Shown here in pieces: positions 1-64,000 of a stretch of DNA of 64,000 nt. The stretch is from IMG/VR virus record IMGVR_UViG_3300037504_000674, positions 1 to 64,000 of that record. One strand, 5' to 3'. A program made the position numbers and the translations under genes. The DNA comes from a virus. Positions within the stretch are counted from its first letter, which is position 1, and each line of letters starts with the position of its first letter. The notes beneath the pieces are model-generated. The model did not search any database. It was not told where the DNA came from and worked only from the letters and a program-made list of their open reading frames with translations.

Positions 1-19
1 TTGGCCACACTCCAAACTG

Positions 20-520
20 TTACACTGAGGTATCGCGCAATCTATCAAGCACGATATCGTGAAAGTCAAGGAGTTCTTCTTCGCTGTCGCGCACGTCCAG
101 ATACTTTTGCAGGAAGCAGGCGGCCCTGTGGGCCAACTCCTGCTTCCATAGATATTGAGAAAGACGGACCGCCTCCTCAATCGAAGTTGGGCCGTACTCG
201 GATAAAACTTCATCCACACGATGTGTGTGATCCTTGGCCCATTCAAGCAGGTCGCTCGTGTAAATGTCCACCGCAGGCTCAACATCGAATACTTCTTCCG
301 CGTCCTCGACCTCTGAGAACGCCAGAAGTTCCAATGTTTCCAGGGCAACACTGTAGCGTTCGTCCGATGGTAGCGCCCTGCCGCCATTATGGAAGACTTC
401 GCGGATCAAGTCTATAGTTACTCTGTAGCATTGTTCGAGGACTAAAAAATCGCCTCTGTCTGGGCGGTAGCGAGTCTCGAACTGTTGCGAAATCTTTTTT
501 GCAATTTCGTATATCTTCAT
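20..520 (-). CDS. Acidic early protein, Ocr (T7 gp0.3)-like DNA mimic candidate
   Basis: About 37 D/E vs 19 K/R by hand count; segment AVDIYTSDLLEW resembles Ocr AVPHYYADIFSV; lies in the leftward early cluster. Confidence 0.45.
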   Translation of the reverse strand: MKIYEIAKKISQQFETRYRPDRGDFLVLEQCYRVTIDLIREVFHNGGRALPSDERYSVALETLELLAFSEVEDAEEVFDVEPAVDIYTSDLLEWAKDHTHRVDEVLSEYGPTSIEEAVRLSQYLWKQELAHRAACFLQKYLDVRDSEEELLDFHDIVLDRLRDTSV

Positions 521-921
521 GCTAAATCTCCTTGAAGGGCAATCGCAAATACTTCCGCGATTGCATCGGCAATATATTCAACCATCGCTTCATCCGCTTC
601 CGAATTGTTGCGGATTACCTCGACATCCATCATAAGGCCAAGGGCGAAAGACGCCCTAGCAACCACACTGAACTCCATCCATCCCGCATAATGGCCTACC
701 TCATTCATGTAGTGGTAGGGCACATCGAAAACCAACTTACCATGGTCGCTTTCGTCAAGCGACAACTCGACATCGGCATCAATGCCGCTACCATGCGGCA
801 TATATGTTTGTACCAGGCCCTCAATGACCTCAAGGTGGGCTTCGGCCCACCCATCATTGCCATGCAACACACAAGCGTGGTACGCATCAACTTTTTGTGC
901 GAGAGCTTTACGAATCTTCAT
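517..921 (-). CDS. Conserved phage hypothetical protein (PxGSGxD...YHxMNExGxYxGW family)
   Basis: Start moved to ATG 921 with AAGGAG RBS; recognisable motif; stop overlaps next start. Confidence 0.6.
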   Translation of the reverse strand: MKIRKALAQKVDAYHACVLHGNDGWAEAHLEVIEGLVQTYMPHGSGIDADVELSLDESDHGKLVFDVPYHYMNEVGHYAGWMEFSVVARASFALGLMMDVEVIRNNSEADEAMVEYIADAIAEVFAIALQGDLA

Positions 922-965
922 GATGTACTCTGCTCCTTTGCTAGATTTACTGTTTTTGAACACAA

Positions 966-1018
966 TTGATTGTGTATACAATCGATACACAATCAAGTGT
1001 GACCAAAAACTGGTCACA
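966..1018 (-). promoter_or_regulatory. Repeated early promoter/operator element, copy 1
   Basis: 12-bp inverted repeat 966-977/985-996, then TGTGACCA-N5-TGGTCACA; closely similar to 1408-1477. Confidence 0.55.
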
Positions 1019-1019
1019 A

Positions 1020-1190
1020 TTAATCATGAATTCCATACGCGCGCCGCAATGCTTCACGCTCTGCGGTCGAAAGGCTGTTTATTCCAAAACGTTTTGCGTG
1101 TTTCGCCAATTCAACAATGTTCTTGGCTACGTGGCGGCCATTGCAATGATGACCGCGCACGGGGCGTTTGTGAGTTTCATGCCGTTTCAT
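1020..1190 (-). CDS. Small basic protein (56 aa, MKRHETHKRP...)
   Basis: Hand-translated ORF below the track cutoff; GAGGA RBS; fills the gap. Confidence 0.55.
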   Translation of the reverse strand: MKRHETHKRPVRGHHCNGRHVAKNIVELAKHAKRFGINSLSTAEREALRRAYGIHD

Positions 1191-1194
1191 TATA

Positions 1195-1386
1195 TCACTT
1201 CCTCAGTTTTTGGAGACTTTCAAATAACTCAGAGCTGACGACACGTTCTACTTCGCGTTCAACTTTTTGTTTATTAATGTTGATTGCGACAGTCTCTTTT
1301 TCGCTATCCTTGAAGGCAATGTCGTTCGCCTTAAGGAATTCACGCAACAAAGATATTTTTTCCTGGCTTGTTTCCGTTATGTTCAT
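1195..1386 (-). CDS. Small hypothetical early protein
   Basis: AAGGAGG RBS before ATG 1386. Confidence 0.65.
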   Translation of the reverse strand: MNITETSQEKISLLREFLKANDIAFKDSEKETVAININKQKVEREVERVVSSELFESLQKLRK

Positions 1387-1407
1387 CTTTCCTCCTTGGT
1401 AATTTGC

Positions 1408-1477
1408 TTTTGAACACATTGAATTGTACATCTAATGATATACAATTCAATGTGACCAAAAACTCCTTGGCCACACT
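1408..1477 (-). promoter_or_regulatory. Repeated early promoter/operator element, copy 2
   Basis: 14-bp inverted repeat 1415-1428/1441-1454; minus-strand -10 TACAAT (1423-1428); TCACA half-site 22 nt upstream of the -10. Confidence 0.6.
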
Positions 1478-1482
1478 ACTGA

Positions 1483-1764
1483 TTATTCAGCGTGCCTGCA
1501 AACGTCAACCATCGGACCTTCGGGATTGTAGTTATTGCAGTACAGTGATATCTGCTCTGCATTCAGCGGTTTTTGAGCAAGTTCTTCATACGACAAATTT
1601 CCTTTGTCGTATGCGTACAACCAATTCACAGCCTGCCTGTTTTCGTCGCTCATTAAACTCGACGCATTCTCGCTGGCGTCCAGGGTCTGCATTCCTATTG
1701 TGATTAGAGCATAGCCAATCACAATAAAACCAACGACCAGTACGATAGCCGCAAATGCTTTCAT
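1483..1764 (-). CDS. Membrane-anchored or exported small protein
   Basis: N-terminal hydrophobic helix; AGGAGG RBS. Confidence 0.65.
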   Translation of the reverse strand: MKAFAAIVLVVGFIVIGYALITIGMQTLDASENASSLMSDENRQAVNWLYAYDKGNLSYEELAQKPLNAEQISLYCNNYNPEGPMVDVCRHAE

Positions 1765-1829
1765 GTTTCCTCCTATTCATCAGCCTTCAGCCTGCTGCCT
1801 CTACTCTCCGTACCGCTATAACGATAGTT

Positions 1830-1885
1830 GTTGTGCTGCCTTGGCCACGCTCAATGGAATTTGAGTGCGCCCAAGGAAGCACAAC
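1830..1885. repeat. 25-bp imperfect inverted repeat (possible RNase III processing hairpin)
   Basis: Arms 1830-1854 and 1861-1885, 4 mismatches, 6-nt loop. Confidence 0.6.
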
Positions 1886-2180
1886 TCACATTTGAAAGTG
1901 ACAAGTTCTCTCACTTTCGTTGTGTTTCCTTGCCTTTTGGGTATTCAACTGTTAATGTCCTTCGTCGTGCCTGGGGCCTTTTGCCTTTGCGTGGGATTGT
2001 CGATTAAGTCAAAAACCTATGACTCCCTGCCCCAGAGGCGCTACAAGTTTTTTCAGAGTATTTGATTGCTCGGGTACCCCTACCCGTAACGTTGCAATTG
2101 TTTCCCTCGACCATTGACCCCGATGCGTGCAATTTTTGTCGCTTATGGGTTTGGCCGGTTCCCCAAAAACTTGCCTGAGA

Positions 2181-2308
2181 TTTTTAATGTGCCGGCGGGC
2201 TTTGCTGCCCCGCCCTGCCTAACTGTCTACATGATAACCCGTGATTGTTAACAGATTGTTAACAAATTGTAAACGTTGTGTTAACGTTTTGTTAACAGAT
2301 TGTTAAAA
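2181..2308 (-). promoter_or_regulatory. Leftward promoter with six 11-bp direct repeats (Pho-box-like), followed by a hairpin and boxA-like element
   Basis: -10 TATCAT (2231-2236); TT(A/T)ACA six times at an 11-bp period (2243-2308); downstream GCAA-containing hairpin and GCACATTAAAAA. Confidence 0.6.
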
Positions 2309-2323
2309 TGTCAGACGGTAGGC

Positions 2324-2442
2324 TTTTTAATGTCCTTGGGGGCCTTTGCTTGCCCCCCCAACCAACTACACACACATGATATGCCGGCATTACAATGATT
2401 GCACGTGACACATGTCACACAAACCGTGTGAAATATGTCACA
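2324..2442 (-). promoter_or_regulatory. Leftward promoter with two CRP-family boxes, followed by a hairpin and boxA-like element
   Basis: -10 TATCAT (2376-2381); CGTGA-N6-TCACA (2404-2419) and perfect TGTGA-N6-TCACA (2427-2442); downstream hairpin and GGACATTAAAAA. Confidence 0.65.
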
Positions 2443-3140
2443 TGAGGTCCTACATGCGCGCGCGCGCATGCCAGCGTTATAGAAGCTGGCCCACCACCAC
2501 CCCCTGGTGCAATGGGGGATTGCGTAGGCGGCTACCTAGTGAATGATGGATTGTACAATACTTTTGCCAGTGAGGGTATTGATGATACTGGTGTAATTGT
2601 TGACGGGGCCCTGGTATGATGCTAGGGGGGATTGCACGGTTTAGCTGGCGATGCGCAATGGGGTTTGAGGGAGGCTGGGGCTGGTGTTAGGGCAAATATT
2701 GTTGCTGGGATGTGGTTGGGCTGGAAAAGAACTATTTGCCAGAACAATATATGTTTAGGGTAAAGCTGTGTATGCACTACCAAATTGCAAAAAGCACTAC
2801 CAGATTGAGCCGGTGTGTTAAATATGCAGTAAAGCCTGCACCCATGGCGCCCTACTTGACATAAACTATATAGTCGGAAGGTGGGTCGGGCGTTTTGCAT
2901 AATAAAATTGCAGAGTGACCCCCCCCGTGCCAGAAAAGTTTCGCGCTGGCCCTACATTATTACACTGCCCCCTCTCACCACACATGATATTAAAAATCCC
3001 ACTTGACCCCCCCCATTCAATCGAATTGAGCCGTATATATAACCATTCCGTGCATTTTCATACAAACACACACAAATTCAATAGGGAAAACACACAAAAT
3101 CTAGCATGACATTCGTCAGTAAATCAGCGACAAACCTCAG

Positions 3141-3168
3141 TTGACCTTTTATATAAAAGTGCTAGAAT
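3141..3168 (+). promoter_or_regulatory. Sigma70-type early promoter
   Basis: TTGACC-N16-TAGAAT with extended TG. Confidence 0.7.
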
Positions 3169-3188
3169 AGTGACAACAAGGAGGATAG

Positions 3189-3362
3189 ATGCCAACTGTA
3201 GCTTCGGTGGTTTTATCGCCATTGTGATGGGTGCCCAGATGGTGTGTACCCCACGCTAAGCAAGTAGCGGTGTACTTTTTCCATATTGGCTTGGCGAATC
3301 ACACGGTCACAATTGAGCATTTGGATAGACGCGAGACGCTTACATTCAAGAAGTACATAAGG
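3189..3362 (+). pseudogene. Degenerate remnant of a YxHxDGYP-type phage gene
   Basis: Strong RBS and ATG, then out-of-frame fragments LRWFYRHCDGCPDGVYPTL* and VYFFHIGLANHTVTIE. Confidence 0.3.
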
Positions 3363-3369
3363 AGTAGTC

Positions 3370-3873
3370 ATGACCAACAAAAACGAAACGCTTGATCTAA
3401 AGGATGATTGGAATCGGCTGAGTTTACGATGGTTGCAGATGGCAACTGATCAAAGCAGCGTGAGGGACTGGCAACATCGTGTGTGTTGTGCGGGCGAGCG
3501 GCGTGTATTTACTTCGGATGGATATCGAATGCACGTTATGCAGTTGCCATGGCTTGTTGATCGATGTTCGGGGGAAGATGCTCTCGTCAAGCAGGGGAAG
3601 AGCATTTATAAAAAAGATCGTGAAGTTGATGTGGAAACCTTTGAAAGCAGCTCACCGCCCATTGACAACATGATCCCGCATGGGGATGCTGCGACTGTCA
3701 CGGTTAACACGCGGTTCTTGAAAGAGGCCCTGGAGTTTCCTAGCGATCCCCTCTACGTGACTCTGGAGGTTCGACCGGATCGACCGCTGGTTGTGCGGGC
3801 CGAGTATCGCTCTAAGCGACAGCATCAATATAATTGCATGGCTGTCATTATGCCTGCACATCTAATCAACTGA
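3370..3873 (+). CDS. Truncated beta-clamp-like protein
   Basis: Clamp motifs TSDGYRMH, PPIDNMIP, VNTRFLKEAL, PLVV and C-terminal VIMP in only 167 aa. Confidence 0.55.
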   Translation: MTNKNETLDLKDDWNRLSLRWLQMATDQSSVRDWQHRVCCAGERRVFTSDGYRMHVMQLPWLVDRCSGEDALVKQGKSIYKKDREVDVETFESSSPPIDNMIPHGDAATVTVNTRFLKEALEFPSDPLYVTLEVRPDRPLVVRAEYRSKRQHQYNCMAVIMPAHLIN

Positions 3874-3915
3874 AGATGGGGTTAGTGATACTATTTGCAT
3901 TGCAAGAGGAGGTAA

Positions 3916-4638
3916 ATGATGGACAGAATGATTTTTGAGAGAGGGAATGCAGCGGTTCGCAGTGAATCGTTGCGACCGGACGAGCGGTGGGTCGCGGTAG
4001 ATAAAAGCGGGCTGGTTGAGGCGTACAGCGAAAGGCCCGTATATGGATTTGGGGGGGCGTATTGGTATTCAAGCCTCGGGCGCCACCGCCCCATCGCCCA
4101 CGTCGGCGAGGAGTGCCCTGATTGGCGCGACCTACTCTTCGAGGTAGAGCAGCCCGCGCCGATTGCCCCAGCAGAGATTTGGGCAGCGCTAAAAACGCTG
4201 CACGGAGAGCCCATTGCCGGCGTGGCGTGGGATAAGAATGGTAAATGTTATGCGTACAGGGAGTCTCCCTCGTTAGAGTCTTCTGCCTGGTGGTGTGGCG
4301 GTGGTTACTTCCGCGTGGCTACCCTCGATGACCTGTGGACTGGTGATTGGCGGGAATCCTGGACGCCGAGGCCCGCAGAGGCCGGCGATCCGGAGCAGGG
4401 CCCGCCGGAGATTGACGCCGAGACAGCCGGCGCGATCCGCACGGTGTACCCAGGCGCGCGGTGGGTAGTGTGGAACACCGACGGGTGTGCGTATACGACT
4501 GATAGCCGCGAGCGCCCAGAGCCGCACTCTATGGGTAGGTGGAAGGTCTACGGAAACGCGAGATTTATTCCGATCCCCGCTCTAAACATTGCGCAGCGCG
4601 GCGAAGGCAAGTGTGAGCGGTGGGTAGTTGCTATATGA
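3916..4638 (+). CDS. Protein with three tandem copies of a W-rich ~65-aa phage domain
   Basis: Repeated (W)VAxDxxGxxxAYxxxP...W...DWR motif; GGAGG RBS. Confidence 0.7.
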   Translation: MMDRMIFERGNAAVRSESLRPDERWVAVDKSGLVEAYSERPVYGFGGAYWYSSLGRHRPIAHVGEECPDWRDLLFEVEQPAPIAPAEIWAALKTLHGEPIAGVAWDKNGKCYAYRESPSLESSAWWCGGGYFRVATLDDLWTGDWRESWTPRPAEAGDPEQGPPEIDAETAGAIRTVYPGARWVVWNTDGCAYTTDSRERPEPHSMGRWKVYGNARFIPIPALNIAQRGEGKCERWVVAI

Positions 4639-5570
4639 TGTTATCTCCGTATCCGTATCCTGGAGGCAAGTCTCGCGTAACCGATATGGTATGGCTAGCG
4701 CTCGGCGAAGTGGAGCATTACATTGAGCCATTTTATGGTTCTGGCGCGGTGCATTTGGGCCGCCCAGATTTCCGGCCAACTATCGCTTGGGCTAATGCTC
4801 ATACTGAAACTATCAACGATGCTAACGGGCACATCGCCAATGTGTGGCGCGCGATCAAGGATGACCCGGATACCGTCGCCGATCTCTGCGATTGGCCCGT
4901 GAACCACGCCGATTACGTAGCGCGCAAGTCCGCACTGCACGAGCGCGAGGATAGTCTCGTTGAGAGTTTGATGGCTGATCCGTACTACTATGATGTCGAG
5001 ACCGCCGCCTGGTGGATTTGGTGTGCGGCTCAGGGGATTGGCGCGTGGTACGACCGCGTTAGGCAGAGACCGCAATTGGGTCATAAGGGTCAGGGCATCC
5101 ACAAAACCTCGTGGCGCGGGCAGCTCCCGGCGGTATTCGCCGCGCTCTCCGAGCGCCTGCGCTACGTGCGCGTGGTGTGCGGTGACTGGTCGCAGGTGTG
5201 TGGTGGAGATTGGCAGGACTCGCACTGGTCAAACGTCGGCGTGTTCTTTGACCCGCCTTATGCCGTCACAGACCGCGATTCGAGGATGTACGGTGAGCAC
5301 GACAGTCTCACCGTGGCCGATGATGTGCGCGCTTGGTGCATCGAGCGCGGGCAACGCGAGAGCTACCGCATTGCCCTGGCGGGCTATGATGAGCACGCCG
5401 AGCTGGTTGAGGATCACGGTTGGACGTGTGAGCGGTGGAGCGCCGGTGGCGGATATGCGAATCTTGGTGATGGGCAGGGTAGCGCCAACCGTCACCGCGA
5501 GACGCTGTACTACTCGCCGCATTGTAGAAGAGTGATACAAACAACTATGTTGGAGGAACTAAATGTATGA
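4635..5570 (+). CDS. DNA adenine methyltransferase (Dam/D12 class)
   Basis: YPGGKS, EPFYGSGAV, ETIND and DPPY motifs. Confidence 0.9.
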   Translation: MMLSPYPYPGGKSRVTDMVWLALGEVEHYIEPFYGSGAVHLGRPDFRPTIAWANAHTETINDANGHIANVWRAIKDDPDTVADLCDWPVNHADYVARKSALHEREDSLVESLMADPYYYDVETAAWWIWCAAQGIGAWYDRVRQRPQLGHKGQGIHKTSWRGQLPAVFAALSERLRYVRVVCGDWSQVCGGDWQDSHWSNVGVFFDPPYAVTDRDSRMYGEHDSLTVADDVRAWCIERGQRESYRIALAGYDEHAELVEDHGWTCERWSAGGGYANLGDGQGSANRHRETLYYSPHCRRVIQTTMLEELNV

Positions 5571-5649
5571 TAAGAAGTCTTTGTTGGCTGCGTTGGTGAT
5601 AATTTTGATTGTGATGTGTATTGTATGTTGTTTGTTCAACTATGCATAG
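5563..5649 (+). CDS. Single-helix membrane peptide (28 aa)
   Basis: GGAGG RBS; MYDKKSLLAALVIILIVMCIVCCLFNYA. Confidence 0.5.
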   Translation: MYDKKSLLAALVIILIVMCIVCCLFNYA

Positions 5650-5659
5650 GGGGTAAGCT

Positions 5660-6040
5660 GTGAATGCCAAAAGGGAGAAAATGGCTGCAATGTTGCATAA
5701 AATCTGGGCGAGATGGGCGATGCATGTTATCAGGTCATCCAAGATGAATGCGGACGGCTCGATGACTATTCCGTCTAGCCTGGTGAGCCGTTGGGAACGC
5801 CAAGCAGCCACGGACTACCATGATCTAAGCGATCACGAGAAACATAGCGACCGCGTAATAGCGGATGAGATCATGGGCGCCTGCGATTCTGTTGTTAGGG
5901 TTGTCGTTGCCGTGTTGTTCGGTGTTGTGTGCGGCGGTTTTACTCTGTGGGTGTCGATGGATGCCGGGCTTCCTGTACCAATTGTGATCTCGTCGTTGGT
6001 GGGCATTTGTGCATGCCTTGCATCTTTAGTACTGAGATAG
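5660..6040 (+). CDS. Phage hypothetical protein (RyR-like HxxW...YxDLSxxEKxSDR motif) with two C-terminal TM helices
   Basis: Motif plus hydrophobic C-terminus. Confidence 0.5.
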   Translation: MNAKREKMAAMLHKIWARWAMHVIRSSKMNADGSMTIPSSLVSRWERQAATDYHDLSDHEKHSDRVIADEIMGACDSVVRVVVAVLFGVVCGGFTLWVSMDAGLPVPIVISSLVGICACLASLVLR

Positions 6041-6049
6041 GTGAGAGCA

Positions 6050-6517
6050 ATGGGTGACTATGTAATTTTCAATAGGGGGAATGCTGTCGTTCGCAGTGAA
6101 TCGTTGCGTGATGGCGAGCGGATAGTGGCGGTTAGCGAAGATGGTAGCGTTTATGCCTATAAGGGTAAGTCGGTTGTGATGGAGCAACGCGAGTGGGCTG
6201 GAGTGTCGCCTCGCCTGATCGCGCACGTGGGCAAGATGTGCTGGGATTGGAAGCATTTAGTATTCTTTGTTGATCCGTCGTACCCATCGCAGAATATTGA
6301 CCCCGCGATCTGGGCTGGTCTGGACGCGATCTTCGGGAAACCGGCTACCGGGATTGCTTGGGGCCTAGATGGGAGATGCTTCGGGTATACCGGTTACCCA
6401 GAACCTGGCTCAATCCTATGGGAGAATGGAGGGGACTTGGTGAATATCCGCCTCCTGAACGGCAAGTTCGAAGGCGATTGGCGAAAGTCTTGGACGCCAA
6501 GACCGAGTGGTTCATGA
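6050..6517 (+). CDS. Two-copy paralog of the 3916-4638 protein
   Basis: IFxRGNAxVRSESLR shared; identical 20-mer GTTCGCAGTGAATCGTTGCG. Confidence 0.75.
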   Translation: MGDYVIFNRGNAVVRSESLRDGERIVAVSEDGSVYAYKGKSVVMEQREWAGVSPRLIAHVGKMCWDWKHLVFFVDPSYPSQNIDPAIWAGLDAIFGKPATGIAWGLDGRCFGYTGYPEPGSILWENGGDLVNIRLLNGKFEGDWRKSWTPRPSGS

Positions 6518-7008
6518 GTAGCACAACTGCGCTGTATGTACCAGACGATTCTGGTATCCCGCGTCGCCGTGGTGCGTCGTTTTCCACCAACGGCGTAGCT
6601 GATCTGGTCTGTGAGGGGTACGCGCGCGCCGGGACAGTTTTTCGGTTTAATCGGCATAACGCTACAGTTGAACCTGGTGATTACATGGTTTACCGTGGCG
6701 CGCTGTACGAGGCTGAAAAGGTTTCCCTTAGTCATAAAAATGATGGCGGGGTGTGGATCATTCGTGATAGTGGACGTGTATATTACCCTAAAAAGCGCGG
6801 CGTTGGTCGATGCAGTTGGCGGCGGCTCTCGCTGCCGTTCCGTTGCCCAAAATGCGAGAGGCGGCTGGCTGCATCGGAAGTGTATTTTGTGCTTTGGTCA
6901 TATGATGGTCCTTTGTGCGAAACACGGTGTAAGTCATGTGCTGACCGGGCAATCATGGGTGTTCCCATCAGTGAAAATCCTACTACGTGTCATGTAAAGG
7001 AGAGTTAG
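6514..7008 (+). CDS. Hypothetical protein with C-terminal zinc finger
   Basis: CPKC...CKSC; ATGA-coupled start. Confidence 0.55.
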   Translation: MSSTTALYVPDDSGIPRRRGASFSTNGVADLVCEGYARAGTVFRFNRHNATVEPGDYMVYRGALYEAEKVSLSHKNDGGVWIIRDSGRVYYPKKRGVGRCSWRRLSLPFRCPKCERRLAASEVYFVLWSYDGPLCETRCKSCADRAIMGVPISENPTTCHVKES

Positions 7009-7011
7009 TAT

Positions 7012-7236
7012 ATGTTTGATAAAATGCGCAGCTTGAAAATAATGCTCAGTATGATGGAAGATGGTAATATCATGGTTTGGCGCGGAGTGTACGTCAGCCG
7101 AGATCAAATCGAGTGTGCCGTGCGGGCATACGATCTCATCCTGGATACGGAATTCGTTGAGGGAAAATGCCCTTTCTGCTTGGAAAGTAAGCCAACTCAT
7201 AGCGAAAGTTGCCCGCGCCAAGCAATCGTTGATTGA
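7012..7236 (+). CDS. Small zinc-binding protein
   Basis: CPFC...HSESC; AAGGAG RBS. Confidence 0.6.
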   Translation: MFDKMRSLKIMLSMMEDGNIMVWRGVYVSRDQIECAVRAYDLILDTEFVEGKCPFCLESKPTHSESCPRQAIVD

Positions 7237-7289
7237 AAATAGCGCGCGTATATATTACAAATGTCACGGCGCAATTGCGAGAATGTCAC

Positions 7290-7318
7290 TTGCCAATATG
7301 TGGCAATTGAAGTACAAT
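7290..7318 (+). promoter_or_regulatory. Sigma70-type promoter
   Basis: TTGCCA-N17-TACAAT; upstream ATGTCAC half-sites at 7261 and 7283. Confidence 0.55.
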
Positions 7319-7384
7319 TAAACTGTAACGAAAAGGGGGTTGCGAACACGTGACCCCGATGTAAATAAGTGAAAGGCAAGTATC

Positions 7385-7876
7385 ATGAGGGCTAAGCAGT
7401 ATAGCGGCTTAATGGCGCTGGGCGCGTTGGTGGCGTTGGTTATGTTTGCTGTGTTGTTGATCAGCTTGGCGCCGTTGGTTGATGGGTTATCCATTAGTAG
7501 CGGTAGAGTCGCGGCTCAGGCAGAAGCGGAAGAGGTCAGAGACCTTCGGTCTGGTGAGATTGACACAGAGAAGTCTCACGGGACCACCAAGCACCCTACC
7601 GACGCTCGTATCGTGAGACGTTGCCTGGATCGTAACGGGCCGATCGAGATGTTCTTTCACCCCGAAAAGAGATTTTACCTCCGGGTGTGCGATCTCGGCC
7701 CAGTAGACGAAGAAGGAAACGGGAGATACTTCGGGCTGCAAATCCTAGGCAGGTCTGCGGAAACCGGGCGATGGTTTGAGGCCAGTTCGTACATTCCTTT
7801 CTTAGAGGATAAGACGCTACCCGGTCTGATTAAATGGTTGCTTAAGCAAGGTTGGGTTGCCTTCAAAGGAGGATGA
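7385..7876 (+). CDS. Membrane-anchored protein of unknown function
   Basis: N-terminal TM helix; HGxxKH motif. Confidence 0.6.
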   Translation: MRAKQYSGLMALGALVALVMFAVLLISLAPLVDGLSISSGRVAAQAEAEEVRDLRSGEIDTEKSHGTTKHPTDARIVRRCLDRNGPIEMFFHPEKRFYLRVCDLGPVDEEGNGRYFGLQILGRSAETGRWFEASSYIPFLEDKTLPGLIKWLLKQGWVAFKGG

Positions 7877-7877
7877 A

Positions 7878-8060
7878 ATGGTAGACAAAAAGACGTGCGG
7901 TTGCACGAAAAACCACATTTGCCCGACTGGGGTCGAGCTAAAGCATGAAGCAGGCCTCGCGCTCGAACGATGGTGCGCCTTCAAGAACGAGGATACACGG
8001 CGAAAGTATCAAGATGCACAATCTCAGTACGATAATCACAGGTATCCATTCGGGAGGTAA
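7878..8060 (+). CDS. Small Cys-containing hypothetical protein
   Basis: GGAGGA RBS before ATG 7878. Confidence 0.55.
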   Translation: MVDKKTCGCTKNHICPTGVELKHEAGLALERWCAFKNEDTRRKYQDAQSQYDNHRYPFGR

Positions 8061-8063
8061 CAC

Positions 8064-8519
8064 ATGAAACCGTATATAACCGCCAAGTCAGCCGTTCGCG
8101 GTAGCACCATCATCGACCAAGTTATAGCTATTGCTTCGAGAGCGAATTTTTTGATCGAGGTGGCCGCAGCGCTGAATTCTGGGACTCTAGGGGTAGATGA
8201 GATGCGCTGGATTTCCGTTGGTATGCACGCGATCGCCCTGAGAGCGGCTTACTTGCAGTCCATGCTAAATACAAGAGACGAATTCCTTGAATGTTACGGG
8301 GTATCTCTGCGGTGGTCCGATATACCAGAATGGGTGCAATTGGTTACCGTGGATCGCAACGGAACGGTTGTATATCACGAGGAGGTCACTGAGGTGCGCG
8401 ATGGTCCACATTGGTCTCGTGCAGGCCATCGTTCTTTCTCGCCGATGAAGCTGACCGGCAGGTTTTCCAATTGGAGGACATTAAGATTCGCCAGACAAGC
8501 CGAGGAGGGCGCGCAATGA
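8064..8519 (+). CDS. Hypothetical protein with C-terminal W-rich domain
   Basis: WSDIPEWVQLVTVDRNG...W...NWRTLRFAR. Confidence 0.65.
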   Translation: MKPYITAKSAVRGSTIIDQVIAIASRANFLIEVAAALNSGTLGVDEMRWISVGMHAIALRAAYLQSMLNTRDEFLECYGVSLRWSDIPEWVQLVTVDRNGTVVYHEEVTEVRDGPHWSRAGHRSFSPMKLTGRFSNWRTLRFARQAEEGAQ

Positions 8520-8920
8520 CATTCGATAACGAAGGCGCAACATTTACAATTCACATGCGTATAGGCGATGCCATTTGGTTAATGGAGGAGCTCGCAAGTG
8601 CAATTCGAGAAACCAGGACAGGTCGAGAGGTCACACTTGTGCTTTCGCCACCCAGAAGCAAGCACGATCAATGTGACAGTTACCAAGATGCGATTGACCA
8701 GGTGCTTCAGATTGATGCCAAGGCAAGCGACTGGGAGTTCACCTCACGATTGTTGATCGAGCTCGCCTCTTATATCGTAGATGTTGTCGAGGTGTCCGAC
8801 GAGCGACCAGGCAACCCGCGAGAGATAGCCGATGCTGTCGAGCGCATGTTGTACGCCATTGGTGCATACCCAGACTACTCATGGTTCGACGAAGATGAGC
8901 CGTGGTTTATGGAGGTGTGA
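8516..8920 (+). CDS. Acidic hypothetical protein
   Basis: ATGA coupling; GAGGAGG RBS. Confidence 0.55.
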   Translation: MTFDNEGATFTIHMRIGDAIWLMEELASAIRETRTGREVTLVLSPPRSKHDQCDSYQDAIDQVLQIDAKASDWEFTSRLLIELASYIVDVVEVSDERPGNPREIADAVERMLYAIGAYPDYSWFDEDEPWFMEV

Positions 8921-9513
8921 TCTTGGAAGATGTATCTAATATCGTTAGTGGAATTGAGCAAGGCGAGGAGGTTGTTCACACCAGCCTAACGTCACGTGAC
9001 GTGATCGAGCAAATCAAGTGCCAGTATCAGTATTACTCGTATGGAAATAAGGTGCTGGTTAAGGATACTGTGATTGTGTGTGATGACGGCGACCGGAATC
9101 ACAACTTCCAAACCGGCGACGTCGTTATGTTCGACGACGAAGTTGGTGTTGTGATAGACTATGACGGGTACAGCTATGCGGATGTGTACTCTTTCAGCGG
9201 CCTCGATATCGTGTGTATAGACTCTAACAATCTTGAGTTGTTCAGCGGCGGTATGCTGTTTATCGATGGGGGGGCTGTCGGCATGCTTACAGGAGCGCTA
9301 GTACATATTCGTGATGGCGATATTGGCTTGGCGATTGATAAGTGCATCGCCTTGCACAAGCGTCGCCTGGGGATCGAGCCGACCCACTTCTACGTACAAG
9401 ACCTAAGCGAGTACGAGGAAGCAGATTGCCTTGAGGCTAAGTCAAATGTTCTGGAAGGTCATGTATATTGCACAGGAGGATACGATGGGGAAATACCTGC
9501 AATTGAAAGGTGA
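8917..9513 (+). CDS. Hypothetical protein (possible SH3/KOW-like segment)
   Basis: FQTGDVVMF...GVVID; start uncertain. Confidence 0.5.
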   Translation: MILEDVSNIVSGIEQGEEVVHTSLTSRDVIEQIKCQYQYYSYGNKVLVKDTVIVCDDGDRNHNFQTGDVVMFDDEVGVVIDYDGYSYADVYSFSGLDIVCIDSNNLELFSGGMLFIDGGAVGMLTGALVHIRDGDIGLAIDKCIALHKRRLGIEPTHFYVQDLSEYEEADCLEAKSNVLEGHVYCTGGYDGEIPAIER

Positions 9514-9787
9514 CATGGTGATGGTTACGGAGTACCTGGACCTGATATACAAAATGGGAGAGTTCGAGGTCCGCTGGTCTGACTTGCCAGATTGGGCAAA
9601 CTATGTAACGATTGATTGGTATGGCCATATGGCAATAACAGAAAGAGAGCCTCACGCCGACTACATGATTTGGATCGCGGGAATAGGCAAGCATATGATC
9701 ATTCATAAATTCGGGCGCAAGTTTTCTGGATGGAAAGATTTGATTTTCGAGCGCCCTTGGAAGAAACTGGAGGGAAGCTGTGAATAA
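9485..9787 (+). CDS. W-rich domain protein, paralog of 8064-8519
   Basis: WSDLPDWANYVTIDWYG...W...GWKDLIFERP; AGGAGG RBS. Confidence 0.65.
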   Translation: MGKYLQLKGDMVMVTEYLDLIYKMGEFEVRWSDLPDWANYVTIDWYGHMAITEREPHADYMIWIAGIGKHMIIHKFGRKFSGWKDLIFERPWKKLEGSCE

Positions 9788-10004
9788 GCTAGGCGCTTAT
9801 TGGGGCTTCGCGTTGGGACTGGCGCTCTTTGTGTTAATCGGACTGTTACCGGTGGTGATCGCGCTTCAAGTAACCTTGTTTGTTATGGCGATATTCACTC
9901 GTCTTCCTCTGATAGTCGCGATCTCGCCAGCCGTAGTTTTTATGGCATCGACAGCCGTTACGCTGGTGGCGATGTATATCTTGACAGGAGGTGCCCATGA
10001 GTAA
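9780..10004 (+). CDS. Small two-TM membrane protein
   Basis: Almost entirely hydrophobic. Confidence 0.6.
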   Translation: MNKLGAYWGFALGLALFVLIGLLPVVIALQVTLFVMAIFTRLPLIVAISPAVVFMASTAVTLVAMYILTGGAHE

Positions 10005-10089
10005 GAAGGCAACCTTGCTGTTCTTGATCATGGTCGTTATTCTGTGTATTATCATCTTTGCATTCGCTAATTTGGGAGGTGCGTTGTGA
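9997..10089 (+). CDS. Single-helix membrane peptide (30 aa)
   Basis: AGGAGG RBS; MSKKATLLFLIMVVILCIIIFAFANLGGAL. Confidence 0.55.
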   Translation: MSKKATLLFLIMVVILCIIIFAFANLGGAL

Positions 10090-10841
10090 AAATCTTAGCT
10101 TTTGACCTCGAAACCGCTAAACCGGCAGGCGATGATTACCCAGGGATTACATGCGGGGCTGCCGTTGGGGTTCCGCGCATAGAGGCGGTTTTTACAGGAG
10201 ACGTGGGTGATGATGGCCGCTACGGTTTGGCTGACCCTGATGAAATCGTCGAGTGGCTTTACCGGGTATGGAAAGATGGCTATATGGTGTGGACATGGAA
10301 TGGTGTTGGGGCAGATTTCCGCTGGCTACATCAAGGATGCAGCGACTCCGTGAAGCCGTTGGTTGCCGAGTTAGCACTTGAGCATTTTGACCCAATGTTC
10401 CATATGCTGTGCAGCAAAGGGTATGTGAAGGGCCTGGATGACATAGCTAAAGGGTTGGGGCTCGCCGGTAAGACCGAGGGGATGGATGGTCTTCAAGCTG
10501 TGGAGATGTGGGGGCAAGGCAGAGGCGCACAGGAAAAAGTATTGGAGTACGTTCGGGAAGATGCTCTGCTTACCATGAATGTTGCCGGTCGTCACATGAT
10601 GTACAATGAGTTCGCATGGACCGCGCGCTCTGGCAAGCCGTACACATGGCAGACCGTGGTAATGTCTGTGCGAGAGTGTCTGACATACAACCTACCAGAT
10701 ACCGGATGGATGAGCCGTAGGCCATGGACTCGCCGGAAATTCGCCGGTTGGTTAGCGGACTATGTTTATGTTGACGAGTTTGTGGATTACGAAGAGGCAC
10801 TCTTAGAAAAGAAGTGGCCTAGAAAGGATGACGATGTCTAA
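10086..10841 (+). CDS. DEDD 3'-5' exonuclease (RNase H-like)
   Basis: FDLET, WNGVGAD, HFD, EYVRED. Confidence 0.8.
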   Translation: MKILAFDLETAKPAGDDYPGITCGAAVGVPRIEAVFTGDVGDDGRYGLADPDEIVEWLYRVWKDGYMVWTWNGVGADFRWLHQGCSDSVKPLVAELALEHFDPMFHMLCSKGYVKGLDDIAKGLGLAGKTEGMDGLQAVEMWGQGRGAQEKVLEYVREDALLTMNVAGRHMMYNEFAWTARSGKPYTWQTVVMSVRECLTYNLPDTGWMSRRPWTRRKFAGWLADYVYVDEFVDYEEALLEKKWPRKDDDV

Positions 10842-11589
10842 ATTACCACCTCCTCCGCAGCGCTGGCGCGGGTGGCTGGCGTTTATCGCAGCCGCCACAA
10901 CCGCAATTGGCGACTCGGTTTTCACGTTTTTAGGACTTGGGTTTATCAGCTTGCGAGTGTTCCCGCAAGATGTACGGGATGTCGTGGTGCTGATCGCTGC
11001 TATGCTAACGGCTTTTGGAAGCGGTGTGGGGACTATGTCCTCAGTAATTGAGGCCTACATCCGTAGTGATAGTGAGGGTCAGCTTACTAAGTCAGAGAGG
11101 GCATGGGTAGGCATATCTATTGCCACATCCATCGCCAACTTCGCCTTGGTATGGGCGAGCTTGCTAATCCGCGACGCCACCAGAAGTAATCATTTCGCAT
11201 GGGCCATTGGTATGGTGGTGGTCGGTATATTGCTGGCGGTCGATGGTTACGGCAACATGAGAACCGCCGGTATGTATCTGAAGGGGATGAAGAGCGATAT
11301 CATCCGCACCGCCAGGGCAGAGGGTGAGTATCTGCGAGTGATCGCAGACCAGGAGCGTGAGAAGATGCGGCTGAAGAAAGAGCTGCGTGATACCGCTGCG
11401 CTAACCGAGCAAGAACCGGACTTTGTTCATACTCAATTCGGCCCGATTGAGCGCAGCAAGTTAGAAAACATGGACAAGAAAGAGATGATTCTGTTTGCCC
11501 ATGGGGCTAATCCAAAAGCAAGCCGGGCGAGCATAGCTGAGTTTGCCGGTTCAACTCCGCAGTATGTATCGCAGGTACTAGGAGGGTAA
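10834..11589 (+). CDS. Four-TM membrane protein with coiled coil and C-terminal HTH (SpdB-like architecture)
   Basis: Four hydrophobic helices, charged helical stretch, SRASIAEFAGSTPQYVSQVL. Confidence 0.6.
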   Translation: MSKLPPPPQRWRGWLAFIAAATTAIGDSVFTFLGLGFISLRVFPQDVRDVVVLIAAMLTAFGSGVGTMSSVIEAYIRSDSEGQLTKSERAWVGISIATSIANFALVWASLLIRDATRSNHFAWAIGMVVVGILLAVDGYGNMRTAGMYLKGMKSDIIRTARAEGEYLRVIADQEREKMRLKKELRDTAALTEQEPDFVHTQFGPIERSKLENMDKKEMILFAHGANPKASRASIAEFAGSTPQYVSQVLGG

Positions 11590-11590
11590 T

Positions 11591-12037
11591 GTGATCAAAC
11601 ACATATTTAGACGAGTGGTGCATGTGCTTAGATGGATTCCCGTATTGTGGGAAGATTACGACTTCGACTTCTCTCACTTGTTCAAACTGATGGCTTTCAA
11701 GATGAACAGCATGGCAAGCTACTTCGAGAAACATGGGGTCGGCCACGCTGCGAAATCCAGTGCACTCGAAATGCGCAAGTCCGCAGCGCTCTTAGACAGA
11801 GCGTTAGGGTACAGATATACCGAGGACTTAGACAGCAGACTGGACGCCCTGCTGGGGCACGCAGAGCTCATCGTAGACGATTGTGGACTCGTGAGTATTG
11901 AGCGATGCTGCGACCCCAAAGAGATGGCGCCCTACTTCACGCTGAATTTTATCTACGTCAACCGCGCGCGTTCGCATGCCGACATATACAAAGCACTGTC
12001 AATCATAGCGTCAAATTACGAAGACTGGTGGGATTAG
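11591..12037 (+). CDS. Conserved phage hypothetical protein
   Basis: RWIPVLWEDYDFD...WWD family motif. Confidence 0.6.
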   Translation: MIKHIFRRVVHVLRWIPVLWEDYDFDFSHLFKLMAFKMNSMASYFEKHGVGHAAKSSALEMRKSAALLDRALGYRYTEDLDSRLDALLGHAELIVDDCGLVSIERCCDPKEMAPYFTLNFIYVNRARSHADIYKALSIIASNYEDWWD

Positions 12038-12040
12038 TGC

Positions 12041-12403
12041 ATGGTTCACTATCTATCACCTCAAGAGGAGAAGGATATCAAAAGGTCTATCCCCTGGCGA
12101 ACGATAGAGCCAGGCATCGTCGAGGTTGTCAGGCTGCTAAACACCATTGACGGTCTCGCAACTGTGCATTCTTGCGAGGGGCACGTAAGGCCCATTGACG
12201 GCGGGATATCCTCTGATAATGCGTTTATATGCGCCAGGATGTCGGAATCGGTGACCAATCGTGTTTTACTAGACGGCGTCTTTGCATGCGGGATTCGGGA
12301 TGCGAGCTTGCGGTTCTTTGAAGATGGGGTGTTCTGGGTATGCCTAGAAGTTTACCCAGCGAGTGTTGATAAATTGTATTGTCTGTATCGAGAATTGAGG
12401 TAA
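12041..12403 (+). CDS. Hypothetical protein with TYW3-like TxxSCxGH motif
   Basis: IEPGIVEVVRLLN...TVHSCEGH. Confidence 0.5.
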   Translation: MVHYLSPQEEKDIKRSIPWRTIEPGIVEVVRLLNTIDGLATVHSCEGHVRPIDGGISSDNAFICARMSESVTNRVLLDGVFACGIRDASLRFFEDGVFWVCLEVYPASVDKLYCLYRELR

Positions 12404-12954
12404 TGGCGATGAAACAGTCGATGTCTGTGCTGACATCATCGGAGACAAACGAGTGGTACACGCCGCCGCTTGTTATCAGGATGGTCAAAAATGTGTTCTG
12501 TGGTAACATTGATCTAGACCCGGCAAGCTGTGAGTACGCACAGCGATGGATTCAAGCGGACCAGTGGTTCGGAAAATCAGATGACGGGTTAAGCCAGGCA
12601 TGGCATGGGAACGTATTCCTAAATCCCCCATATGGAAAAACTGGTAACAAATCAAACCAAGATATTTGGGCACGTTATCTGCTAGGTGAGTACCGGCACG
12701 GTGACGTGCGGTCCGCTATATTACTCACCAAATGTGTGCCTGGGTATGTGTGGTGGGATAATATGTTCCACGACTGGCCTATTGCTGTATGTATTACTAG
12801 GGGTAGGATAAAGTTTGTTAGCCCGAGCGGCAGGGTGGGCCGGTCAAAATCAGCATCGTGCTTTTGGTACTTTGGCGATGACTTGCTCAGATTTGAAGAA
12901 GTGTTTTCGTCGATGGGAAGAATTGTACACCCATCGCGTGACATTAGTCACTAG
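12403..12954 (+). CDS. Phage N6-adenine DNA methyltransferase
   Basis: EWYTP, DLDPAS, DGL, NPPY, GRIKF. Confidence 0.9.
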   Translation: MAMKQSMSVLTSSETNEWYTPPLVIRMVKNVFCGNIDLDPASCEYAQRWIQADQWFGKSDDGLSQAWHGNVFLNPPYGKTGNKSNQDIWARYLLGEYRHGDVRSAILLTKCVPGYVWWDNMFHDWPIAVCITRGRIKFVSPSGRVGRSKSASCFWYFGDDLLRFEEVFSSMGRIVHPSRDISH

Positions 12955-12980
12955 GTCACCATGGCTGATTTTGCTATAAT
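12937..12980 (+). promoter_or_regulatory. Promoter with CRP-family box at about -42
   Basis: CGTGA-N6-TCACT (12937-12952), 22 nt, then TATAAT (12975-12980) with extended TG. Confidence 0.6.
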
Positions 12981-12999
12981 TATGATCAAGGAGGTACAC

Positions 13000-13275
13000 A
13001 TGCTACCAGATTGTACGATGATCAAAAAGCTGTACGAACAAGGTCTTTCGCAAGCAGAGATCGCCAAAGCGTATAGCGTGTCCAAGCAGGCAGTGAGTCA
13101 GGCTATGCGTAAGTGCGGCATCCGTGCGCGTGTTCCGCTGATGGGTGACCTGAAGAAGTTTCTCAGAGTTGTGCTGACTTATCATAACGTCAGCGGTGAT
13201 CACCTAGCAAAAGAAGCGAGTAGGCTAATGAAGAGAATTGAGGAGGAGGATCGTGAAAATTCAAGAGCTGGTTGA
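13000..13275 (+). CDS. HTH DNA-binding protein
   Basis: GLSQAEIAKAYSVSKQAVSQAM; AAGGAGG RBS. Confidence 0.8.
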   Translation: MLPDCTMIKKLYEQGLSQAEIAKAYSVSKQAVSQAMRKCGIRARVPLMGDLKKFLRVVLTYHNVSGDHLAKEASRLMKRIEEEDRENSRAG

Positions 13276-14272
13276 GAAAATAAGACGAGACAGCATTGAT
13301 AAGCACGATGCCACATTAAGCGTTGGTGACATCAATTATCATGGCGAGGGGTGTTTTGGATATTCACCAGAGCCAACACTGTTTAATCGTAGCCCGGAAC
13401 CGGCGCGGGTGACCACCAACGACTATGCGTATCGGCAATTAGTCGGGCGCGTAGATGGACCAAGCCCGCGTTGGCTAAGGGGGCCATGCCCGCCGTCGCT
13501 TGAGAATGAGGTTGTTTCCTCTATGATGGGTGTTCATTCAGATGACAAGCTGTTTATTCGCATGAGGGGCCAGCAGTGTCGGGCTGTGTTATCGTCTGAG
13601 TACACTCCGTTTGATAATAGTGAGTTCGTCAGCATAATTACTGAGTACATCCATCAAGAGGGCTTAGATGTCGATGTGAACAAAGCGATCGTTGGTGACC
13701 GCATGCGCGCTTACTTCATGCTTCCAGGTATCACATTTGACAATGGCGATCATGGCGAGTTGCACCCGGCTATCTATATACGCAACTCAGAGGTCGGTGA
13801 TGGTTCCGCCAGAATCACCGGAGGTCTCTACAGATCGGTATGTACCAATGGTATGATCTACGGATGGAAAAGGGAATCATCGGCAAAGATACAGCACCGT
13901 TGGTACAATCGTCAGATGGTGATTGCGCTAGTGTCAACGGCTATCGTAGAAGGGTTCCAAGCCTCCGAGGAGGCAGCGAAGAAATTCATCGCGTCTCAGT
14001 CAATCAACATCGAACCCAAGAGCATGGATGGTCTGTTAGAGCGATGGGCCAAGAAATACAACATAAGCCAAGAGAGCGCAGACGATTGGAGGGGCGCTTC
14101 AATTGGCAACGCCGGTGAATACGGCAGGCCCAATGAGGTTACATTGATGGATGTAATCAACGGCGCTACGTATGTGGCACAGCGCCAAGATGACCCCGAG
14201 CCATTCGAGAGGATGGCCGGCGCAATGCTAGAGGGTGTGTCAATTACTAGGGATGGGAGGGTATCATGGTGA
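13253..14272 (+). CDS. DUF932-like phage/plasmid protein
   Basis: LSSEY.PFDN, IRNSEVG, YRSVCTNGM, H motif. Confidence 0.75.
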   Translation: MKIQELVEKIRRDSIDKHDATLSVGDINYHGEGCFGYSPEPTLFNRSPEPARVTTNDYAYRQLVGRVDGPSPRWLRGPCPPSLENEVVSSMMGVHSDDKLFIRMRGQQCRAVLSSEYTPFDNSEFVSIITEYIHQEGLDVDVNKAIVGDRMRAYFMLPGITFDNGDHGELHPAIYIRNSEVGDGSARITGGLYRSVCTNGMIYGWKRESSAKIQHRWYNRQMVIALVSTAIVEGFQASEEAAKKFIASQSINIEPKSMDGLLERWAKKYNISQESADDWRGASIGNAGEYGRPNEVTLMDVINGATYVAQRQDDPEPFERMAGAMLEGVSITRDGRVSW

Positions 14273-14396
14273 CAATATACTACACCAGGCCAGGCAGAAG
14301 TATTGGCGTTTACTGCTTCATCGGATCGGTCACGCAAGCTATTGTCTCGTATGTCAAATCTGGGTTAGCCAATCCGATCAATCGGGTGGTATCATC

Positions 14397-14567
14397 ATGC
14401 TCGTAGAGATAGACGTGCCACAACAAACATCACGGGAACTACTTGATTTCCTGGATCGCTGGTGCCGCGAGCTAGACTGCCGCGACCGCGAGTTGTTTGA
14501 GCCGTTAGCAGATTTCCTAGAGCAGTTGGCATTGGAGGTAGAAGATGAATACGCAGATGTGTGGTGA
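14397..14567 (+). CDS. Small acidic hypothetical protein
   Basis: 3' part of ORF 14235-14567; overlaps the thyX start. Confidence 0.4.
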   Translation: MLVEIDVPQQTSRELLDFLDRWCRELDCRDRELFEPLADFLEQLALEVEDEYADVW

Positions 14568-15219
14568 TATTGAAGTTGTCAGGGTTGCAGGAACTGTGTC
14601 TCACGTTACACTCGACAATGAAGGTCTAATCGAGTATCTAGGCAGAGTTAGCACGAATACCTACCGAGATGCAGACTATGTCAGTAGCGAGGAGTTCATC
14701 GGGGAGCGAATTGCCGAGGGTCACTTGGGACTACTTGAGCACAACTACGTCACGTTCTTGGTGACCGGTATTAGCCGCACGGCAGCCAACCAGCTTGTTC
14801 GCCATCGCATTGCTTCATACGTTCAGCAGAGCCAGCGGTACACAGACCAAAGAGCTAACAACGTTGTCATGCCAGATTCTGTTGCCGATAACCAGCGTGC
14901 GCGCGAGGTGTTCATGTCGGTCATCAATTCCTCCAAAGACGCTTATGCGGCTCTGCGGGAGTTGGGTGTACCAAAAGAAGACGCCAGGATGGTCCTCCCC
15001 CTGGGCACCGAGACGAAGATCACTGTGACCATGAACCTGCGTACATACTTACACCTATTTGACTTACGTATATCGCCACACGCTCAGTGGGAAATAAGGC
15101 GCATGTGCCAGTTGATGTTGTTAGATTTGTGCGAGTATGCACCAAGTGTATTCGTAGACTACTTGAACGCCAATGCTGACCGGTACCCAGAGTTTTGGAA
15201 GGAGAGTGAAGATGTGTGA
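14545..15219 (+). CDS. thyX: Flavin-dependent thymidylate synthase
   Basis: RHRIASYVQQSQR signature, EDAR, AQWEIR. Confidence 0.95.
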   Translation: MNTQMCGDIEVVRVAGTVSHVTLDNEGLIEYLGRVSTNTYRDADYVSSEEFIGERIAEGHLGLLEHNYVTFLVTGISRTAANQLVRHRIASYVQQSQRYTDQRANNVVMPDSVADNQRAREVFMSVINSSKDAYAALRELGVPKEDARMVLPLGTETKITVTMNLRTYLHLFDLRISPHAQWEIRRMCQLMLLDLCEYAPSVFVDYLNANADRYPEFWKESEDV

Positions 15220-15433
15220 TCACAAAAACACCGAGATGATACGCGGTCTTCCTGGGGTCCTGATGTGCGCCAGCTGCGGAAAGCTGTTTGATGCCTATAG
15301 CCCGCAGAACTCAAATGGGCTGTTCGTCGCGATGGACGCACAGGAACTAAGCGAGGCCGTGATTGGCGCGCTGCGCCACCTGGTGCAAAGAAATCATGAG
15401 TGGTTGGCGCTAAGCATCGCCGATCTGTCTTAG
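15212..15433 (+). CDS. Small zinc-ribbon protein
   Basis: CxH...CASC; AAGGAG RBS. Confidence 0.5.
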   Translation: MCDHKNTEMIRGLPGVLMCASCGKLFDAYSPQNSNGLFVAMDAQELSEAVIGALRHLVQRNHEWLALSIADLS

Positions 15434-15445
15434 AGGGGGCTTACA

Positions 15446-15994
15446 GTGGAAGAGCTGATATTATGCGTGCCGGATAGCGAGCTTGACTGTTTCTGGGACG
15501 GCCAACTAATGCCAGGGCTGCACAAGGTGTTGTACGCAATTGCCGAAATGGATGGCAGGTTTCTCACTGAGGAGAAAGCGGAGTCTCTGAAATACGACAG
15601 GGAGGTAGTGGTTTATTGCGTTATCCGTGACAACGAAAGGGGGGTACTGAGATACCGCCGTCATGACGGCGACGACCGCCTGCGTAGCCTGTGGTCATTG
15701 GGGGTGGGCGGGCACGTGAACCTGAACGATGCCGACCAGGCGAGCGGCGTAATGGAAGATACCATGCAGATCGCCGCTGCTAGGGAGATAAACGAGGAGT
15801 TCAAAGTTGAAAATCTGGAGCTTGAGGTAATAGGCGTCATAAAATCAGACGCCAACCCCGTATGCAGAGATCACATAGGAGTTGTTTTCTTCGCTTACGC
15901 GGATATCATTGCGCCCAGGACAGAGAAAGACTTTGAGTTCTTCCAGCCAAAAAGGTACGAGGTGTGGTCTAAGATTATTTTGAACGAGCTTTGA
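15446..15994 (+). CDS. Nudix-family hydrolase (COG4112-like)
   Basis: SLGVGGHVN...AAAREINEE, H.GVV. Confidence 0.8.
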   Translation: MEELILCVPDSELDCFWDGQLMPGLHKVLYAIAEMDGRFLTEEKAESLKYDREVVVYCVIRDNERGVLRYRRHDGDDRLRSLWSLGVGGHVNLNDADQASGVMEDTMQIAAAREINEEFKVENLELEVIGVIKSDANPVCRDHIGVVFFAYADIIAPRTEKDFEFFQPKRYEVWSKIILNEL

Positions 15995-16006
15995 GACACA
16001 CGCAGA

Positions 16007-16030
16007 GGGGGCGCCTGATCAGGCGCCCCC
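16007..16030. terminator. Perfect 24-bp palindrome between convergent operons
   Basis: GGGGGCGCCTGATCAGGCGCCCCC; no U-tract. Confidence 0.6.
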
Positions 16031-16042
16031 AAGCTACGCCGC

Positions 16043-16429
16043 TTAACGGAGCACCAAATTACCCGAACTGTCGTAGGACCAAGTGGGAAAGGATGGGTAG
16101 CTAATTATGATTGTGTCTTTCTCTAATGTGGCCATTGGAATCTCGTGTTCTAGGCCGCACATCGTTAGGAAATCCAATTTCTTGGACACAGGTACACCCA
16201 GTCTCATCTCGCAGCAATCGTTGGACACTGTAATCGACACGTCTGAGCCCCGCGTATCAGCGTCACCCATTATATCAAGCACCCCCAAGTCACAATACCC
16301 AAGGAAGTCCAGTAGCTCCACAGCCGCCGCACGGCTAATGTAGTATTTATTCTCGTGAACCGTCACGTACATTCCTTCCCCAACTGGCTCTTCTGTCATC
16401 GGGCAAATCCATCGTCTTTCCTGCTTCAT
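16043..16429 (-). CDS. Hypothetical protein
   Basis: GGAGG RBS before ATG 16429. Confidence 0.55.
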   Translation of the reverse strand: MKQERRWICPMTEEPVGEGMYVTVHENKYYISRAAAVELLDFLGYCDLGVLDIMGDADTRGSDVSITVSNDCCEMRLGVPVSKKLDFLTMCGLEHEIPMATLEKDTIIISYPSFPTWSYDSSGNLVLR

Positions 16430-16440
16430 GTTTTCCTCCA

Positions 16441-18648
16441 CTAGATTGAACACTTTCCGCCGGCGCACTGCTTGCATGTCATACACCCCTCTTGAAGAAC
16501 GATTGTATTAACACCGCCGCAGTACGGGCACTTAGTATTACCGTTCCTATCAACCATGAACCCCTTACTCGTCTCAACAAACTCTCCTGAACCATTATCT
16601 CCGCCGTTGACAATACGCTGTATCACACCTCCTATTTCACCTGCGTAACCTCCCGTCTTATACAATTGATCAAGCACGTCACGCAAACCAACTCCACTGC
16701 GTAACGCGAGGCTAACCATGCGCCCAATGAGCACCGAAACATTAGTCTCGCCGGTTATGAATACCTCTACTGGTGCTCCATCTTTATCGAAATTAACTGT
16801 CACATACGTCTTGCGACCGTCGTCGGTATGCACCCTGGTTTTACCCTCAAGCGTCTCGGCGCGCTCGTGTTTCTTCTTTGTTTCTAGCACCTGATGTCTT
16901 AACGAGCCATCCCGATACACAGTGATACCCTTGCAATCGGACTGCATGGCAAGCAGGTATACATCTATGATGTCGTCTACGGTTGCATCGTTTGGTAAAT
17001 TAACCGTTTTGCTAATGCTGGCATCAATCCATTTCTGAGCAGCCGAAAGCATCTTGACATGATGGATAGGATTAATCTCACCGGCTGTCTTGTATTCCGG
17101 CAAATCTCTTGGCACACTCCCTGTCTCAAGAACATGCTTGAACTCATCTGGCGATAGGTCTAGCACATCAAGCGTCTGGCTAGTCCAATTCAACTCAGTA
17201 ATACCACCAGACCTAGAGGCCATATTGCGCGTGTACGCAAATGCGAAGTTGGGCTCGACCCCGCTTGAGCATTCCGCTATAGTCGATACTGTGCCAGTTG
17301 GCGCGATCGTATTGAGCGCCATATTGCGCAAACCGCCGTTTTGGCGAACAAAATCGAACACATCGACAAGGTCACCGGCGATTGGGTCAACGCCGTGGGC
17401 AAATCTACTATCGTTGTACGCTGCGGCCTGCCCGTACTTACGCGCCAGTCGATTGCTCTGCGAATACGAGTATTTAGTTAGGTCTCTGCACAACCGCTGA
17501 ACCTGCTGGCGACCATCCATCGAATCATATCTGTACCCTCCCTGTATTAGCCAATCATGAATACCCATCAGTCCAAGGCCGATATTTCTATACTTCAAAT
17601 TTGCATCGGCGAGCTCCTGAATTGGGAAGCTATTGATATCCACAACATCGTCAAGGAAGGAGACTGCCGCATACACGATACCCTCGAATTCATACGGTGA
17701 CAATTTAGATATATCTATAGACCCAAGATTGCAGCTTGAGTATGGCAGCAGGAACTGTTCTGCGCACGGGTTGGTTGAGTTCGCCTCCTCACGAGTTGAG
17801 CGGTATAAATTATGGCGAGTGGTAAACACCATTCCTGGGTCACCGCACTTCCAAGCGCTCTCGGCTATCGCTCGCAAGTAATCTCTGGAATTGATCTTAC
17901 CAGTTTTTCCGGTGACCTCGTGGTGAAATTCTATATCATTGTCATTGTTGTACGCCACCAAGAACTCATGCGGGTTTACGTCGATGCTGATATTGAAGAA
18001 ACTAAAAACCGAGCGCCCGTCATTACCATTCTTGGATGCGATAAAATCTAGCGCGTCTGGATGCGTGTAGTCAAGAATTCCCATCAGAGCAGCCCTTCGT
18101 TTGCCGCCCTGCTTGATGATATCGGCTGCCTTGTCGAAGATTCTCATGAACGATATCGGCCCAGAGGCCGCATTTGGTATGCTGGCTACCCGCGAATTAA
18201 GCGGCCTCAGCTGCGAGAAGTCAAACCCGACACCGCCGCCTGCTTTTGTTATCATAGCCATGTCGTACAACGCTTTGAAGATGGAGTCCATCGAGTCATG
18301 CACCGGTACTACGAAGCACGCCGATAAACAACACCCATCGCGCGACTGGTATATCCTTGTGTAATCCTGGTAAGACATCTGCTCAACCGGAATTGAGAAC
18401 ACTCCGAGGTTAAGATTGATTCCGGCATTGAACAGCGTGGGAGAATTAGGGATGAATTTACGGCTTTCGATTAAGCTGTAGTACAATCGCTCGCTGTTGA
18501 CCATCTCTGATAGCGATTTACCCTTCGGCACGCCAGCCGCAGCGACATACCTAGCCACCCTCCTGGCGATATCCTCCCATTTATCCTCCCCTTTCATAAA
18601 GTATCTATCTCTAAGCACCTGATTGACCAACTGTGGGTTTCTAAACAT
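16441..18648 (-). CDS. nrdJ: Class II (B12-dependent) ribonucleotide reductase with C-terminal TSCPD/zinc ribbon
   Basis: PNSPTLFNAG, SACFV, NPCAE, CNLGS, APTGT, GITVYRDGS; no small subunit in the window. Confidence 0.9.
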   Translation of the reverse strand: MFRNPQLVNQVLRDRYFMKGEDKWEDIARRVARYVAAAGVPKGKSLSEMVNSERLYYSLIESRKFIPNSPTLFNAGINLNLGVFSIPVEQMSYQDYTRIYQSRDGCCLSACFVVPVHDSMDSIFKALYDMAMITKAGGGVGFDFSQLRPLNSRVASIPNAASGPISFMRIFDKAADIIKQGGKRRAALMGILDYTHPDALDFIASKNGNDGRSVFSFFNISIDVNPHEFLVAYNNDNDIEFHHEVTGKTGKINSRDYLRAIAESAWKCGDPGMVFTTRHNLYRSTREEANSTNPCAEQFLLPYSSCNLGSIDISKLSPYEFEGIVYAAVSFLDDVVDINSFPIQELADANLKYRNIGLGLMGIHDWLIQGGYRYDSMDGRQQVQRLCRDLTKYSYSQSNRLARKYGQAAAYNDSRFAHGVDPIAGDLVDVFDFVRQNGGLRNMALNTIAPTGTVSTIAECSSGVEPNFAFAYTRNMASRSGGITELNWTSQTLDVLDLSPDEFKHVLETGSVPRDLPEYKTAGEINPIHHVKMLSAAQKWIDASISKTVNLPNDATVDDIIDVYLLAMQSDCKGITVYRDGSLRHQVLETKKKHERAETLEGKTRVHTDDGRKTYVTVNFDKDGAPVEVFITGETNVSVLIGRMVSLALRSGVGLRDVLDQLYKTGGYAGEIGGVIQRIVNGGDNGSGEFVETSKGFMVDRNGNTKCPYCGGVNTIVLQEGCMTCKQCAGGKCSI

Positions 18649-19198
18649 TGTCTCTCCATTGATTTTGTGAAGCATCTATTGCGCTAAGTGGCTGATCATG
18701 CGCACCGCTGCCAAAATGCTCTGCTAGCTCCTTGAGGTCCTTGACGACTTGGTATGGCTCGTAGACATCACGCAGCGAGAATGGGTAGCGGGACCACCCG
18801 ACCTGCACGTTGACATCCCCGTGGTTTGTTAGCATCTCCCAGGGGCCTCTACGAACCACCCATGCGCTTTGTAGATCGGCGATATCTCCCTGGCGAGTAG
18901 ATGAGTAGCGCAGCGGTGTGTGGTAATGGATACGTAGCACTCCCTTGTTTGTGACTAAATAATACTCGTCATGCCAATCGGAGTATGCAACATATAGCAC
19001 AAACCCGGATAGGGATATTAACACAAGGCCTAGTGGGGCCACAAAGTACCAGCGCATTGCGCGGGTGATCAATAGCATGGTAATCATAATCACGCACGCA
19101 CCAAACAGCAGGGCGGGGAATTTCAACCACTTAGCACTGGCTAATAGTGACCTTCTAATTATATACAGTGGCTCAGAGGTACTACCACCTTCACGCAT
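18641..19198 (-). CDS. Two-TM membrane protein with bacterial PH domain
   Basis: Two TM helices, then W..EYYLVTNK...GDVNVQ...L.DV..P. Confidence 0.7.
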   Translation of the reverse strand: MREGGSTSEPLYIIRRSLLASAKWLKFPALLFGACVIMITMLLITRAMRWYFVAPLGLVLISLSGFVLYVAYSDWHDEYYLVTNKGVLRIHYHTPLRYSSTRQGDIADLQSAWVVRRGPWEMLTNHGDVNVQVGWSRYPFSLRDVYEPYQVVKDLKELAEHFGSGAHDQPLSAIDASQNQWRDNV

Positions 19199-19406
19199 CT
19201 CTTACTCTTCTGGTTCTAGATACAGTTGGCGGAGATTGTGCAGATGTCACATCCATAGCTTGAAGGGTATGCTTACTCGAACTTTGGCTTCTGTCACAGC
19301 TAGAGTCCACTTTTCTAGCAACGTACCCCAAGTAGAAACTAATCACAATCGACACAGCCCATAATAAGCACATCAAAGCAAACACGAAAGGCGAAATTTC
19401 AATCAT
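19191..19406 (-). CDS. Small single-TM protein
   Basis: Hydrophobic N-terminus; overlaps both neighbours. Confidence 0.6.
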   Translation of the reverse strand: MIEISPFVFALMCLLWAVSIVISFYLGYVARKVDSSCDRSQSSSKHTLQAMDVTSAQSPPTVSRTRRVRDA

Positions 19407-20812
19407 CCGCGCTTCTCCTTGAGTAATTCTAGATCAATTGAGGCGGCCTTATTTTTGGATTCCCGCTCCTCAATGATGCCGTCATCGACCAGCCTGAGCC
19501 ACACACGATTAGAGCGCGGGTACCCCCAACCCATCGCGGTTTGGATGTAACTCTTGGTTGTTTCCTCGATCCCGCGATCAATAATGTGGTTGGCGAAGTC
19601 GATCACATCCTTCGTCATATCTGAGGAACGAACATCGGCTGCCGTTCTTACATCCAATACTACTTTTTGATTATCTTGATATTTTGCTCTTAGCTCACTG
19701 ATTAAGCGCGTGATATTAGAATAATCCTCCTCGTCACCAGCAAAGGCTGCCTGGAAGCGGGTTGAATTGCTGGTAATAAACGCACCCCTTCCAGGCAAGT
19801 ATTCTGCCTGCGTATCGCCGTGCCCTATGGCAATGTAGGCATCTGTTGGGTTTTGCATTGCCCCGCACATCACCAGTCTAAACTGACCCTTGGCGTCCCC
19901 GCCACCAACACGATCAACCTTAGGGCGCTGGGTGGTAACGTACAAGTGGATTTTCTCTGATCTGCCCAAGCGCATTAAGCTATCCATGCGCTTACCTATT
20001 TCTGGGCTACCTGAGGCGATGAGGTCAGCGATCTCGCCAATATAAACTACCAGGCGAGGCAAATCGCGCTTACCTTCCGGTGGCAGTTTAGATCGCCGAT
20101 CGCGCTCTTCTTCTACCCAAGCCAGAATAGCCGAGGCGATGTCTGGATCGGCTGTCGGCTCATGCATCAGATGGGGCAAATCAGACCACGGCATTACATC
20201 TGCTTGTTTCCCACTCATGATAAACACGCCTAGCTCACTAGGCTTGTACGCGGAAGCCAAGCCGTACAACAGCGTGTTCCCCAGCGTAGTTTTTCCAGAG
20301 CCGCTCGAACCAGCTATTAAGATGTGGTGGTGTTTAGAGGATTCGTTTCTCACAACCACCTCTTCGCCGTCAAGCGTTTTGCCAACCACTATATGATTAG
20401 GCCTGGATGGCCCCAGCGACGATATGACCAACTTTCGGAAATAATCCTCCCCCACAATGTCGGACAGGCTAAAGTCGAACACTATAAACCCGCCGCCAAT
20501 AGAAATGCCAAAATCTGCACCCTCTGGCAATCCAAGATTTCCCTTGATGACATACTTGGTTTTGGACCTGATGGTAGATATGTTGCGAAATGCGTTACCT
20601 TGTTGCTGGTAAGCATGATCAACTTTGCCGAACCTCTCTTGCTGCAACAGCCTGATTTCCTGATGGCTGGCGGGCTTCGCGTAAAATCTGCACTGGTCAG
20701 ACAAGATAACAATTCCGTCGCTATTTATGATTACCGGGTACCCATCATCATAGCAGGCCGACTCAATGAAATCAGCCGCTCTATTTAACAGCTTGACCAA
20801 TTTAGCATCCAA
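19403..20812 (-). CDS. FtsK/SpoIIIE/TraB-like DNA translocase with C-terminal gamma wHTH and no TM domain
   Basis: HILIAGSSGSGKT, VVYIGEIADL (Walker B D to G), LGRS, TQRP, SYIQ..MGWGYPRSNR...L...GII; probable TTG start at 20812 with GGAGG RBS. Confidence 0.85.
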   Translation of the reverse strand: MDAKLVKLLNRAADFIESACYDDGYPVIINSDGIVILSDQCRFYAKPASHQEIRLLQQERFGKVDHAYQQQGNAFRNISTIRSKTKYVIKGNLGLPEGADFGISIGGGFIVFDFSLSDIVGEDYFRKLVISSLGPSRPNHIVVGKTLDGEEVVVRNESSKHHHILIAGSSGSGKTTLGNTLLYGLASAYKPSELGVFIMSGKQADVMPWSDLPHLMHEPTADPDIASAILAWVEEERDRRSKLPPEGKRDLPRLVVYIGEIADLIASGSPEIGKRMDSLMRLGRSEKIHLYVTTQRPKVDRVGGGDAKGQFRLVMCGAMQNPTDAYIAIGHGDTQAEYLPGRGAFITSNSTRFQAAFAGDEEDYSNITRLISELRAKYQDNQKVVLDVRTAADVRSSDMTKDVIDFANHIIDRGIEETTKSYIQTAMGWGYPRSNRVWLRLVDDGIIEERESKNKAASIDLELLKEKRG

Positions 20813-21347
20813 AATGATCCTCCAGGAATAATGCGCACACGTTGGTGTCCCACCCGGTAATCGCTGATATAGCAGAGATAGCCGTGTGCTCATGCCCACT
20901 CTCAACCATTTTTTCTAGCACCTGCCTAATACGGCGCGACCCGTATTTTTCGATTAGGCAGTCCATCGTGTATTCATTGGCTTGGGTGTCTGTGCATACC
21001 AACGTCTTGTACACGGTGTACCCCATCACAACCAAAATAAACAGTGTGGCCGACCAGATCAGCGGCTTGAACACTTGGTATCTAGCTACCATATTAACTG
21101 TCTTGTTATCCCTCATGGTATTTTCGTACAAGATGCGCTCGTTGTTTTTGTGGATGATCTCCTGGGATAATCTTGAATTTCTCTCAGATAGCTCTACGAC
21201 CTGCTTAGACAAATATCTGTTGGTATCCATGACGCTAGACTTAGTCGTGTTGTATGCGCTATACCCCAAAAGCGAAACTATTAAGCAAGTCATGAGTCCT
21301 ATGATGCACGCCATAGTTACCAGTACATCTTTCATGAATCCCTCCAC
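20802..21347 (-). CDS. Two-TM protein with intervening coiled coil
   Basis: TM-coiled coil-TM; overlaps the FtsK start. Confidence 0.65.
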   Translation of the reverse strand: MEGFMKDVLVTMACIIGLMTCLIVSLLGYSAYNTTKSSVMDTNRYLSKQVVELSERNSRLSQEIIHKNNERILYENTMRDNKTVNMVARYQVFKPLIWSATLFILVVMGYTVYKTLVCTDTQANEYTMDCLIEKYGSRRIRQVLEKMVESGHEHTAISAISAITGWDTNVCALFLEDHFGC

Positions 21348-21955
21348 TCGCTACGCGGCGTCTCAGGGTCCTCTTCAACCGTCGGAACCGCACCCTTAAA
21401 GTACCTTACCGATCTACGACCATGCAAGAAATCCGTCACCGAGTGCATGGCCTCGCCTACCACCTCGCCAGTCAAAAACAGCCATGTCACCTTCCATTGC
21501 AGCGGCCTGGCTGTGAGCATCACAATATCTAGCGGGCTCACCCTGATCCTGGCGACAGAGTCAAGCGCAAGCATTGCAACATTGAAAGAAAGTATCCCCC
21601 CGATTATTAGAGCGTTGATAATGAAAAACAGATATATCAGTTTCGTAACCGAAGATAGCACGGGCCAATGCGATAGCGGGCTTCTATGTTTCACGATAAT
21701 TTGATACGGCAACCACAGATGCTTTAGCCCTCTCCAATGATTGTAGGGCGCGCTTGGGATATCTAAATCCGGCGACAGTATGGTCCCGCCAGCATACGCG
21801 CCCGCAGCTATGACAACCGACGAAGGTAGCGGCGCAATGTTTCTATGCGCGACGCCCAATAGTTTGTACGTTAGGTTTGCACAGATAAAGCAAGTGGCCG
21901 CTGTAGTAGCGGCCACTAACTTAGACACTTTTTTGTGCGCAGGATATCCTGGCAT
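21332..21955 (-). CDS. DUF2227-type membrane metal-binding protein/hydrolase
   Basis: MPGYPAH, LSPDLD, LW.PY...KHRSPLSH.P, H...D. Confidence 0.8.
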   Translation of the reverse strand: MPGYPAHKKVSKLVAATTAATCFICANLTYKLLGVAHRNIAPLPSSVVIAAGAYAGGTILSPDLDIPSAPYNHWRGLKHLWLPYQIIVKHRSPLSHWPVLSSVTKLIYLFFIINALIIGGILSFNVAMLALDSVARIRVSPLDIVMLTARPLQWKVTWLFLTGEVVGEAMHSVTDFLHGRRSVRYFKGAVPTVEEDPETPRSEWRDS

Positions 21956-21968
21956 TTATCCCCCCAAC

Positions 21969-22451
21969 TCAACTAGAGATCACGATACAGTTATCGAGCC
22001 GAAATGCCCTGGTGAATTCCGGTTGCTTCTGACCGGCTTCGTATACCACAACCTTCACACCGCCTCGCTGAAACTGCTGGTCCCAGCCATGCTCATCTGC
22101 ATAGTCAAGTTTTTCAAACCTCAGCTCGTAGTCATCAGGTAACTCTCCTTTCAGCTTACTTAGTATACCACGATATGAAGGTTTTGCAAGCCAATCGGGA
22201 AAGCCGTCTTCTTCATCTGGTTCTTGTAAATCATCACCAAAACTCTCCCAATTAAACCTGAATTCCTTGCGACCGCCATCGACTGTCTGGCTGCTGATCG
22301 CATCTGGATAATCCTCCGATATTCTGTCGATGGATATCGAGATGTTCGGTTTGGATATATCCCATATTTCAGCTAATTCATCGTAAGTAAACCTGTCACC
22401 AATAGCACGTATTTCAAACAGCCTGTCGTTCCAAGTCTCAGTTAACGCCAT
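21969..22451 (-). CDS. Acidic protein with N-terminal wHTH
   Basis: TYDELAEIWDISKPNISISIDRI. Confidence 0.6.
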   Translation of the reverse strand: MALTETWNDRLFEIRAIGDRFTYDELAEIWDISKPNISISIDRISEDYPDAISSQTVDGGRKEFRFNWESFGDDLQEPDEEDGFPDWLAKPSYRGILSKLKGELPDDYELRFEKLDYADEHGWDQQFQRGGVKVVVYEAGQKQPEFTRAFRLDNCIVISS

Positions 22452-22452
22452 G

Positions 22453-25400
22453 TTAGGTTAACTCCTTCACTGGGGAGCGCGGCTCCCAATTCTGATCGTA
22501 CCACCCGCCACCCAACCATCTAGGGTCAGACACCCCGGCGTCGCCGAGGTGCCATGAGCACATCGCTAGTAAATTAGTCTCGCTTTGCACGTAGTCGTAC
22601 ATATCAACGACAACATTTCCCCATGTATCCCAATCGTAATCGGGCATCCATCCCAAATCATTCATGTGCGACGGAGAGTACACCCCGCCCTCGGTGCTGA
22701 TGGTTTTTGGTATCACAGACAAATGATGGTAAATTTGCTCTTGATACACCTGATATCCCTTGAGGCACATGTCGGTTACGAAAGACTGTTGGTAAGGACT
22801 GTAGTCTAGCGGCCTATTGAACCTGGCGGCATGCACTGCCAACCACCCTTGATCGTTTAGGACCGATCTTGCACGATCTTGTTCGTTTTCGCGCAACCAA
22901 AGCGCAATCTTGCTAACCCACATGATAGCAGAATACTTATCGTTTGTGCCATTACGATCCGTGGGCGCCATGGCATAGAACGCTGGTTTGCCACCCATAG
23001 AAACAATTTTCTCGGCATCTAGTAACCAGTTGGACGCAACCAGCGAGACGATATGATCATTCTGCCAGCTCACTAGGTCCTGATAATCTGACCGCCACTC
23101 GTTTGGTAAATTGGGCTCATTGCCTATCTCGAAGTACTGCACGCCAACATCAATGAGTCGCTGAGCGCGCTCGATATTTTTTAGATTACCAGGAAATTGC
23201 CCGGCTTGATACAGCCTGACAATCGGCGTGATATCGTTATTCAAAAGCTCAGCACACATATCCACATTTGCGTCATCACCAGTGTCGAGTAGCTTATACC
23301 ATTTGACACCGAGCCGCTTGAGGTGACCAGCTATATTGGCGGGAGAGTCTGGAGGCGATGTGACCGGTGGCGCATGCACGCCACGCGAGTTGTCTCCATC
23401 GTCTTCGGGCCACAAGATAAGTGGCGCAGGATCAACAAACTCCCCGTTTACACGAACATCAATATGCAGGTGATCGCCGTATGATTTACCGGTGTTATCT
23501 GGCTTGCCTATCAAATCACCGCGCTTCAACTGGTCGCCCTTTTGAACGTAAGCGCCATTCTCTACCATATGAGCGTAGCGTGTGCGTACATCATCTGCGT
23601 TAATACGCGAGTCAACAACAACAGTGTATCCGAAGTCACCCAGATCGCCAACAGACACAACCTCACCAGGAAGTGCGCATACGAGTTCGTCTCCCCAGGC
23701 AGCCCATGACGATCTCAAGTCAAGGCCCATGTGGATATACGAACCGCGATCTGCGCCAAATGGTGATGTGATATGAGGTGGCATGTGCGTTGTGGGGTAC
23801 TCTAGCCAAGGCACGCTTTGATCTGGGTAGTAATACTGACGCAGAAGCCGGGCAAACTCTTCCGGGCCACCAGCATCTATCGGGATATACTCGATGTCTG
23901 GGTAATGTTCGCCGAAAAACGATTTCAGATCGCCATTCCACGAATCTGGATTAAGCGCCACGACCGTTGTATCGGTCCCCGGCCCCCACCCGGCATCATC
24001 CGCAGATGATGAAATCGTAAATCTCTTTTCATTCCAGATATCAGCCAGTCCACTTACCCAATCGAAATCATGGTCTGGGGGGATCAAGATATACGTTCGA
24101 TCATACACCTCGCGTGGCTCACATGATGTTTTGGGTGGCTTGGCGCACTCGTAGTCTTTAACCGAGCGCATGTAATCATGAAGCTCTTGATCCCAATCTA
24201 TAAAGTTAAAGTTGCGCCATGTACTCGCCACCGATGACAGTGTAAACAAGTGGGCGCCAAGGACGTAGTAATCTTCACATAGCCCTTCGTCATACCAGGA
24301 AATCTCATCGAGCCATTCGTTCGGACTAATTTTTCGAGTGTACCACGGAAGGGCAACGTTGAACTCAGTGATCAGCAATGGAACAACCTCGCCACGCGGG
24401 ATCAAGAAATCCTCGTAGAGCCAGCGGTATCTAAACGCCAGCGTCCCGCGATCCGGGTATGTCGGCCTACCAGGAAGTGGCTCGCCAAACCCATCATCCA
24501 TCGGGTAAGCATATTCATGCAATGCCAGCACATGCCCGCCAGCTTTTGCGTCGGCGAACACACCAGTATGGACAATAGCTTCCCAGTCCTCCCATTCTGG
24601 GACACCCATGCTATACGAGAAAAGAGCTAACTTGAACCCATTAGCATTCGCTATGCTTATACAATGCTTGAAGAATTCAGCGATACTCCTGTGCCCCTCC
24701 GTTCCTGGCGGGTCTTGCTCGTTGATAATCTCCCAGTAATCAACGTAAGGGTGCTGTTCCCAAATCGGCATGAGGTTATTCATAATCAGCTCGGCCTCTG
24801 CGGCCAGGTCGCCGCTGAAGTCTGGGCCCTCCACATTTATGCTGGGGTCAACGCCGTGCATAAGACGGGCGACCGTGATTGTCTCAGGGGATTCGCGCTT
24901 GATATCAGCCAGCCATCCGACATCGTTTAGTGCCTTGACTGTCGGTACAGCGAACCCATCATCCATGGCATCCTCTATGACATCCGACGTGCCGCCATCA
25001 CCAATGGAGTGAATACCTAGTTTGGTTCCGGCGGAAATGTAGGGATAGTCATAATCGCCTGGTGGTGGCGTTGGTGGTTCAGGGTGAGTCTTAACCAATT
25101 CTAGCTTAGCGTTGTCATAATACGCATCATTATGCTTGAACGGCCACAAAACTGTGTGGTACAAAAAAACTGTAGCCGTGCTCCTTACCGCCACAAACTC
25201 AACAGGCGGAACTTCGTGGAACTTGTTGTAGATATGCGCTCCGGTACCCCATATGACGCTGCTTGCGTATGGATTGGTTCCGCCGGTCGGGTCAACGCCT
25301 ACCGAGAAGGTGAAATTCTCTAGCGCGTGATCGTCTACCAAACCAGATAACTTGAAGTACCCAGAGTTTCCTGCTACCTCGCTGTAGCTTGGGTCGTCTG

Positions 25401-25761
25401 AATTGGATGACCATGCATGAGCATGAACGCTAAAGCGGTACCGCTTACCTGGCTCAACCTCAACTTGCTGGTACAGCCCGCCCTCGCCAATCTTGTAAAA
25501 CGTGAACATGACATACCCATAGGGAGGAGAAATATAGCGTCCATCATGCGGCGCTAGGCGCGCCTCTGGCTCGGCGTAGCCTACTTGATTATCCGGGTCG
25601 TGCATTGGTGGCCTCTCATCGTGGTAGTACCATACTTTCCAATCCGCAGGGGCGCTCACTTCGCCACGTTCTGTTTCGTAATACCCGTTTTGATCCGGGG
25701 TATACACATGGCACTTATGACTGCCGCCACCTGGTGCATCGAAGTTAGGGTTCTTCAACAT
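22453..25761 (-). CDS. Multi-domain cell-envelope hydrolase: CBM-like, GH-A-like, linker domain, M23 peptidase, second GH-A-like
   Basis: GGLYQ.V..PG, GVDPTGG, KHNDAYYD; WEIINE/ALHEY/ITEF; HMGLD and HLH; FEIGNEPN/LAVH/STEGG. Confidence 0.75.
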   Translation of the reverse strand: MLKNPNFDAPGGGSHKCHVYTPDQNGYYETERGEVSAPADWKVWYYHDERPPMHDPDNQVGYAEPEARLAPHDGRYISPPYGYVMFTFYKIGEGGLYQQVEVEPGKRYRFSVHAHAWSSNSDDPSYSEVAGNSGYFKLSGLVDDHALENFTFSVGVDPTGGTNPYASSVIWGTGAHIYNKFHEVPPVEFVAVRSTATVFLYHTVLWPFKHNDAYYDNAKLELVKTHPEPPTPPPGDYDYPYISAGTKLGIHSIGDGGTSDVIEDAMDDGFAVPTVKALNDVGWLADIKRESPETITVARLMHGVDPSINVEGPDFSGDLAAEAELIMNNLMPIWEQHPYVDYWEIINEQDPPGTEGHRSIAEFFKHCISIANANGFKLALFSYSMGVPEWEDWEAIVHTGVFADAKAGGHVLALHEYAYPMDDGFGEPLPGRPTYPDRGTLAFRYRWLYEDFLIPRGEVVPLLITEFNVALPWYTRKISPNEWLDEISWYDEGLCEDYYVLGAHLFTLSSVASTWRNFNFIDWDQELHDYMRSVKDYECAKPPKTSCEPREVYDRTYILIPPDHDFDWVSGLADIWNEKRFTISSSADDAGWGPGTDTTVVALNPDSWNGDLKSFFGEHYPDIEYIPIDAGGPEEFARLLRQYYYPDQSVPWLEYPTTHMPPHITSPFGADRGSYIHMGLDLRSSWAAWGDELVCALPGEVVSVGDLGDFGYTVVVDSRINADDVRTRYAHMVENGAYVQKGDQLKRGDLIGKPDNTGKSYGDHLHIDVRVNGEFVDPAPLILWPEDDGDNSRGVHAPPVTSPPDSPANIAGHLKRLGVKWYKLLDTGDDANVDMCAELLNNDITPIVRLYQAGQFPGNLKNIERAQRLIDVGVQYFEIGNEPNLPNEWRSDYQDLVSWQNDHIVSLVASNWLLDAEKIVSMGGKPAFYAMAPTDRNGTNDKYSAIMWVSKIALWLRENEQDRARSVLNDQGWLAVHAARFNRPLDYSPYQQSFVTDMCLKGYQVYQEQIYHHLSVIPKTISTEGGVYSPSHMNDLGWMPDYDWDTWGNVVVDMYDYVQSETNLLAMCSWHLGDAGVSDPRWLGGGWYDQNWEPRSPVKELT

Positions 25762-26761
25762 AATTCTCTCTTATCCTCCTGATTAACGACGCGAGAAGAT
25801 CGGGCTGCGAGCGCAAATTATCGAAAGCGTCCCTGCGACCGTGGCCCAATGTAGCTTCCTCTCCCGTTTCCTCATCAATGTAATAGTACCAAGCGCCCTT
25901 GCGGTACGCCACGCCAAGGTCCTTGCCCAAATCGAAGACCTCTTGAACAATATCAATCCCCAACCCATCTGTGATTTGAAACTCCGCCCACTGAAAAGCT
26001 GGCCCAACATTCTTTTGCCAGGTAATCCTGCTTGTGATACCGACAACAGTGTCATCTGAAGAAGACTCTCTCACGCGACCAGTATAATCAATTCTACCGA
26101 GCACCGACGAATAAAACTTGAGCGCATTGCCACCAACCAGGCCATAGCTTGGCCCAGCAAAGCTCTGTCTTCCAAACAGTGCGCTCCGCTGAGATGTAAA
26201 CAAAATAGCTGTTCCGGTTCTCTTGGCGGCTGACACTAATGGAACAAGTATTTTTTTCATCATCAGCGCATGCTTACCAGGTGCGTTTTCTGATGTTTCT
26301 CCAACCAAAAAAATCTTCGGCGCCCACGCAGCCACAGAATCAACTGCTATCATGGAATACTCGCCGCTTTCGGTCAGAGCGATTACGATATCGCCAACCT
26401 GCTCACCATACACGTCAAGACTCGGATCAATATCAAACACTGTCAGGTCATCCATGTCAACGCCGATATTGCCGAAATAGTCTGGGTCACAACGATGCTC
26501 AAGATTACCGAAAGCCACCTGCCCCAGCTTTTGAGCTTCCCGCATACACATTGCCATAAAGGTTGTTTTGCCGCCGCCCTCCTTTCCCCACACGGTTGTC
26601 AATAACCCGCGAGGGATACCGCACATTTTACCGCGCTCGCCAAGCGAAAGGTCGATTGCCATAGAGCCAGTGGATATGTACTCGATACCGTCAAGGTGCC
26701 CACTTTCTCCGGGAAACTTAATGACACCGCCATACTTCTGGTTCAGTTTTTTTAAGTCCAT
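25745..26761 (-). CDS. recA: RecA-like recombinase
   Basis: ISTGS..ID, GIPRG, GKEGGGKTT, VDSVAA, GGNALKFYSS, GAWY. Confidence 0.93.
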   Translation of the reverse strand: MDLKKLNQKYGGVIKFPGESGHLDGIEYISTGSMAIDLSLGERGKMCGIPRGLLTTVWGKEGGGKTTFMAMCMREAQKLGQVAFGNLEHRCDPDYFGNIGVDMDDLTVFDIDPSLDVYGEQVGDIVIALTESGEYSMIAVDSVAAWAPKIFLVGETSENAPGKHALMMKKILVPLVSAAKRTGTAILFTSQRSALFGRQSFAGPSYGLVGGNALKFYSSVLGRIDYTGRVRESSSDDTVVGITSRITWQKNVGPAFQWAEFQITDGLGIDIVQEVFDLGKDLGVAYRKGAWYYYIDEETGEEATLGHGRRDAFDNLRSQPDLLASLIRRIRENYVEEP

Positions 26762-26762
26762 G

Positions 26763-27254
26763 TTAAAGAGATACCTCCCAAACACCACCCCCTAACCACG
26801 CGAGACCATACGGCTCCAATTCACTCATGCCATAGGGGATAGATTTTCTGTCTAGCGCATTCTCTATATCGTAAAACAATTCTAGCGGAATCAGATATGT
26901 TACGCGCGGGTACTTTCTGTGACGTATCCGCTTGCCCATGCACAACCATAACCACATATGATAGTCGTCCTGGTGATCATCGGACCAGTTGCGCTTGTCA
27001 TCATCGATATCGCTAAAAGGTATACGTGTCTCGCCATACTTAACCTCGATGGCATGCCAGTCAACTCGGCGCTCACCCCAGTTTGGCACAGCAACCCGAA
27101 TGTCGAAAGTGCCAGCAGCAGCATTAGGATAAAGCACGTTATGACACCTCGGACAAGACACTGCATCGCGAGTTACCCTCACCCAGTAATCACCATGGGC
27201 TCTGAGCGAACGAGCTGCTTCCGCAGCCACGCCGTGGGACCCCCTCTCTTTCAT
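26763..27254 (-). CDS. PD-(D/E)XK nuclease, Holliday junction resolvase-like, with Zn knuckle
   Basis: FD...AIEVK; CPRC; adjacent to recA. Confidence 0.6.
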   Translation of the reverse strand: MKERGSHGVAAEAARSLRAHGDYWVRVTRDAVSCPRCHNVLYPNAAAGTFDIRVAVPNWGERRVDWHAIEVKYGETRIPFSDIDDDKRNWSDDHQDDYHMWLWLCMGKRIRHRKYPRVTYLIPLELFYDIENALDRKSIPYGMSELEPYGLAWLGGGVWEVSL

Positions 27255-27490
27255 AGGTAGCCCAGTTGGTCCAAATCAGTGATTAGCATCTTCTCGCCGC
27301 TCACGCCGTCCCACAACAAAGTAGGGCTAACGTATAAACATTCTAGCCGATCGTACTTGGCGAATTCAACCGAGTGGTCACCAGACCAGAATACAGAGCC
27401 GCAATACGGGCATTCACGTAGCCCATTGGGCAACATAACAAACCCGCGAGGCTGCTGACAATTAGGGCAATCATTCAGACTCATTAACAA
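27251..27490 (-). CDS. Zinc-ribbon protein
   Basis: CPNC...CPYC. Confidence 0.6.
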   Translation of the reverse strand: MLMSLNDCPNCQQPRGFVMLPNGLRECPYCGSVFWSGDHSVEFAKYDRLECLYVSPTLLWDGVSGEKMLITDLDQLGYL

Positions 27491-27797
27491 TACTCCTCGC
27501 TAGAACCAAATACCCGGCGGCGTCTCTAAATGAGTCATCAACAGGCTCGTTTTCGGCAGTTCCGTCACGCCTGAACAAAAGATTGCACAAACGGTCAATC
27601 TTGAGAATGACCATCAGTATAGCGTAGCCCTCTTTAGTTCGTGCGTCGATGCACATAAGATCGCAGATTTTAGATATACGCTTGAAGTTAGATAACACAT
27701 CGTCATCGGTCGCGTAATCATGAGCCTTCCTAGTAAGTGTATCAATCAAATCTTGATGCCAACGTTCTGCTAACTGAAGCATCTCCTCTGTTCTCAC
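27471..27797 (-). CDS. DUF1599/DUF6378-like (nucleotide-modification-associated) protein
   Basis: K.HDY, NF, KI.R, DS..D.AGY. Confidence 0.65.
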   Translation of the reverse strand: MRTEEMLQLAERWHQDLIDTLTRKAHDYATDDDVLSNFKRISKICDLMCIDARTKEGYAILMVILKIDRLCNLLFRRDGTAENEPVDDSFRDAAGYLVLARSIVNESE

Positions 27798-28774
27798 GCT
27801 TCCCCCCTTGCAGATACATACACAGTGGCAAACTGAACCGGTGAGTTAGTATGAAACTTGAGGTTGTTATAGTATGGCGTAGAGCTAATGATCTCTACGA
27901 GCATCATCCCATGATTCCAACGAGTCGTTGGCTTATAATGAGGGTTGAGATCGCACAAGCATGCGACTTCATACGCCTCACAAACTCTGAGCGGACCGCC
28001 AGCGGACCAATTGCCAGACTTGTGATTGTGACCCTGGATAACATCCTGCTGATACAGCCGGTCGTCAGCCTCATTCTTAGCGGCATATCCGCCGTGCTTG
28101 GAGTAGCGGCGACCGTGGATAACAGCCAGTCGATCATTACAGTACCAACGCTCAACGCCACCATACTTAATACCAAGGTCATCCATGCGCATCAATGACT
28201 CTATGCGCATCGCGTCTAGGTTGGCTATCTCTGGGCTCTTGTTGAGGAACCTGTCCCAGCGCGCCTCGTGGTTGCCTGGCACAAAATACCAATTGGCTTC
28301 TGGGGCAGACGACACCAACAAGCGATTCATCTTGTACCCAACGTTGAGCTCACCTTGCAATTGGGTGATTCTGTTGGGATCGCGGCTAAAAGAAGACACG
28401 GCGTACATATCCTGTATGTCGCCAGCCATAACAACTTCATCCGGATTGAATGACTGGATCGTCTTGGCGGCCATATGTATCGCACTCTCGTCGTGATATT
28501 CGTAGTGCATATCACATATCACAGCCATGCGCAAGTCTTCTAGCGAGCACTTGGTGATCCTTTTCTCTTGTTCCACCTCCCCATCGTCTATATCAAACTC
28601 GCACAGCTCATCATATGAGCAAATACCAAACTCGCGCTCGAAAGCCGCCTGCATTGACGAACGCGCCACTTTAATACCATCGTCGCGCATCTCTCTTACC
28701 ATATGTCGCCAGCCATCGCATTGCTCACGATAGTCAAGAGCTAACGACAGTATGTAATCCCAATCCCGTTTCAA
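27794..28774 (-). CDS. Calcineurin-like metallophosphoesterase
   Basis: DMH, GD..D, GNHE, HG, GHNH. Confidence 0.88.
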   Translation of the reverse strand: MKRDWDYILSLALDYREQCDGWRHMVREMRDDGIKVARSSMQAAFEREFGICSYDELCEFDIDDGEVEQEKRITKCSLEDLRMAVICDMHYEYHDESAIHMAAKTIQSFNPDEVVMAGDIQDMYAVSSFSRDPNRITQLQGELNVGYKMNRLLVSSAPEANWYFVPGNHEARWDRFLNKSPEIANLDAMRIESLMRMDDLGIKYGGVERWYCNDRLAVIHGRRYSKHGGYAAKNEADDRLYQQDVIQGHNHKSGNWSAGGPLRVCEAYEVACLCDLNPHYKPTTRWNHGMMLVEIISSTPYYNNLKFHTNSPVQFATVYVSARGEA

Positions 28775-29247
28775 TTGTCCTCCTGTCTTAGTCTAAGGTA
28801 CTCTAGTAGCCAAAGATCGAAACCGCCGCCCAGGTATTCTTGTATCACATCGCGCGATCCACAGCGAGGGCACTGTTCGCCGCCGTTAAATAGGTGCATG
28901 CAATTACAGCATTCGTATATGCACCCTAAGCCCAAATATCGCTGGTAGATTTTCTCTGGGTATGCGTATCCATACTTACTCGCCATGATTTGCAGGAGCT
29001 CCGCGATCCTGTCTGGAATACCTTGGTACTCATTGTGGCATCGCCTACACACAGACGCGCGGTTCTTGTCCGAGAAACAGAGCTCCATCTCTTCTTTGGT
29101 AGATGCAAACGCCGAGCGGGAAACGATCTCATGAGGGTCTACAGCGGGGGCGTTACAGATGACGCACCTTCCATGATCGCGCTGGTATACCCGTCTCCGC
29201 GAATCATAGGTATCATACATATCAATTAAATCTTTTCTAATCCCCAT
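28771..29247 (-). CDS. HNH-like endonuclease with extra C-terminal zinc ribbon
   Basis: RD..RCVIC, DPHEI, N...VCRRCH; CCNC..CPRC. Confidence 0.7.
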   Translation of the reverse strand: MGIRKDLIDMYDTYDSRRRVYQRDHGRCVICNAPAVDPHEIVSRSAFASTKEEMELCFSDKNRASVCRRCHNEYQGIPDRIAELLQIMASKYGYAYPEKIYQRYLGLGCIYECCNCMHLFNGGEQCPRCGSRDVIQEYLGGGFDLWLLEYLRLRQEDN

Positions 29248-29254
29248 ATAGCAG

Positions 29255-29282
29255 ATTGTATCACATCATTCTAGTTTGTCAA
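29255..29282 (-). promoter_or_regulatory. Sigma70 consensus promoter; leaderless transcript
   Basis: TTGACA-N16-TACAAT with extended TG; ATG 7 nt downstream. Confidence 0.8.
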
Positions 29283-29289
29283 GTTTAAG

Positions 29290-29324
29290 TTAAGGTTGGG
29301 ATACGTCTGAATTTGCGATAAAAT
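29290..29324 (+). promoter_or_regulatory. Late promoter motif, copy 1
   Basis: TTAAGGTTG-N20-TAAAAT. Confidence 0.7.
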
Positions 29325-29331
29325 GTTACCC

Positions 29332-29928
29332 ATGAGGAAACGCGAGCCATTACTAAAGAAAGATAAGTGCATATTAGCCGAGATGGTGGCGCGCAAGGGG
29401 ATTATTTGCTCACCAGACGTCCTCATCATTGCCGATAACTGCAACGCAACCGTTGAGTACGTTCACGACATCATCAATGCTTCCAACAACAAAGGCAAGG
29501 ATATTAACCAGCGCGTCAACAAATCGCTCGCGCATGTTCCGCTAAACAGCGACGAGCGCATCATGGCATACGCCCAAGTGATGTTGGAAGACAAGCTGAA
29601 TCGTAGAAGAATAAATGATTTACAGCTCACTGACCGCGACCCATTAGATATCCTCGACTTCGCCAGGAAGCTGAGGCACCCAGAACGCGGAACCAACATC
29701 CAAATCAACAACGCAAATCAGCCACAGATGTTTGACTTTTCTGGATGGGATACTGAGCAACTACAAAGGCTTGTCAGCAGAGTACAGTCAGCAATCGAAA
29801 CTGGAAATATAGAGGCGGTAGATGCAGAATTCAGAGAGATCGAAGATTCTCTTGCAATTTTACCAGGACGCTCAAGCGACGCTGAACCAGAAGCTATATC
29901 AGAAGGCGCTCACCAGGCCGAAGAATGA
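29332..29928 (+). CDS. Probable terminase small subunit
   Basis: Directly upstream of TerL; TNIQINN and D.S..DTEQL tail. Confidence 0.6.
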   Translation: MRKREPLLKKDKCILAEMVARKGIICSPDVLIIADNCNATVEYVHDIINASNNKGKDINQRVNKSLAHVPLNSDERIMAYAQVMLEDKLNRRRINDLQLTDRDPLDILDFARKLRHPERGTNIQINNANQPQMFDFSGWDTEQLQRLVSRVQSAIETGNIEAVDAEFREIEDSLAILPGRSSDAEPEAISEGAHQAEE

Positions 29929-31474
29929 TGACGAGTTATGGGAGTGGATACGGGATGCGTTAGGATTCAAGATGTCTCGCCACACCACGCACCCAGAGCA
30001 TAAAACGCTATTCCAATTTATCGCCGATGCGTTTTTCGAGCGCGAGCCGATACTACTAGCTAGAGGTAATCGGGGCGGCGGGAAAACGCGCGGCTACTCG
30101 ATTTTCGAGACTGCCACCACAGTCTTCAAAGACCATTCATTCACTGTGCATGTAGGAGGTTCTGAGGGGCAAGCGAAGGACGGGTACGCATACTACGCAG
30201 GATCAAAAGCCAGGGATGGTGAGGACGGATTGATTCGCAAGCCATACTTCGCGAACCTACTAGACGAGGAGCCTATGGTGAGCAGAACAGTGCTCACCAA
30301 CGGGGCTAAGCTAGAGATTCGAACTGGCGGCTCCGAGCGCGCTGTTTCGGGACCGCACCCTCAAATTCTGGCGGTAGATGAGGTTGATCATATTGACCCG
30401 CAGACGCTCGCCACAGCCATGGAGATGCCCATGGATGGTCATGGATACAAGGCAACTACCCTTCTTGCGTCTAGTCAATACCACTCTTCCGGGACCATGC
30501 AGTCGTTTATCGATACGGCTGAAGAGCGGAATCTACCAGTGTATCAATTTGACATCTTTGATACCATGCAGCCGTGCGGAAGAGAATACCCATCGGAATG
30601 CGGTGACTGCCCCCTACAATACTGGGTCAATCCATACACGAACAATCACGAGGAATTATGCACCGGGCGCGGGTCAAGAGCCGATGGGCACTACCCGTAC
30701 ACCAATGTAGTGAGTAAGTTCGTAAACGCAATTGACCCAGAGAAATGGGCTTTGCAAAACTTGCTTCTCAACGATCGCCAGCAGGGCCTGGTGTACCCGC
30801 AATACGATTCTGGGAACCAGCAATCGTTCCCGCCAAGCGGCGCCGATCTAACGAAGTGGACCTGCTTTGCGGGTATCGACCAGCGGGGTAGAGGCAGAAT
30901 TGTAGTTCTTGCTCAGGGGCCAGACGAATACTCTAATGGCAAAAAGCCAACTTGGGCCATAGCGGAATGGGCTGATGATAACAACACGCCCAGCAAGCTA
31001 ATCCAAGCCGCAAAAGATATGTCGAGGCGCATTGTTGAAGAGTTCGGGTTACATATATCTGCGTTTTGGTCCGAGAGGGCAGCGGCGGACTTGATTAAAG
31101 ACTGGCCCGCAGATATGGGCTGCTCAATCATTCCTAAGGAAGTGGCTAACGTGGCCTACGGCATTGGCGTGGTGAGGGACGCATTCAGGGATAACACCAT
31201 GACACGCTCGTTATTCATTGATACCGAACGCTGCCCGAAATTACACCGGGCTATAGCTAAAAAATACAAGTGCAAGCGTAATGCAGACGGATCATACAAC
31301 CGAGATAGACCCGGCAAATCCGGCGAGGATTTCGCTGACACTCTCAGGTACGCCTATGTGGGTGGCGCAGGCAGATCGTATTTCCATCTACCAGAACCTG
31401 TCATATTGGGACCTCCGAGAGGCGCGTTCGGTAATCAAGAACGACATACGCAAAACAAATGGCGACCGTATTAA
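29822..31474 (+). CDS. terL: Terminase large subunit
   Basis: GNRGGGKT, AVDEVD, GLVYPQY, GID, D.ADTLRY. Confidence 0.85.
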   Translation: MQNSERSKILLQFYQDAQATLNQKLYQKALTRPKNDDELWEWIRDALGFKMSRHTTHPEHKTLFQFIADAFFEREPILLARGNRGGGKTRGYSIFETATTVFKDHSFTVHVGGSEGQAKDGYAYYAGSKARDGEDGLIRKPYFANLLDEEPMVSRTVLTNGAKLEIRTGGSERAVSGPHPQILAVDEVDHIDPQTLATAMEMPMDGHGYKATTLLASSQYHSSGTMQSFIDTAEERNLPVYQFDIFDTMQPCGREYPSECGDCPLQYWVNPYTNNHEELCTGRGSRADGHYPYTNVVSKFVNAIDPEKWALQNLLLNDRQQGLVYPQYDSGNQQSFPPSGADLTKWTCFAGIDQRGRGRIVVLAQGPDEYSNGKKPTWAIAEWADDNNTPSKLIQAAKDMSRRIVEEFGLHISAFWSERAAADLIKDWPADMGCSIIPKEVANVAYGIGVVRDAFRDNTMTRSLFIDTERCPKLHRAIAKKYKCKRNADGSYNRDRPGKSGEDFADTLRYAYVGGAGRSYFHLPEPVILGPPRGAFGNQERHTQNKWRPY

Positions 31475-31475
31475 G

Positions 31476-31877
31476 TCACCTCGCGTCCCGGTTCAGTCTA
31501 GATGCAGTCACGTACTTTAAAATATCAACCCTAATACCTCTACCCACTGTACCCCAGGCAACCGCAGACTCGTAATCAATTTCGGCCACGATACCATTAC
31601 GCACCATCCAATCATAACCGCCATCCTGAATACCAGCGCAATCAACGACTAGCATGGTCCTGCATGGCAGCGTGCTATCGTGCGGGCACACCAGCACCAC
31701 ATCCCCAATTAGATCGGGCTCCAGTAGCGCAATGCGCCCGTCTGCTTCAGGGAGCTCTTGTGGTAGCGAGTGGTTTGTCCGCCCAGGGGTTTGCCTGACG
31801 CGGATCACCTCTTCCATTTTCCCAGGGGCATACTGAGATGCCCACCCAGATAGAATTAGAATCAGTATCACGCGCAT
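31476..31877 (-). CDS. Exported RlpA-like double-psi beta-barrel protein
   Basis: Hydrophobic N-terminus, GWASQY, IA, VVDC, EID. Confidence 0.55.
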   Translation of the reverse strand: MRVILILILSGWASQYAPGKMEEVIRVRQTPGRTNHSLPQELPEADGRIALLEPDLIGDVVLVCPHDSTLPCRTMLVVDCAGIQDGGYDWMVRNGIVAEIDYESAVAWGTVGRGIRVDILKYVTASRLNRDAR

Positions 31878-31881
31878 GGCA

Positions 31882-31989
31882 TTACGGTAGTGTCGATAGC
31901 GACTGCATCATGACGAATAGTGCTACCACAGCCAAACATGACAGCGCAACGCCTAATGCAAACACCAGAACTTTCTGACTTTCACTCAT
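31882..31989 (-). CDS. Single-helix membrane peptide (35 aa)
   Basis: GGAGG RBS; MSESQKVLVFALGVALSCLAVVALFVMMQSLSTLP. Confidence 0.55.
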   Translation of the reverse strand: MSESQKVLVFALGVALSCLAVVALFVMMQSLSTLP

Positions 31990-32003
31990 GATTCGCCTCC
32001 AGG

Positions 32004-32056
32004 TTAAGGTTGGTTATCGTCTGATATTAGTCTACACTAATTACGCCAAAAGTCAA
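32004..32056. promoter_or_regulatory. Overlapping divergent promoters: late motif copy 2 (+) and sigma70 (-)
   Basis: + strand TTAAGGTTG-N20-TACACT (32004-32038); - strand TTGACT-N16-TAGACT (32056-32029). Confidence 0.65.
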
Positions 32057-32075
32057 GCGACCAAAGGAGAAAAGA

Positions 32076-32372
32076 ATGGACACTCTGTTCGTAGCAGAAG
32101 CTGTAGCGGCGGCACTGTTTCTCGCCGTCGTTAACAAGACAATTGTTGACGCGCTCGCCAATCCGGTGCGCCAGAGGTACCCAGATTTGGATATGTGGTG
32201 GCTATTTTACGTGGCGCTCTTTACCGGATTTGCAATCGGGTGGTTCTCGGATATCAACGTTTTCCCAGAAGAAATCATGTCCAACATTCTTGTGGGGAAG
32301 ATACTCACCTCCCTCTTGATTGGTGGTGGTTCTTCGCTGATCCACGACATCTTTGATAGCCAAGAAGCATAG
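32076..32372 (+). CDS. Probable holin (3 TM)
   Basis: Three hydrophobic helices; ILTSLLIGGGS..IHD motif. Confidence 0.7.
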   Translation: MDTLFVAEAVAAALFLAVVNKTIVDALANPVRQRYPDLDMWWLFYVALFTGFAIGWFSDINVFPEEIMSNILVGKILTSLLIGGGSSLIHDIFDSQEA

Positions 32373-32375
32373 CTG

Positions 32376-32726
32376 ATGTCTGTCCCCAAGAAATACAGCC
32401 ACATCGATTTCACCCCGCCAGCAGGGGCGCGCAAGGCAGCTAAGCGCGCCCTAGCCTGGCGTGAGGAATACGGGCGTGGCGGAACAGATGTAGGAGTCGC
32501 TCGTGCCAGAGATATCTCAAATGGAGAGCGCCTAAGCCCCGATACTGTTATGCGCATGCATCAATTCTTCGCTCGTCATGGCAACCACCACGCAAAGCAC
32601 TACAAGATAAAGAACGGCGAACCTTCCACTTGGCGCATAGCGTGGGACCTATGGGGAGGAGATGACGGGCGCTCATGGGCAAATAAGATCGTCAAGCAAA
32701 TGTACGCCGCTGATGAGAAGGAGTAG
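32376..32726 (+). CDS. Conserved head-module protein
   Basis: GRGGT.VG.ARAR...RM..FFARH...IAW.LWGG. Confidence 0.65.
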   Translation: MSVPKKYSHIDFTPPAGARKAAKRALAWREEYGRGGTDVGVARARDISNGERLSPDTVMRMHQFFARHGNHHAKHYKIKNGEPSTWRIAWDLWGGDDGRSWANKIVKQMYAADEKE

Positions 32727-32729
32727 CAA

Positions 32730-34736
32730 TTGACTGAATATGGTGTAACCGGGCTCAATCAATACGCCGGTATGGTATCAGAGTCTTGGATACCATCGCT
32801 GCGTACCAGCAGGCAGAAGATTCGCATTTACGACGAGATGTCACGCATTTACCCAGTGGGGTCCGCCATGATGCGCACGACATCCATGTTCATGCAGGGC
32901 GCCGAAGTTCGTATAAAACCTGCTGGCGAAGAGCAAGCAGACTATGATAATGCAGACTTCATTAACGATAACATCCACACAATGTACAAAGATTTCTCGG
33001 ATATCATGTCTGACATCGTAAATTTTGTGGCGTATGGCTGGTTCGACTGCGAGCTAGTATATGAGCACGGGGATGATGGAAGGATTAGATGGAAAAAGTG
33101 GGCACCGCGTCACCCGACGACACTCGATAGGTGGGATATCGGACCTCACGGCGATCTTCGCGGGATGTGGCAGCAATGGCTCAATCAGAAAGCGTACATA
33201 CCAATAGAAAAGCTCATACATTTTACCACAACCGGTGCTGGCAAGAATAACCCAGAAGGCACCAGCGTATTCGAGGGCGGTTACACCAGCTGGTTCTACT
33301 CAAAGAACTTATCGATCCTAGAAGCTGTTGTGTGTGAGCGGTTAAGCGGGACCCCCACGATGAAGATGCCACCCAACGTTGACCTCACAGAATCCGGCGA
33401 TAATTCTGACATCGGTAGAGCGAAACGGATAGTCCGCAACATCAAGACTGGCGACGATATGGGCCTCACGCTACCAGACGGATGGAATTTTGAGTACACC
33501 ATGCCGTCGCACGGACCGGCAATTGATATCAGCGAGGTCATCCTGCGCCACGACCGGGCATTTGCTCGCACGCTGCTAATGGATTTTATCATGCTGGGGG
33601 CCAAAGAGACCGGCTCGTTTGCAATGATCAAGGACAAGTCCTCAATGTATGTGATCGCGCTCAACACATACCTGTCCAAAATAGCAGGCGCGATTAACAA
33701 CCAGGCTATTCCGCGCCTTTTTGAACTGAATGCAATGCCGCGCGGGTCAGGCCTCCCCACTCTTTACTTCGATAAGATCAGCAAGGTAGATATTGGCGAT
33801 TACTCGACGATGATCAGCAATTTGTTCAACGCCGGCGCCGTCACGTACAGCCTTGATACCGAAAATCAAATCCGCCGCGTTGTTGGTCTAGAGCAAATAA
33901 GGGAACCTGGCATGATGCTAAAGCCTAACCTGCCAGCGCAAGCTAACCCTGAAGACGGCAAAGAGGTAGGCGAGACTAAAATCCCCAAGTCGCAAGCCGC
34001 TTACACGGACGCAGAAACAGCCGAGGAAATGGAAGAGATGGCGGACCGCGTAGGCATGCAGCTTGTTCGCGCCTACGACAAAGCCGCCAAGGGCTTGCGC
34101 GACGACATCAAGACAGACAACGAGGAAGAATGGGAAGGCATCGTTGATTTTTACTTGTCTGATATCTCCGAAGCTCTCAAGGACCGGCTGAGCAGGTCAT
34201 TTTTCAGCATGTGGAAGGAAGCGGTTGGCGATCGGCCCGGCGTTGAAGGCCTGCGGGCTATTGTTATGTACTTATCAGAGCAGGCCGACTACATCGATGA
34301 TAGCTTGCTGCCCGGCATACGCTCAAAGATACTTGAGAGCGCGCGCAACGCGAGAGACGAAGGTGTTACCCCGGCGTTCTTCTCCATGGCCATATCTGCC
34401 GCTATCGACGAGTTCAGGTATCGCGTTTCTCAATACGCCGGTAGCGTATACTCGTTGTTCGCCAACCACGCAGGCGCTCAAGCCGCCAAGAAAAAAGCTG
34501 ATTCCATCTGGTCTACTCATGGACTAAGCGTAAACTGGGACACCGGCAAACTTGTCGGGGACGGCTTACTCGCGCGCTACAGCGGCCCGGAAGACGAGCG
34601 CAACTGCCGTGGCTGCGATCACAATCTTGATCTTGGATGGACCAACCCTGAAAACCTAACCCCGATTGGGCAGAATGAATGCCTGCATAACTGTCGGCAC
34701 TTCATAGAGTACAAATATCGTGGGAGGATTTTGTGA
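32730..34736 (+). CDS. Portal protein (Mu gp29/DUF935-like) with C-terminal MuF-like extension
   Basis: YG....ELVY, NPEG.S, ERL.G.P, IPRLFELN; C-terminal CRGC...C.HNCRH. Confidence 0.8.
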   Translation: MTEYGVTGLNQYAGMVSESWIPSLRTSRQKIRIYDEMSRIYPVGSAMMRTTSMFMQGAEVRIKPAGEEQADYDNADFINDNIHTMYKDFSDIMSDIVNFVAYGWFDCELVYEHGDDGRIRWKKWAPRHPTTLDRWDIGPHGDLRGMWQQWLNQKAYIPIEKLIHFTTTGAGKNNPEGTSVFEGGYTSWFYSKNLSILEAVVCERLSGTPTMKMPPNVDLTESGDNSDIGRAKRIVRNIKTGDDMGLTLPDGWNFEYTMPSHGPAIDISEVILRHDRAFARTLLMDFIMLGAKETGSFAMIKDKSSMYVIALNTYLSKIAGAINNQAIPRLFELNAMPRGSGLPTLYFDKISKVDIGDYSTMISNLFNAGAVTYSLDTENQIRRVVGLEQIREPGMMLKPNLPAQANPEDGKEVGETKIPKSQAAYTDAETAEEMEEMADRVGMQLVRAYDKAAKGLRDDIKTDNEEEWEGIVDFYLSDISEALKDRLSRSFFSMWKEAVGDRPGVEGLRAIVMYLSEQADYIDDSLLPGIRSKILESARNARDEGVTPAFFSMAISAAIDEFRYRVSQYAGSVYSLFANHAGAQAAKKKADSIWSTHGLSVNWDTGKLVGDGLLARYSGPEDERNCRGCDHNLDLGWTNPENLTPIGQNECLHNCRHFIEYKYRGRIL

Positions 34737-34809
34737 GCGACCACGACCTGAAACAGTGCGTAGGATTGTTAATCACGTTCGTATTTGTGATACTGGCAGT
34801 GCTCTTTTT

Positions 34810-35319
34810 ATGAGAGTAGGCCTAGAGCTTGATGGTGTCGTATGTGATATTGTGAGGGCGGCAGAAGAAGCATGGGGTAAGCCAGATGTTCCATGTGCAT
34901 ATTCACTAGAAGAGATGTACCCGATGGTGTCATCTGATAATTTATCGCTCTGGCGATCATCAAATAGCACCTACCGGCGCATGCACCCAGTACCACATGC
35001 TTGCGAGTCATTGGTATCACTATCCGACAACCATCACATTGTAGTAATCACCAGTAGACCCAAGCACCTCAGCAAGGTGACACAAGACTGGTTAAAACTT
35101 CACGGACTTGATTTTGTCAGAGTAATTCACACATACAGCAAAGATGCTCAAGTTGTCACCTCAAGAATCGACGTGTTCATTGAATCGCTGGCTGACGTGG
35201 CTAATGCTATCAGCGATGTGTGTGACGTTTATCTGTTCAACCAACCATATAACGCCGGTCGCACAGTGCAGGCAAAGCGCGTTGGCGACTGGAAACAATT
35301 GGTAAAGGAGTTAACGTGA
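34810..35319 (+). CDS. 5'(3')-deoxyribonucleotidase-like HAD protein with degenerate motifs
   Basis: GLELDGV, ITSRP, T.DWL, K, DVFIES, FNQPYN. Confidence 0.7.
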   Translation: MRVGLELDGVVCDIVRAAEEAWGKPDVPCAYSLEEMYPMVSSDNLSLWRSSNSTYRRMHPVPHACESLVSLSDNHHIVVITSRPKHLSKVTQDWLKLHGLDFVRVIHTYSKDAQVVTSRIDVFIESLADVANAISDVCDVYLFNQPYNAGRTVQAKRVGDWKQLVKELT

Positions 35320-35528
35320 AACCCGCAAGTGCAGAAGAGATGCGCAAGATGCTAGTTAGATACTACCCGCTTATGACATGGCTAGAAAGCCAATGTGGAT
35401 ACGGCACATATATTCTGAAGGTGCATGGCAAAAGACCAGTTAAGATTTGGGAGGTACTGGCAGAGGAAAACCTTGAGCCCGACGATGAGCGAGCCGTACA
35501 ATTTTTAAGGTTGTCTTCAGACTTATAA
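35316..35528 (+). CDS. Small hypothetical protein
   Basis: AAGGAG RBS, GTG start. Confidence 0.5.
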   Translation: MKPASAEEMRKMLVRYYPLMTWLESQCGYGTYILKVHGKRPVKIWEVLAEENLEPDDERAVQFLRLSSDL

Positions 35529-35539
35529 AACAATATGAT
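35505..35539 (+). promoter_or_regulatory. Late promoter motif, copy 3
   Basis: TTAAGGTTG-N20-TATGAT. Confidence 0.7.
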
Positions 35540-35548
35540 TGAGGTAAG

Positions 35549-37300
35549 ATGCCATATAAAAGAATAACAGAGCTACCAAAAGATATACAAGATAATCTAC
35601 CAAAACGTGCCCAAGAGGTCTTCCTGAGCGCTCTCAACAACTCGATCGAGAATGGCGACCTTGAAGAAACTGCATTCAAAAAGGCATGGGCTGCCGTCAA
35701 GCGCGGCTATGAGAAAAAGGGCGACGAGTGGGTGAAAATGCAAGACGAGACAACTTTCCTAATCCCGTTTGGTGAAGAGGATGACGATGGGTATCGTTTA
35801 TACTTCCCGATCGCAACAGTTTACCACCATGGGAGAAAGGTGGATTTCACGCACGATCGTGCCAAGCAAATGGTTGCTAACTTCCGAAACGACGTACCTT
35901 CATATAAAAAACCAATCAGCGTACTACACGACGATAGCCATGGCATTTTCGGCTACATAGATGATATGAAGCTGTCCGACAAGGGAGTAATGTGGAGACC
36001 AAGCTGGCGAGACGGCAAATTCGATGAAGTAAAAGAAAAAGGCTATCGCTATATGTCGCCAGAGGTGTGGTTCGACGGTTATCAGGAAACATACACTGGT
36101 GACACATATGATAACGTTGCCCTTGCAGCAAGCATGGTAGCCAGGCCGCGACTTGGAGCAAGTACGCTGGTGTTTTCTGACGATAGCGGATGGGGGAAGT
36201 ACATGGAAGACGATGTTGTCAGAGGTGTGCTGAACAGGCTTGACACGATACGCGACCTGCTTGGCAGAGACAATATCAACGAAGACACAAAAAAAGAGGT
36301 CGTCGGGTTGCTAGAGTCAAGCATGGACGCAGTGAGAAAGATGATGAAATCTGACGATCTCGACGACGATCAGGGGTGGCTACGCTCGGTCATCACTGGG
36401 CTATTCAGGGACCTAGATAAGCTACGTGAGCAGCAAAAAGAGCGCTCGGAAAAATACGGGATTGCTACACAAGAAAACGGCCATCTCACCAAGCCGAAGG
36501 AATGGGAGGATGTCCCGGAATCTCAATGGGCAGACCCGGTCAACTGGAAATATCCTGTTCATGATGAGAAGCGTGTGCGAGCGGCGGCGTCATATTTTGC
36601 ACGCTACAAAGACGAATATGACCCAGAGTCTCGTGAAGTAGTAGCTGAAAGAATTCGTAAGGCGAAGGAAAAATTTGGAGTAGGTCAGGAGGAAGATATG
36701 TCGGAAAACGTAGTGCAGGAGGATACTGTAAAGCGTGGCCTCGCAGCTTTTTTTGCGCAATTCAGCAATAATGACGAAGAAGGGGAGACGGAGGAGCAAG
36801 ACTTTTCTGAGGAATTGCAAGAGAAAAATGCTCAGATCGCCAAGATGCAAGAAGAGCAGGAAGAACTCGAAGCGAGGTTAAGGAAGTTCGAGGAGGCCAA
36901 GAAGGAAGCGGAGCGCATGGCATTCGAGGAGCGTCAAGCCAAGCGGCGCATGGAGTTCGCAGATCAGGTAAAGCAGCTTGCGGGCGTGCAAGAGGATTTT
37001 GCAGATCATCTAATGTGGCTTGAGGACGCAGATGACACTGATGACCAGGGGCACTACAGTGCAATTCTTGACGCTATCAAGGCACTGGGCAACCAGCAGG
37101 AAAACGCGAACCTATTCTCGGAGGCTGGCAGCGATGTAAGTGGCACTATGTCCGCAGAGGACAAGTTCCAGGCCGTCGTAGACGAGAAGGTTGAACAGGG
37201 AATGGATTACGGGGAAGCTGTAACAGCGGCGGCCCGCGAGAACCCAGAACTCTACAGAAAGTATGACGCGGCTGTAACTCAGACCGCAAGTGAGGAATAA
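35549..37300 (+). CDS. Prohead protease/scaffold with N-terminal ChaB domain
   Basis: ChaB motif MPY...LP...LP..AQ...AWAAVK..YEK; Mu gpI-like H and YRY.SPE; ADPVNWKYP domain; acidic coiled coil. Confidence 0.8.
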   Translation: MPYKRITELPKDIQDNLPKRAQEVFLSALNNSIENGDLEETAFKKAWAAVKRGYEKKGDEWVKMQDETTFLIPFGEEDDDGYRLYFPIATVYHHGRKVDFTHDRAKQMVANFRNDVPSYKKPISVLHDDSHGIFGYIDDMKLSDKGVMWRPSWRDGKFDEVKEKGYRYMSPEVWFDGYQETYTGDTYDNVALAASMVARPRLGASTLVFSDDSGWGKYMEDDVVRGVLNRLDTIRDLLGRDNINEDTKKEVVGLLESSMDAVRKMMKSDDLDDDQGWLRSVITGLFRDLDKLREQQKERSEKYGIATQENGHLTKPKEWEDVPESQWADPVNWKYPVHDEKRVRAAASYFARYKDEYDPESREVVAERIRKAKEKFGVGQEEDMSENVVQEDTVKRGLAAFFAQFSNNDEEGETEEQDFSEELQEKNAQIAKMQEEQEELEARLRKFEEAKKEAERMAFEERQAKRRMEFADQVKQLAGVQEDFADHLMWLEDADDTDDQGHYSAILDAIKALGNQQENANLFSEAGSDVSGTMSAEDKFQAVVDEKVEQGMDYGEAVTAAARENPELYRKYDAAVTQTASEE

Positions 37301-37302
37301 CA

Positions 37303-37689
37303 ATGGCTAAGCAATACGAGGGATTTGACGTACCATTCACAGCCAAGGATGATATGAGCAGCAAGCAATACTACTTCGTCCAAGTGGACGGCACCACAGA
37401 TGATCAAGTAGACGTTTGCTCTGCCATCACAGACGTTATCCTTGGTATCACGCAAACTACCGGGACAACCGGCGCTGGCGTATCCGTTCGCGTCACTGGC
37501 CACAGCCAGCTTACGATGGGCGAGTCAGTGAATGCGGGTAGCTTGATCGGCACTGACACTTCTGGTCGCGGCGTTGCGATAACGGCGGGATCGGACACTA
37601 CTCAGTACGTGGCTGCACGCTGTGTAAAGGGCGCGGACACCAACGAGTTGGGCGAAGTTGTGCTAACACTCGGCGGGCGCGCCGCTTAA
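37303..37689 (+). CDS. Capsid decoration/cement protein (DUF2190-like)
   Basis: Size, Gly/Thr-rich composition, position before MCP. Confidence 0.65.
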   Translation: MAKQYEGFDVPFTAKDDMSSKQYYFVQVDGTTDDQVDVCSAITDVILGITQTTGTTGAGVSVRVTGHSQLTMGESVNAGSLIGTDTSGRGVAITAGSDTTQYVAARCVKGADTNELGEVVLTLGGRAA

Positions 37690-37704
37690 TGAGGAGAGAT
37701 AAAC

Positions 37705-38673
37705 ATGCCTAAGATTTTACCTAGCGCAAGAGACGTACATGTCAACAAGATGCTCACCAACGTATTGGTGGGCTACACCAACCAAGAATTCATCGCCGAC
37801 GATATCTTCCCCGTCGTAATCGTCAATAAGCAGGCGGATGTCGTTCCTGCGGTGAAACAGAGCCACTTTTTCCGCAACGAAGCCGGCACGCCTCTTGGTG
37901 AGTCGGACACAGCGGCTGACGTTGGTTACGATGTTGATACCAGCGACACGTATCACTGCCTACGCTACGGTACGCGCCACTTTATCAGCGACGACCGCCG
38001 CATCAACGAAGACAGCCCGTTTGACAGCGACCGCGACGCAACGATGCTGGTCACCAACCAACTACGCCTACAACGCGAGGCGAGTTTTACATCCGACTTC
38101 TGGGCAACCAGCAAGTGGACAACGGACGTAACCGGCGGAACAACCGTGGACCAGTGGAGCGACTACGGAAGCTCGGCACCAATAGAGAATGTGCGCACGT
38201 ATAAGCGCACCGTGCGCCGGCTCATTGGGCGCGATCCAAACCGCATGGTTCTGGGCGACTTGACATACGATCGGCTGGTAGACCACCCGGATGTACTTGA
38301 GCGCATTGCTGTAACGACAACCGGCATCGCCAACGAGGACTTGCTTGGCGCGCTGTTCGGTCTGGACATGCTGCTGGTCGGACGCACGATTTACACAACG
38401 GACGCCGAGGGTACATCAGAGTCTTCGGTTTCATACTCGGCTCACTGGGATGACGACGCACTGCTGTACTACGCACCATCACAGCCATCATTGTGGACGC
38501 CGAGTGCGGGGTACACATTTGTATGGAATGTTGGTATGGGCAACAACATGGAGTGGGTCCGCAAGTACCGCCAAGAAGAGAAGCTCGGAGAGTACATCGA
38601 GGTTCGCTCGTACTACGACCAGAAGCAAATTGACGCCGACGCCGGGGTTTTCTTCTCGGATATCGTAGACTAG
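37705..38673 (+). CDS. Major capsid protein
   Basis: LTN...GY.N..FIAD.IFP.V, PN.MVLG, P..GYT; position. Confidence 0.85.
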   Translation: MPKILPSARDVHVNKMLTNVLVGYTNQEFIADDIFPVVIVNKQADVVPAVKQSHFFRNEAGTPLGESDTAADVGYDVDTSDTYHCLRYGTRHFISDDRRINEDSPFDSDRDATMLVTNQLRLQREASFTSDFWATSKWTTDVTGGTTVDQWSDYGSSAPIENVRTYKRTVRRLIGRDPNRMVLGDLTYDRLVDHPDVLERIAVTTTGIANEDLLGALFGLDMLLVGRTIYTTDAEGTSESSVSYSAHWDDDALLYYAPSQPSLWTPSAGYTFVWNVGMGNNMEWVRKYRQEEKLGEYIEVRSYYDQKQIDADAGVFFSDIVD

Positions 38674-38681
38674 GGGATATC

Positions 38682-38957
38682 ATGGGAGCACACACCGGGA
38701 AATACGTAGTTGCCAGAAAGAGCTTTGGATATGCTGGCAGACACCGGGATATCGGTGAGGTGTTTAAGCTGAAAGGGATGCGCAACGACGACAAGATATG
38801 GGGCCTCGAAGTGAGCGGAAAGCCAAAGATGGCTCGTTATACGAGGCCGTTCAGAAAGGACCCCGGAGGATTGCCGAGGTGCGCCGAGTGCGGTGCATTC
38901 TTTATTAACCACACTGCCCTTTCGGCACATGGTAACAAAAGACACCAAGGAGATTAA
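38682..38957 (+). CDS. Small basic protein with C2H2 zinc finger
   Basis: CAECGAFF......H...H. Confidence 0.6.
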   Translation: MGAHTGKYVVARKSFGYAGRHRDIGEVFKLKGMRNDDKIWGLEVSGKPKMARYTRPFRKDPGGLPRCAECGAFFINHTALSAHGNKRHQGD

Positions 38958-38959
38958 GC

Positions 38960-39370
38960 ATGCCAAAGAAACAAAAAGGCAGAGTATGGCAGACGGGTGT
39001 CGTGTCTCCGGGGCCTACTTCTTCTTATCAACTCAACGTATCAAAGGCAACGCTAGATTACGGCGATACAACTTCAACCGATCTGTTCGTCATTCCCGCT
39101 AACGCAAACATAGCGCTGATTAACACAGACGTTGTGACGGCATTTAATGATAGCGGAACTGACGTAGTATACATCGGCAAAAGTGGGGCGACCACGCACT
39201 TCGTAAGCGCGCTGTCCGTAACAGCTACCGGCCAAACAGTCACCGGGTACTCAAATCTCGGAGACGTTGGGAGTTCTGATATTACGGTAGTCGGTCGCTA
39301 CATCGGGCAAAACAGCGATGCCACAGCAGGCTCAGCAGACGTGTACATTCAATGGTACCAAGATAAATAG
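38960..39370 (+). CDS. Ser/Thr-rich beta-sandwich virion protein
   Basis: IP.NA, V.TAFN, ATAG motifs; position. Confidence 0.55.
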   Translation: MPKKQKGRVWQTGVVSPGPTSSYQLNVSKATLDYGDTTSTDLFVIPANANIALINTDVVTAFNDSGTDVVYIGKSGATTHFVSALSVTATGQTVTGYSNLGDVGSSDITVVGRYIGQNSDATAGSADVYIQWYQDK

Positions 39371-39391
39371 CACTTAGCGTGCACAAAGATT

Positions 39392-39428
39392 AAACCCCCT
39401 GACCCCGCTAGGGAGCGGGGGGTTTTCT
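39392..39428 (+). terminator. Intrinsic terminator after the head genes
   Basis: CCCCGCT-AGGG-AGCGGGG followed by GGTTTTCT. Confidence 0.55.
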
Positions 39429-39462
39429 CAACCTATAGGAATATCAGCCCACAGGAGAGAAT

Positions 39463-40167
39463 ATGTCTGACATTATGCTTGCCACATGCCGCGAGAGAAT
39501 TGCGTATTGGGAACACGTGGACTCAGTCAATTTGGCTCGCAGCTACCTAGCGCAGCATGGGCATCGCGTTGGTCAAGCGTACACCAGCCCAACTTACATA
39601 CGCCAGGGCCGCCAGGATTTAGCAGAGGCGTTCCTTGCGTCGGACGCGGAGTACATTTGCTACATCGACTCTGACAATGTGTTGCACCCCGCCACGGTTT
39701 ACCGACTACTTCAGAATGATCTACCAATTGTCAGCGCGCTCTACTTTAAGCGCAAGGGCGGGCCAGAAGCAGTAGCATTTAACTGGGCAGACGACAATAG
39801 AGTAGCAACATATTCTGAGTCGAAGGCGATCAGTGAATGGCTAATTGAGCACGATGTGCAGCCGAGCACCCAAGAGCGCTGCCTTGAGTTAGACAATAGC
39901 TTGATGAAAGTTGACGTTGTCGGGTTTGGGTGCTGCCTAATCCGCAGGGATGTCATGGAGGCGCTATCAGATTCTCACAAAGATTTATTTGGCAATCACA
40001 CGCATAACATCGGAGAGGATGTTTATTTTTGCAGAATAGCACAAGATGCAGGCTTCCCGATATACGTTGATCTGAATTTGCATATTGGTCATATAAAGCA
40101 CTACTCAGTCTCAAGCGCGGATTTCCTGCATGTTAAGGAGTGGATTTTGGATAATGAGCAATCGTAG
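39463..40167 (+). CDS. GT-A fold glycosyltransferase
   Basis: YIDSD, VSALY, GFGCCLIRR, GEDVYFC, GH. Confidence 0.85.
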   Translation: MSDIMLATCRERIAYWEHVDSVNLARSYLAQHGHRVGQAYTSPTYIRQGRQDLAEAFLASDAEYICYIDSDNVLHPATVYRLLQNDLPIVSALYFKRKGGPEAVAFNWADDNRVATYSESKAISEWLIEHDVQPSTQERCLELDNSLMKVDVVGFGCCLIRRDVMEALSDSHKDLFGNHTHNIGEDVYFCRIAQDAGFPIYVDLNLHIGHIKHYSVSSADFLHVKEWILDNEQS

Positions 40168-40498
40168 AGTATCTGGGAAAATATCTAATATCACAACTGG
40201 AACAGTGAATTCATCTGGCGACAATGTAATACTGCCAGCGCCAGGGTCAGGATCGCGCTACGTGATTCGATCCTTCGTAATTCAAGACGAATCGGCCACC
40301 CCGGCTGTGCTGAGGTTAGTAGATGGGTCCAACGGTAAAGGGTGGCGGTACCTAGCGCAAAACCAGGGCGATCATTTGGCAATGACATTTAGCCCAGACT
40401 CGGAATGGATAATCACAGATAACGCTCAAGTGAAGCTAAATCTATCAACTTCCGAATCCTGCGGTTACACACTGCACTATTACGAAGAGCTCACCTAA
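40154..40498 (+). CDS. Small beta-rich virion-module protein
   Basis: Composition and position. Confidence 0.5.
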   Translation: MSNRRVSGKISNITTGTVNSSGDNVILPAPGSGSRYVIRSFVIQDESATPAVLRLVDGSNGKGWRYLAQNQGDHLAMTFSPDSEWIITDNAQVKLNLSTSESCGYTLHYYEELT

Positions 40499-41514
40499 TG
40501 CTATTAACGCAATACGATGATCAGAACACCACAATAACGCTTACTAGCTCCGGCGCTGACCAGCAATTAGCGCAGGGATTCCAATTCAAGCGCGACGCTA
40601 ATATAGGCCGCGTGTATCTGCATTTGTCAGTTACCGGCACTCCCGGCGGGTACTTACAAATAGAAATACAATCAGATGATAGCGGAGTCCCGTCGGGCAC
40701 AGCAATCGACGCGGGGGCATCAGAGCCTATACTGGTCAGCGAGGCAGAATCGGGCACCCTAAACGCCTTTCACTTTGACCTAGACGACCGCCCCGCCGGG
40801 AGTGCTAATACGCAATACCATATTGTCCTAAAATCTGGCGCGGGTTACACCCAGGACGCCAGTAATTACGTTGCGATTGGTGGCGATCAAACCACACCTC
40901 ACTACACACGCGGCGCCGGTAGCACTTACGACGGAGCAGACTGGACCACCATAGCCACCGACACCGATTTCACATTTTCTATGTACAGCGGCACTAACCG
41001 TGAAGTGTACTCAGTTATCCGCGAGGTAGAAGCGCTCACCAGGCACCTAACAAATGCCGGGAAGTATGACTCAACAACTGTTCCCACATCGGCCAACGTC
41101 ATGGACTTCGAAGAATCTGTGTCAGCCATGATAGACGGATGGTTAAAGGGCGCCGGAGTGCAGACCCCAATCACATCTTCGGATTCGCAAAAAATTCTCC
41201 GCAATTACGCAAACTACTGCGTGGCGCTGAATTGCGAAATGACGCAGCGAACGGCTGGCTTCAGGTCTCAGGAAAGCGATACCAGAGCAGCCGCGTTTAG
41301 AAATATGTGCTATGACCTCAAGAGAGATACTGAAAAAAATGGCCCGATAACCAAGACCATCAAGGGGTCCGATCCAAGCTCGTCGGCTGGCTTAACGTGC
41401 GGCATGATAGATGTAACCGAACGAGAAAACCGCCAAGACGACGACACTATTATTCAGCCTAGATTCGAGGTTGGGATGTTCGACAACTTAGGAGAAAGCC
41501 TCAAAGATGACTAA
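40498..41514 (+). CDS. Head-tail adaptor with N-terminal beta-sandwich extension
   Basis: LAQGF...TQYHIVL sandwich; C-terminal SAMIDGWL...P Mu gp36-like helical domain. Confidence 0.55.
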   Translation: MLLTQYDDQNTTITLTSSGADQQLAQGFQFKRDANIGRVYLHLSVTGTPGGYLQIEIQSDDSGVPSGTAIDAGASEPILVSEAESGTLNAFHFDLDDRPAGSANTQYHIVLKSGAGYTQDASNYVAIGGDQTTPHYTRGAGSTYDGADWTTIATDTDFTFSMYSGTNREVYSVIREVEALTRHLTNAGKYDSTTVPTSANVMDFEESVSAMIDGWLKGAGVQTPITSSDSQKILRNYANYCVALNCEMTQRTAGFRSQESDTRAAAFRNMCYDLKRDTEKNGPITKTIKGSDPSSSAGLTCGMIDVTERENRQDDDTIIQPRFEVGMFDNLGESLKDD

Positions 41515-42058
41515 GCTAAAATACAAGCTACGCATCAACAAAAACTCCGTGTTCGGCAATAAGGTGTACAACACAATTGTCGCCATGGAGCAGGGGATGA
41601 ACGAGCTAGGCAAGAAGATGGTTGCCACAGAGCGCAAGATACTAAACAGAATCCGCTATCGCGGCGACTTGCAGAAATCCGTGGGGCACAAAACATCGAC
41701 AGGGCTTGCGGTAGGCAAGAGTGCAGTCAGGACGGTTATGCGGCTTGAGGTTGGGCCAAACGTGCCGTCGGGGAGCGAGCCGGAGGGTAAGATATGGGGT
41801 GTGTGGAAAGGTGCGCGCGCCAGATGGGTCCCTCTACACAGACTTGAGGGATGGTTGGCAGTCAAGGGGCCAAGAGTTACAGCGAAATGGCTACAAAAAA
41901 GAATCGCCGGTGTAGTACCTGGGTACCAGGGAGGCACCAGCTTATATCAGCCAAACAAAGAATTCCCATTCCCGGAGGAAACATTGTGGATGTCAGCTGG
42001 CGATATGTACGCAACATCACATGAGCTGGCTAAGGATATATCCGCGATAATCAAATAA
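41507..42058 (+). CDS. Neck/tail completion protein (HK97 gp10-like)
   Basis: Basic, RGDLQKSV; position. Confidence 0.5.
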   Translation: MTKLKYKLRINKNSVFGNKVYNTIVAMEQGMNELGKKMVATERKILNRIRYRGDLQKSVGHKTSTGLAVGKSAVRTVMRLEVGPNVPSGSEPEGKIWGVWKGARARWVPLHRLEGWLAVKGPRVTAKWLQKRIAGVVPGYQGGTSLYQPNKEFPFPEETLWMSAGDMYATSHELAKDISAIIK

Positions 42059-42516
42059 TGCCATACACTGAAGACGATCTGATGGATGAGCTGCTTACAA
42101 TCATAAAAACATCCGACAACTACAATGATGACAATTCGTCAATCCAAGATTTCAAAATACTTGACCGTGGTATCACCCGCGCCGTAATACTGGAGGAGGG
42201 TACATTCAGAAGCGAGCGCGATGATACTGTGGTGTACATGAACGCTGGCTCAAATACCAGTTACAATTTCGGGCTAAGCGTATGCCGGAAATACGGCGAC
42301 GATTCAGATACACACGAGAACTTGAGGTCGGATGTCAGGGTAATACGCGAGCTAGTTGATAGCTACAACACCCTCAACGGGAAAGCGCAAAGCTGCAAAG
42401 TGGTACGCGGCGACAGCCCAGAATATCTATTTAGGGAAGATGGTACGGGGCCGTACTTCGCGCGAAGGGTATTAACGGTCGCCATATCAGTTTTGGAGAA
42501 TAGGGAGATTGCTTGA
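42058..42516 (+). CDS. Probable tail terminator
   Basis: Acidic ~150 aa; position. Confidence 0.5.
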   Translation: MPYTEDDLMDELLTIIKTSDNYNDDNSSIQDFKILDRGITRAVILEEGTFRSERDDTVVYMNAGSNTSYNFGLSVCRKYGDDSDTHENLRSDVRVIRELVDSYNTLNGKAQSCKVVRGDSPEYLFREDGTGPYFARRVLTVAISVLENREIA

Positions 42517-42770
42517 TGGTAGGCGTAGCTGCGCTCTCAATATGCTTAGTTATCATGGCTATGCCGATCCTTAGGAATGAATTTTATGCATGGTTGGTCA
42601 TGCTGATTATTATCAACGCGGCAGTTTTGGCACTCGATATAGATTTCATCCTGTTGATTAGCTGGCTATTATCTATTACAAAGCTCTTCTTGTGTCATCG
42701 GCGAGTAGCACTCTCAAACAGTCAATACGAGCAATATATTAGAGTTAAGGTCGGTCTTGAAAATGGATAA
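42513..42770 (+). CDS. Small multi-TM protein
   Basis: Hydrophobic helices. Confidence 0.45.
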   Translation: MMVGVAALSICLVIMAMPILRNEFYAWLVMLIIINAAVLALDIDFILLISWLLSITKLFLCHRRVALSNSQYEQYIRVKVGLENG

Positions 42771-43347
42771 AAACATAGAGTTATTCGAGAAAGTTCTTCA
42801 TGAAACACGCGAGCAAGCAAAACTGGAATCCGCCCGAATCTCTCTTGAGGAACGCAGGGTTAATCATGAGGAAAAGAGATTGGCGATTGAGGAAAGAAAC
42901 CATGCCCTGCTTAGCAAAATAAGCCACGATGTTGAATTGCTACTAGAGCTATATCACAATGATTTAGAACCGCAGATTACGACTGCATGCGGTAGAACGG
43001 ATATATTGGTTGAATTTATGAGGGTTCTCACGAATCGACTCTCAAACATTGGCGACCAAGAGGCTGACAGACTAGAGAGGCTACTGAGGGATTTGGCAGG
43101 TATGGAAGTAAATGTGCATGGTGGTACAATTAGAGATATCATCGAAACGCAAAATAACTACGAAACACAGATTCATAGCATAGAAAAAGCCATAGAGAAT
43201 GGTGACCCGGAAGCCGCCGAGTCGTTATTGAACACATTGCCCAAAGATGCAATTGATGTAGCCGTCGCGTCAATCGCTGGTCCGCTCAATGCCGCAAAGA
43301 TGATTGCCAAGAAAGTAGGAGATAAAATCGTTGTACGTAGAAAATAA
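42763..43347 (+). CDS. Coiled-coil hypothetical protein
   Basis: Charged heptads. Confidence 0.6.
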   Translation: MDKNIELFEKVLHETREQAKLESARISLEERRVNHEEKRLAIEERNHALLSKISHDVELLLELYHNDLEPQITTACGRTDILVEFMRVLTNRLSNIGDQEADRLERLLRDLAGMEVNVHGGTIRDIIETQNNYETQIHSIEKAIENGDPEAAESLLNTLPKDAIDVAVASIAGPLNAAKMIAKKVGDKIVVRRK

Positions 43348-44011
43348 CCACTGCGTAGTAATACCGGCATACAATGAAGAGAGCAGAATTGGCAACCTAA
43401 TCGACAGAGTGTCTTTTTTGCCTGTTGTGTCAGTAGTAGATGGTAACGACGGGACGGCAAATATCGCCCGATCCCTTGGGGCAACTGTTTTAGAGAGCGA
43501 CCACAAACGCGGATACGGCAAGGCTATGATCCATGGGCTCGTTTACGCATACACTCATGGGTATAACTTCGCTACCGTTATGGATGTGGGTACATGCGAC
43601 CCAAGCGATCTCATTCACCCAGAGATGTTCTTCTATGATGTATTCCTCAGAGAGAGAAAACCAAGCAGAATTGGCTTGCGCGAAGTGATTAGTAAAATAT
43701 CTGCGATTTGCTTTTCATGCGCTATGTGGTATAATGTAAGTGACTGTACATTCGGCTACCGAACGTACAATTTGCTTAGCATAACCCCGCTCATCAAGCA
43801 CATTCAAACAAATGGGCACAGCACGAACATGGAACTACTGGGGTTATGTATTAAGCACGGCTTGGCAATTGGCAAGACAAAGGTGCCGTATTACAACCCA
43901 GGCGCTGACACCCAATTGAAAGCTGCCGATTTTGTTGATGCTCTGCGTACACTCAATAGACTGAGGAGTTACGAAATTGAAACCTTCAATTGTAGACGTA
44001 GTTGTCGATAG
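43331..44011 (+). CDS. GT2 glycosyltransferase (DPM-synthase-like)
   Basis: VVIPAYNEE, VVDG.DGT, RGYGKA, D.TFGYR. Confidence 0.85.
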   Translation: MYVENNHCVVIPAYNEESRIGNLIDRVSFLPVVSVVDGNDGTANIARSLGATVLESDHKRGYGKAMIHGLVYAYTHGYNFATVMDVGTCDPSDLIHPEMFFYDVFLRERKPSRIGLREVISKISAICFSCAMWYNVSDCTFGYRTYNLLSITPLIKHIQTNGHSTNMELLGLCIKHGLAIGKTKVPYYNPGADTQLKAADFVDALRTLNRLRSYEIETFNCRRSCR

Positions 44012-44765
44012 CAAACTGCAATACTTCAAGAAAAGTTTCCAGTCCCTGATAAACCAAACATATACCGACTTTGAGCTTTTGCTGTGCGTAGGGTATCCTG
44101 GAACTCTAGTCAACGAGTACTTGGCGGGATTCGACGAACTGCCATTCAAGCTCAACATCATCCAAGAGCCGCCACGAGAGAGATACCCAGCGCGCGCTTC
44201 GGCAAACAACCTAGGCCTAAATGCTGCGACCGGCGATATTTACATTGGTACGCAGGATGATGTTATATTCCCCGATAACTGGGTGGAGCGCCATATCTGG
44301 TGGCACGAAACTCATGATGCACCGATATTCGTGTACAACCAAGTCACCGGCGCTATCGCCAGAACAGAGGAGGCTCAAAGCGAGGATGAATGGTGGCAAA
44401 AGAAGACCAACCCGCGCCACCTCCCCATTGCCTCCCGGTGGCAGTACGCCAGCGGCCACAGCTTCAGCATGACAATGTCAATTGCCAAAACCATCAAGCA
44501 TGACGAGAGGTATAATGGCAACTGGGGTTTTGAGGATATTGACTGGTCCTACCAGGCCTTTCTTGCTGGCTGCAAATTCTACATAGACACGGAGTGCAAG
44601 GTATTTCACCAAGACCACGGCGACAAAGCAATTGACCGCAGGCGCCGTGGAAAGGAGGAGTTTATGGATTGGCTAAGGCAACGCAGTCGTAATCGCAGGG
44701 TATTCGCCGACAAGTGGGGATTCGACCCAGAATACGGCATAGTTATGTTCGGGGGCGCGCAATGA
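43977..44765 (+). CDS. GT2/GT7C-type glycosyltransferase
   Basis: SL.NQTY..FE, N.GL..ATGD, QDD, WGFED. Confidence 0.88.
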   Translation: MKPSIVDVVVDSKLQYFKKSFQSLINQTYTDFELLLCVGYPGTLVNEYLAGFDELPFKLNIIQEPPRERYPARASANNLGLNAATGDIYIGTQDDVIFPDNWVERHIWWHETHDAPIFVYNQVTGAIARTEEAQSEDEWWQKKTNPRHLPIASRWQYASGHSFSMTMSIAKTIKHDERYNGNWGFEDIDWSYQAFLAGCKFYIDTECKVFHQDHGDKAIDRRRRGKEEFMDWLRQRSRNRRVFADKWGFDPEYGIVMFGGAQ

Positions 44766-45787
44766 GAATCGGGCTACTGTACCCAGCACAACCCACTAGT
44801 AACTTCGATGTAGCCAAGGGCTACGCTGCGGCATTTCGCAAACTAGGGCACCGCGTCAAAGAGATTGAGTATCACAAGCTATTCATGATGTGGAGCGAGT
44901 ATTACAGGTTCTTCGGATTGATACAAGGCGTAGAAGAATACTCATACACAGATGAGGACATCATTAAGAGCGCCAGCATCAATGCGATCATCAAGATTAT
45001 GGAAGACGCCCCAGATTTAGTTGTGGTTATTGATGGCACCAACTTTCACCCTGCTGGCTGGTTCTGGATAACAAAGCTACAGCAGCTCTCGAACACAAAA
45101 GTCGTGATAGTGGGAACAGAGAGTCCCTATCAAGACCGTGGCGTTGCATTGGTATCTCAGTATGCAGATGTGGCCTACACCAACGAGCGCACGTCGTCAG
45201 AGCGCACAGGTATCAAGTACCTCCCAACCGCTTATAGCCAATTAAAGCACTACCCAACCACAGTCCCCGACACACTGCGGCATGACGTGGTATTCATTGG
45301 GTCCGGCTTCCAAGAGCGCATAGAAATGCTATCCGGCGTCAACTGGGATGGCATTGACTTTGCTATGTGGGGCCATTATCCCATCGACCATGATCATCCA
45401 CTTGCCCCGTACTACAAGGGTGCTCAAATCCCCAACGAGCGCGCCGCTATTATGTATTCTGGGGCCAAGATAAGCCTCAACCTTAATCGCACGAGCGTTG
45501 ACTATGACGGCGAAATGCACATACCTGAGGCGGAGTCCATGAGCCCGCGAGCCTACGAGATACCAGCTTGTGGCGGATTCATGATATCTGAGTATCGCCC
45601 GGAAGTTCTGGATATATTCGGAGATATGGTCCCCGTATTCAGGACTAGCGAAGAGCTAGAACATCGGATTAGATATTGGCTAGACAGAGAAGAAGAACGC
45701 CGAGAACTAGCGGATCGCATGCGAACGTGCGTACATGGTCACTCTTACACAGATAGAGCAAAAGTGATATTGCAGGACATCGCCTAA
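44762..45787 (+). CDS. GT-B glycosyltransferase (CgeB/Glyco_trans_1_2-like)
   Basis: DVVFIGS, YSGAKISLN, SPRAYEIPACGGF, HSY..RA. Confidence 0.88.
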   Translation: MRIGLLYPAQPTSNFDVAKGYAAAFRKLGHRVKEIEYHKLFMMWSEYYRFFGLIQGVEEYSYTDEDIIKSASINAIIKIMEDAPDLVVVIDGTNFHPAGWFWITKLQQLSNTKVVIVGTESPYQDRGVALVSQYADVAYTNERTSSERTGIKYLPTAYSQLKHYPTTVPDTLRHDVVFIGSGFQERIEMLSGVNWDGIDFAMWGHYPIDHDHPLAPYYKGAQIPNERAAIMYSGAKISLNLNRTSVDYDGEMHIPEAESMSPRAYEIPACGGFMISEYRPEVLDIFGDMVPVFRTSEELEHRIRYWLDREEERRELADRMRTCVHGHSYTDRAKVILQDIA

Positions 45788-45802
45788 CAGGCACAGCGAC
45801 AA

Positions 45803-45842
45803 ACAAAAAAGCCCCCCTCTTAGCAAGGGGGGCTTTTGTTTT
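45803..45842. terminator. Bidirectional intrinsic terminator
   Basis: A-tract, GCCCCCC...GGGGGGC stem, T-tract. Confidence 0.75.
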
Positions 45843-45875
45843 AAGGTTGTTTGAAGGTCGCCATACTTGTATCCT
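45841..45875 (+). promoter_or_regulatory. Late promoter motif, copy 4
   Basis: TTAAGGTTG-N20-TATCCT. Confidence 0.65.
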
Positions 45876-45909
45876 ATGATAGTAGAGAGACCTCAAGGAG
45901 GAGAATAGT

Positions 45910-46308
45910 ATGGCAACATTTGCAACTGGTTTGCTGGGTGCGGTGTACGTTGATTCTACTCTGATCAACTTCGTCACCAATATCACGGTCAATATCGAGC
46001 GCGATAGCGCAGAAGAAGCCGTTATGAATCAGCAGTATAAGATCAAGCGCGTTGGCGCTTATGGCGGCGAGTTTTCTGGGAGCGCGCTAGTTGACCTGGA
46101 TAGTAAGCAGTTGTTTGACCAGGTTACCGGACAGTCAACCGCAACCAACGTCCTGAGCATATATCCGGTGTCGAGCGACCTTACCGATTACTGGTACGGA
46201 GATGCACAGTTTAACAGTTGGTCAGCAGAGGCGTCGCCAGCAGACTTGTGGAGCGGCGACTTCGGCGGCGTGTTTACCGGCGAGATTTTCGCAGTAGGAT
46301 TCAGCTAA
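45910..46308 (+). CDS. Tail tube protein
   Basis: 132 aa, G..G.V start, F.FTG-like end; precedes chaperones and TMP. Confidence 0.7.
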   Translation: MATFATGLLGAVYVDSTLINFVTNITVNIERDSAEEAVMNQQYKIKRVGAYGGEFSGSALVDLDSKQLFDQVTGQSTATNVLSIYPVSSDLTDYWYGDAQFNSWSAEASPADLWSGDFGGVFTGEIFAVGFS

Positions 46309-46357
46309 ACATAACAGTTTAATAATCACCTAACCAATCTCAATAGGAGGAGATCGG

Positions 46358-46771
46358 ATGGTTAATTACCCCACAGTCAAGGTAAATTCAGACGGCCTCA
46401 AGCTAGAGTTCAAGGGGCATGAATGGGTTCCCCATGAGGGAGAATATGTCGTGTTTGTCCCCTACCTATCAGCAGGCGATATGCTGATGCTACTGGAGGC
46501 CTGGAACGATCTAGCCGAAAACGAGGGCGATGCAGAAGCCAGCGAAAACATCCGCGTCATCAACAAAACCGTCGCCCCGCTATTGGTAAAAGTGATCGAC
46601 CACTGGACATGGCATCATCCAATTACTGGTGACGAGCTTGGTCCGAAGGCCGGAAATGAGGAAGTGTTCAGGCCCAGGACGGAGGACATCGCCAGCTTGG
46701 GCTTCGAGGAAATTGGTTGGTTGGTGAACAACTTCTTCGCATTGGGCGAGGAGGGCGAAAACCCTCAGTAG
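46358..46771 (+). CDS. Tail assembly chaperone (G)
   Basis: Position between tube and TMP; ends at a slippery site. Confidence 0.75.
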   Translation: MVNYPTVKVNSDGLKLEFKGHEWVPHEGEYVVFVPYLSAGDMLMLLEAWNDLAENEGDAEASENIRVINKTVAPLLVKVIDHWTWHHPITGDELGPKAGNEEVFRPRTEDIASLGFEEIGWLVNNFFALGEEGENPQ

Positions 46772-47184
46772 CCCTCGTCAGAACGATCCTGTCCGGCGCT
46801 GGTAGGCCACCAAAAGAGGCGCTGATCTTGGCTATGTGTGAGATGTTTCATTGCAGGCCGTCCGAGCTAGAGGCAGAGGACGGCCTGTTGTTATTGCAAC
46901 TGATGGACATCAAGCATTGGCGGGATGTCGCCAACCGCTACGCAGATAATCCATCCACTAAGTCAGTTAGCTCTGAGGACCTACATAGGTTAGCATTCCT
47001 AATAGCCGGTGATGACGAGGCTTTGCATATTGATAGAGACGAACTAACCTCGGAGCGTTACCGCTCGCTAGACAGGTCGAGAGCAATTAAGATTACCGAG
47101 GGTCGCAAGCGGGAGCTAAAGAAGAAAGCCGTGGGCGCGTCCGGCGAAGTGCGTCCGGCAAGGAAGGTTATGGGTGGCAGGTAA
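46759..47184 (+). CDS. -1 frameshift extension of the tail chaperone (GT)
   Basis: A AAC CCT heptamer at 46759-46765; open -1 frame to 47184. Confidence 0.7.
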   Translation, partial: KPSVALVRTILSGAGRPPKEALILAMCEMFHCRPSELEAEDGLLLLQLMDIKHWRDVANRYADNPSTKSVSSEDLHRLAFLIAGDDEALHIDRDELTSERYRSLDRSRAIKITEGRKRELKKKAVGASGEVRPARKVMGGR

Positions 47185-50100
47185 ACCAACAGGAACGATA
47201 GTAGTAGACGCAGTAGATGAAACCGGCAAGGTTATCAAGAGCATCAGCGTGAAAATGAACAAGCTTGGCGACAAGGCCAAGAAGGCGAGCACTAAAGCCA
47301 GCAATGCATCAAAGATGCTGAAGAAAGCCTTACTGGGGGCCGCTAAGGGCGCCAAAAAGTTCATTGGTAAGCTGGCGCTTGCCCCGCTGAGGGCATTTGG
47401 ATCAGCGCTCAAGAACATCAGCACGATCATCTTGGGTATGCTGGGATACCAGGGGTTCCGCGCTATTGGTCGAAGCATTGCCAATATGGTCGAAGAAGCC
47501 GGTCCTATCCAATCTGTGCGCACGCAGTTTGCCAACTTCATGCAACAGGCAAACGCTCATATCCCCGATTTTAATACCGGCGCCGATGAAATGATCGCCA
47601 AGATGCAGGGAATGACCGGGGGCGCACTAGACGTAACCCGCATGCTCAAGGCGTCAAACCTAGCATTTTCTCTCATAGGCGAGCGAGTCGGCAAAGATTT
47701 ACCTAGAATGCTAGGAGTCGCACAGGCAGCATCGCTTACCACGGGTGAATCGATTGAGCGTATGTTCAACAGCTTGGTGAAGGGCGTCGGGCGCTTGTCA
47801 ACACGGTGGCTAGACAACTTGGGCATCACGGTATCTACCACCGAGGCATACGGCAGATACGCCGATGAAAACGATCTCGTTGCCAGTAATCTATCGCATA
47901 CCCACAGAGTTCAAGCCATGCTCAATGCGGCAATGGAGCAAGGCGAAAAGATTATGATGCGCACGGGTGACGTGCAAGCATTCCTCTCAACCCAAATGTC
48001 AGCGCTCAATGCTAACTTCCTCAATACGCGCGATTCCGTAATCAACGCATTCGCCCCACTCGCAACAACTGTGCTTATGTTTGTCAATGATATGACCTCG
48101 CAGGTCACCCCCAAAGTGGAAGACTTCGCCACCGCTTTCGCTATGACCTTCGCTAAGATACCACCCTCCGCTTATGCGTCTGCGCAGAATACCGTCGCCG
48201 GATTAACCGAGGGTATGAACCTTGTTGAGCCTGTGGTCTTGTCAGCGCAAGAGAGAATGGGTGAACGCGCTGCAAACTGGGCAGTCAACGCATTATCATG
48301 GGGTGCCAATGTAGGCGCTCAATTTGTCAGCGGAATCATCCAGGGGTTCTCCGCCCTGATAGCCGGGGCAATGAATTACATCTCTGCGGTTCTGGCTAGT
48401 TGGCTCAGGCCTGGTTCGCCACCAAAGGTTTCCCCGCAAATAGATAATTGGGGCTACGGTACAATGGAGTCATGGGTAGAGGGAATGCTGGACTACCCAG
48501 TTGACCCGGTGCTCCTACCAAAAATCAAAGGCGACCTGAAGGATGTTTTCGAGTCAGGAGTAAAGGACTCATTATTTCAGTGGGGTGCTGACTCGATAGC
48601 AGAGTGGGCCGAAGGTTTGTCGATTATTGACATGGACTTCCTCAGCCAGGCGATTGAGGAAGCCACCGTCAAGGCCAAAATCCTCAACAAGGAACTCACA
48701 TCGACCTACAAGGAGCAGCGCACTGAGCTATTCAAGCTAAGAGTGCTGAACCGTGACCCGAAAGCAATTAGGGCACAACAAAAGCGCGTCAAGACTTCCA
48801 AAAACGCCCTGAAAACTAACGAAAAGGAGCTAGAGCAGCTAGAAAACCGGCGTAAACTAATCAGAGAGCAACTAGAGCTACTGAGGCTACTAGAGCGCGC
48901 ACTAAAAGATATGGAGCGCACATCTAAGCGCGGCGGAGGCGGCGGGAGAGGCGGTGGGGGTGACGGCGCTCCGGGGCTTGACGACATACCAGCACCTGAA
49001 CTACCACTAGTTGGCACATCCAGCCTAGAAAGCCAGATAACAGGCCTGAAAGAGCGCCTGAAGGAGATTTTCGGCGAGCCGCTACAGCAAGTTGCGGACT
49101 CATTCTCGAAAGCAGCCGACGAGATAGGGCTGGCATGGGGAAACCTCAGAACCACCATTGAGGAGAACTCGCCAGCTATCAAGGAGAAGTCACAAGATGC
49201 TGCGAAGTCCATCGGGTCTTTCTTCGCCGAGGCAAACAAGCAAATCTCGCCAGCATTGCAGGACCTAAAGCAAGCATTCATCGATGCCGCTCCAGAATTT
49301 CTAAAGGCTGGTGACAGTGCCATGAAGTTCGCCGGGCTGTGGCGGCTCGCCGGTAAGGTGTACGGATTTGCATCAGCTATGATAGCAAAATTACTAGCAA
49401 TACAGGTCAGGGCGCTTGGCAGGTTCGCCAGCAGAATGAGCGAGAAAATTGATGGCCTCAAGATGTTGTTCTCCAGAGACTTGCTTGGGGGTTTAAGGAG
49501 AATTTTCTTCTCAGGAGCGTCGGATATCAACACATGGCCAGAATTCATGTGGGCTATGCTCAAGAGGGGCTTCATGAATTCGTTTGACTTTCCCTCCATG
49601 TTTACTAATGTGTTCACCAACCTCTTCAAGCCTGGTGTGATTAAATTCCTAGATAGCGCTCGCGGGCTTATCAAGAGGGTATTTGGGGAAGCGGCGGCTG
49701 AGTCCTCGTCTGATTGGTCAGCGACTTGGGGTAGCGCGGCAGTCGAAAGCGGTAGCGCGATAGTTCAGGGGGTAGCTGACGGGGTATCACAAGGCGCAAC
49801 AGGGGCGACCAACTCAGCCAATCAATTTGCTTCCGGGCTTCAATCTCAGTTCGCCACAGAGTTTGACCCATCAATGTACTCTGTATATGGTGAGAATATA
49901 GCCATTGGTATAGGGGATGGGTTGACAAGCGGGGGGAGCGATGCAAACCTAGCGATGGAGGAAATGTACAATCAATTCCTGAAAACAACAGAGTCTTCTG
50001 TGGGGTCCGGCGAAGAGTCGCCGTATTCTCAATACGGATCATATATTCCTGACGGAATCTCTCAGGGAATCGAGAGCAACGCCGAGAGCGCCAACATGAC

Positions 50101-50809
50101 GCTTGAGGAAATGTACCAAAACTTTCTTGACACATCTGACGCTAGTTTGGGAACCGGGGGCGCTGGCTCATCATCAACCGTCTTCAATGACTATGGTCAA
50201 ATCATGCCAACAAGTGTAAGAGACGGCATCATGAACAACCAGCAAGCCGCCTGGGACCAAATGGGCAATATGTGGCAGGGCGTCATCGACACGACGGACT
50301 CGTATGGCGAGCCGCTTACAACGTCGGTTGATACAATGACGAGCTCTTCGCTTATTGCGCTTGAGCTCAAGATACCCCAGTTCAAATCTAGCGGAGAGGC
50401 GCTAATCCAGGGTCTGATTGACGGTATTATCGGCAAGATGCCGGAGGCTGAGAGCGCGGTGAAAGATGCCGCAGATAAAGTATCCGATGCGGCCTCGTCT
50501 GCCTGGGATATCTCATCTCCGTCAGGGGTTTTCGAGAAGATGGGTAATCAGCTAATGTCTGGCACGCAAAAGGGCATTCAAGACAAAGCGTATGTGCCAA
50601 TGAGAGCTATGCAGCGCGCTGCTGGCGGCGTGATTAGCGCTGGCCCAGGAGCGACTGGCGGGAATACTAACAACACAACGACCATCGTGATCCAGGGCCC
50701 AATCATTGAGACAATGAGCGTTCCGAACATGCGCGTCGGTAGAGAAATGTCGCGCCAGATTGGTCGAGATTTATCAAATATGGCTAGTATGAAAAGGAGC
50801 CCAGCATAA
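47174..50809 (+). CDS. Tape measure protein
   Basis: 1211 aa, Ala/Gly-rich helical; LDNLGI and I.SPS.VF motifs. Confidence 0.9.
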   Translation: MAGKPTGTIVVDAVDETGKVIKSISVKMNKLGDKAKKASTKASNASKMLKKALLGAAKGAKKFIGKLALAPLRAFGSALKNISTIILGMLGYQGFRAIGRSIANMVEEAGPIQSVRTQFANFMQQANAHIPDFNTGADEMIAKMQGMTGGALDVTRMLKASNLAFSLIGERVGKDLPRMLGVAQAASLTTGESIERMFNSLVKGVGRLSTRWLDNLGITVSTTEAYGRYADENDLVASNLSHTHRVQAMLNAAMEQGEKIMMRTGDVQAFLSTQMSALNANFLNTRDSVINAFAPLATTVLMFVNDMTSQVTPKVEDFATAFAMTFAKIPPSAYASAQNTVAGLTEGMNLVEPVVLSAQERMGERAANWAVNALSWGANVGAQFVSGIIQGFSALIAGAMNYISAVLASWLRPGSPPKVSPQIDNWGYGTMESWVEGMLDYPVDPVLLPKIKGDLKDVFESGVKDSLFQWGADSIAEWAEGLSIIDMDFLSQAIEEATVKAKILNKELTSTYKEQRTELFKLRVLNRDPKAIRAQQKRVKTSKNALKTNEKELEQLENRRKLIREQLELLRLLERALKDMERTSKRGGGGGRGGGGDGAPGLDDIPAPELPLVGTSSLESQITGLKERLKEIFGEPLQQVADSFSKAADEIGLAWGNLRTTIEENSPAIKEKSQDAAKSIGSFFAEANKQISPALQDLKQAFIDAAPEFLKAGDSAMKFAGLWRLAGKVYGFASAMIAKLLAIQVRALGRFASRMSEKIDGLKMLFSRDLLGGLRRIFFSGASDINTWPEFMWAMLKRGFMNSFDFPSMFTNVFTNLFKPGVIKFLDSARGLIKRVFGEAAAESSSDWSATWGSAAVESGSAIVQGVADGVSQGATGATNSANQFASGLQSQFATEFDPSMYSVYGENIAIGIGDGLTSGGSDANLAMEEMYNQFLKTTESSVGSGEESPYSQYGSYIPDGISQGIESNAESANMTLEEMYQNFLDTSDASLGTGGAGSSSTVFNDYGQIMPTSVRDGIMNNQQAAWDQMGNMWQGVIDTTDSYGEPLTTSVDTMTSSSLIALELKIPQFKSSGEALIQGLIDGIIGKMPEAESAVKDAADKVSDAASSAWDISSPSGVFEKMGNQLMSGTQKGIQDKAYVPMRAMQRAAGGVISAGPGATGGNTNNTTTIVIQGPIIETMSVPNMRVGREMSRQIGRDLSNMASMKRSPA

Positions 50810-52680
50810 TGTCAGACGTTATCAAGCTGTCGGATGGAACCACCGATATCGACCTATACTACGATACTGATGCGTTTGTGATGATGCAAGAGGGTAATAA
50901 CTTCGGCATACCAGAACACCAGCGAGTTATGCATGAGTCGGACTTCTCAGATGGCCAAACCATTATCCGCAACACACTTGGGAACCGCATGTGGCCCATG
51001 CAACTCGCGGTATACGGTTCAGACAACGACGCGGTAGTTGATAACCTTAATGCTCTCTCTAGATTCGCCAAGCAAGCACGTAGGTACCAGCTAGACGAGA
51101 CACGCAGCGAAGTTTATTTACAGGTTCAACTAGACGGCATGACAAACTGGACTAGATTCAGCGTGATTGACATTGAGTACGACAGCGCGGCGTTCTTCAA
51201 TTACTTCAATCTGGGTGAGGATAAACTAATTTTTGGTGATGGGCTGACACTGACAATAATCACCGACCCAATTGGGTACGGAGAGGAAGTGACTCTCAAG
51301 AACTATCTCAAGAATCCCCACTTCGAAGAAGTGAACACCGGGATAGATCAAGGATCGGGGGCCGCGAAGCACTGGAACGACGACGGGTCGCCAACTCTCA
51401 CATTCGATTGGGATATTCGCGTATGCGGCGCCAGATCACAGAAAGTGGTAACCGACGCTAGTAGCAACCAGGCGATATACAGCGATACAGTTTCATGCTC
51501 AAGCTCGCAGGACTTTGCGTGCTACGTATGGGTCCATAAGGCTTCAGGAGACGATATCTCGCTTTACGTGAGCGGTGATGCGTCAGGGGTTATCGACACA
51601 GCCACATACAGCGCGGCGGCAGAAACCAAAACCGGAGCTAATGGTAACACCTGGAAGAGACTTGAGGTGACCGGAACAACCGGAGCTTCTGACTCAACGT
51701 TGACCGTTGGTGTTCAGAGATCATTGGGGGATGCGACTGCTGCCACAACATTCTACGTCGATCAGTCTTACTTACAGCTTGGCGCAAGCTCAATCCCGTC
51801 TGGCTGGGCAAGTTACTACAGCATCAATAATCACTATCAACCGTCCTCAAGTATTATACCATATCTCGATGTATGCGATATTCCAGGCGACGAACCAGCA
51901 GATTGCAAATTTGTCATTGACGAGACTGATAGCAACACATCTATCAGATATCTATACATGATGAATAGCGCTCAGGACAACATTGCGAGCATGAGGTTCT
52001 TTTTGGATAGCGATGACGCCGGCGTTCCCGGCGGGACAAACACAGTCACAGATTCTGATAGGAGCGGCGGTAGCTACGGAAATTTCACTACAAGTTCTAC
52101 TTTTGCGGACGTAGCGAGGTTCGCACCATCCGATTGGAGCGATTGGTATCTGTCCTATGTGGTATTTGCGGCAGTTAATGTTGGGTCAGGCCTGGAATTC
52201 AGAATTGAGTACCCGCCAGTGGGGAACTACCCGCAGTACAACACAGGTGAAACATCGGTTGCCCATACAAATCAGTGGGAGCTGCTGAACCTTGGCGTGA
52301 TCAATCAGATTTCTGCAAACGATGAGTTCATATTTGCAGCGAAGGGCGGAGATGTCAACTACGACTTCTTCTACTGCGTCTCGATATCAGATGGGTACTC
52401 GATTATTGACTGGGGCACCTATGTTATCGGAGGAGCCTCGTCTCCCCAGGCAATCATTGACCCAATGGAGAACCTAAGGTACACCAAGACGGGCGCGGGT
52501 ATCATACAATCAACATCAAACGCTCACCTTGGAGACTATATACAAGCAAAACCAGGTAGGTTCAACAGAATAATCATGATCGGCACGGGAGATGAGAATG
52601 TACACACGCCAGCTAATGGGAACATCGAGGTGACTCTAACATATCGCCCAAGAACGGAGCTTCTACTGGGGGTGACCTAG
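50809..52680 (+). CDS. Distal tail (Dit)-like protein with inserted CBM-like domains
   Basis: Follows TMP; DP.GYG, then NYLKNPHFE...WKRL...FYVD. Confidence 0.65.
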   Translation: MSDVIKLSDGTTDIDLYYDTDAFVMMQEGNNFGIPEHQRVMHESDFSDGQTIIRNTLGNRMWPMQLAVYGSDNDAVVDNLNALSRFAKQARRYQLDETRSEVYLQVQLDGMTNWTRFSVIDIEYDSAAFFNYFNLGEDKLIFGDGLTLTIITDPIGYGEEVTLKNYLKNPHFEEVNTGIDQGSGAAKHWNDDGSPTLTFDWDIRVCGARSQKVVTDASSNQAIYSDTVSCSSSQDFACYVWVHKASGDDISLYVSGDASGVIDTATYSAAAETKTGANGNTWKRLEVTGTTGASDSTLTVGVQRSLGDATAATTFYVDQSYLQLGASSIPSGWASYYSINNHYQPSSSIIPYLDVCDIPGDEPADCKFVIDETDSNTSIRYLYMMNSAQDNIASMRFFLDSDDAGVPGGTNTVTDSDRSGGSYGNFTTSSTFADVARFAPSDWSDWYLSYVVFAAVNVGSGLEFRIEYPPVGNYPQYNTGETSVAHTNQWELLNLGVINQISANDEFIFAAKGGDVNYDFFYCVSISDGYSIIDWGTYVIGGASSPQAIIDPMENLRYTKTGAGIIQSTSNAHLGDYIQAKPGRFNRIIMIGTGDENVHTPANGNIEVTLTYRPRTELLLGVT

Positions 52681-54137
52681 TGCCACTATATACACAAATC
52701 TGGTCGAATGGCGCTTCTTCGCCGTCATTCGAGAAAGACATATCGCGCCGCATCAGCTCCACGCGCATACTGTGGGAACTGCACGGCGGAGTACGGGCTA
52801 TTGAAAGTCAGTGGTCAGACGACTTAACATCTGCTTACAATTTTTATAAAGACAACATCGGTAAGCGCATCATCATCAGCGACCACTACTGTGATATGCC
52901 GGTTGCCGATGGATATATCACTAACATGTCATTAACGCCAGAGGGTGTGATGTTTGTTTCTCGCGGAAACTGGTATCGACATGCAGATCAATTGTACAAT
53001 TTCGATACTACCACCAAGGATTCAGAGCAAGGTAACCTAGCCTACGACCCAGGCGCTACAACTGATACATTCCAAGATGATGGACAAGACTTTTCTGATT
53101 GGGAGCCGTCTGGCCCAACAGCGGAGTACGAAATCAGTATTGTCAACGCAGATGGGACAATTACGTATGCCTTCATCGGATCGGCGTTCACCACAACCAA
53201 CTCAAACGACTCCATTAACGTGTACACAGACTACGAACTCAACACATCGGGATGGAACGGTGATTCTCCATCCGGTAAAACACCTAGCTCATACACCATA
53301 TCGCTGGTTTACGACGCAAAAACAACATCTGAAGTGATCAAGGAGGCCCTGACTGACGAGGTGCCCGTACTAAGTTCAGACCAATCAAATATAGACGAGA
53401 CCAATACCGTAATCGGGGGGTGGGAAACACCCATCGAGGAAGGCGGGATGTACCCGTCCGTTTTCATAGAGAAGATGGCCTCGTTCTCTGATACCAGCAA
53501 TCGTCAATGGAATTACTGGGTAGCCAATCAGAGGTTCGATGTCACTAGCCCACAGAAGGGGGTACCGCACTTCGAAGCGCAAGTAAATAGCGGTAGCTTT
53601 GACTGGGATATTGAAAACTGGATGATATCCGCCGGCAATCCCATGGCGACACGATCAATTGAGGAGATGCGTAATCATGTCAGGATAATATACCGAGACA
53701 TGGAAGACGATGACTTGATCACAATCACAGACGCGGCGCAAGACAACGATAGCCAAGATAAATACTGGCGCCGCGAGGCGGTTGTGTCTGGAGGGGACGC
53801 GGTACCATCAGTGGCTGAAAAATACCGCGATCTTTACCTCAATAAGTTTAAGGATGCACTTATGGCGGAGCCGATCGTGATTAGCGCGCCATATATTCTT
53901 CGCAGAAGCGGGGCAAGAGTACCATTGTGGACCCCCATCAAAGAAAGTAAATCTTATTTTAGACTGTCTGAGTTATTCCCCTCACTGGATTTATTCGATT
54001 CATCCTGGGACCGCCTGCGCAGCGGGCAAGCAATGAGCATGGAATACGAGAGCGTTTCTAACACTCTTAGGGTTCACCTTGACCAAGAGAGCAACGAACT
54101 AGACGCCCTAATAGCACGCATGGATGCCTGGAGGTAA
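52680..54137 (+). CDS. Baseplate hub/Tal-like protein
   Basis: Position; N.V.I...D.DSQ.KY.RRE. Confidence 0.6.
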   Translation: MPLYTQIWSNGASSPSFEKDISRRISSTRILWELHGGVRAIESQWSDDLTSAYNFYKDNIGKRIIISDHYCDMPVADGYITNMSLTPEGVMFVSRGNWYRHADQLYNFDTTTKDSEQGNLAYDPGATTDTFQDDGQDFSDWEPSGPTAEYEISIVNADGTITYAFIGSAFTTTNSNDSINVYTDYELNTSGWNGDSPSGKTPSSYTISLVYDAKTTSEVIKEALTDEVPVLSSDQSNIDETNTVIGGWETPIEEGGMYPSVFIEKMASFSDTSNRQWNYWVANQRFDVTSPQKGVPHFEAQVNSGSFDWDIENWMISAGNPMATRSIEEMRNHVRIIYRDMEDDDLITITDAAQDNDSQDKYWRREAVVSGGDAVPSVAEKYRDLYLNKFKDALMAEPIVISAPYILRRSGARVPLWTPIKESKSYFRLSELFPSLDLFDSSWDRLRSGQAMSMEYESVSNTLRVHLDQESNELDALIARMDAWR

Positions 54138-54140
54138 CAC

Positions 54141-57100
54141 ATGCCTATACGGCCACAAAGAGCAAATATCAAGCCTTTTCTGGAAGACATGCGCCCCTAT
54201 TATTCTGGCGGGCGCACGACCATCCGTGGGGATGCAGTTTCTAGCTTTGTTGGTCTAAAAGACAACGCCGGGCAAGATGTAGACCCATCCACTGACCAAC
54301 GCATTCAGATAACCGACGACAGCAAAGTCAACGCTGACAAGTCTGGCAACACTATCGCCCTCTCGGTCACTGATAGCCAGATTGACCACAACAGCCTAAG
54401 TAACTACGACAGCAACGAACACATCGACCACACAACAATCACCATCACAGCCGGCAGCGGATTAACCGGTGGGGGCAACATATCATCTTCGCGCACCATC
54501 AACATCGGCTCTGGTGACGGAATCACGGTCAGCGCCAATAGCATAGCCCTAACCACACCCGGCACGATCACTGCCGCAACGCCAAATTCTTCATCCGGTA
54601 ACCACACCCACGCAACCGCAACATCCAATAACGGCACGGCGAATCCATCCACGATCGCGGCGTTCAATGCCAGCGGGCAGATTACAGCAGAGGATTTCTT
54701 TGTTCCCGACGGCGGCGCCGTGGGCATCAGCGGCAATGAGCTGCTAACGTTCAACACGGCGGGAAACGCGACGTTTTCCGGCGTGACCAGCGTCGTCGTG
54801 CCGGACGGCGCGTGGGTGGGGGCGGGCGCGGATTGCTCATGGGTGTTTGACGCCACAAATGGGGACGTGACGACGCAGGACAAAGTTGGCGTAGGCGTGG
54901 TTAGCCCGCAAGCCAGTCTTCATGTAATAGAACTTGGAACAGCGGGCACGCCCTCCATCTCCTCAGCAACAGCGGCTGTTTTTCAAAGATCAGCAAGCGC
55001 GACAAATGCAAATTATGTATCTATTATTAGCGGAAATGCTCAGATCGCCGGTCTGAATTTTGGTGACGCGGATTCTGAAACCGCTGGGCAAATAGAATAT
55101 CTACATCAAGAAATCCCTATTGCTATGCGGTTCAATGTTGAGGGTAATGAGATTATGAGGCTAATAGCCTCCGGCGACGTCGTCATCGGAGACACCACCG
55201 CCGACCGCCGTTTCCACGTGGTTGATGCGACAACGTATCAGGAGCGCGTTGAGTACGATGGAACACATTACACTGACTTAGGCACTGATTCAAATGGATA
55301 TTACAATATGTCGCCTAGCGGGCAGCAAGTACGCATGGATGGCGACTTGATGTTTGTGGGCGCCCAGGCGATCTCAACAACCACCGACGGACTCACTCTC
55401 TCACCAGCGGACGGGATAAGTCTCGATCCATCATCAGGTGATGTAACCGCCACAACAGCGATCAGCGCGGATAACTTTGTTTCACAGACAACTGGTTGGC
55501 AGGTTGCCTACAACGGAAACGCCGACTTCAGAAATATATACGCAGACGAGCTTCACGTGCAAGCGTTTATCGCAGATGTATACAGCGCGCTTGCCGGCGG
55601 TTTGATTATCACACAATCACGAGCCGAGGTAACACGAGATTTCACGATCCCGGATACTGGAAACACATCGACTCTATATGTAGCAGACCATGAGGGCATA
55701 CCAGACACAGCCGTATTTAGCGCTGGCGACTACATCAGACTCAGAGTGATTGATCGCTCTGGCGGGGGCCTAGTTGTCAGCGACGTATACGGCACCGTTA
55801 GCGGATATAGCGACCTATCTGGCGGGGAGCAGTCATGGACATTCACCACCACAACAACTGGTTACAACAGCTCTGATGTTATTTACACCGGTAGTGTCGC
55901 ACTCGATTACGGGCAAACGGGCAGCGGCAGCCAGGGCGTATGGGAAGCCACTGTGCTAGATTCAGCCGGCAGCCCGTACTCTCAAATAAAATCATGGGAT
56001 ACCATCACAGACGGCGAGCCCGACAACTTCACTGCACATGTAAGGCTGGGTAATCTTGACGGCCTGGCTGGTGTAGGCCTTGAATACGGGTTATTCGCCG
56101 GTGACGGAATTACCGATACTGACAGCTACGCACTTATCACCGACACGCAAGCAGAGCTGCATAATATAGACTTGAATGTGTACAACAGCGGAAGCACGGT
56201 ATTTAAAATTGACGCATCGACCCCATACTACAGCCTTGGTACCAGCGCCCCAACCGACTTTGACACCGGGGTCGGCGTGTGGGCCGGGTTGCATAGCGGA
56301 TCATATAAATGGCGCGCAGGTGACCCAAGCGGGATTAGAATGCAGTGGGACGGAACCGACTTGGGTATATACGATGATAGTGGCACAGTTAGATTTCAAG
56401 TTAACAGCTCTGGTGCGTGGCTATCTAACCTGGCGCTCAGCGAAACACTCTCCGACAGCCTCTTTACATCAGGCAGCGGGTTATTGCTACTTGGCCCGTA
56501 TTGCGAGATAACCACAACTAGTTGGGCATCGCTGCGGGGGCAGTCGGCGACGATCAGCGGGGCGTTTCACCAGTCAGCTGGGCGCTGGCCCGGAACGCGG
56601 GCGCTGGTGGTGGAGGAGGGCACGACTAACTACTGCACAAATCCACGAATGTATGATGGCAACAGCGATAATCGCGCAGACTCGTTTGGTCGCAATAGCA
56701 ATCTGTCTGGCGCACCCACCGAATCCATCATTTCTCACCCTATTAGCGAAAGGGGGTGGGCTCAGCGCATTCAATATACAGGTGTTGCAGGCGACAGCAA
56801 CCAGGTTTGGTTTTATAGGTTCGGCACTGCCTCAGGGGAATTTTCTGCTGGCGATGATGTTACTATCTCGTTTGATTATTGGGGTAGCGCTGATAATGGA
56901 TTGGATTTTTTTATACAGGCGTTCGACGCATCGAATAATGTCATAGCGAGCGTTTCCTTGCCTGATTTAGTGCCGACTGAGTCAGTGCAGCGCGCATCAC
57001 TGACGTATGAATCGCTACCAGCCAACACTGACTACGTTCGGTTCCGATTCGATGCTGTAGATAGTTGCTCCACTGGTGATGAATTCGATGTGCGATTTGG

Positions 57101-59096
57101 CGCAGTGCAGATAGAAAAATCAGCCTACGCCACATCATACTGCGCGGGGTCATTGAGCCACTGTTCGTGGAGCGGTACGGCCCACAACAGCACCAGCACC
57201 CGAACAGCCACAGAGGTCAATCTAGATGACCACGCCGAACTGCTTTCAGGTAACACAGAATTCACGACTCACATAGTTTTCCAGGTGCAATATGACTACG
57301 ACGCCAACTGGCCCGAGGCGACTTACAACTACATCTATGACGCATACGACTCAGGAAGCAGCAACAGGACCTTCTTCTATTACGACCCGACTGACGAGCG
57401 ATTCGAGGTAAGGCCTTCGAGTGGTACGACGTTTACTGGTAGTACACAATCCTTCTCAGCGGGTGACTGGATTGTAGCTACAATCACCTATGACTACACC
57501 AATGACGAATATAAACTTTATATCAACGGAGCAGAAGATGGCAGCAGCACATCGTCATTGTCCGCGCAGACTCTCAGTGAACTGAATGTTGGGGCACGCT
57601 TCAATGCAGCCGGGCAGGGCGGAATCGCTGTCTCGGAGTTTGCGATTTTTGACTCCGCCCTCACCGCCGAAGAGGTCGCGGCTCTATACCAGCGCAACGC
57701 GCCGCTTGAGGATACCGGGGCGATAGATAAACCGGGCATCTATCTATATGACGCTTGGCTTTTAGCAACATCAAGCGCTGGCAGCAGAGTTGCTATAGAC
57801 CCGTCAGACGGAATACAAGCATACAGCGAGGAGAGTGGTAATCCACAAACTGTTCAGATCGATGTTGATGGGGACGTATTTCTCGGTTCTGACATCAGTT
57901 CCGTAGCAACCACAACACTATCTATTTTCTCGAACGCTCAGACTTATGACGGGGAATCGATGGGTGCCGGCGACATCCTGATGGGCCCCAAGGGCACGGA
58001 CATGTTTAACATGCTGTGGGATGTGTCTACTGGGGACATGAAGCTCCGAAGGGATGAAACTGATTTCTTTGAGGTAAGCGGATCGGGTGGCACGCTTAAA
58101 TTTGGGAAAGATGTAAGTGGCGTTGACACAACAGCAATGGTGGTGTTCTCCGCATCAACTACATACAACTCTGAGGGCGTGCAGGGAAACGCGGTCCTGA
58201 TTGGTAGCAACAGTAGCGGATACCCAAACCTGCTTTTCAATGTCGATAAATTTATGATACGCGACGGCACAAATGATCGCTTCAAGGTTGACGCGGACAC
58301 AGGAGATGTCTGGATAGGTCAGGTTGCATCTGGAAAATACAACTTCTATTGGGATGACAGCGAGGGCACCGTTGAACTCCGCGAGAACACAACGCCATAC
58401 TTGATTGCAGACGGCGGTGATCAGCTGCTGGCATTCGGGGCAAATGTAAACTCAGTAAGCACTACGGCGATTGTTGTGTTCGGGGCAGACTCCACAACCT
58501 ATAATTCCAACTCATACGATTCCGGCGATTTATTGCTTGGGGATGACAGCAGCGGTCACGCTAATGTATTTTGGGACAAGTCAACTGGCGAGCTTAACTT
58601 CAGAGCCGGTAGCACATCACAACTCAGGATAAATACCTCTGGGGCAATCGAGGCCGCCAGCAGCAACCGGTTCCAAATCAGTGATGCCGGTATCAAATTA
58701 GCGCGCGGCGACTCCGCTTACAACAAAATAAGTTGGACTGACAACAGCTTCAGTACAGCATACGGGGAAATATACACAGAGCTCACTGGTACCACTAGCC
58801 AAATAGTGATTAGTGCAGACGCGCCATCCGGTAATCTTGGTGGGGTATTCTTGTACGCAGAGGACGGAGATGGGTCATCCGTACAGGCGACATTGACCGT
58901 TGCTGATGGGTTAATTGTTGGTGATAACATCGGTACAACTAGCGGAGATATTTATTGCAGCGGGACGGTTTCAACTGATGGAGGCACCACAACGTGGGAC
59001 CTGGGTGGGTACACATCCGCCAGCATCACGGCGGATGGTTATGTCACGGTAACTATCGGCGGGTCTACCTACCGACTGTTGGCGGACGCTGTTTGA
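54141..59096 (+). CDS. Large tail fibre/receptor-binding protein with CBM-like and LamG-like domains
   Basis: AG.GLTGGG, EEGTTN, QIEK..YATSY, KLYING...ALT.EEV..LY; C-terminal repeats. Confidence 0.8.
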   Translation: MPIRPQRANIKPFLEDMRPYYSGGRTTIRGDAVSSFVGLKDNAGQDVDPSTDQRIQITDDSKVNADKSGNTIALSVTDSQIDHNSLSNYDSNEHIDHTTITITAGSGLTGGGNISSSRTINIGSGDGITVSANSIALTTPGTITAATPNSSSGNHTHATATSNNGTANPSTIAAFNASGQITAEDFFVPDGGAVGISGNELLTFNTAGNATFSGVTSVVVPDGAWVGAGADCSWVFDATNGDVTTQDKVGVGVVSPQASLHVIELGTAGTPSISSATAAVFQRSASATNANYVSIISGNAQIAGLNFGDADSETAGQIEYLHQEIPIAMRFNVEGNEIMRLIASGDVVIGDTTADRRFHVVDATTYQERVEYDGTHYTDLGTDSNGYYNMSPSGQQVRMDGDLMFVGAQAISTTTDGLTLSPADGISLDPSSGDVTATTAISADNFVSQTTGWQVAYNGNADFRNIYADELHVQAFIADVYSALAGGLIITQSRAEVTRDFTIPDTGNTSTLYVADHEGIPDTAVFSAGDYIRLRVIDRSGGGLVVSDVYGTVSGYSDLSGGEQSWTFTTTTTGYNSSDVIYTGSVALDYGQTGSGSQGVWEATVLDSAGSPYSQIKSWDTITDGEPDNFTAHVRLGNLDGLAGVGLEYGLFAGDGITDTDSYALITDTQAELHNIDLNVYNSGSTVFKIDASTPYYSLGTSAPTDFDTGVGVWAGLHSGSYKWRAGDPSGIRMQWDGTDLGIYDDSGTVRFQVNSSGAWLSNLALSETLSDSLFTSGSGLLLLGPYCEITTTSWASLRGQSATISGAFHQSAGRWPGTRALVVEEGTTNYCTNPRMYDGNSDNRADSFGRNSNLSGAPTESIISHPISERGWAQRIQYTGVAGDSNQVWFYRFGTASGEFSAGDDVTISFDYWGSADNGLDFFIQAFDASNNVIASVSLPDLVPTESVQRASLTYESLPANTDYVRFRFDAVDSCSTGDEFDVRFGAVQIEKSAYATSYCAGSLSHCSWSGTAHNSTSTRTATEVNLDDHAELLSGNTEFTTHIVFQVQYDYDANWPEATYNYIYDAYDSGSSNRTFFYYDPTDERFEVRPSSGTTFTGSTQSFSAGDWIVATITYDYTNDEYKLYINGAEDGSSTSSLSAQTLSELNVGARFNAAGQGGIAVSEFAIFDSALTAEEVAALYQRNAPLEDTGAIDKPGIYLYDAWLLATSSAGSRVAIDPSDGIQAYSEESGNPQTVQIDVDGDVFLGSDISSVATTTLSIFSNAQTYDGESMGAGDILMGPKGTDMFNMLWDVSTGDMKLRRDETDFFEVSGSGGTLKFGKDVSGVDTTAMVVFSASTTYNSEGVQGNAVLIGSNSSGYPNLLFNVDKFMIRDGTNDRFKVDADTGDVWIGQVASGKYNFYWDDSEGTVELRENTTPYLIADGGDQLLAFGANVNSVSTTAIVVFGADSTTYNSNSYDSGDLLLGDDSSGHANVFWDKSTGELNFRAGSTSQLRINTSGAIEAASSNRFQISDAGIKLARGDSAYNKISWTDNSFSTAYGEIYTELTGTTSQIVISADAPSGNLGGVFLYAEDGDGSSVQATLTVADGLIVGDNIGTTSGDIYCSGTVSTDGGTTTWDLGGYTSASITADGYVTVTIGGSTYRLLADAV

Positions 59097-59120
59097 CAAA
59101 GACGGCGACTGTGGTAAAAT
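59093..59120 (+). promoter_or_regulatory. Sigma70 consensus promoter
   Basis: TTGACA-N16-TAAAAT with extended TG. Confidence 0.75.
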
Positions 59121-59151
59121 AGATGGTGTCAACTATACTAGGAGGTCGCCG

Positions 59152-59331
59152 ATGGAAGGACCAGACAAACATTTTCTGCCGACGCCGACACCAATGATAT
59201 CAGTGATACCAGCCCCGGCGCCGCCGAACGAGACCAGTACTCACCAGCTCGAGGGCTCTGGTAGCGCGGCTGGCTTATTGCTAATCTTAGTCATCTTTGC
59301 CGGGTTGGTGGCTGTAATCACAAAAAATTAG
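59152..59331 (+). CDS. Pro/Thr-rich peptide with C-terminal TM helix (59 aa)
   Basis: Hand-translated; AGGAGG RBS. Confidence 0.6.
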   Translation: MEGPDKHFLPTPTPMISVIPAPAPPNETSTHQLEGSGSAAGLLLILVIFAGLVAVITKN

Positions 59332-59339
59332 GAGGAGTA

Positions 59340-59675
59340 ATGCAAGAAATCGAATTCACGATTTGGCAGCGTCTTTCGCTCTTGCAGGTACTAGGGGGGT
59401 TGCGAGGAGACCTTAGTGTCATGCGGCGCGGGGTGAAAGTGATGGATAAAGTAGACCTCTCGCAAGATGAGCGCGAGTCTGCCGGTGTGAGGCCTGAAGG
59501 AAATTCGTTGAAATGGGAAAACCAGGCAACAAAAACCATTGAGCTAACCGAGCCGGAGTTCTCGCTTGTCAAGCGCGTCGTGAGAGACTATCAGGGTTGG
59601 ACGCTGGCAGGGGCAGATGAATTATTCGACCTAGCGGAGAAACTTGACATCGAAATATCTGATAAAGACGGCTAA
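59340..59675 (+). CDS. Hypothetical protein
   Basis: AGGAGG RBS. Confidence 0.6.
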   Translation: MQEIEFTIWQRLSLLQVLGGLRGDLSVMRRGVKVMDKVDLSQDERESAGVRPEGNSLKWENQATKTIELTEPEFSLVKRVVRDYQGWTLAGADELFDLAEKLDIEISDKDG

Positions 59676-59682
59676 CAGACTA

Positions 59683-59725
59683 GAAAACAAAAAAGGGCTC
59701 CGATTAGGAGCCCTTGATTGTTTTG
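59683..59725. terminator. Bidirectional terminator between convergent operons
   Basis: AAGGGCTCC-GATTA-GGAGCCCTT with A/T flanks. Confidence 0.7.
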
Positions 59726-60762
59726 CTAAACAATATATGTTCGTAGGTTTCGTCTTTGATTGACATCATCCTGTCGGATATCGACACAGATAGATCGCCG
59801 CTCACGCGCATCATAATTTTTCCAAGGCGATCCGCGCTGACAAATATCTCGCCCTCGCCAGTGTAGTTGGAAACTGGCATATCCACGTGGTATGCAATTG
59901 GCACATCGGCATGATGATCGTAACCGACACCCTCTCCGGCGCTCAGCCAGAGCACACCACCCTCAAGCCTCAGTCTGGCGACATCACTCTGAGAGAATTT
60001 TCTCGCTGCTTCACAGTGTCTACGTAGCACGCTTCTGGGAACTTCAAGCGAGCAAATGGACTCAAACTTACTTAGCAGCGACTCAAACTCAGGGATGTTA
60101 CCATCGCGCATCGTAGCGCAGAACCTATTTTGGCTAGACGCCATCATAACCGTGCTACCCGAATCCGATATGTAAAAGTCATACTCGCCATCCGGCAGTA
60201 CTGCGCCGGCGACGCCGATTGACCTCGTTGGCACAATCAGCCCATCATATCCAAAATTGCAACGCGACAACATCACCCCGTCAGCGCAGTACGCCATGCC
60301 ATCTGTGGTCATAACGGAGCCCAAGGCGTCAATATATGAATCCTCATCAGCCGAAATGAACAAATTCTTCAAAGCGGCGATCTGCGCGTGCGTGATAGCA
60401 CCCAACTGATTACCCTCTCCAATCCATAGGTCAGGCATCATTGTATCGCTCATCATTCTGTGAGCAGATAGCGCCTCACCTTCTATCTCTAGCGCAGACT
60501 CACGCACCCTCAGATCAAAATACTCTGACGCATCATGTTCTAGGGCTGATAGAGTTGCATACTCTACCACAATGTCATCGCTCAATTCCTCACTAGCCTC
60601 AATGTGTGTATATAGCGACATGCCATCGACTACGCTGGCGGCGTACATGTCCAAGCCGCCAGATAATCGTATGCACTTCTCGTTGCTTCTGTTTGTTCTG
60701 GTTGGGATAATACGACGCATGTTGCTGATAGCATTGACAAATTCACTTGCTCTGACCCTCAT
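59704..60762 (-). CDS. Divergent full-length beta sliding clamp
   Basis: About 350 aa three-domain pattern; ADG..L, G..PEF..L. Confidence 0.65.
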   Translation of the reverse strand: MRVRASEFVNAISNMRRIIPTRTNRSNEKCIRLSGGLDMYAASVVDGMSLYTHIEASEELSDDIVVEYATLSALEHDASEYFDLRVRESALEIEGEALSAHRMMSDTMMPDLWIGEGNQLGAITHAQIAALKNLFISADEDSYIDALGSVMTTDGMAYCADGVMLSRCNFGYDGLIVPTRSIGVAGAVLPDGEYDFYISDSGSTVMMASSQNRFCATMRDGNIPEFESLLSKFESICSLEVPRSVLRRHCEAARKFSQSDVARLRLEGGVLWLSAGEGVGYDHHADVPIAYHVDMPVSNYTGEGEIFVSADRLGKIMMRVSGDLSVSISDRMMSIKDETYEHILFSKTIKGS

Positions 60763-60785
60763 CTGTGAACCCCTTTCAATCTTAT

Positions 60786-60813
60786 TTGACAAATTGCGCT
60801 TTTGTGGTAGAAT
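60786..60813 (+). promoter_or_regulatory. Sigma70 consensus promoter; leaderless transcript
   Basis: TTGACA-N16-TAGAAT; ATG at 60820. Confidence 0.75.
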
Positions 60814-60819
60814 AAGTCC

Positions 60820-61599
60820 ATGATTGGACTAACTAAGTTCTCAAAATACAGTGACGACGATATAGCAACTGCTCAGCGCGTTGGCGCCCAGGCGATCAGC
60901 TCGCTACTAGGGCAGGATACGATGCCGGGTATGAAGCTGTACCACAACGTAATCGCCGAGCAGCTAGACGCACCAACCAAGTATTTGAAGAGCGTGCTTG
61001 GTAAAATAGCGACCGCCAGACAGGTGGGTGTATCACACTTCGATTTACATTATTACCCTAACTCTCGTGGCTCGGGATATGGATGGGCATGGAACAATGG
61101 TGAGCAGTTTTGCTCGTGGTGGTTACCAGTGTACTACGGTATTAAAGAGGAATTCCCCGATCTGCACATTGGGTATCCGAAACTAGAGATGGGGACCGGT
61201 ATAGGAGATTATCGCTGTAGCTCTAGGCAGTTTATGGCGGATAGCTGGCCTGCTATTGAGGCCGCTGACTTCTTGAGCGCGCTCACAACCTGGGATGACA
61301 ACGGAGATGACGGTGTGTCGCGCTCGATATGGTACATGTATTATCTATCTGAGAAAATCAATAAAGACCTAACGGTAACTTTTTATAATAGCAACAACAA
61401 CGTTGCCAAGCGAAGAAAGGCTGAGCAGTACATTACGTTCTACGAGGAAATGCGAAATCTTGACAACGTTATTGCTGCGTTTTGCCACACACTAAGTAGC
61501 CCGGAGGATAGCGAGGTGTGGGCTACTTGGAGGAGTGACTCTGGTGAATCCCCGATTCCATCTCTCGTTGCTCGATATATTCGAGGACTTGATTCTTGA
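60820..61599 (+). CDS. GH-A-like domain protein lacking the catalytic glutamates
   Basis: HFDLHYYPN in place of FExxNEPN; TVTF in place of ITE. Confidence 0.5.
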   Translation: MIGLTKFSKYSDDDIATAQRVGAQAISSLLGQDTMPGMKLYHNVIAEQLDAPTKYLKSVLGKIATARQVGVSHFDLHYYPNSRGSGYGWAWNNGEQFCSWWLPVYYGIKEEFPDLHIGYPKLEMGTGIGDYRCSSRQFMADSWPAIEAADFLSALTTWDDNGDDGVSRSIWYMYYLSEKINKDLTVTFYNSNNNVAKRRKAEQYITFYEEMRNLDNVIAAFCHTLSSPEDSEVWATWRSDSGESPIPSLVARYIRGLDS

Positions 61600-62560
61600 G
61601 TCTCAGCTTCAGACGCATCAAGTCATCCATGACTGCATATGGAATTTCCTCTAGCGTCAAAACGCTTCCGTCAACTCTCTGCAAAACAATGCGATACTCT
61701 GTTGACAAGATTGTGTTATTTTCGCCAAGCTGATTGTGTTTGACGTAAACCCATCCATCCCTGAATTCGTACTCAACCTCGACGAGAGTTTTTTCCTCGA
61801 TGTACTTAATGGCATCAGTCTTTGATAGCCCGTCCTTGTGTAGCTCTCTCCCCTCGCGGATGAGATCGCGCGCGATCTTAGCAGCGGCTCTAATGCGCTC
61901 ATCTGTTTCTTCTGGCAACTTACCATCGTGACCGAGCTGCTGAATCACGTAGTCATTGGTTCCGACAATTTCTGGGCTGGCGCCGTGCTTTCTTTCAAAG
62001 TGCGTCTCGAATATCGCGTCAAACACGGAGCTACCCATTGTGCGGAACTCAACGACGTCCTTCACGATCTTGCGAAACTCTCTCTCCGGGATATCGTCGG
62101 TATCATTGGCTATCATGTACAGCTCAATCTCTCGCTTGATTTGAGAGTGGCGGGCCCAGAATGTGTTGCGGTTGAGTATGTTTGCCATTGACCTAATGAA
62201 CTGAGCTTTAGATGTCCACGTTCTGCGCTGCATATATCGAACACGACCGGTGTCTGACGCAATAGCTGGTGGGACATCGCGCTGGTCATCCCACTCGTCA
62301 CCAGTGATCGTATCCACGAACTTGCCGGTGGTCGCAGACTGCCACAGAGACCGCCATAGAATCCATGACATATACAGCGTTGCCGCGTAGTCAGATATAT
62401 TCTGAACGCGCGCTGCCAGCAATAACTTCTCGAAGATGTCCTCGAAGTTTTCACCGCTTAGTGGCGGCTGCAGGAGAGCGCGTAAACCCTGGAACACGCT
62501 CTCCTTGTCAGTCGTCGCTACGATATTCAGATCATCAGGTAACACTATCTTGTCAGCCAA
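61523..62560 (-). CDS. Hypothetical protein in the replication module
   Basis: 345-aa ORF overlapping the upstream gene. Confidence 0.65.
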   Translation of the reverse strand: MADKIVLPDDLNIVATTDKESVFQGLRALLQPPLSGENFEDIFEKLLLAARVQNISDYAATLYMSWILWRSLWQSATTGKFVDTITGDEWDDQRDVPPAIASDTGRVRYMQRRTWTSKAQFIRSMANILNRNTFWARHSQIKREIELYMIANDTDDIPEREFRKIVKDVVEFRTMGSSVFDAIFETHFERKHGASPEIVGTNDYVIQQLGHDGKLPEETDERIRAAAKIARDLIREGRELHKDGLSKTDAIKYIEEKTLVEVEYEFRDGWVYVKHNQLGENNTILSTEYRIVLQRVDGSVLTLEEIPYAVMDDLMRLKLRLKNQVLEYIEQREMESGIHQSHSSK

Positions 62561-63404
62561 CAGCTCTCACCATTTCCTTGACTGTTTTTTCATCAACGCC
62601 GTTCACGAGCTGGTTAAGCGCCTGCCAGAATACCAGGGTGTCCGATATGGTCATCTCTGACATCTTTTTTCCAAACAGCTCTTCCGTGTAAGAGAATTTC
62701 TTGCCCGCTTTACTCAGCAGCTTGCTAAGACTACCCCTAAATCTTGACGTGGCATCCTCCCCCAGAACGGAGCTAATCTCAGATATCGACAAGTATCCAT
62801 CGGCATCTCGGAGAGCCATAAGCTGAGCGGTTAGGGCCAAGCTGTCATCGGCACGGTCAACAAACTGATCTGGGCTAAACGGTAATTGCGCAGCTTCCAA
62901 TATCCCAAACTCGGCTTCCGCTTCTTTATCCACATAATCCTTCGATGTATGGGACCTTAGTCCCTTGTACACGGATAACTGCCAACCAAGCTGACTGGCG
63001 GCCTGGTTAAGGAAGTTTGTAATGGCCCCCTTCATCGCGTAGCCGCGCCCGTTAGGGTTCTCGTGGAACCCATTTGCCTGCACGGTGATAGTTTTCTCTT
63101 CACCGTCTATAATCAGCTTATACCAAAATTCCCCACTATGAATCTCTGCCGTATGAAACAGAGTTCCTTTATGATTTTTGTACTGCCCGACCTTGAATTC
63201 AGACGGATCGTAACTAAACCCCCACCCGTAACCGCACAGGCCGAAATACTTATTGAAGAACTCGTTGCGGTAAGCCGGGCTAATGTCAGTTAGGTATTGA
63301 GCATTCCGCACGGCCTTATAAGCATCTTCGTGCAATGGCGCGTCCAACTTTTCTACTACCTCTTCCAATGTATATCCGCTCAGTGTCTCCGCTTCGATTA
63401 TCAC
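62553..63404 (-). CDS. Rad52/Sak-like single-strand annealing protein
   Basis: LTDI...Y..E..N..FG..G.GW; AMKGAITN....AA..LG....VY. Confidence 0.75.
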   Translation of the reverse strand: MIIEAETLSGYTLEEVVEKLDAPLHEDAYKAVRNAQYLTDISPAYRNEFFNKYFGLCGYGWGFSYDPSEFKVGQYKNHKGTLFHTAEIHSGEFWYKLIIDGEEKTITVQANGFHENPNGRGYAMKGAITNFLNQAASQLGWQLSVYKGLRSHTSKDYVDKEAEAEFGILEAAQLPFSPDQFVDRADDSLALTAQLMALRDADGYLSISEISSVLGEDATSRFRGSLSKLLSKAGKKFSYTEELFGKKMSEMTISDTLVFWQALNQLVNGVDEKTVKEMVRAVG

Positions 63405-63436
63405 ACTTTCCTCCTAATGATCAATAGCTTATATAT

Positions 63437-63464
63437 ATACTACCACAATACCTATGATTGTCAA
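63437..63464 (-). promoter_or_regulatory. Sigma70 consensus promoter
   Basis: TTGACA-N16-TAGTAT with extended TG. Confidence 0.7.
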
Positions 63465-64000
63465 GTCGCCAACTCCTCCTCTCTGGCTGCCAGCCTGAGA
63501 TAGGCTGGGTGAAAGAATAACGGCCACATCGCCCTGCCAGACGCCCCCTTCTGCTTGACCATATGAAGCAGGAACAGCGACTCGCTTAACAGCAGGTGCC
63601 TATCATCCATACCGTTACTACCGGGTATTTCGACATAACCGCCGCGCACAACCCTCAGGCCATTCCTACCCTCAACAATACGCCCATGATCTACACCCCC
63701 CAGCTCTGAGCGCCAGGGCCGCCAACAGGCAAAGACCTTGTTTGCGTCCTGCTCAATAGCACTGGAATGCTGACAGTGCCCCATCTCCGCCAGCTTGATG
63801 TCCAGTTGCTCAACAGCCCGTGACGCCTGCACGGCCGCGTGAACGCTTGTCCCCACCCTCACAGCCAACTCTTTCATGCGATGGATGGCTTCGGTAACCT
63901 CCTCTACCCGGTTAGATGATCCGGGGACAGGGATGCGCTGGGCGTAATCTACCATGACCATCGCCACCTTGTTAACAGAGTCATACTCTTGTTGCAAGCA
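63461..64000 (-). CDS. dnaB: DnaB-like replicative helicase, C-terminal part (runs off the window)
   Basis: VDYAQ, KELA, Q.SR, S.AIEQDA. Confidence 0.85.
   Translation of the reverse strand, partial: CLQQEYDSVNKVAMVMVDYAQRIPVPGSSNRVEEVTEAIHRMKELAVRVGTSVHAAVQASRAVEQLDIKLAEMGHCQHSSAIEQDANKVFACWRPWRSELGGVDHGRIVEGRNGLRVVRGGYVEIPGSNGMDDRHLLLSESLFLLHMVKQKGASGRAMWPLFFHPAYLRLAAREEELAT

Follow-up and report, generated by a model that had tools for sequence, protein, structure and literature searches.

The FtsK block described here, which lies on a 64,000-nucleotide stretch (the window, positions 1 to 64,000) of the virus record IMGVR_UViG_3300037504_000674, is real and previously undescribed. Its conserved core comprises five genes, encoding a wHTH protein, a DUF2227 membrane protein, a soluble FtsK, a protein with a single transmembrane segment (1-TM) and a PH-fold protein with two such segments (2-TM), and their order is the same in four phage lineages with genomes of 93-119 kb and core identities of 25-50%. 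The phages bearing this FtsK are large, tailed and uncultured, and together they form a small clade.

Organization and conservation of the FtsK block

In the window, the block consists of seven minus-strand ORFs (Table 1) in close succession, neighbors either overlapping by 4-17 nt or lying at most 13 nt apart; recA and a class II RNR gene (nrdJ) flank it. Checks of ORFs, domain matches and TM segments confirmed all seven genes as given in the preliminary description, and the same applies to both flanks. The notion of seven coupled genes forming a module stands with respect to tight packing but not with respect to a separate unit, since the genes sit in one 13-kb leftward operon of DNA-metabolism genes, among them recA, a phosphoesterase gene and nrdJ, that runs from a sigma-70-like promoter (29282-29255) to a palindrome (16007-16030). 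A consensus motif search revealed no promoter or terminator of the block's own above chance. Four of the 18 TM-bearing ORFs in the genome (138 ORFs in total) surround the soluble FtsK gene, while none is located around a second, canonical FtsK-like ATPase gene that the same phage carries at genome positions 86910-88067.

Table 1. Genes of the FtsK block and elements at the ends of the surrounding operon (window positions).
Feature	Position	Strand	Remarks
M23 hydrolase gene	22453..25761	-	1102 aa; Pfam, PHROG and PDB matches; accessory, outside the core
wHTH protein gene	21969..22451	-	160 aa; predicted model; core
DUF2227 membrane protein gene	21332..21955	-	207 aa; PF09988; core
TM/heptad-rich/TM protein gene	20802..21347	-	181 aa; hydropathy; accessory
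Soluble FtsK gene	19403..20812	-	469 aa; PF01580; core
1-TM protein gene	19191..19406	-	71 aa; positional orthologues; core
2-TM PH-fold protein gene	18641..19198	-	185 aa; predicted model and PDB matches; core
Sigma-70-like promoter	29255..29282	-	TTGACA-16-TACAAT, extended TG; consensus match only
Perfect 12+12 GC-rich palindrome	16007..16030	.	Convergent end of the leftward operon; possible two-way terminator

Gene order was compared in four lineages, with the family clusters P0012 and P0015-P0018 left out of the context comparison. While the order of the core is retained, neighboring slots gain or lose genes, and the hydrolase as well as the TM-coiled-coil-TM protein each occur in only two lineages. 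The junctions between the genes for FtsK, the 1-TM and the 2-TM protein overlap or abut in all four. The proposed persistent linkage of FtsK to membrane proteins is borne out by the maintained core order; the synteny anticipated for the whole block applies to the five core genes, not to the hydrolase and the presumed split anchor. Synteny among these four lineages extends to the whole recA-nrdJ region, unrelated genes included, so that the conserved order could reflect simple descent in one clade and the four observations are not independent. Core partner genes were absent from 77 other viral FtsK-like loci, and reciprocal IMG/VR scans with the DUF2227 and PH proteins returned only these contigs. 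Scans of genome contigs with FtsK N-terminal and DUF2227 patterns yielded no relative and no prophage or ICE context, the sole matches of a metagenome scan were the already known contig of 97 kb and a close relative of 5.8 kb, no GenBank phage matched the region in megablast, and a word-based homologue search with the PH protein retrieved only the protein itself.

With regard to packaging, TerS, TerL and portal genes had been claimed; the portal was found, and TerL (29822-31474) is assigned from motifs and position, with no HMM match. With a portal, an HK97-type capsid and this TerL-like ATPase present in the phage, a role of FtsK as packaging motor is very unlikely, as already assumed in the preliminary description, and was dropped. 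For portal and TerL, homologues in isolates from many phyla reach no more than 30% identity; Microcystis phage Mvi-JY20 shares the TerL-like gene and has no match to the FtsK family. The stretch was found in three tidal-flat DNA sequencing runs, one of which may be where it came from, with no RNA run listed. This source and the weak tendency of the nearest Atlas clusters of the PH-fold protein to stem from Chloroflexota are hints only, and the filamentous Chloroflexota host suggested earlier is not established by them. A tyrosine recombinase gene is present in one of the four records, where it adjoins the other FtsK paralogue, and no integrase was found in the remaining three; activation of Xer by the block's FtsK was down-weighted on these grounds. 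A reading as a defense system was dropped as well, PADLOC having returned only generic FtsK/HerA P-loop matches.

Soluble FtsK, its ATP site and its relatives

The real start of the FtsK gene is a TTG codon at position 20812 with GGAGGA 8 nt upstream, resulting in a protein of 469 aa as compared to a 500-aa ORF. It matches PF01580 with 84.5 bits (cut-off 24), no TM segment was found in it, and no longer, fused form was present among 1.84 billion representatives. The protein aligns with the C-terminal translocase part of cellular FtsK/SpoIIIE (2IUS, 2IUT, 2IUU; 2J5P for gamma) over the alpha, beta and gamma regions, all of which match E. coli and P. aeruginosa FtsK structures; the family profile matches 2IUS at E 4e-38, and the gamma wHTH matches 2J5P as well as 5DCF, a XerD-FtsK gamma fusion. 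The phage thus encodes a complete translocase module, with alpha, beta and gamma regions, that lacks an anchor. It differs from cellular FtsK, to which it is only 25-29% identical, by the absence of the 4-TM domain and the linker, by a length of only 469 aa and by being phage-encoded with dedicated membrane-protein neighbors. The PRK10263 equivalog for cell-division FtsK (NCBIfam) gave 53.8 bits, below its cut-off of 1566, with the gamma domain present and the 4-TM domain missing.

The Walker A sequence GSSGSGKT fits GxxGxGK[ST], with G168, G173 and K174 invariant in the family, and the catalytic Glu, the Q of TQRP and the gamma helix G-x-x-R-x-x-R (R433 and R436) are likewise kept. Walker B, however, reads VVYIGE, with Gly replacing the Asp of the hhhhDE pattern typical of the FtsK/SpoIIIE family, and SGK replaces DPK. 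Both changes are invariant in the nine family members, whereas all 31 other FtsK-likes have Asp at both positions; the Walker B Asp is also found in two Tra proteins, in two FtsK-likes of phages and in the paralogue that this phage carries. Furthermore, R326 is replaced by Tyr, and two of the nine members lack the Arg at position 284 that aligns with the ARA motif. No family-invariant acid was found as a substitute for the lost Asp. The YIGE motif, earlier mentioned as a caveat, is present and extends beyond what had been noted, as it is family-wide and another invariant Asp is lost along with it. This double loss argues against a fast pump. In E. coli FtsK, D1121A, which affects the same Walker B position, served as a hydrolysis-defective subunit (PMC2868570). 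On the other hand, a Gly-Glu Walker B does not prevent activity in PilT-like ATPases, where another acidic residue takes over (PMC5424180), and the altered site is thus no proof of slow or absent hydrolysis. The PilT/GspE secretion ATPases, hexameric ASCE proteins whose Walker B has Gly before the catalytic Glu (PMC5424180), provide a precedent for the motif only: they constitute a different family, in which the ASP-box Glu coordinates magnesium, and no equivalent invariant acid was found in the phage FtsK family.

The ATPase had been considered TraB-like, which did not hold: NCBIfam plasmid_TraB (NF041214) scored 16.3 bits, its cut-off being 800, and the family HMM prefers cellular FtsK (137-180 bits as a single stretch, 48-107 bits per stretch in three split rows) over Streptomyces Tra proteins (0-38 bits). 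In a maximum-likelihood tree comparing the family with TraB and chromosomal FtsK, it is nested in a clade of short soluble FtsK-likes (SH-aLRT 100) and apart from Tra, while a joint clade of the family and Tra was not rejected by the AU test (p 0.30). The Streptomyces TraB/Tra, Spd and clt systems (pSVH1, pIJ101) share the general layout, i.e., an ATPase related to FtsK that carries a wHTH at its C-terminus, beside several small membrane proteins (PMC4447253; pIJ101 map). In contrast to TraB, the phage FtsK belongs to a different sequence family and has no hydrophobic segment in the ATPase; its partners are unrelated to SpdA, SpdB and DUF2637, with no Spd-type match to Pfam or PHROG among the block proteins, and the genes reside in a phage, not in a plasmid. 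Clt-type local repeat arrays were found neither in nor near the block, the sole array found in the genome being a coding pentapeptide repeat at 67.1 kb. A search for KOPS-like strand-skewed words gave only tRNA T-arm words, and no DNA word readable by the gamma domain was detected.

Phage-encoded FtsK-like proteins are widespread, and we know of none for which a function has been shown. PHROGs classes them under host takeover. Further FtsK-family ATPases of tailed phages are found in PHROG 1358/3551 (e.g., Bacillus phage Shbh1 gp25, Mycobacterium phage Schatzie gp193). The studied FtsK scores 107 bits with phrog_1358 vs. 250 bits for the canonical paralogue, and it alone keeps a cellular-type gamma domain, has GE for DE and is accompanied by DUF2227, 1-TM and PH partners. 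A soluble FtsK paralogue, SftA, also exists in Bacillus subtilis, where it is brought to the septum by another protein. Like the phage FtsK, SftA is an FtsK-type translocase without transmembrane segments, and either protein must hence depend on a partner to get to the place where it acts. By description, SftA is set apart as a cellular protein of about twice the length with a canonical Walker B.

Partner and accessory proteins

Orthologues of the four partner proteins in the core occur in all four lineages (L001, L004, L005 and L091 in the case of the wHTH protein). The model of this 160-aa protein (pLDDT 82) combines an N-terminal MarR-like winged helix, with MarR/SlyA-type matches at an rmsd of about 2 A over about 70 residues, with a C-terminal beta domain; no Pfam match was obtained. 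The DUF2227 protein (PF09988, 99 bits, cut-off 25) is polytopic and YdjM-like, with invariant SPDLD...HRSPxSHWP motifs in the alignment. In the 1-TM protein, the start of whose gene overlaps the FtsK stop, an N-terminal TM segment is followed by a polar tail that is predicted to be cytoplasmic and ends in a conserved basic R-x-V-R/K; its positional orthologues comprise 53-66 aa. The 2-TM protein features two TM segments and a bacterial PH-fold domain, predicted cytoplasmic (model pLDDT 75.5), with the bacterial PH domains 3DCX and 3HSA as top PDB matches and, as a lead, bPH_2 clusters of the Atlas at 0.92-0.93. Fold and topology fit bPH_2 (PF03703), and neither this nor any other Pfam family matched even at E 5. 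Membrane PHb proteins have PH domains that are predicted to be cytoplasmic and ring-forming, and formation of rings or pores has been proposed for membrane PH proteins (PMC2817789). Elsewhere, bPH_2 membrane proteins are reported to be tied to bacteriocin transport or immunity and not to DNA (PMC8657885).

The multidomain hydrolase contains an N-terminal domain, two further domains without family assignment and a Peptidase_M23 domain (PF01551, aa 677-778, 57.8 bits, cut-off 28.7), which also has PDB M23 matches. By its zinc-ligand motifs HxxxD and HxH (H-M-G-L-D and H-L-H), the peptidase domain is catalytically intact. No TM segment or signal peptide was found in the protein. A homologue at the same place exists only in L005, where the copy lacks M23, and is absent from L001 and L004. 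Membership of a wall hydrolase in the conserved block is thus not upheld, and the protein is more likely a modular lysin that lies at this locus by chance. In the 181-aa protein, two hydrophobic segments flank a heptad-rich stretch (coiled coil judged by eye) and a soluble tail forms the C-terminus; a homologue (118 aa, no tail) occurs only in L001 and L091. At the corresponding slot, L004 has other genes, one of them homologous to an ORF at genome positions 71566-71943 of the record studied here, and L005 has nothing. The idea of this upstream 2-TM protein as a split anchor is not supported, since the protein is absent in two of the four lineages.

Possible roles of the five-gene core

Our tentative reading, to which we give less than an even chance, is that the five-gene core forms a membrane-docked FtsK ring holding or slowly moving phage DNA inside the infected cell. 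The core would be co-expressed with phage recombination and nucleotide genes, and two co-translated membrane proteins would expose a basic tail and a PH domain, respectively, to the cytoplasm, a topology indicated by charge distribution. By analogy with solved bacterial PH rings, the PH protein may form a ring. This platform would recruit the anchor-less FtsK ring to the membrane, and FtsK could use the winged helix kept in its gamma region to bind double-stranded phage DNA. Given the replacement of two invariant Asp in the active site, the ring is probably an ATP-gated clamp or slow translocase rather than a kilobase-per-second pump. As such, it would tether, sort or clear phage DNA during replication, at the membrane or the septum of the infected cell. 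Soluble SftA and membrane-tethered phi29 replication may serve as functional analogies. The DUF2227 and wHTH proteins are considered conserved companions to which no role is given.

The synteny of clearly unrelated genes between recA and nrdJ in the same four lineages, the lack of a promoter or terminator of the block's own above chance, the coming and going of the hydrolase and the TM-coiled-coil-TM protein and the link reported for bPH_2 membrane proteins elsewhere to bacteriocin transport or immunity (PMC8657885) would all agree with there being no machine at all. The genes would then be neighbors by descent, with FtsK acting alone in phage recombination or replication, e.g., in resolving or unlinking products, and with the small membrane proteins and DUF2227 having separate tasks at the envelope, for instance in the timing of lysis, in superinfection exclusion or in membrane remodeling. 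We regard this as somewhat unlikely, as FtsK and the genes for the 1-TM and 2-TM proteins overlap or abut one another in every lineage, the partner genes were found nowhere else in IMG/VR and the TM proteins cluster at the soluble FtsK and not at the canonical paralogue. The family-wide loss of two Asp from the catalytic pocket with retention of Walker A, the catalytic Glu, R433 and R436 could also point to host take-over by an ATP-binding, hydrolysis-poor look-alike that occupies FtsK loading sites of the host or XerD, or poisons septal DNA clearance, and thereby arrests segregation or division. The gamma match to the XerD-FtsK fusion 5DCF, the PHROGs class and the availability of a canonical FtsK-like ATPase for real motor work are consistent with such a decoy; it is nevertheless unlikely, since it leaves the dedicated membrane partners without a reason and the low identity to cellular FtsK makes mixed hexamers with the host protein unlikely.

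Least probable is a split TraB/SpoIIIE-like conduit through which the phage would pump its dsDNA past a membrane or septum to a neighboring cell or compartment without virions, the partners forming the channel and the hydrolase opening the wall. The layout analogous to TraB plus Spd proteins (PMC4447253), the rings or pores proposed for membrane PH proteins (PMC2817789), the M23 hydrolase gene in the same operon of this phage, the outcome of the AU test and, weakly, the Chloroflexota clusters nearest to the PH protein speak for it. These points are opposed by the lack of conservation of the hydrolase and the proposed anchor, the low scores with plasmid_TraB and of Tra proteins with the family HMM, the position of the family among short soluble FtsK-likes in the tree, the failure to find clt-like repeats, polar words or SpdB/DUF2637-type proteins, and the active site altered at two invariant Asp; moreover, the three records in which no integrase was found offer no obvious way to persist after transfer. 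A conduit built from the five core genes, in which a ring of the 2-TM PH and 1-TM proteins would act as channel, soluble FtsK would dock and the dsDNA genome would cross a septum or enter a neighboring cell or compartment without a virion, is just as improbable.

Among phage FtsK-likes, the protein studied here represents a clean case, a complete anchor-less module with an ATP site changed at two otherwise invariant residues, with the same membrane-protein genes beside it in all four lineages compared and a canonical paralogue in the same phage. Gly-Glu in the Walker B motif of an FtsK fold constitutes a natural experiment on the use of acidic residues by this motor family. If the conduit were true, phages would have a route of spread that does not depend on virions; if the membrane-docked clamp is true, it would represent a new way for phages to organize their replicating DNA.

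Gene content of the block and of the phage

The seven minus-strand genes at 18641-25761 are present as given in the preliminary description, adjacent genes overlapping or lying a few bases apart, and Pfam confirmed recA and the class II ribonucleotide reductase gene nrdJ as their flanks. Further Pfam matches were M23 for the 1102-aa product, DUF2227 for the 207-aa product and FtsK_SpoIIIE for the ATPase. The 185-aa protein had no Pfam match; its model (pLDDT 75.5) places a PH-type sandwich after two long helices, two bacterial PH domains, 3DCX and 3HSA, are its closest PDB structures, and an Atlas feature search returned bPH_2-type clusters. The 160-aa protein was modeled as a MarR-like winged helix with a beta domain (pLDDT 82). 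The genes had been taken as a system of their own; they do not form a separate unit but are embedded in a 13-kb leftward operon comprising, in order, an HNH gene, a phosphoesterase gene, recA, the block, nrdJ and one further gene. The nrdJ gene of the window lacks a LAGLIDADG insert; the homing-endonuclease insert of this type in the 97-kb relative is probably an intein.

The window covers the initial 64 kb of one virus record, 92,752 nt long (completeness ~84%, CheckV estimate), and its DNA is contained in tidal-flat metagenomes. Judged by its structural genes, the source is a tailed phage. The gene between the HNH gene and the portal is named TerL solely because of this place and its Walker A (GNRGGGKT) and Walker B (ILAVDE) motifs. 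It had no match in Pfam, PHROG or PDB, even with a four-sequence profile, and among GenBank phages it matched only one gene, at 21% identity and lacking annotation, in Microcystis phage Mvi-JY20. The product of the window gene is presumed to represent a very divergent TerL lineage. A tyrosine recombinase occurs in one of the four records of related phages and a serine recombinase in none, and therefore these phages look mostly virulent.

Coordinates of features in the window, in further stretches of the same record (marked genome; L002 and L003) and in the 97-kb (L001) and 119-kb (L004) relatives
Feature	Position	Strand	Remarks
Strong promoter-like site	29282-29255		Head of 13-kb leftward operon
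Palindrome	16007-16030		End of 13-kb leftward operon
Presumed TerL	29822-31474	+	Walker A, Walker B, gene position
Portal			phrog_113, 189 bits
Major head protein, HK97-type			phrog_1005, 236 bits
Tape measure protein			Among structural genes of window phage
253-aa protein	10828-11589	+	Four hydrophobic segments
Second, canonical FtsK-like ATPase	genome 86910-88067 (L003:3910-5067)	-	Outside window; phrog_1358, 250 bits
Repeat array	genome 67117-67369 (L002:3117-3369)		Inside ORF 66675-67487 (-); ~16 copies of 15-nt unit, core CAGATTCGC
ORF homologous to one L004 slot gene	genome 71566-71943
DUF2227-FtsK slot, 119-kb relative	L004:6194-6993	+	Two soluble genes, no TM-coiled-coil-TM gene
Class II ribonucleotide reductase, 97-kb relative	L001:12202-15120	+	Downstream of block; 972 aa; LAGLIDADG homing-endonuclease insert

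Conservation of the block

Among 1.84 billion representatives, the block FtsK family comprises eight clusters at 50% identity, all of 457-477 aa, and no longer fused form was found. Its carriers in IMG/VR are three large contigs of 97, 119 and 110.7 kb, the last with terminal repeats and 100% complete; it is also encoded on a 5.8-kb contig from a metagenome, which is closely related to the 97-kb contig. All four lineages share the order recA, wHTH, DUF2227, a variable slot, FtsK, 1-TM mini-protein and 2-TM PH protein, and in each of them the FtsK/1-TM/PH junctions overlap or abut. With regard to the remaining two genes, the wall hydrolase does not hold as a part of the module, its 1102-aa protein being limited to the window phage and the 110.7-kb phage, where the copy is without M23, and the TM-coiled-coil-TM protein, proposed as a split membrane anchor, is likewise limited to the window phage and the 97-kb lineage, which has a shorter version. 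Partner genes were found at none of 77 other viral FtsK-like loci, and when DUF2227 and the PH protein were used for reciprocal scans, no contigs other than the block-FtsK carriers came back. A loose parallel to the window layout is seen in the Bastille-like Bacillus phage Shbh1 (L088, record 11806-17033), where genes for a metallo-endopeptidase and putative membrane proteins lie within 3 kb upstream of an FtsK/SpoIIIE-like gene (768-aa product).

The second, canonical FtsK-like ATPase of the window phage, which has 385 aa, DE in its Walker B motif and no gamma domain, is kept in all four related phages and has no membrane-protein neighbors. In the 110.7-kb relative it lies ~1 kb from the tyrosine recombinase.

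ATP site and affiliation of the block FtsK

The block FtsK starts at TTG 20812, preceded by a GGAGGA site, and its 469 residues contain no hydrophobic segment. Residues 1-135 align to the alpha domain and the remainder to beta and gamma; the family profile matches E. coli FtsK (2IUS, 4e-38) as well as the isolated gamma domain 2J5P. All nine family members have Gly for the Walker B Asp and Ser for the Asp of the DPK motif. Asp occupies both positions in all 31 other aligned FtsK-likes, and at the Walker B position it is also present in the paralog of the window phage, in two phage FtsK-likes and in Tra proteins. The family retains Walker A, the catalytic Glu and the arginines of the gamma helix; two members lack the Arg at position 284. 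The E. coli FtsK variant D1121A, altered at the same Walker B position, served as a hydrolysis-defective subunit (PMC2868570). PilT-like ATPases function with a Gly-Glu Walker B because magnesium is bound there by the Glu of the ASP box instead (PMC5424180). Since no substitute acid invariant across the block FtsK family was found, a slow or switch-like ATPase seems the likelier, judging from sequence.

Kinship with TraB, as suggested previously, found no support in similarity searches: NCBIfam plasmid_TraB gave 16 bits vs. a cut-off of 800, and the top plasmid matches carry the annotation DNA translocase FtsK and not Tra. The family HMM gave 137-180 bits against cellular FtsK for single-stretch matches (three split matches had stretches of 48-107 bits) vs. 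0-38 bits against five Streptomyces Tra proteins. In the motor-domain tree the family forms a clade (SH-aLRT 99) nested among short, mostly TM-less FtsK-likes (SH-aLRT 100), apart from Tra and cellular FtsK; a forced grouping with Tra was not rejected by the AU test (p 0.30), so that motor-domain phylogeny alone is not decisive on this grouping. DNA-word searches found neither clt-like arrays nor strand-polar words. Only one strong local array of words stands out in the genome; on the coding strand it reads as a pentapeptide-repeat protein, and it was rejected as a clt-like site. Neither Pfam nor PHROG supported a SpdB-like identity for the 253-aa protein.

Possible functions

The analysis supports a clade-specific five-gene core, centered on a soluble, active-site-remodeled FtsK with membrane partners, within a DNA-metabolism operon. 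The four lineages are related and, because the entire region is syntenic across the clade, do not count as independent observations; that the block genes are mere neighbors has a limited but real chance of being right. It is improbable that the block FtsK serves as a decoy of host FtsK. Intercellular transfer of phage DNA, the function originally proposed, has lost the hydrolase, the proposed anchor and TraB kinship, and is improbable, the least likely of the four readings. The reading that we favor, tentatively, is a membrane-docked FtsK ring that would hold or slowly move phage DNA inside the infected cell.
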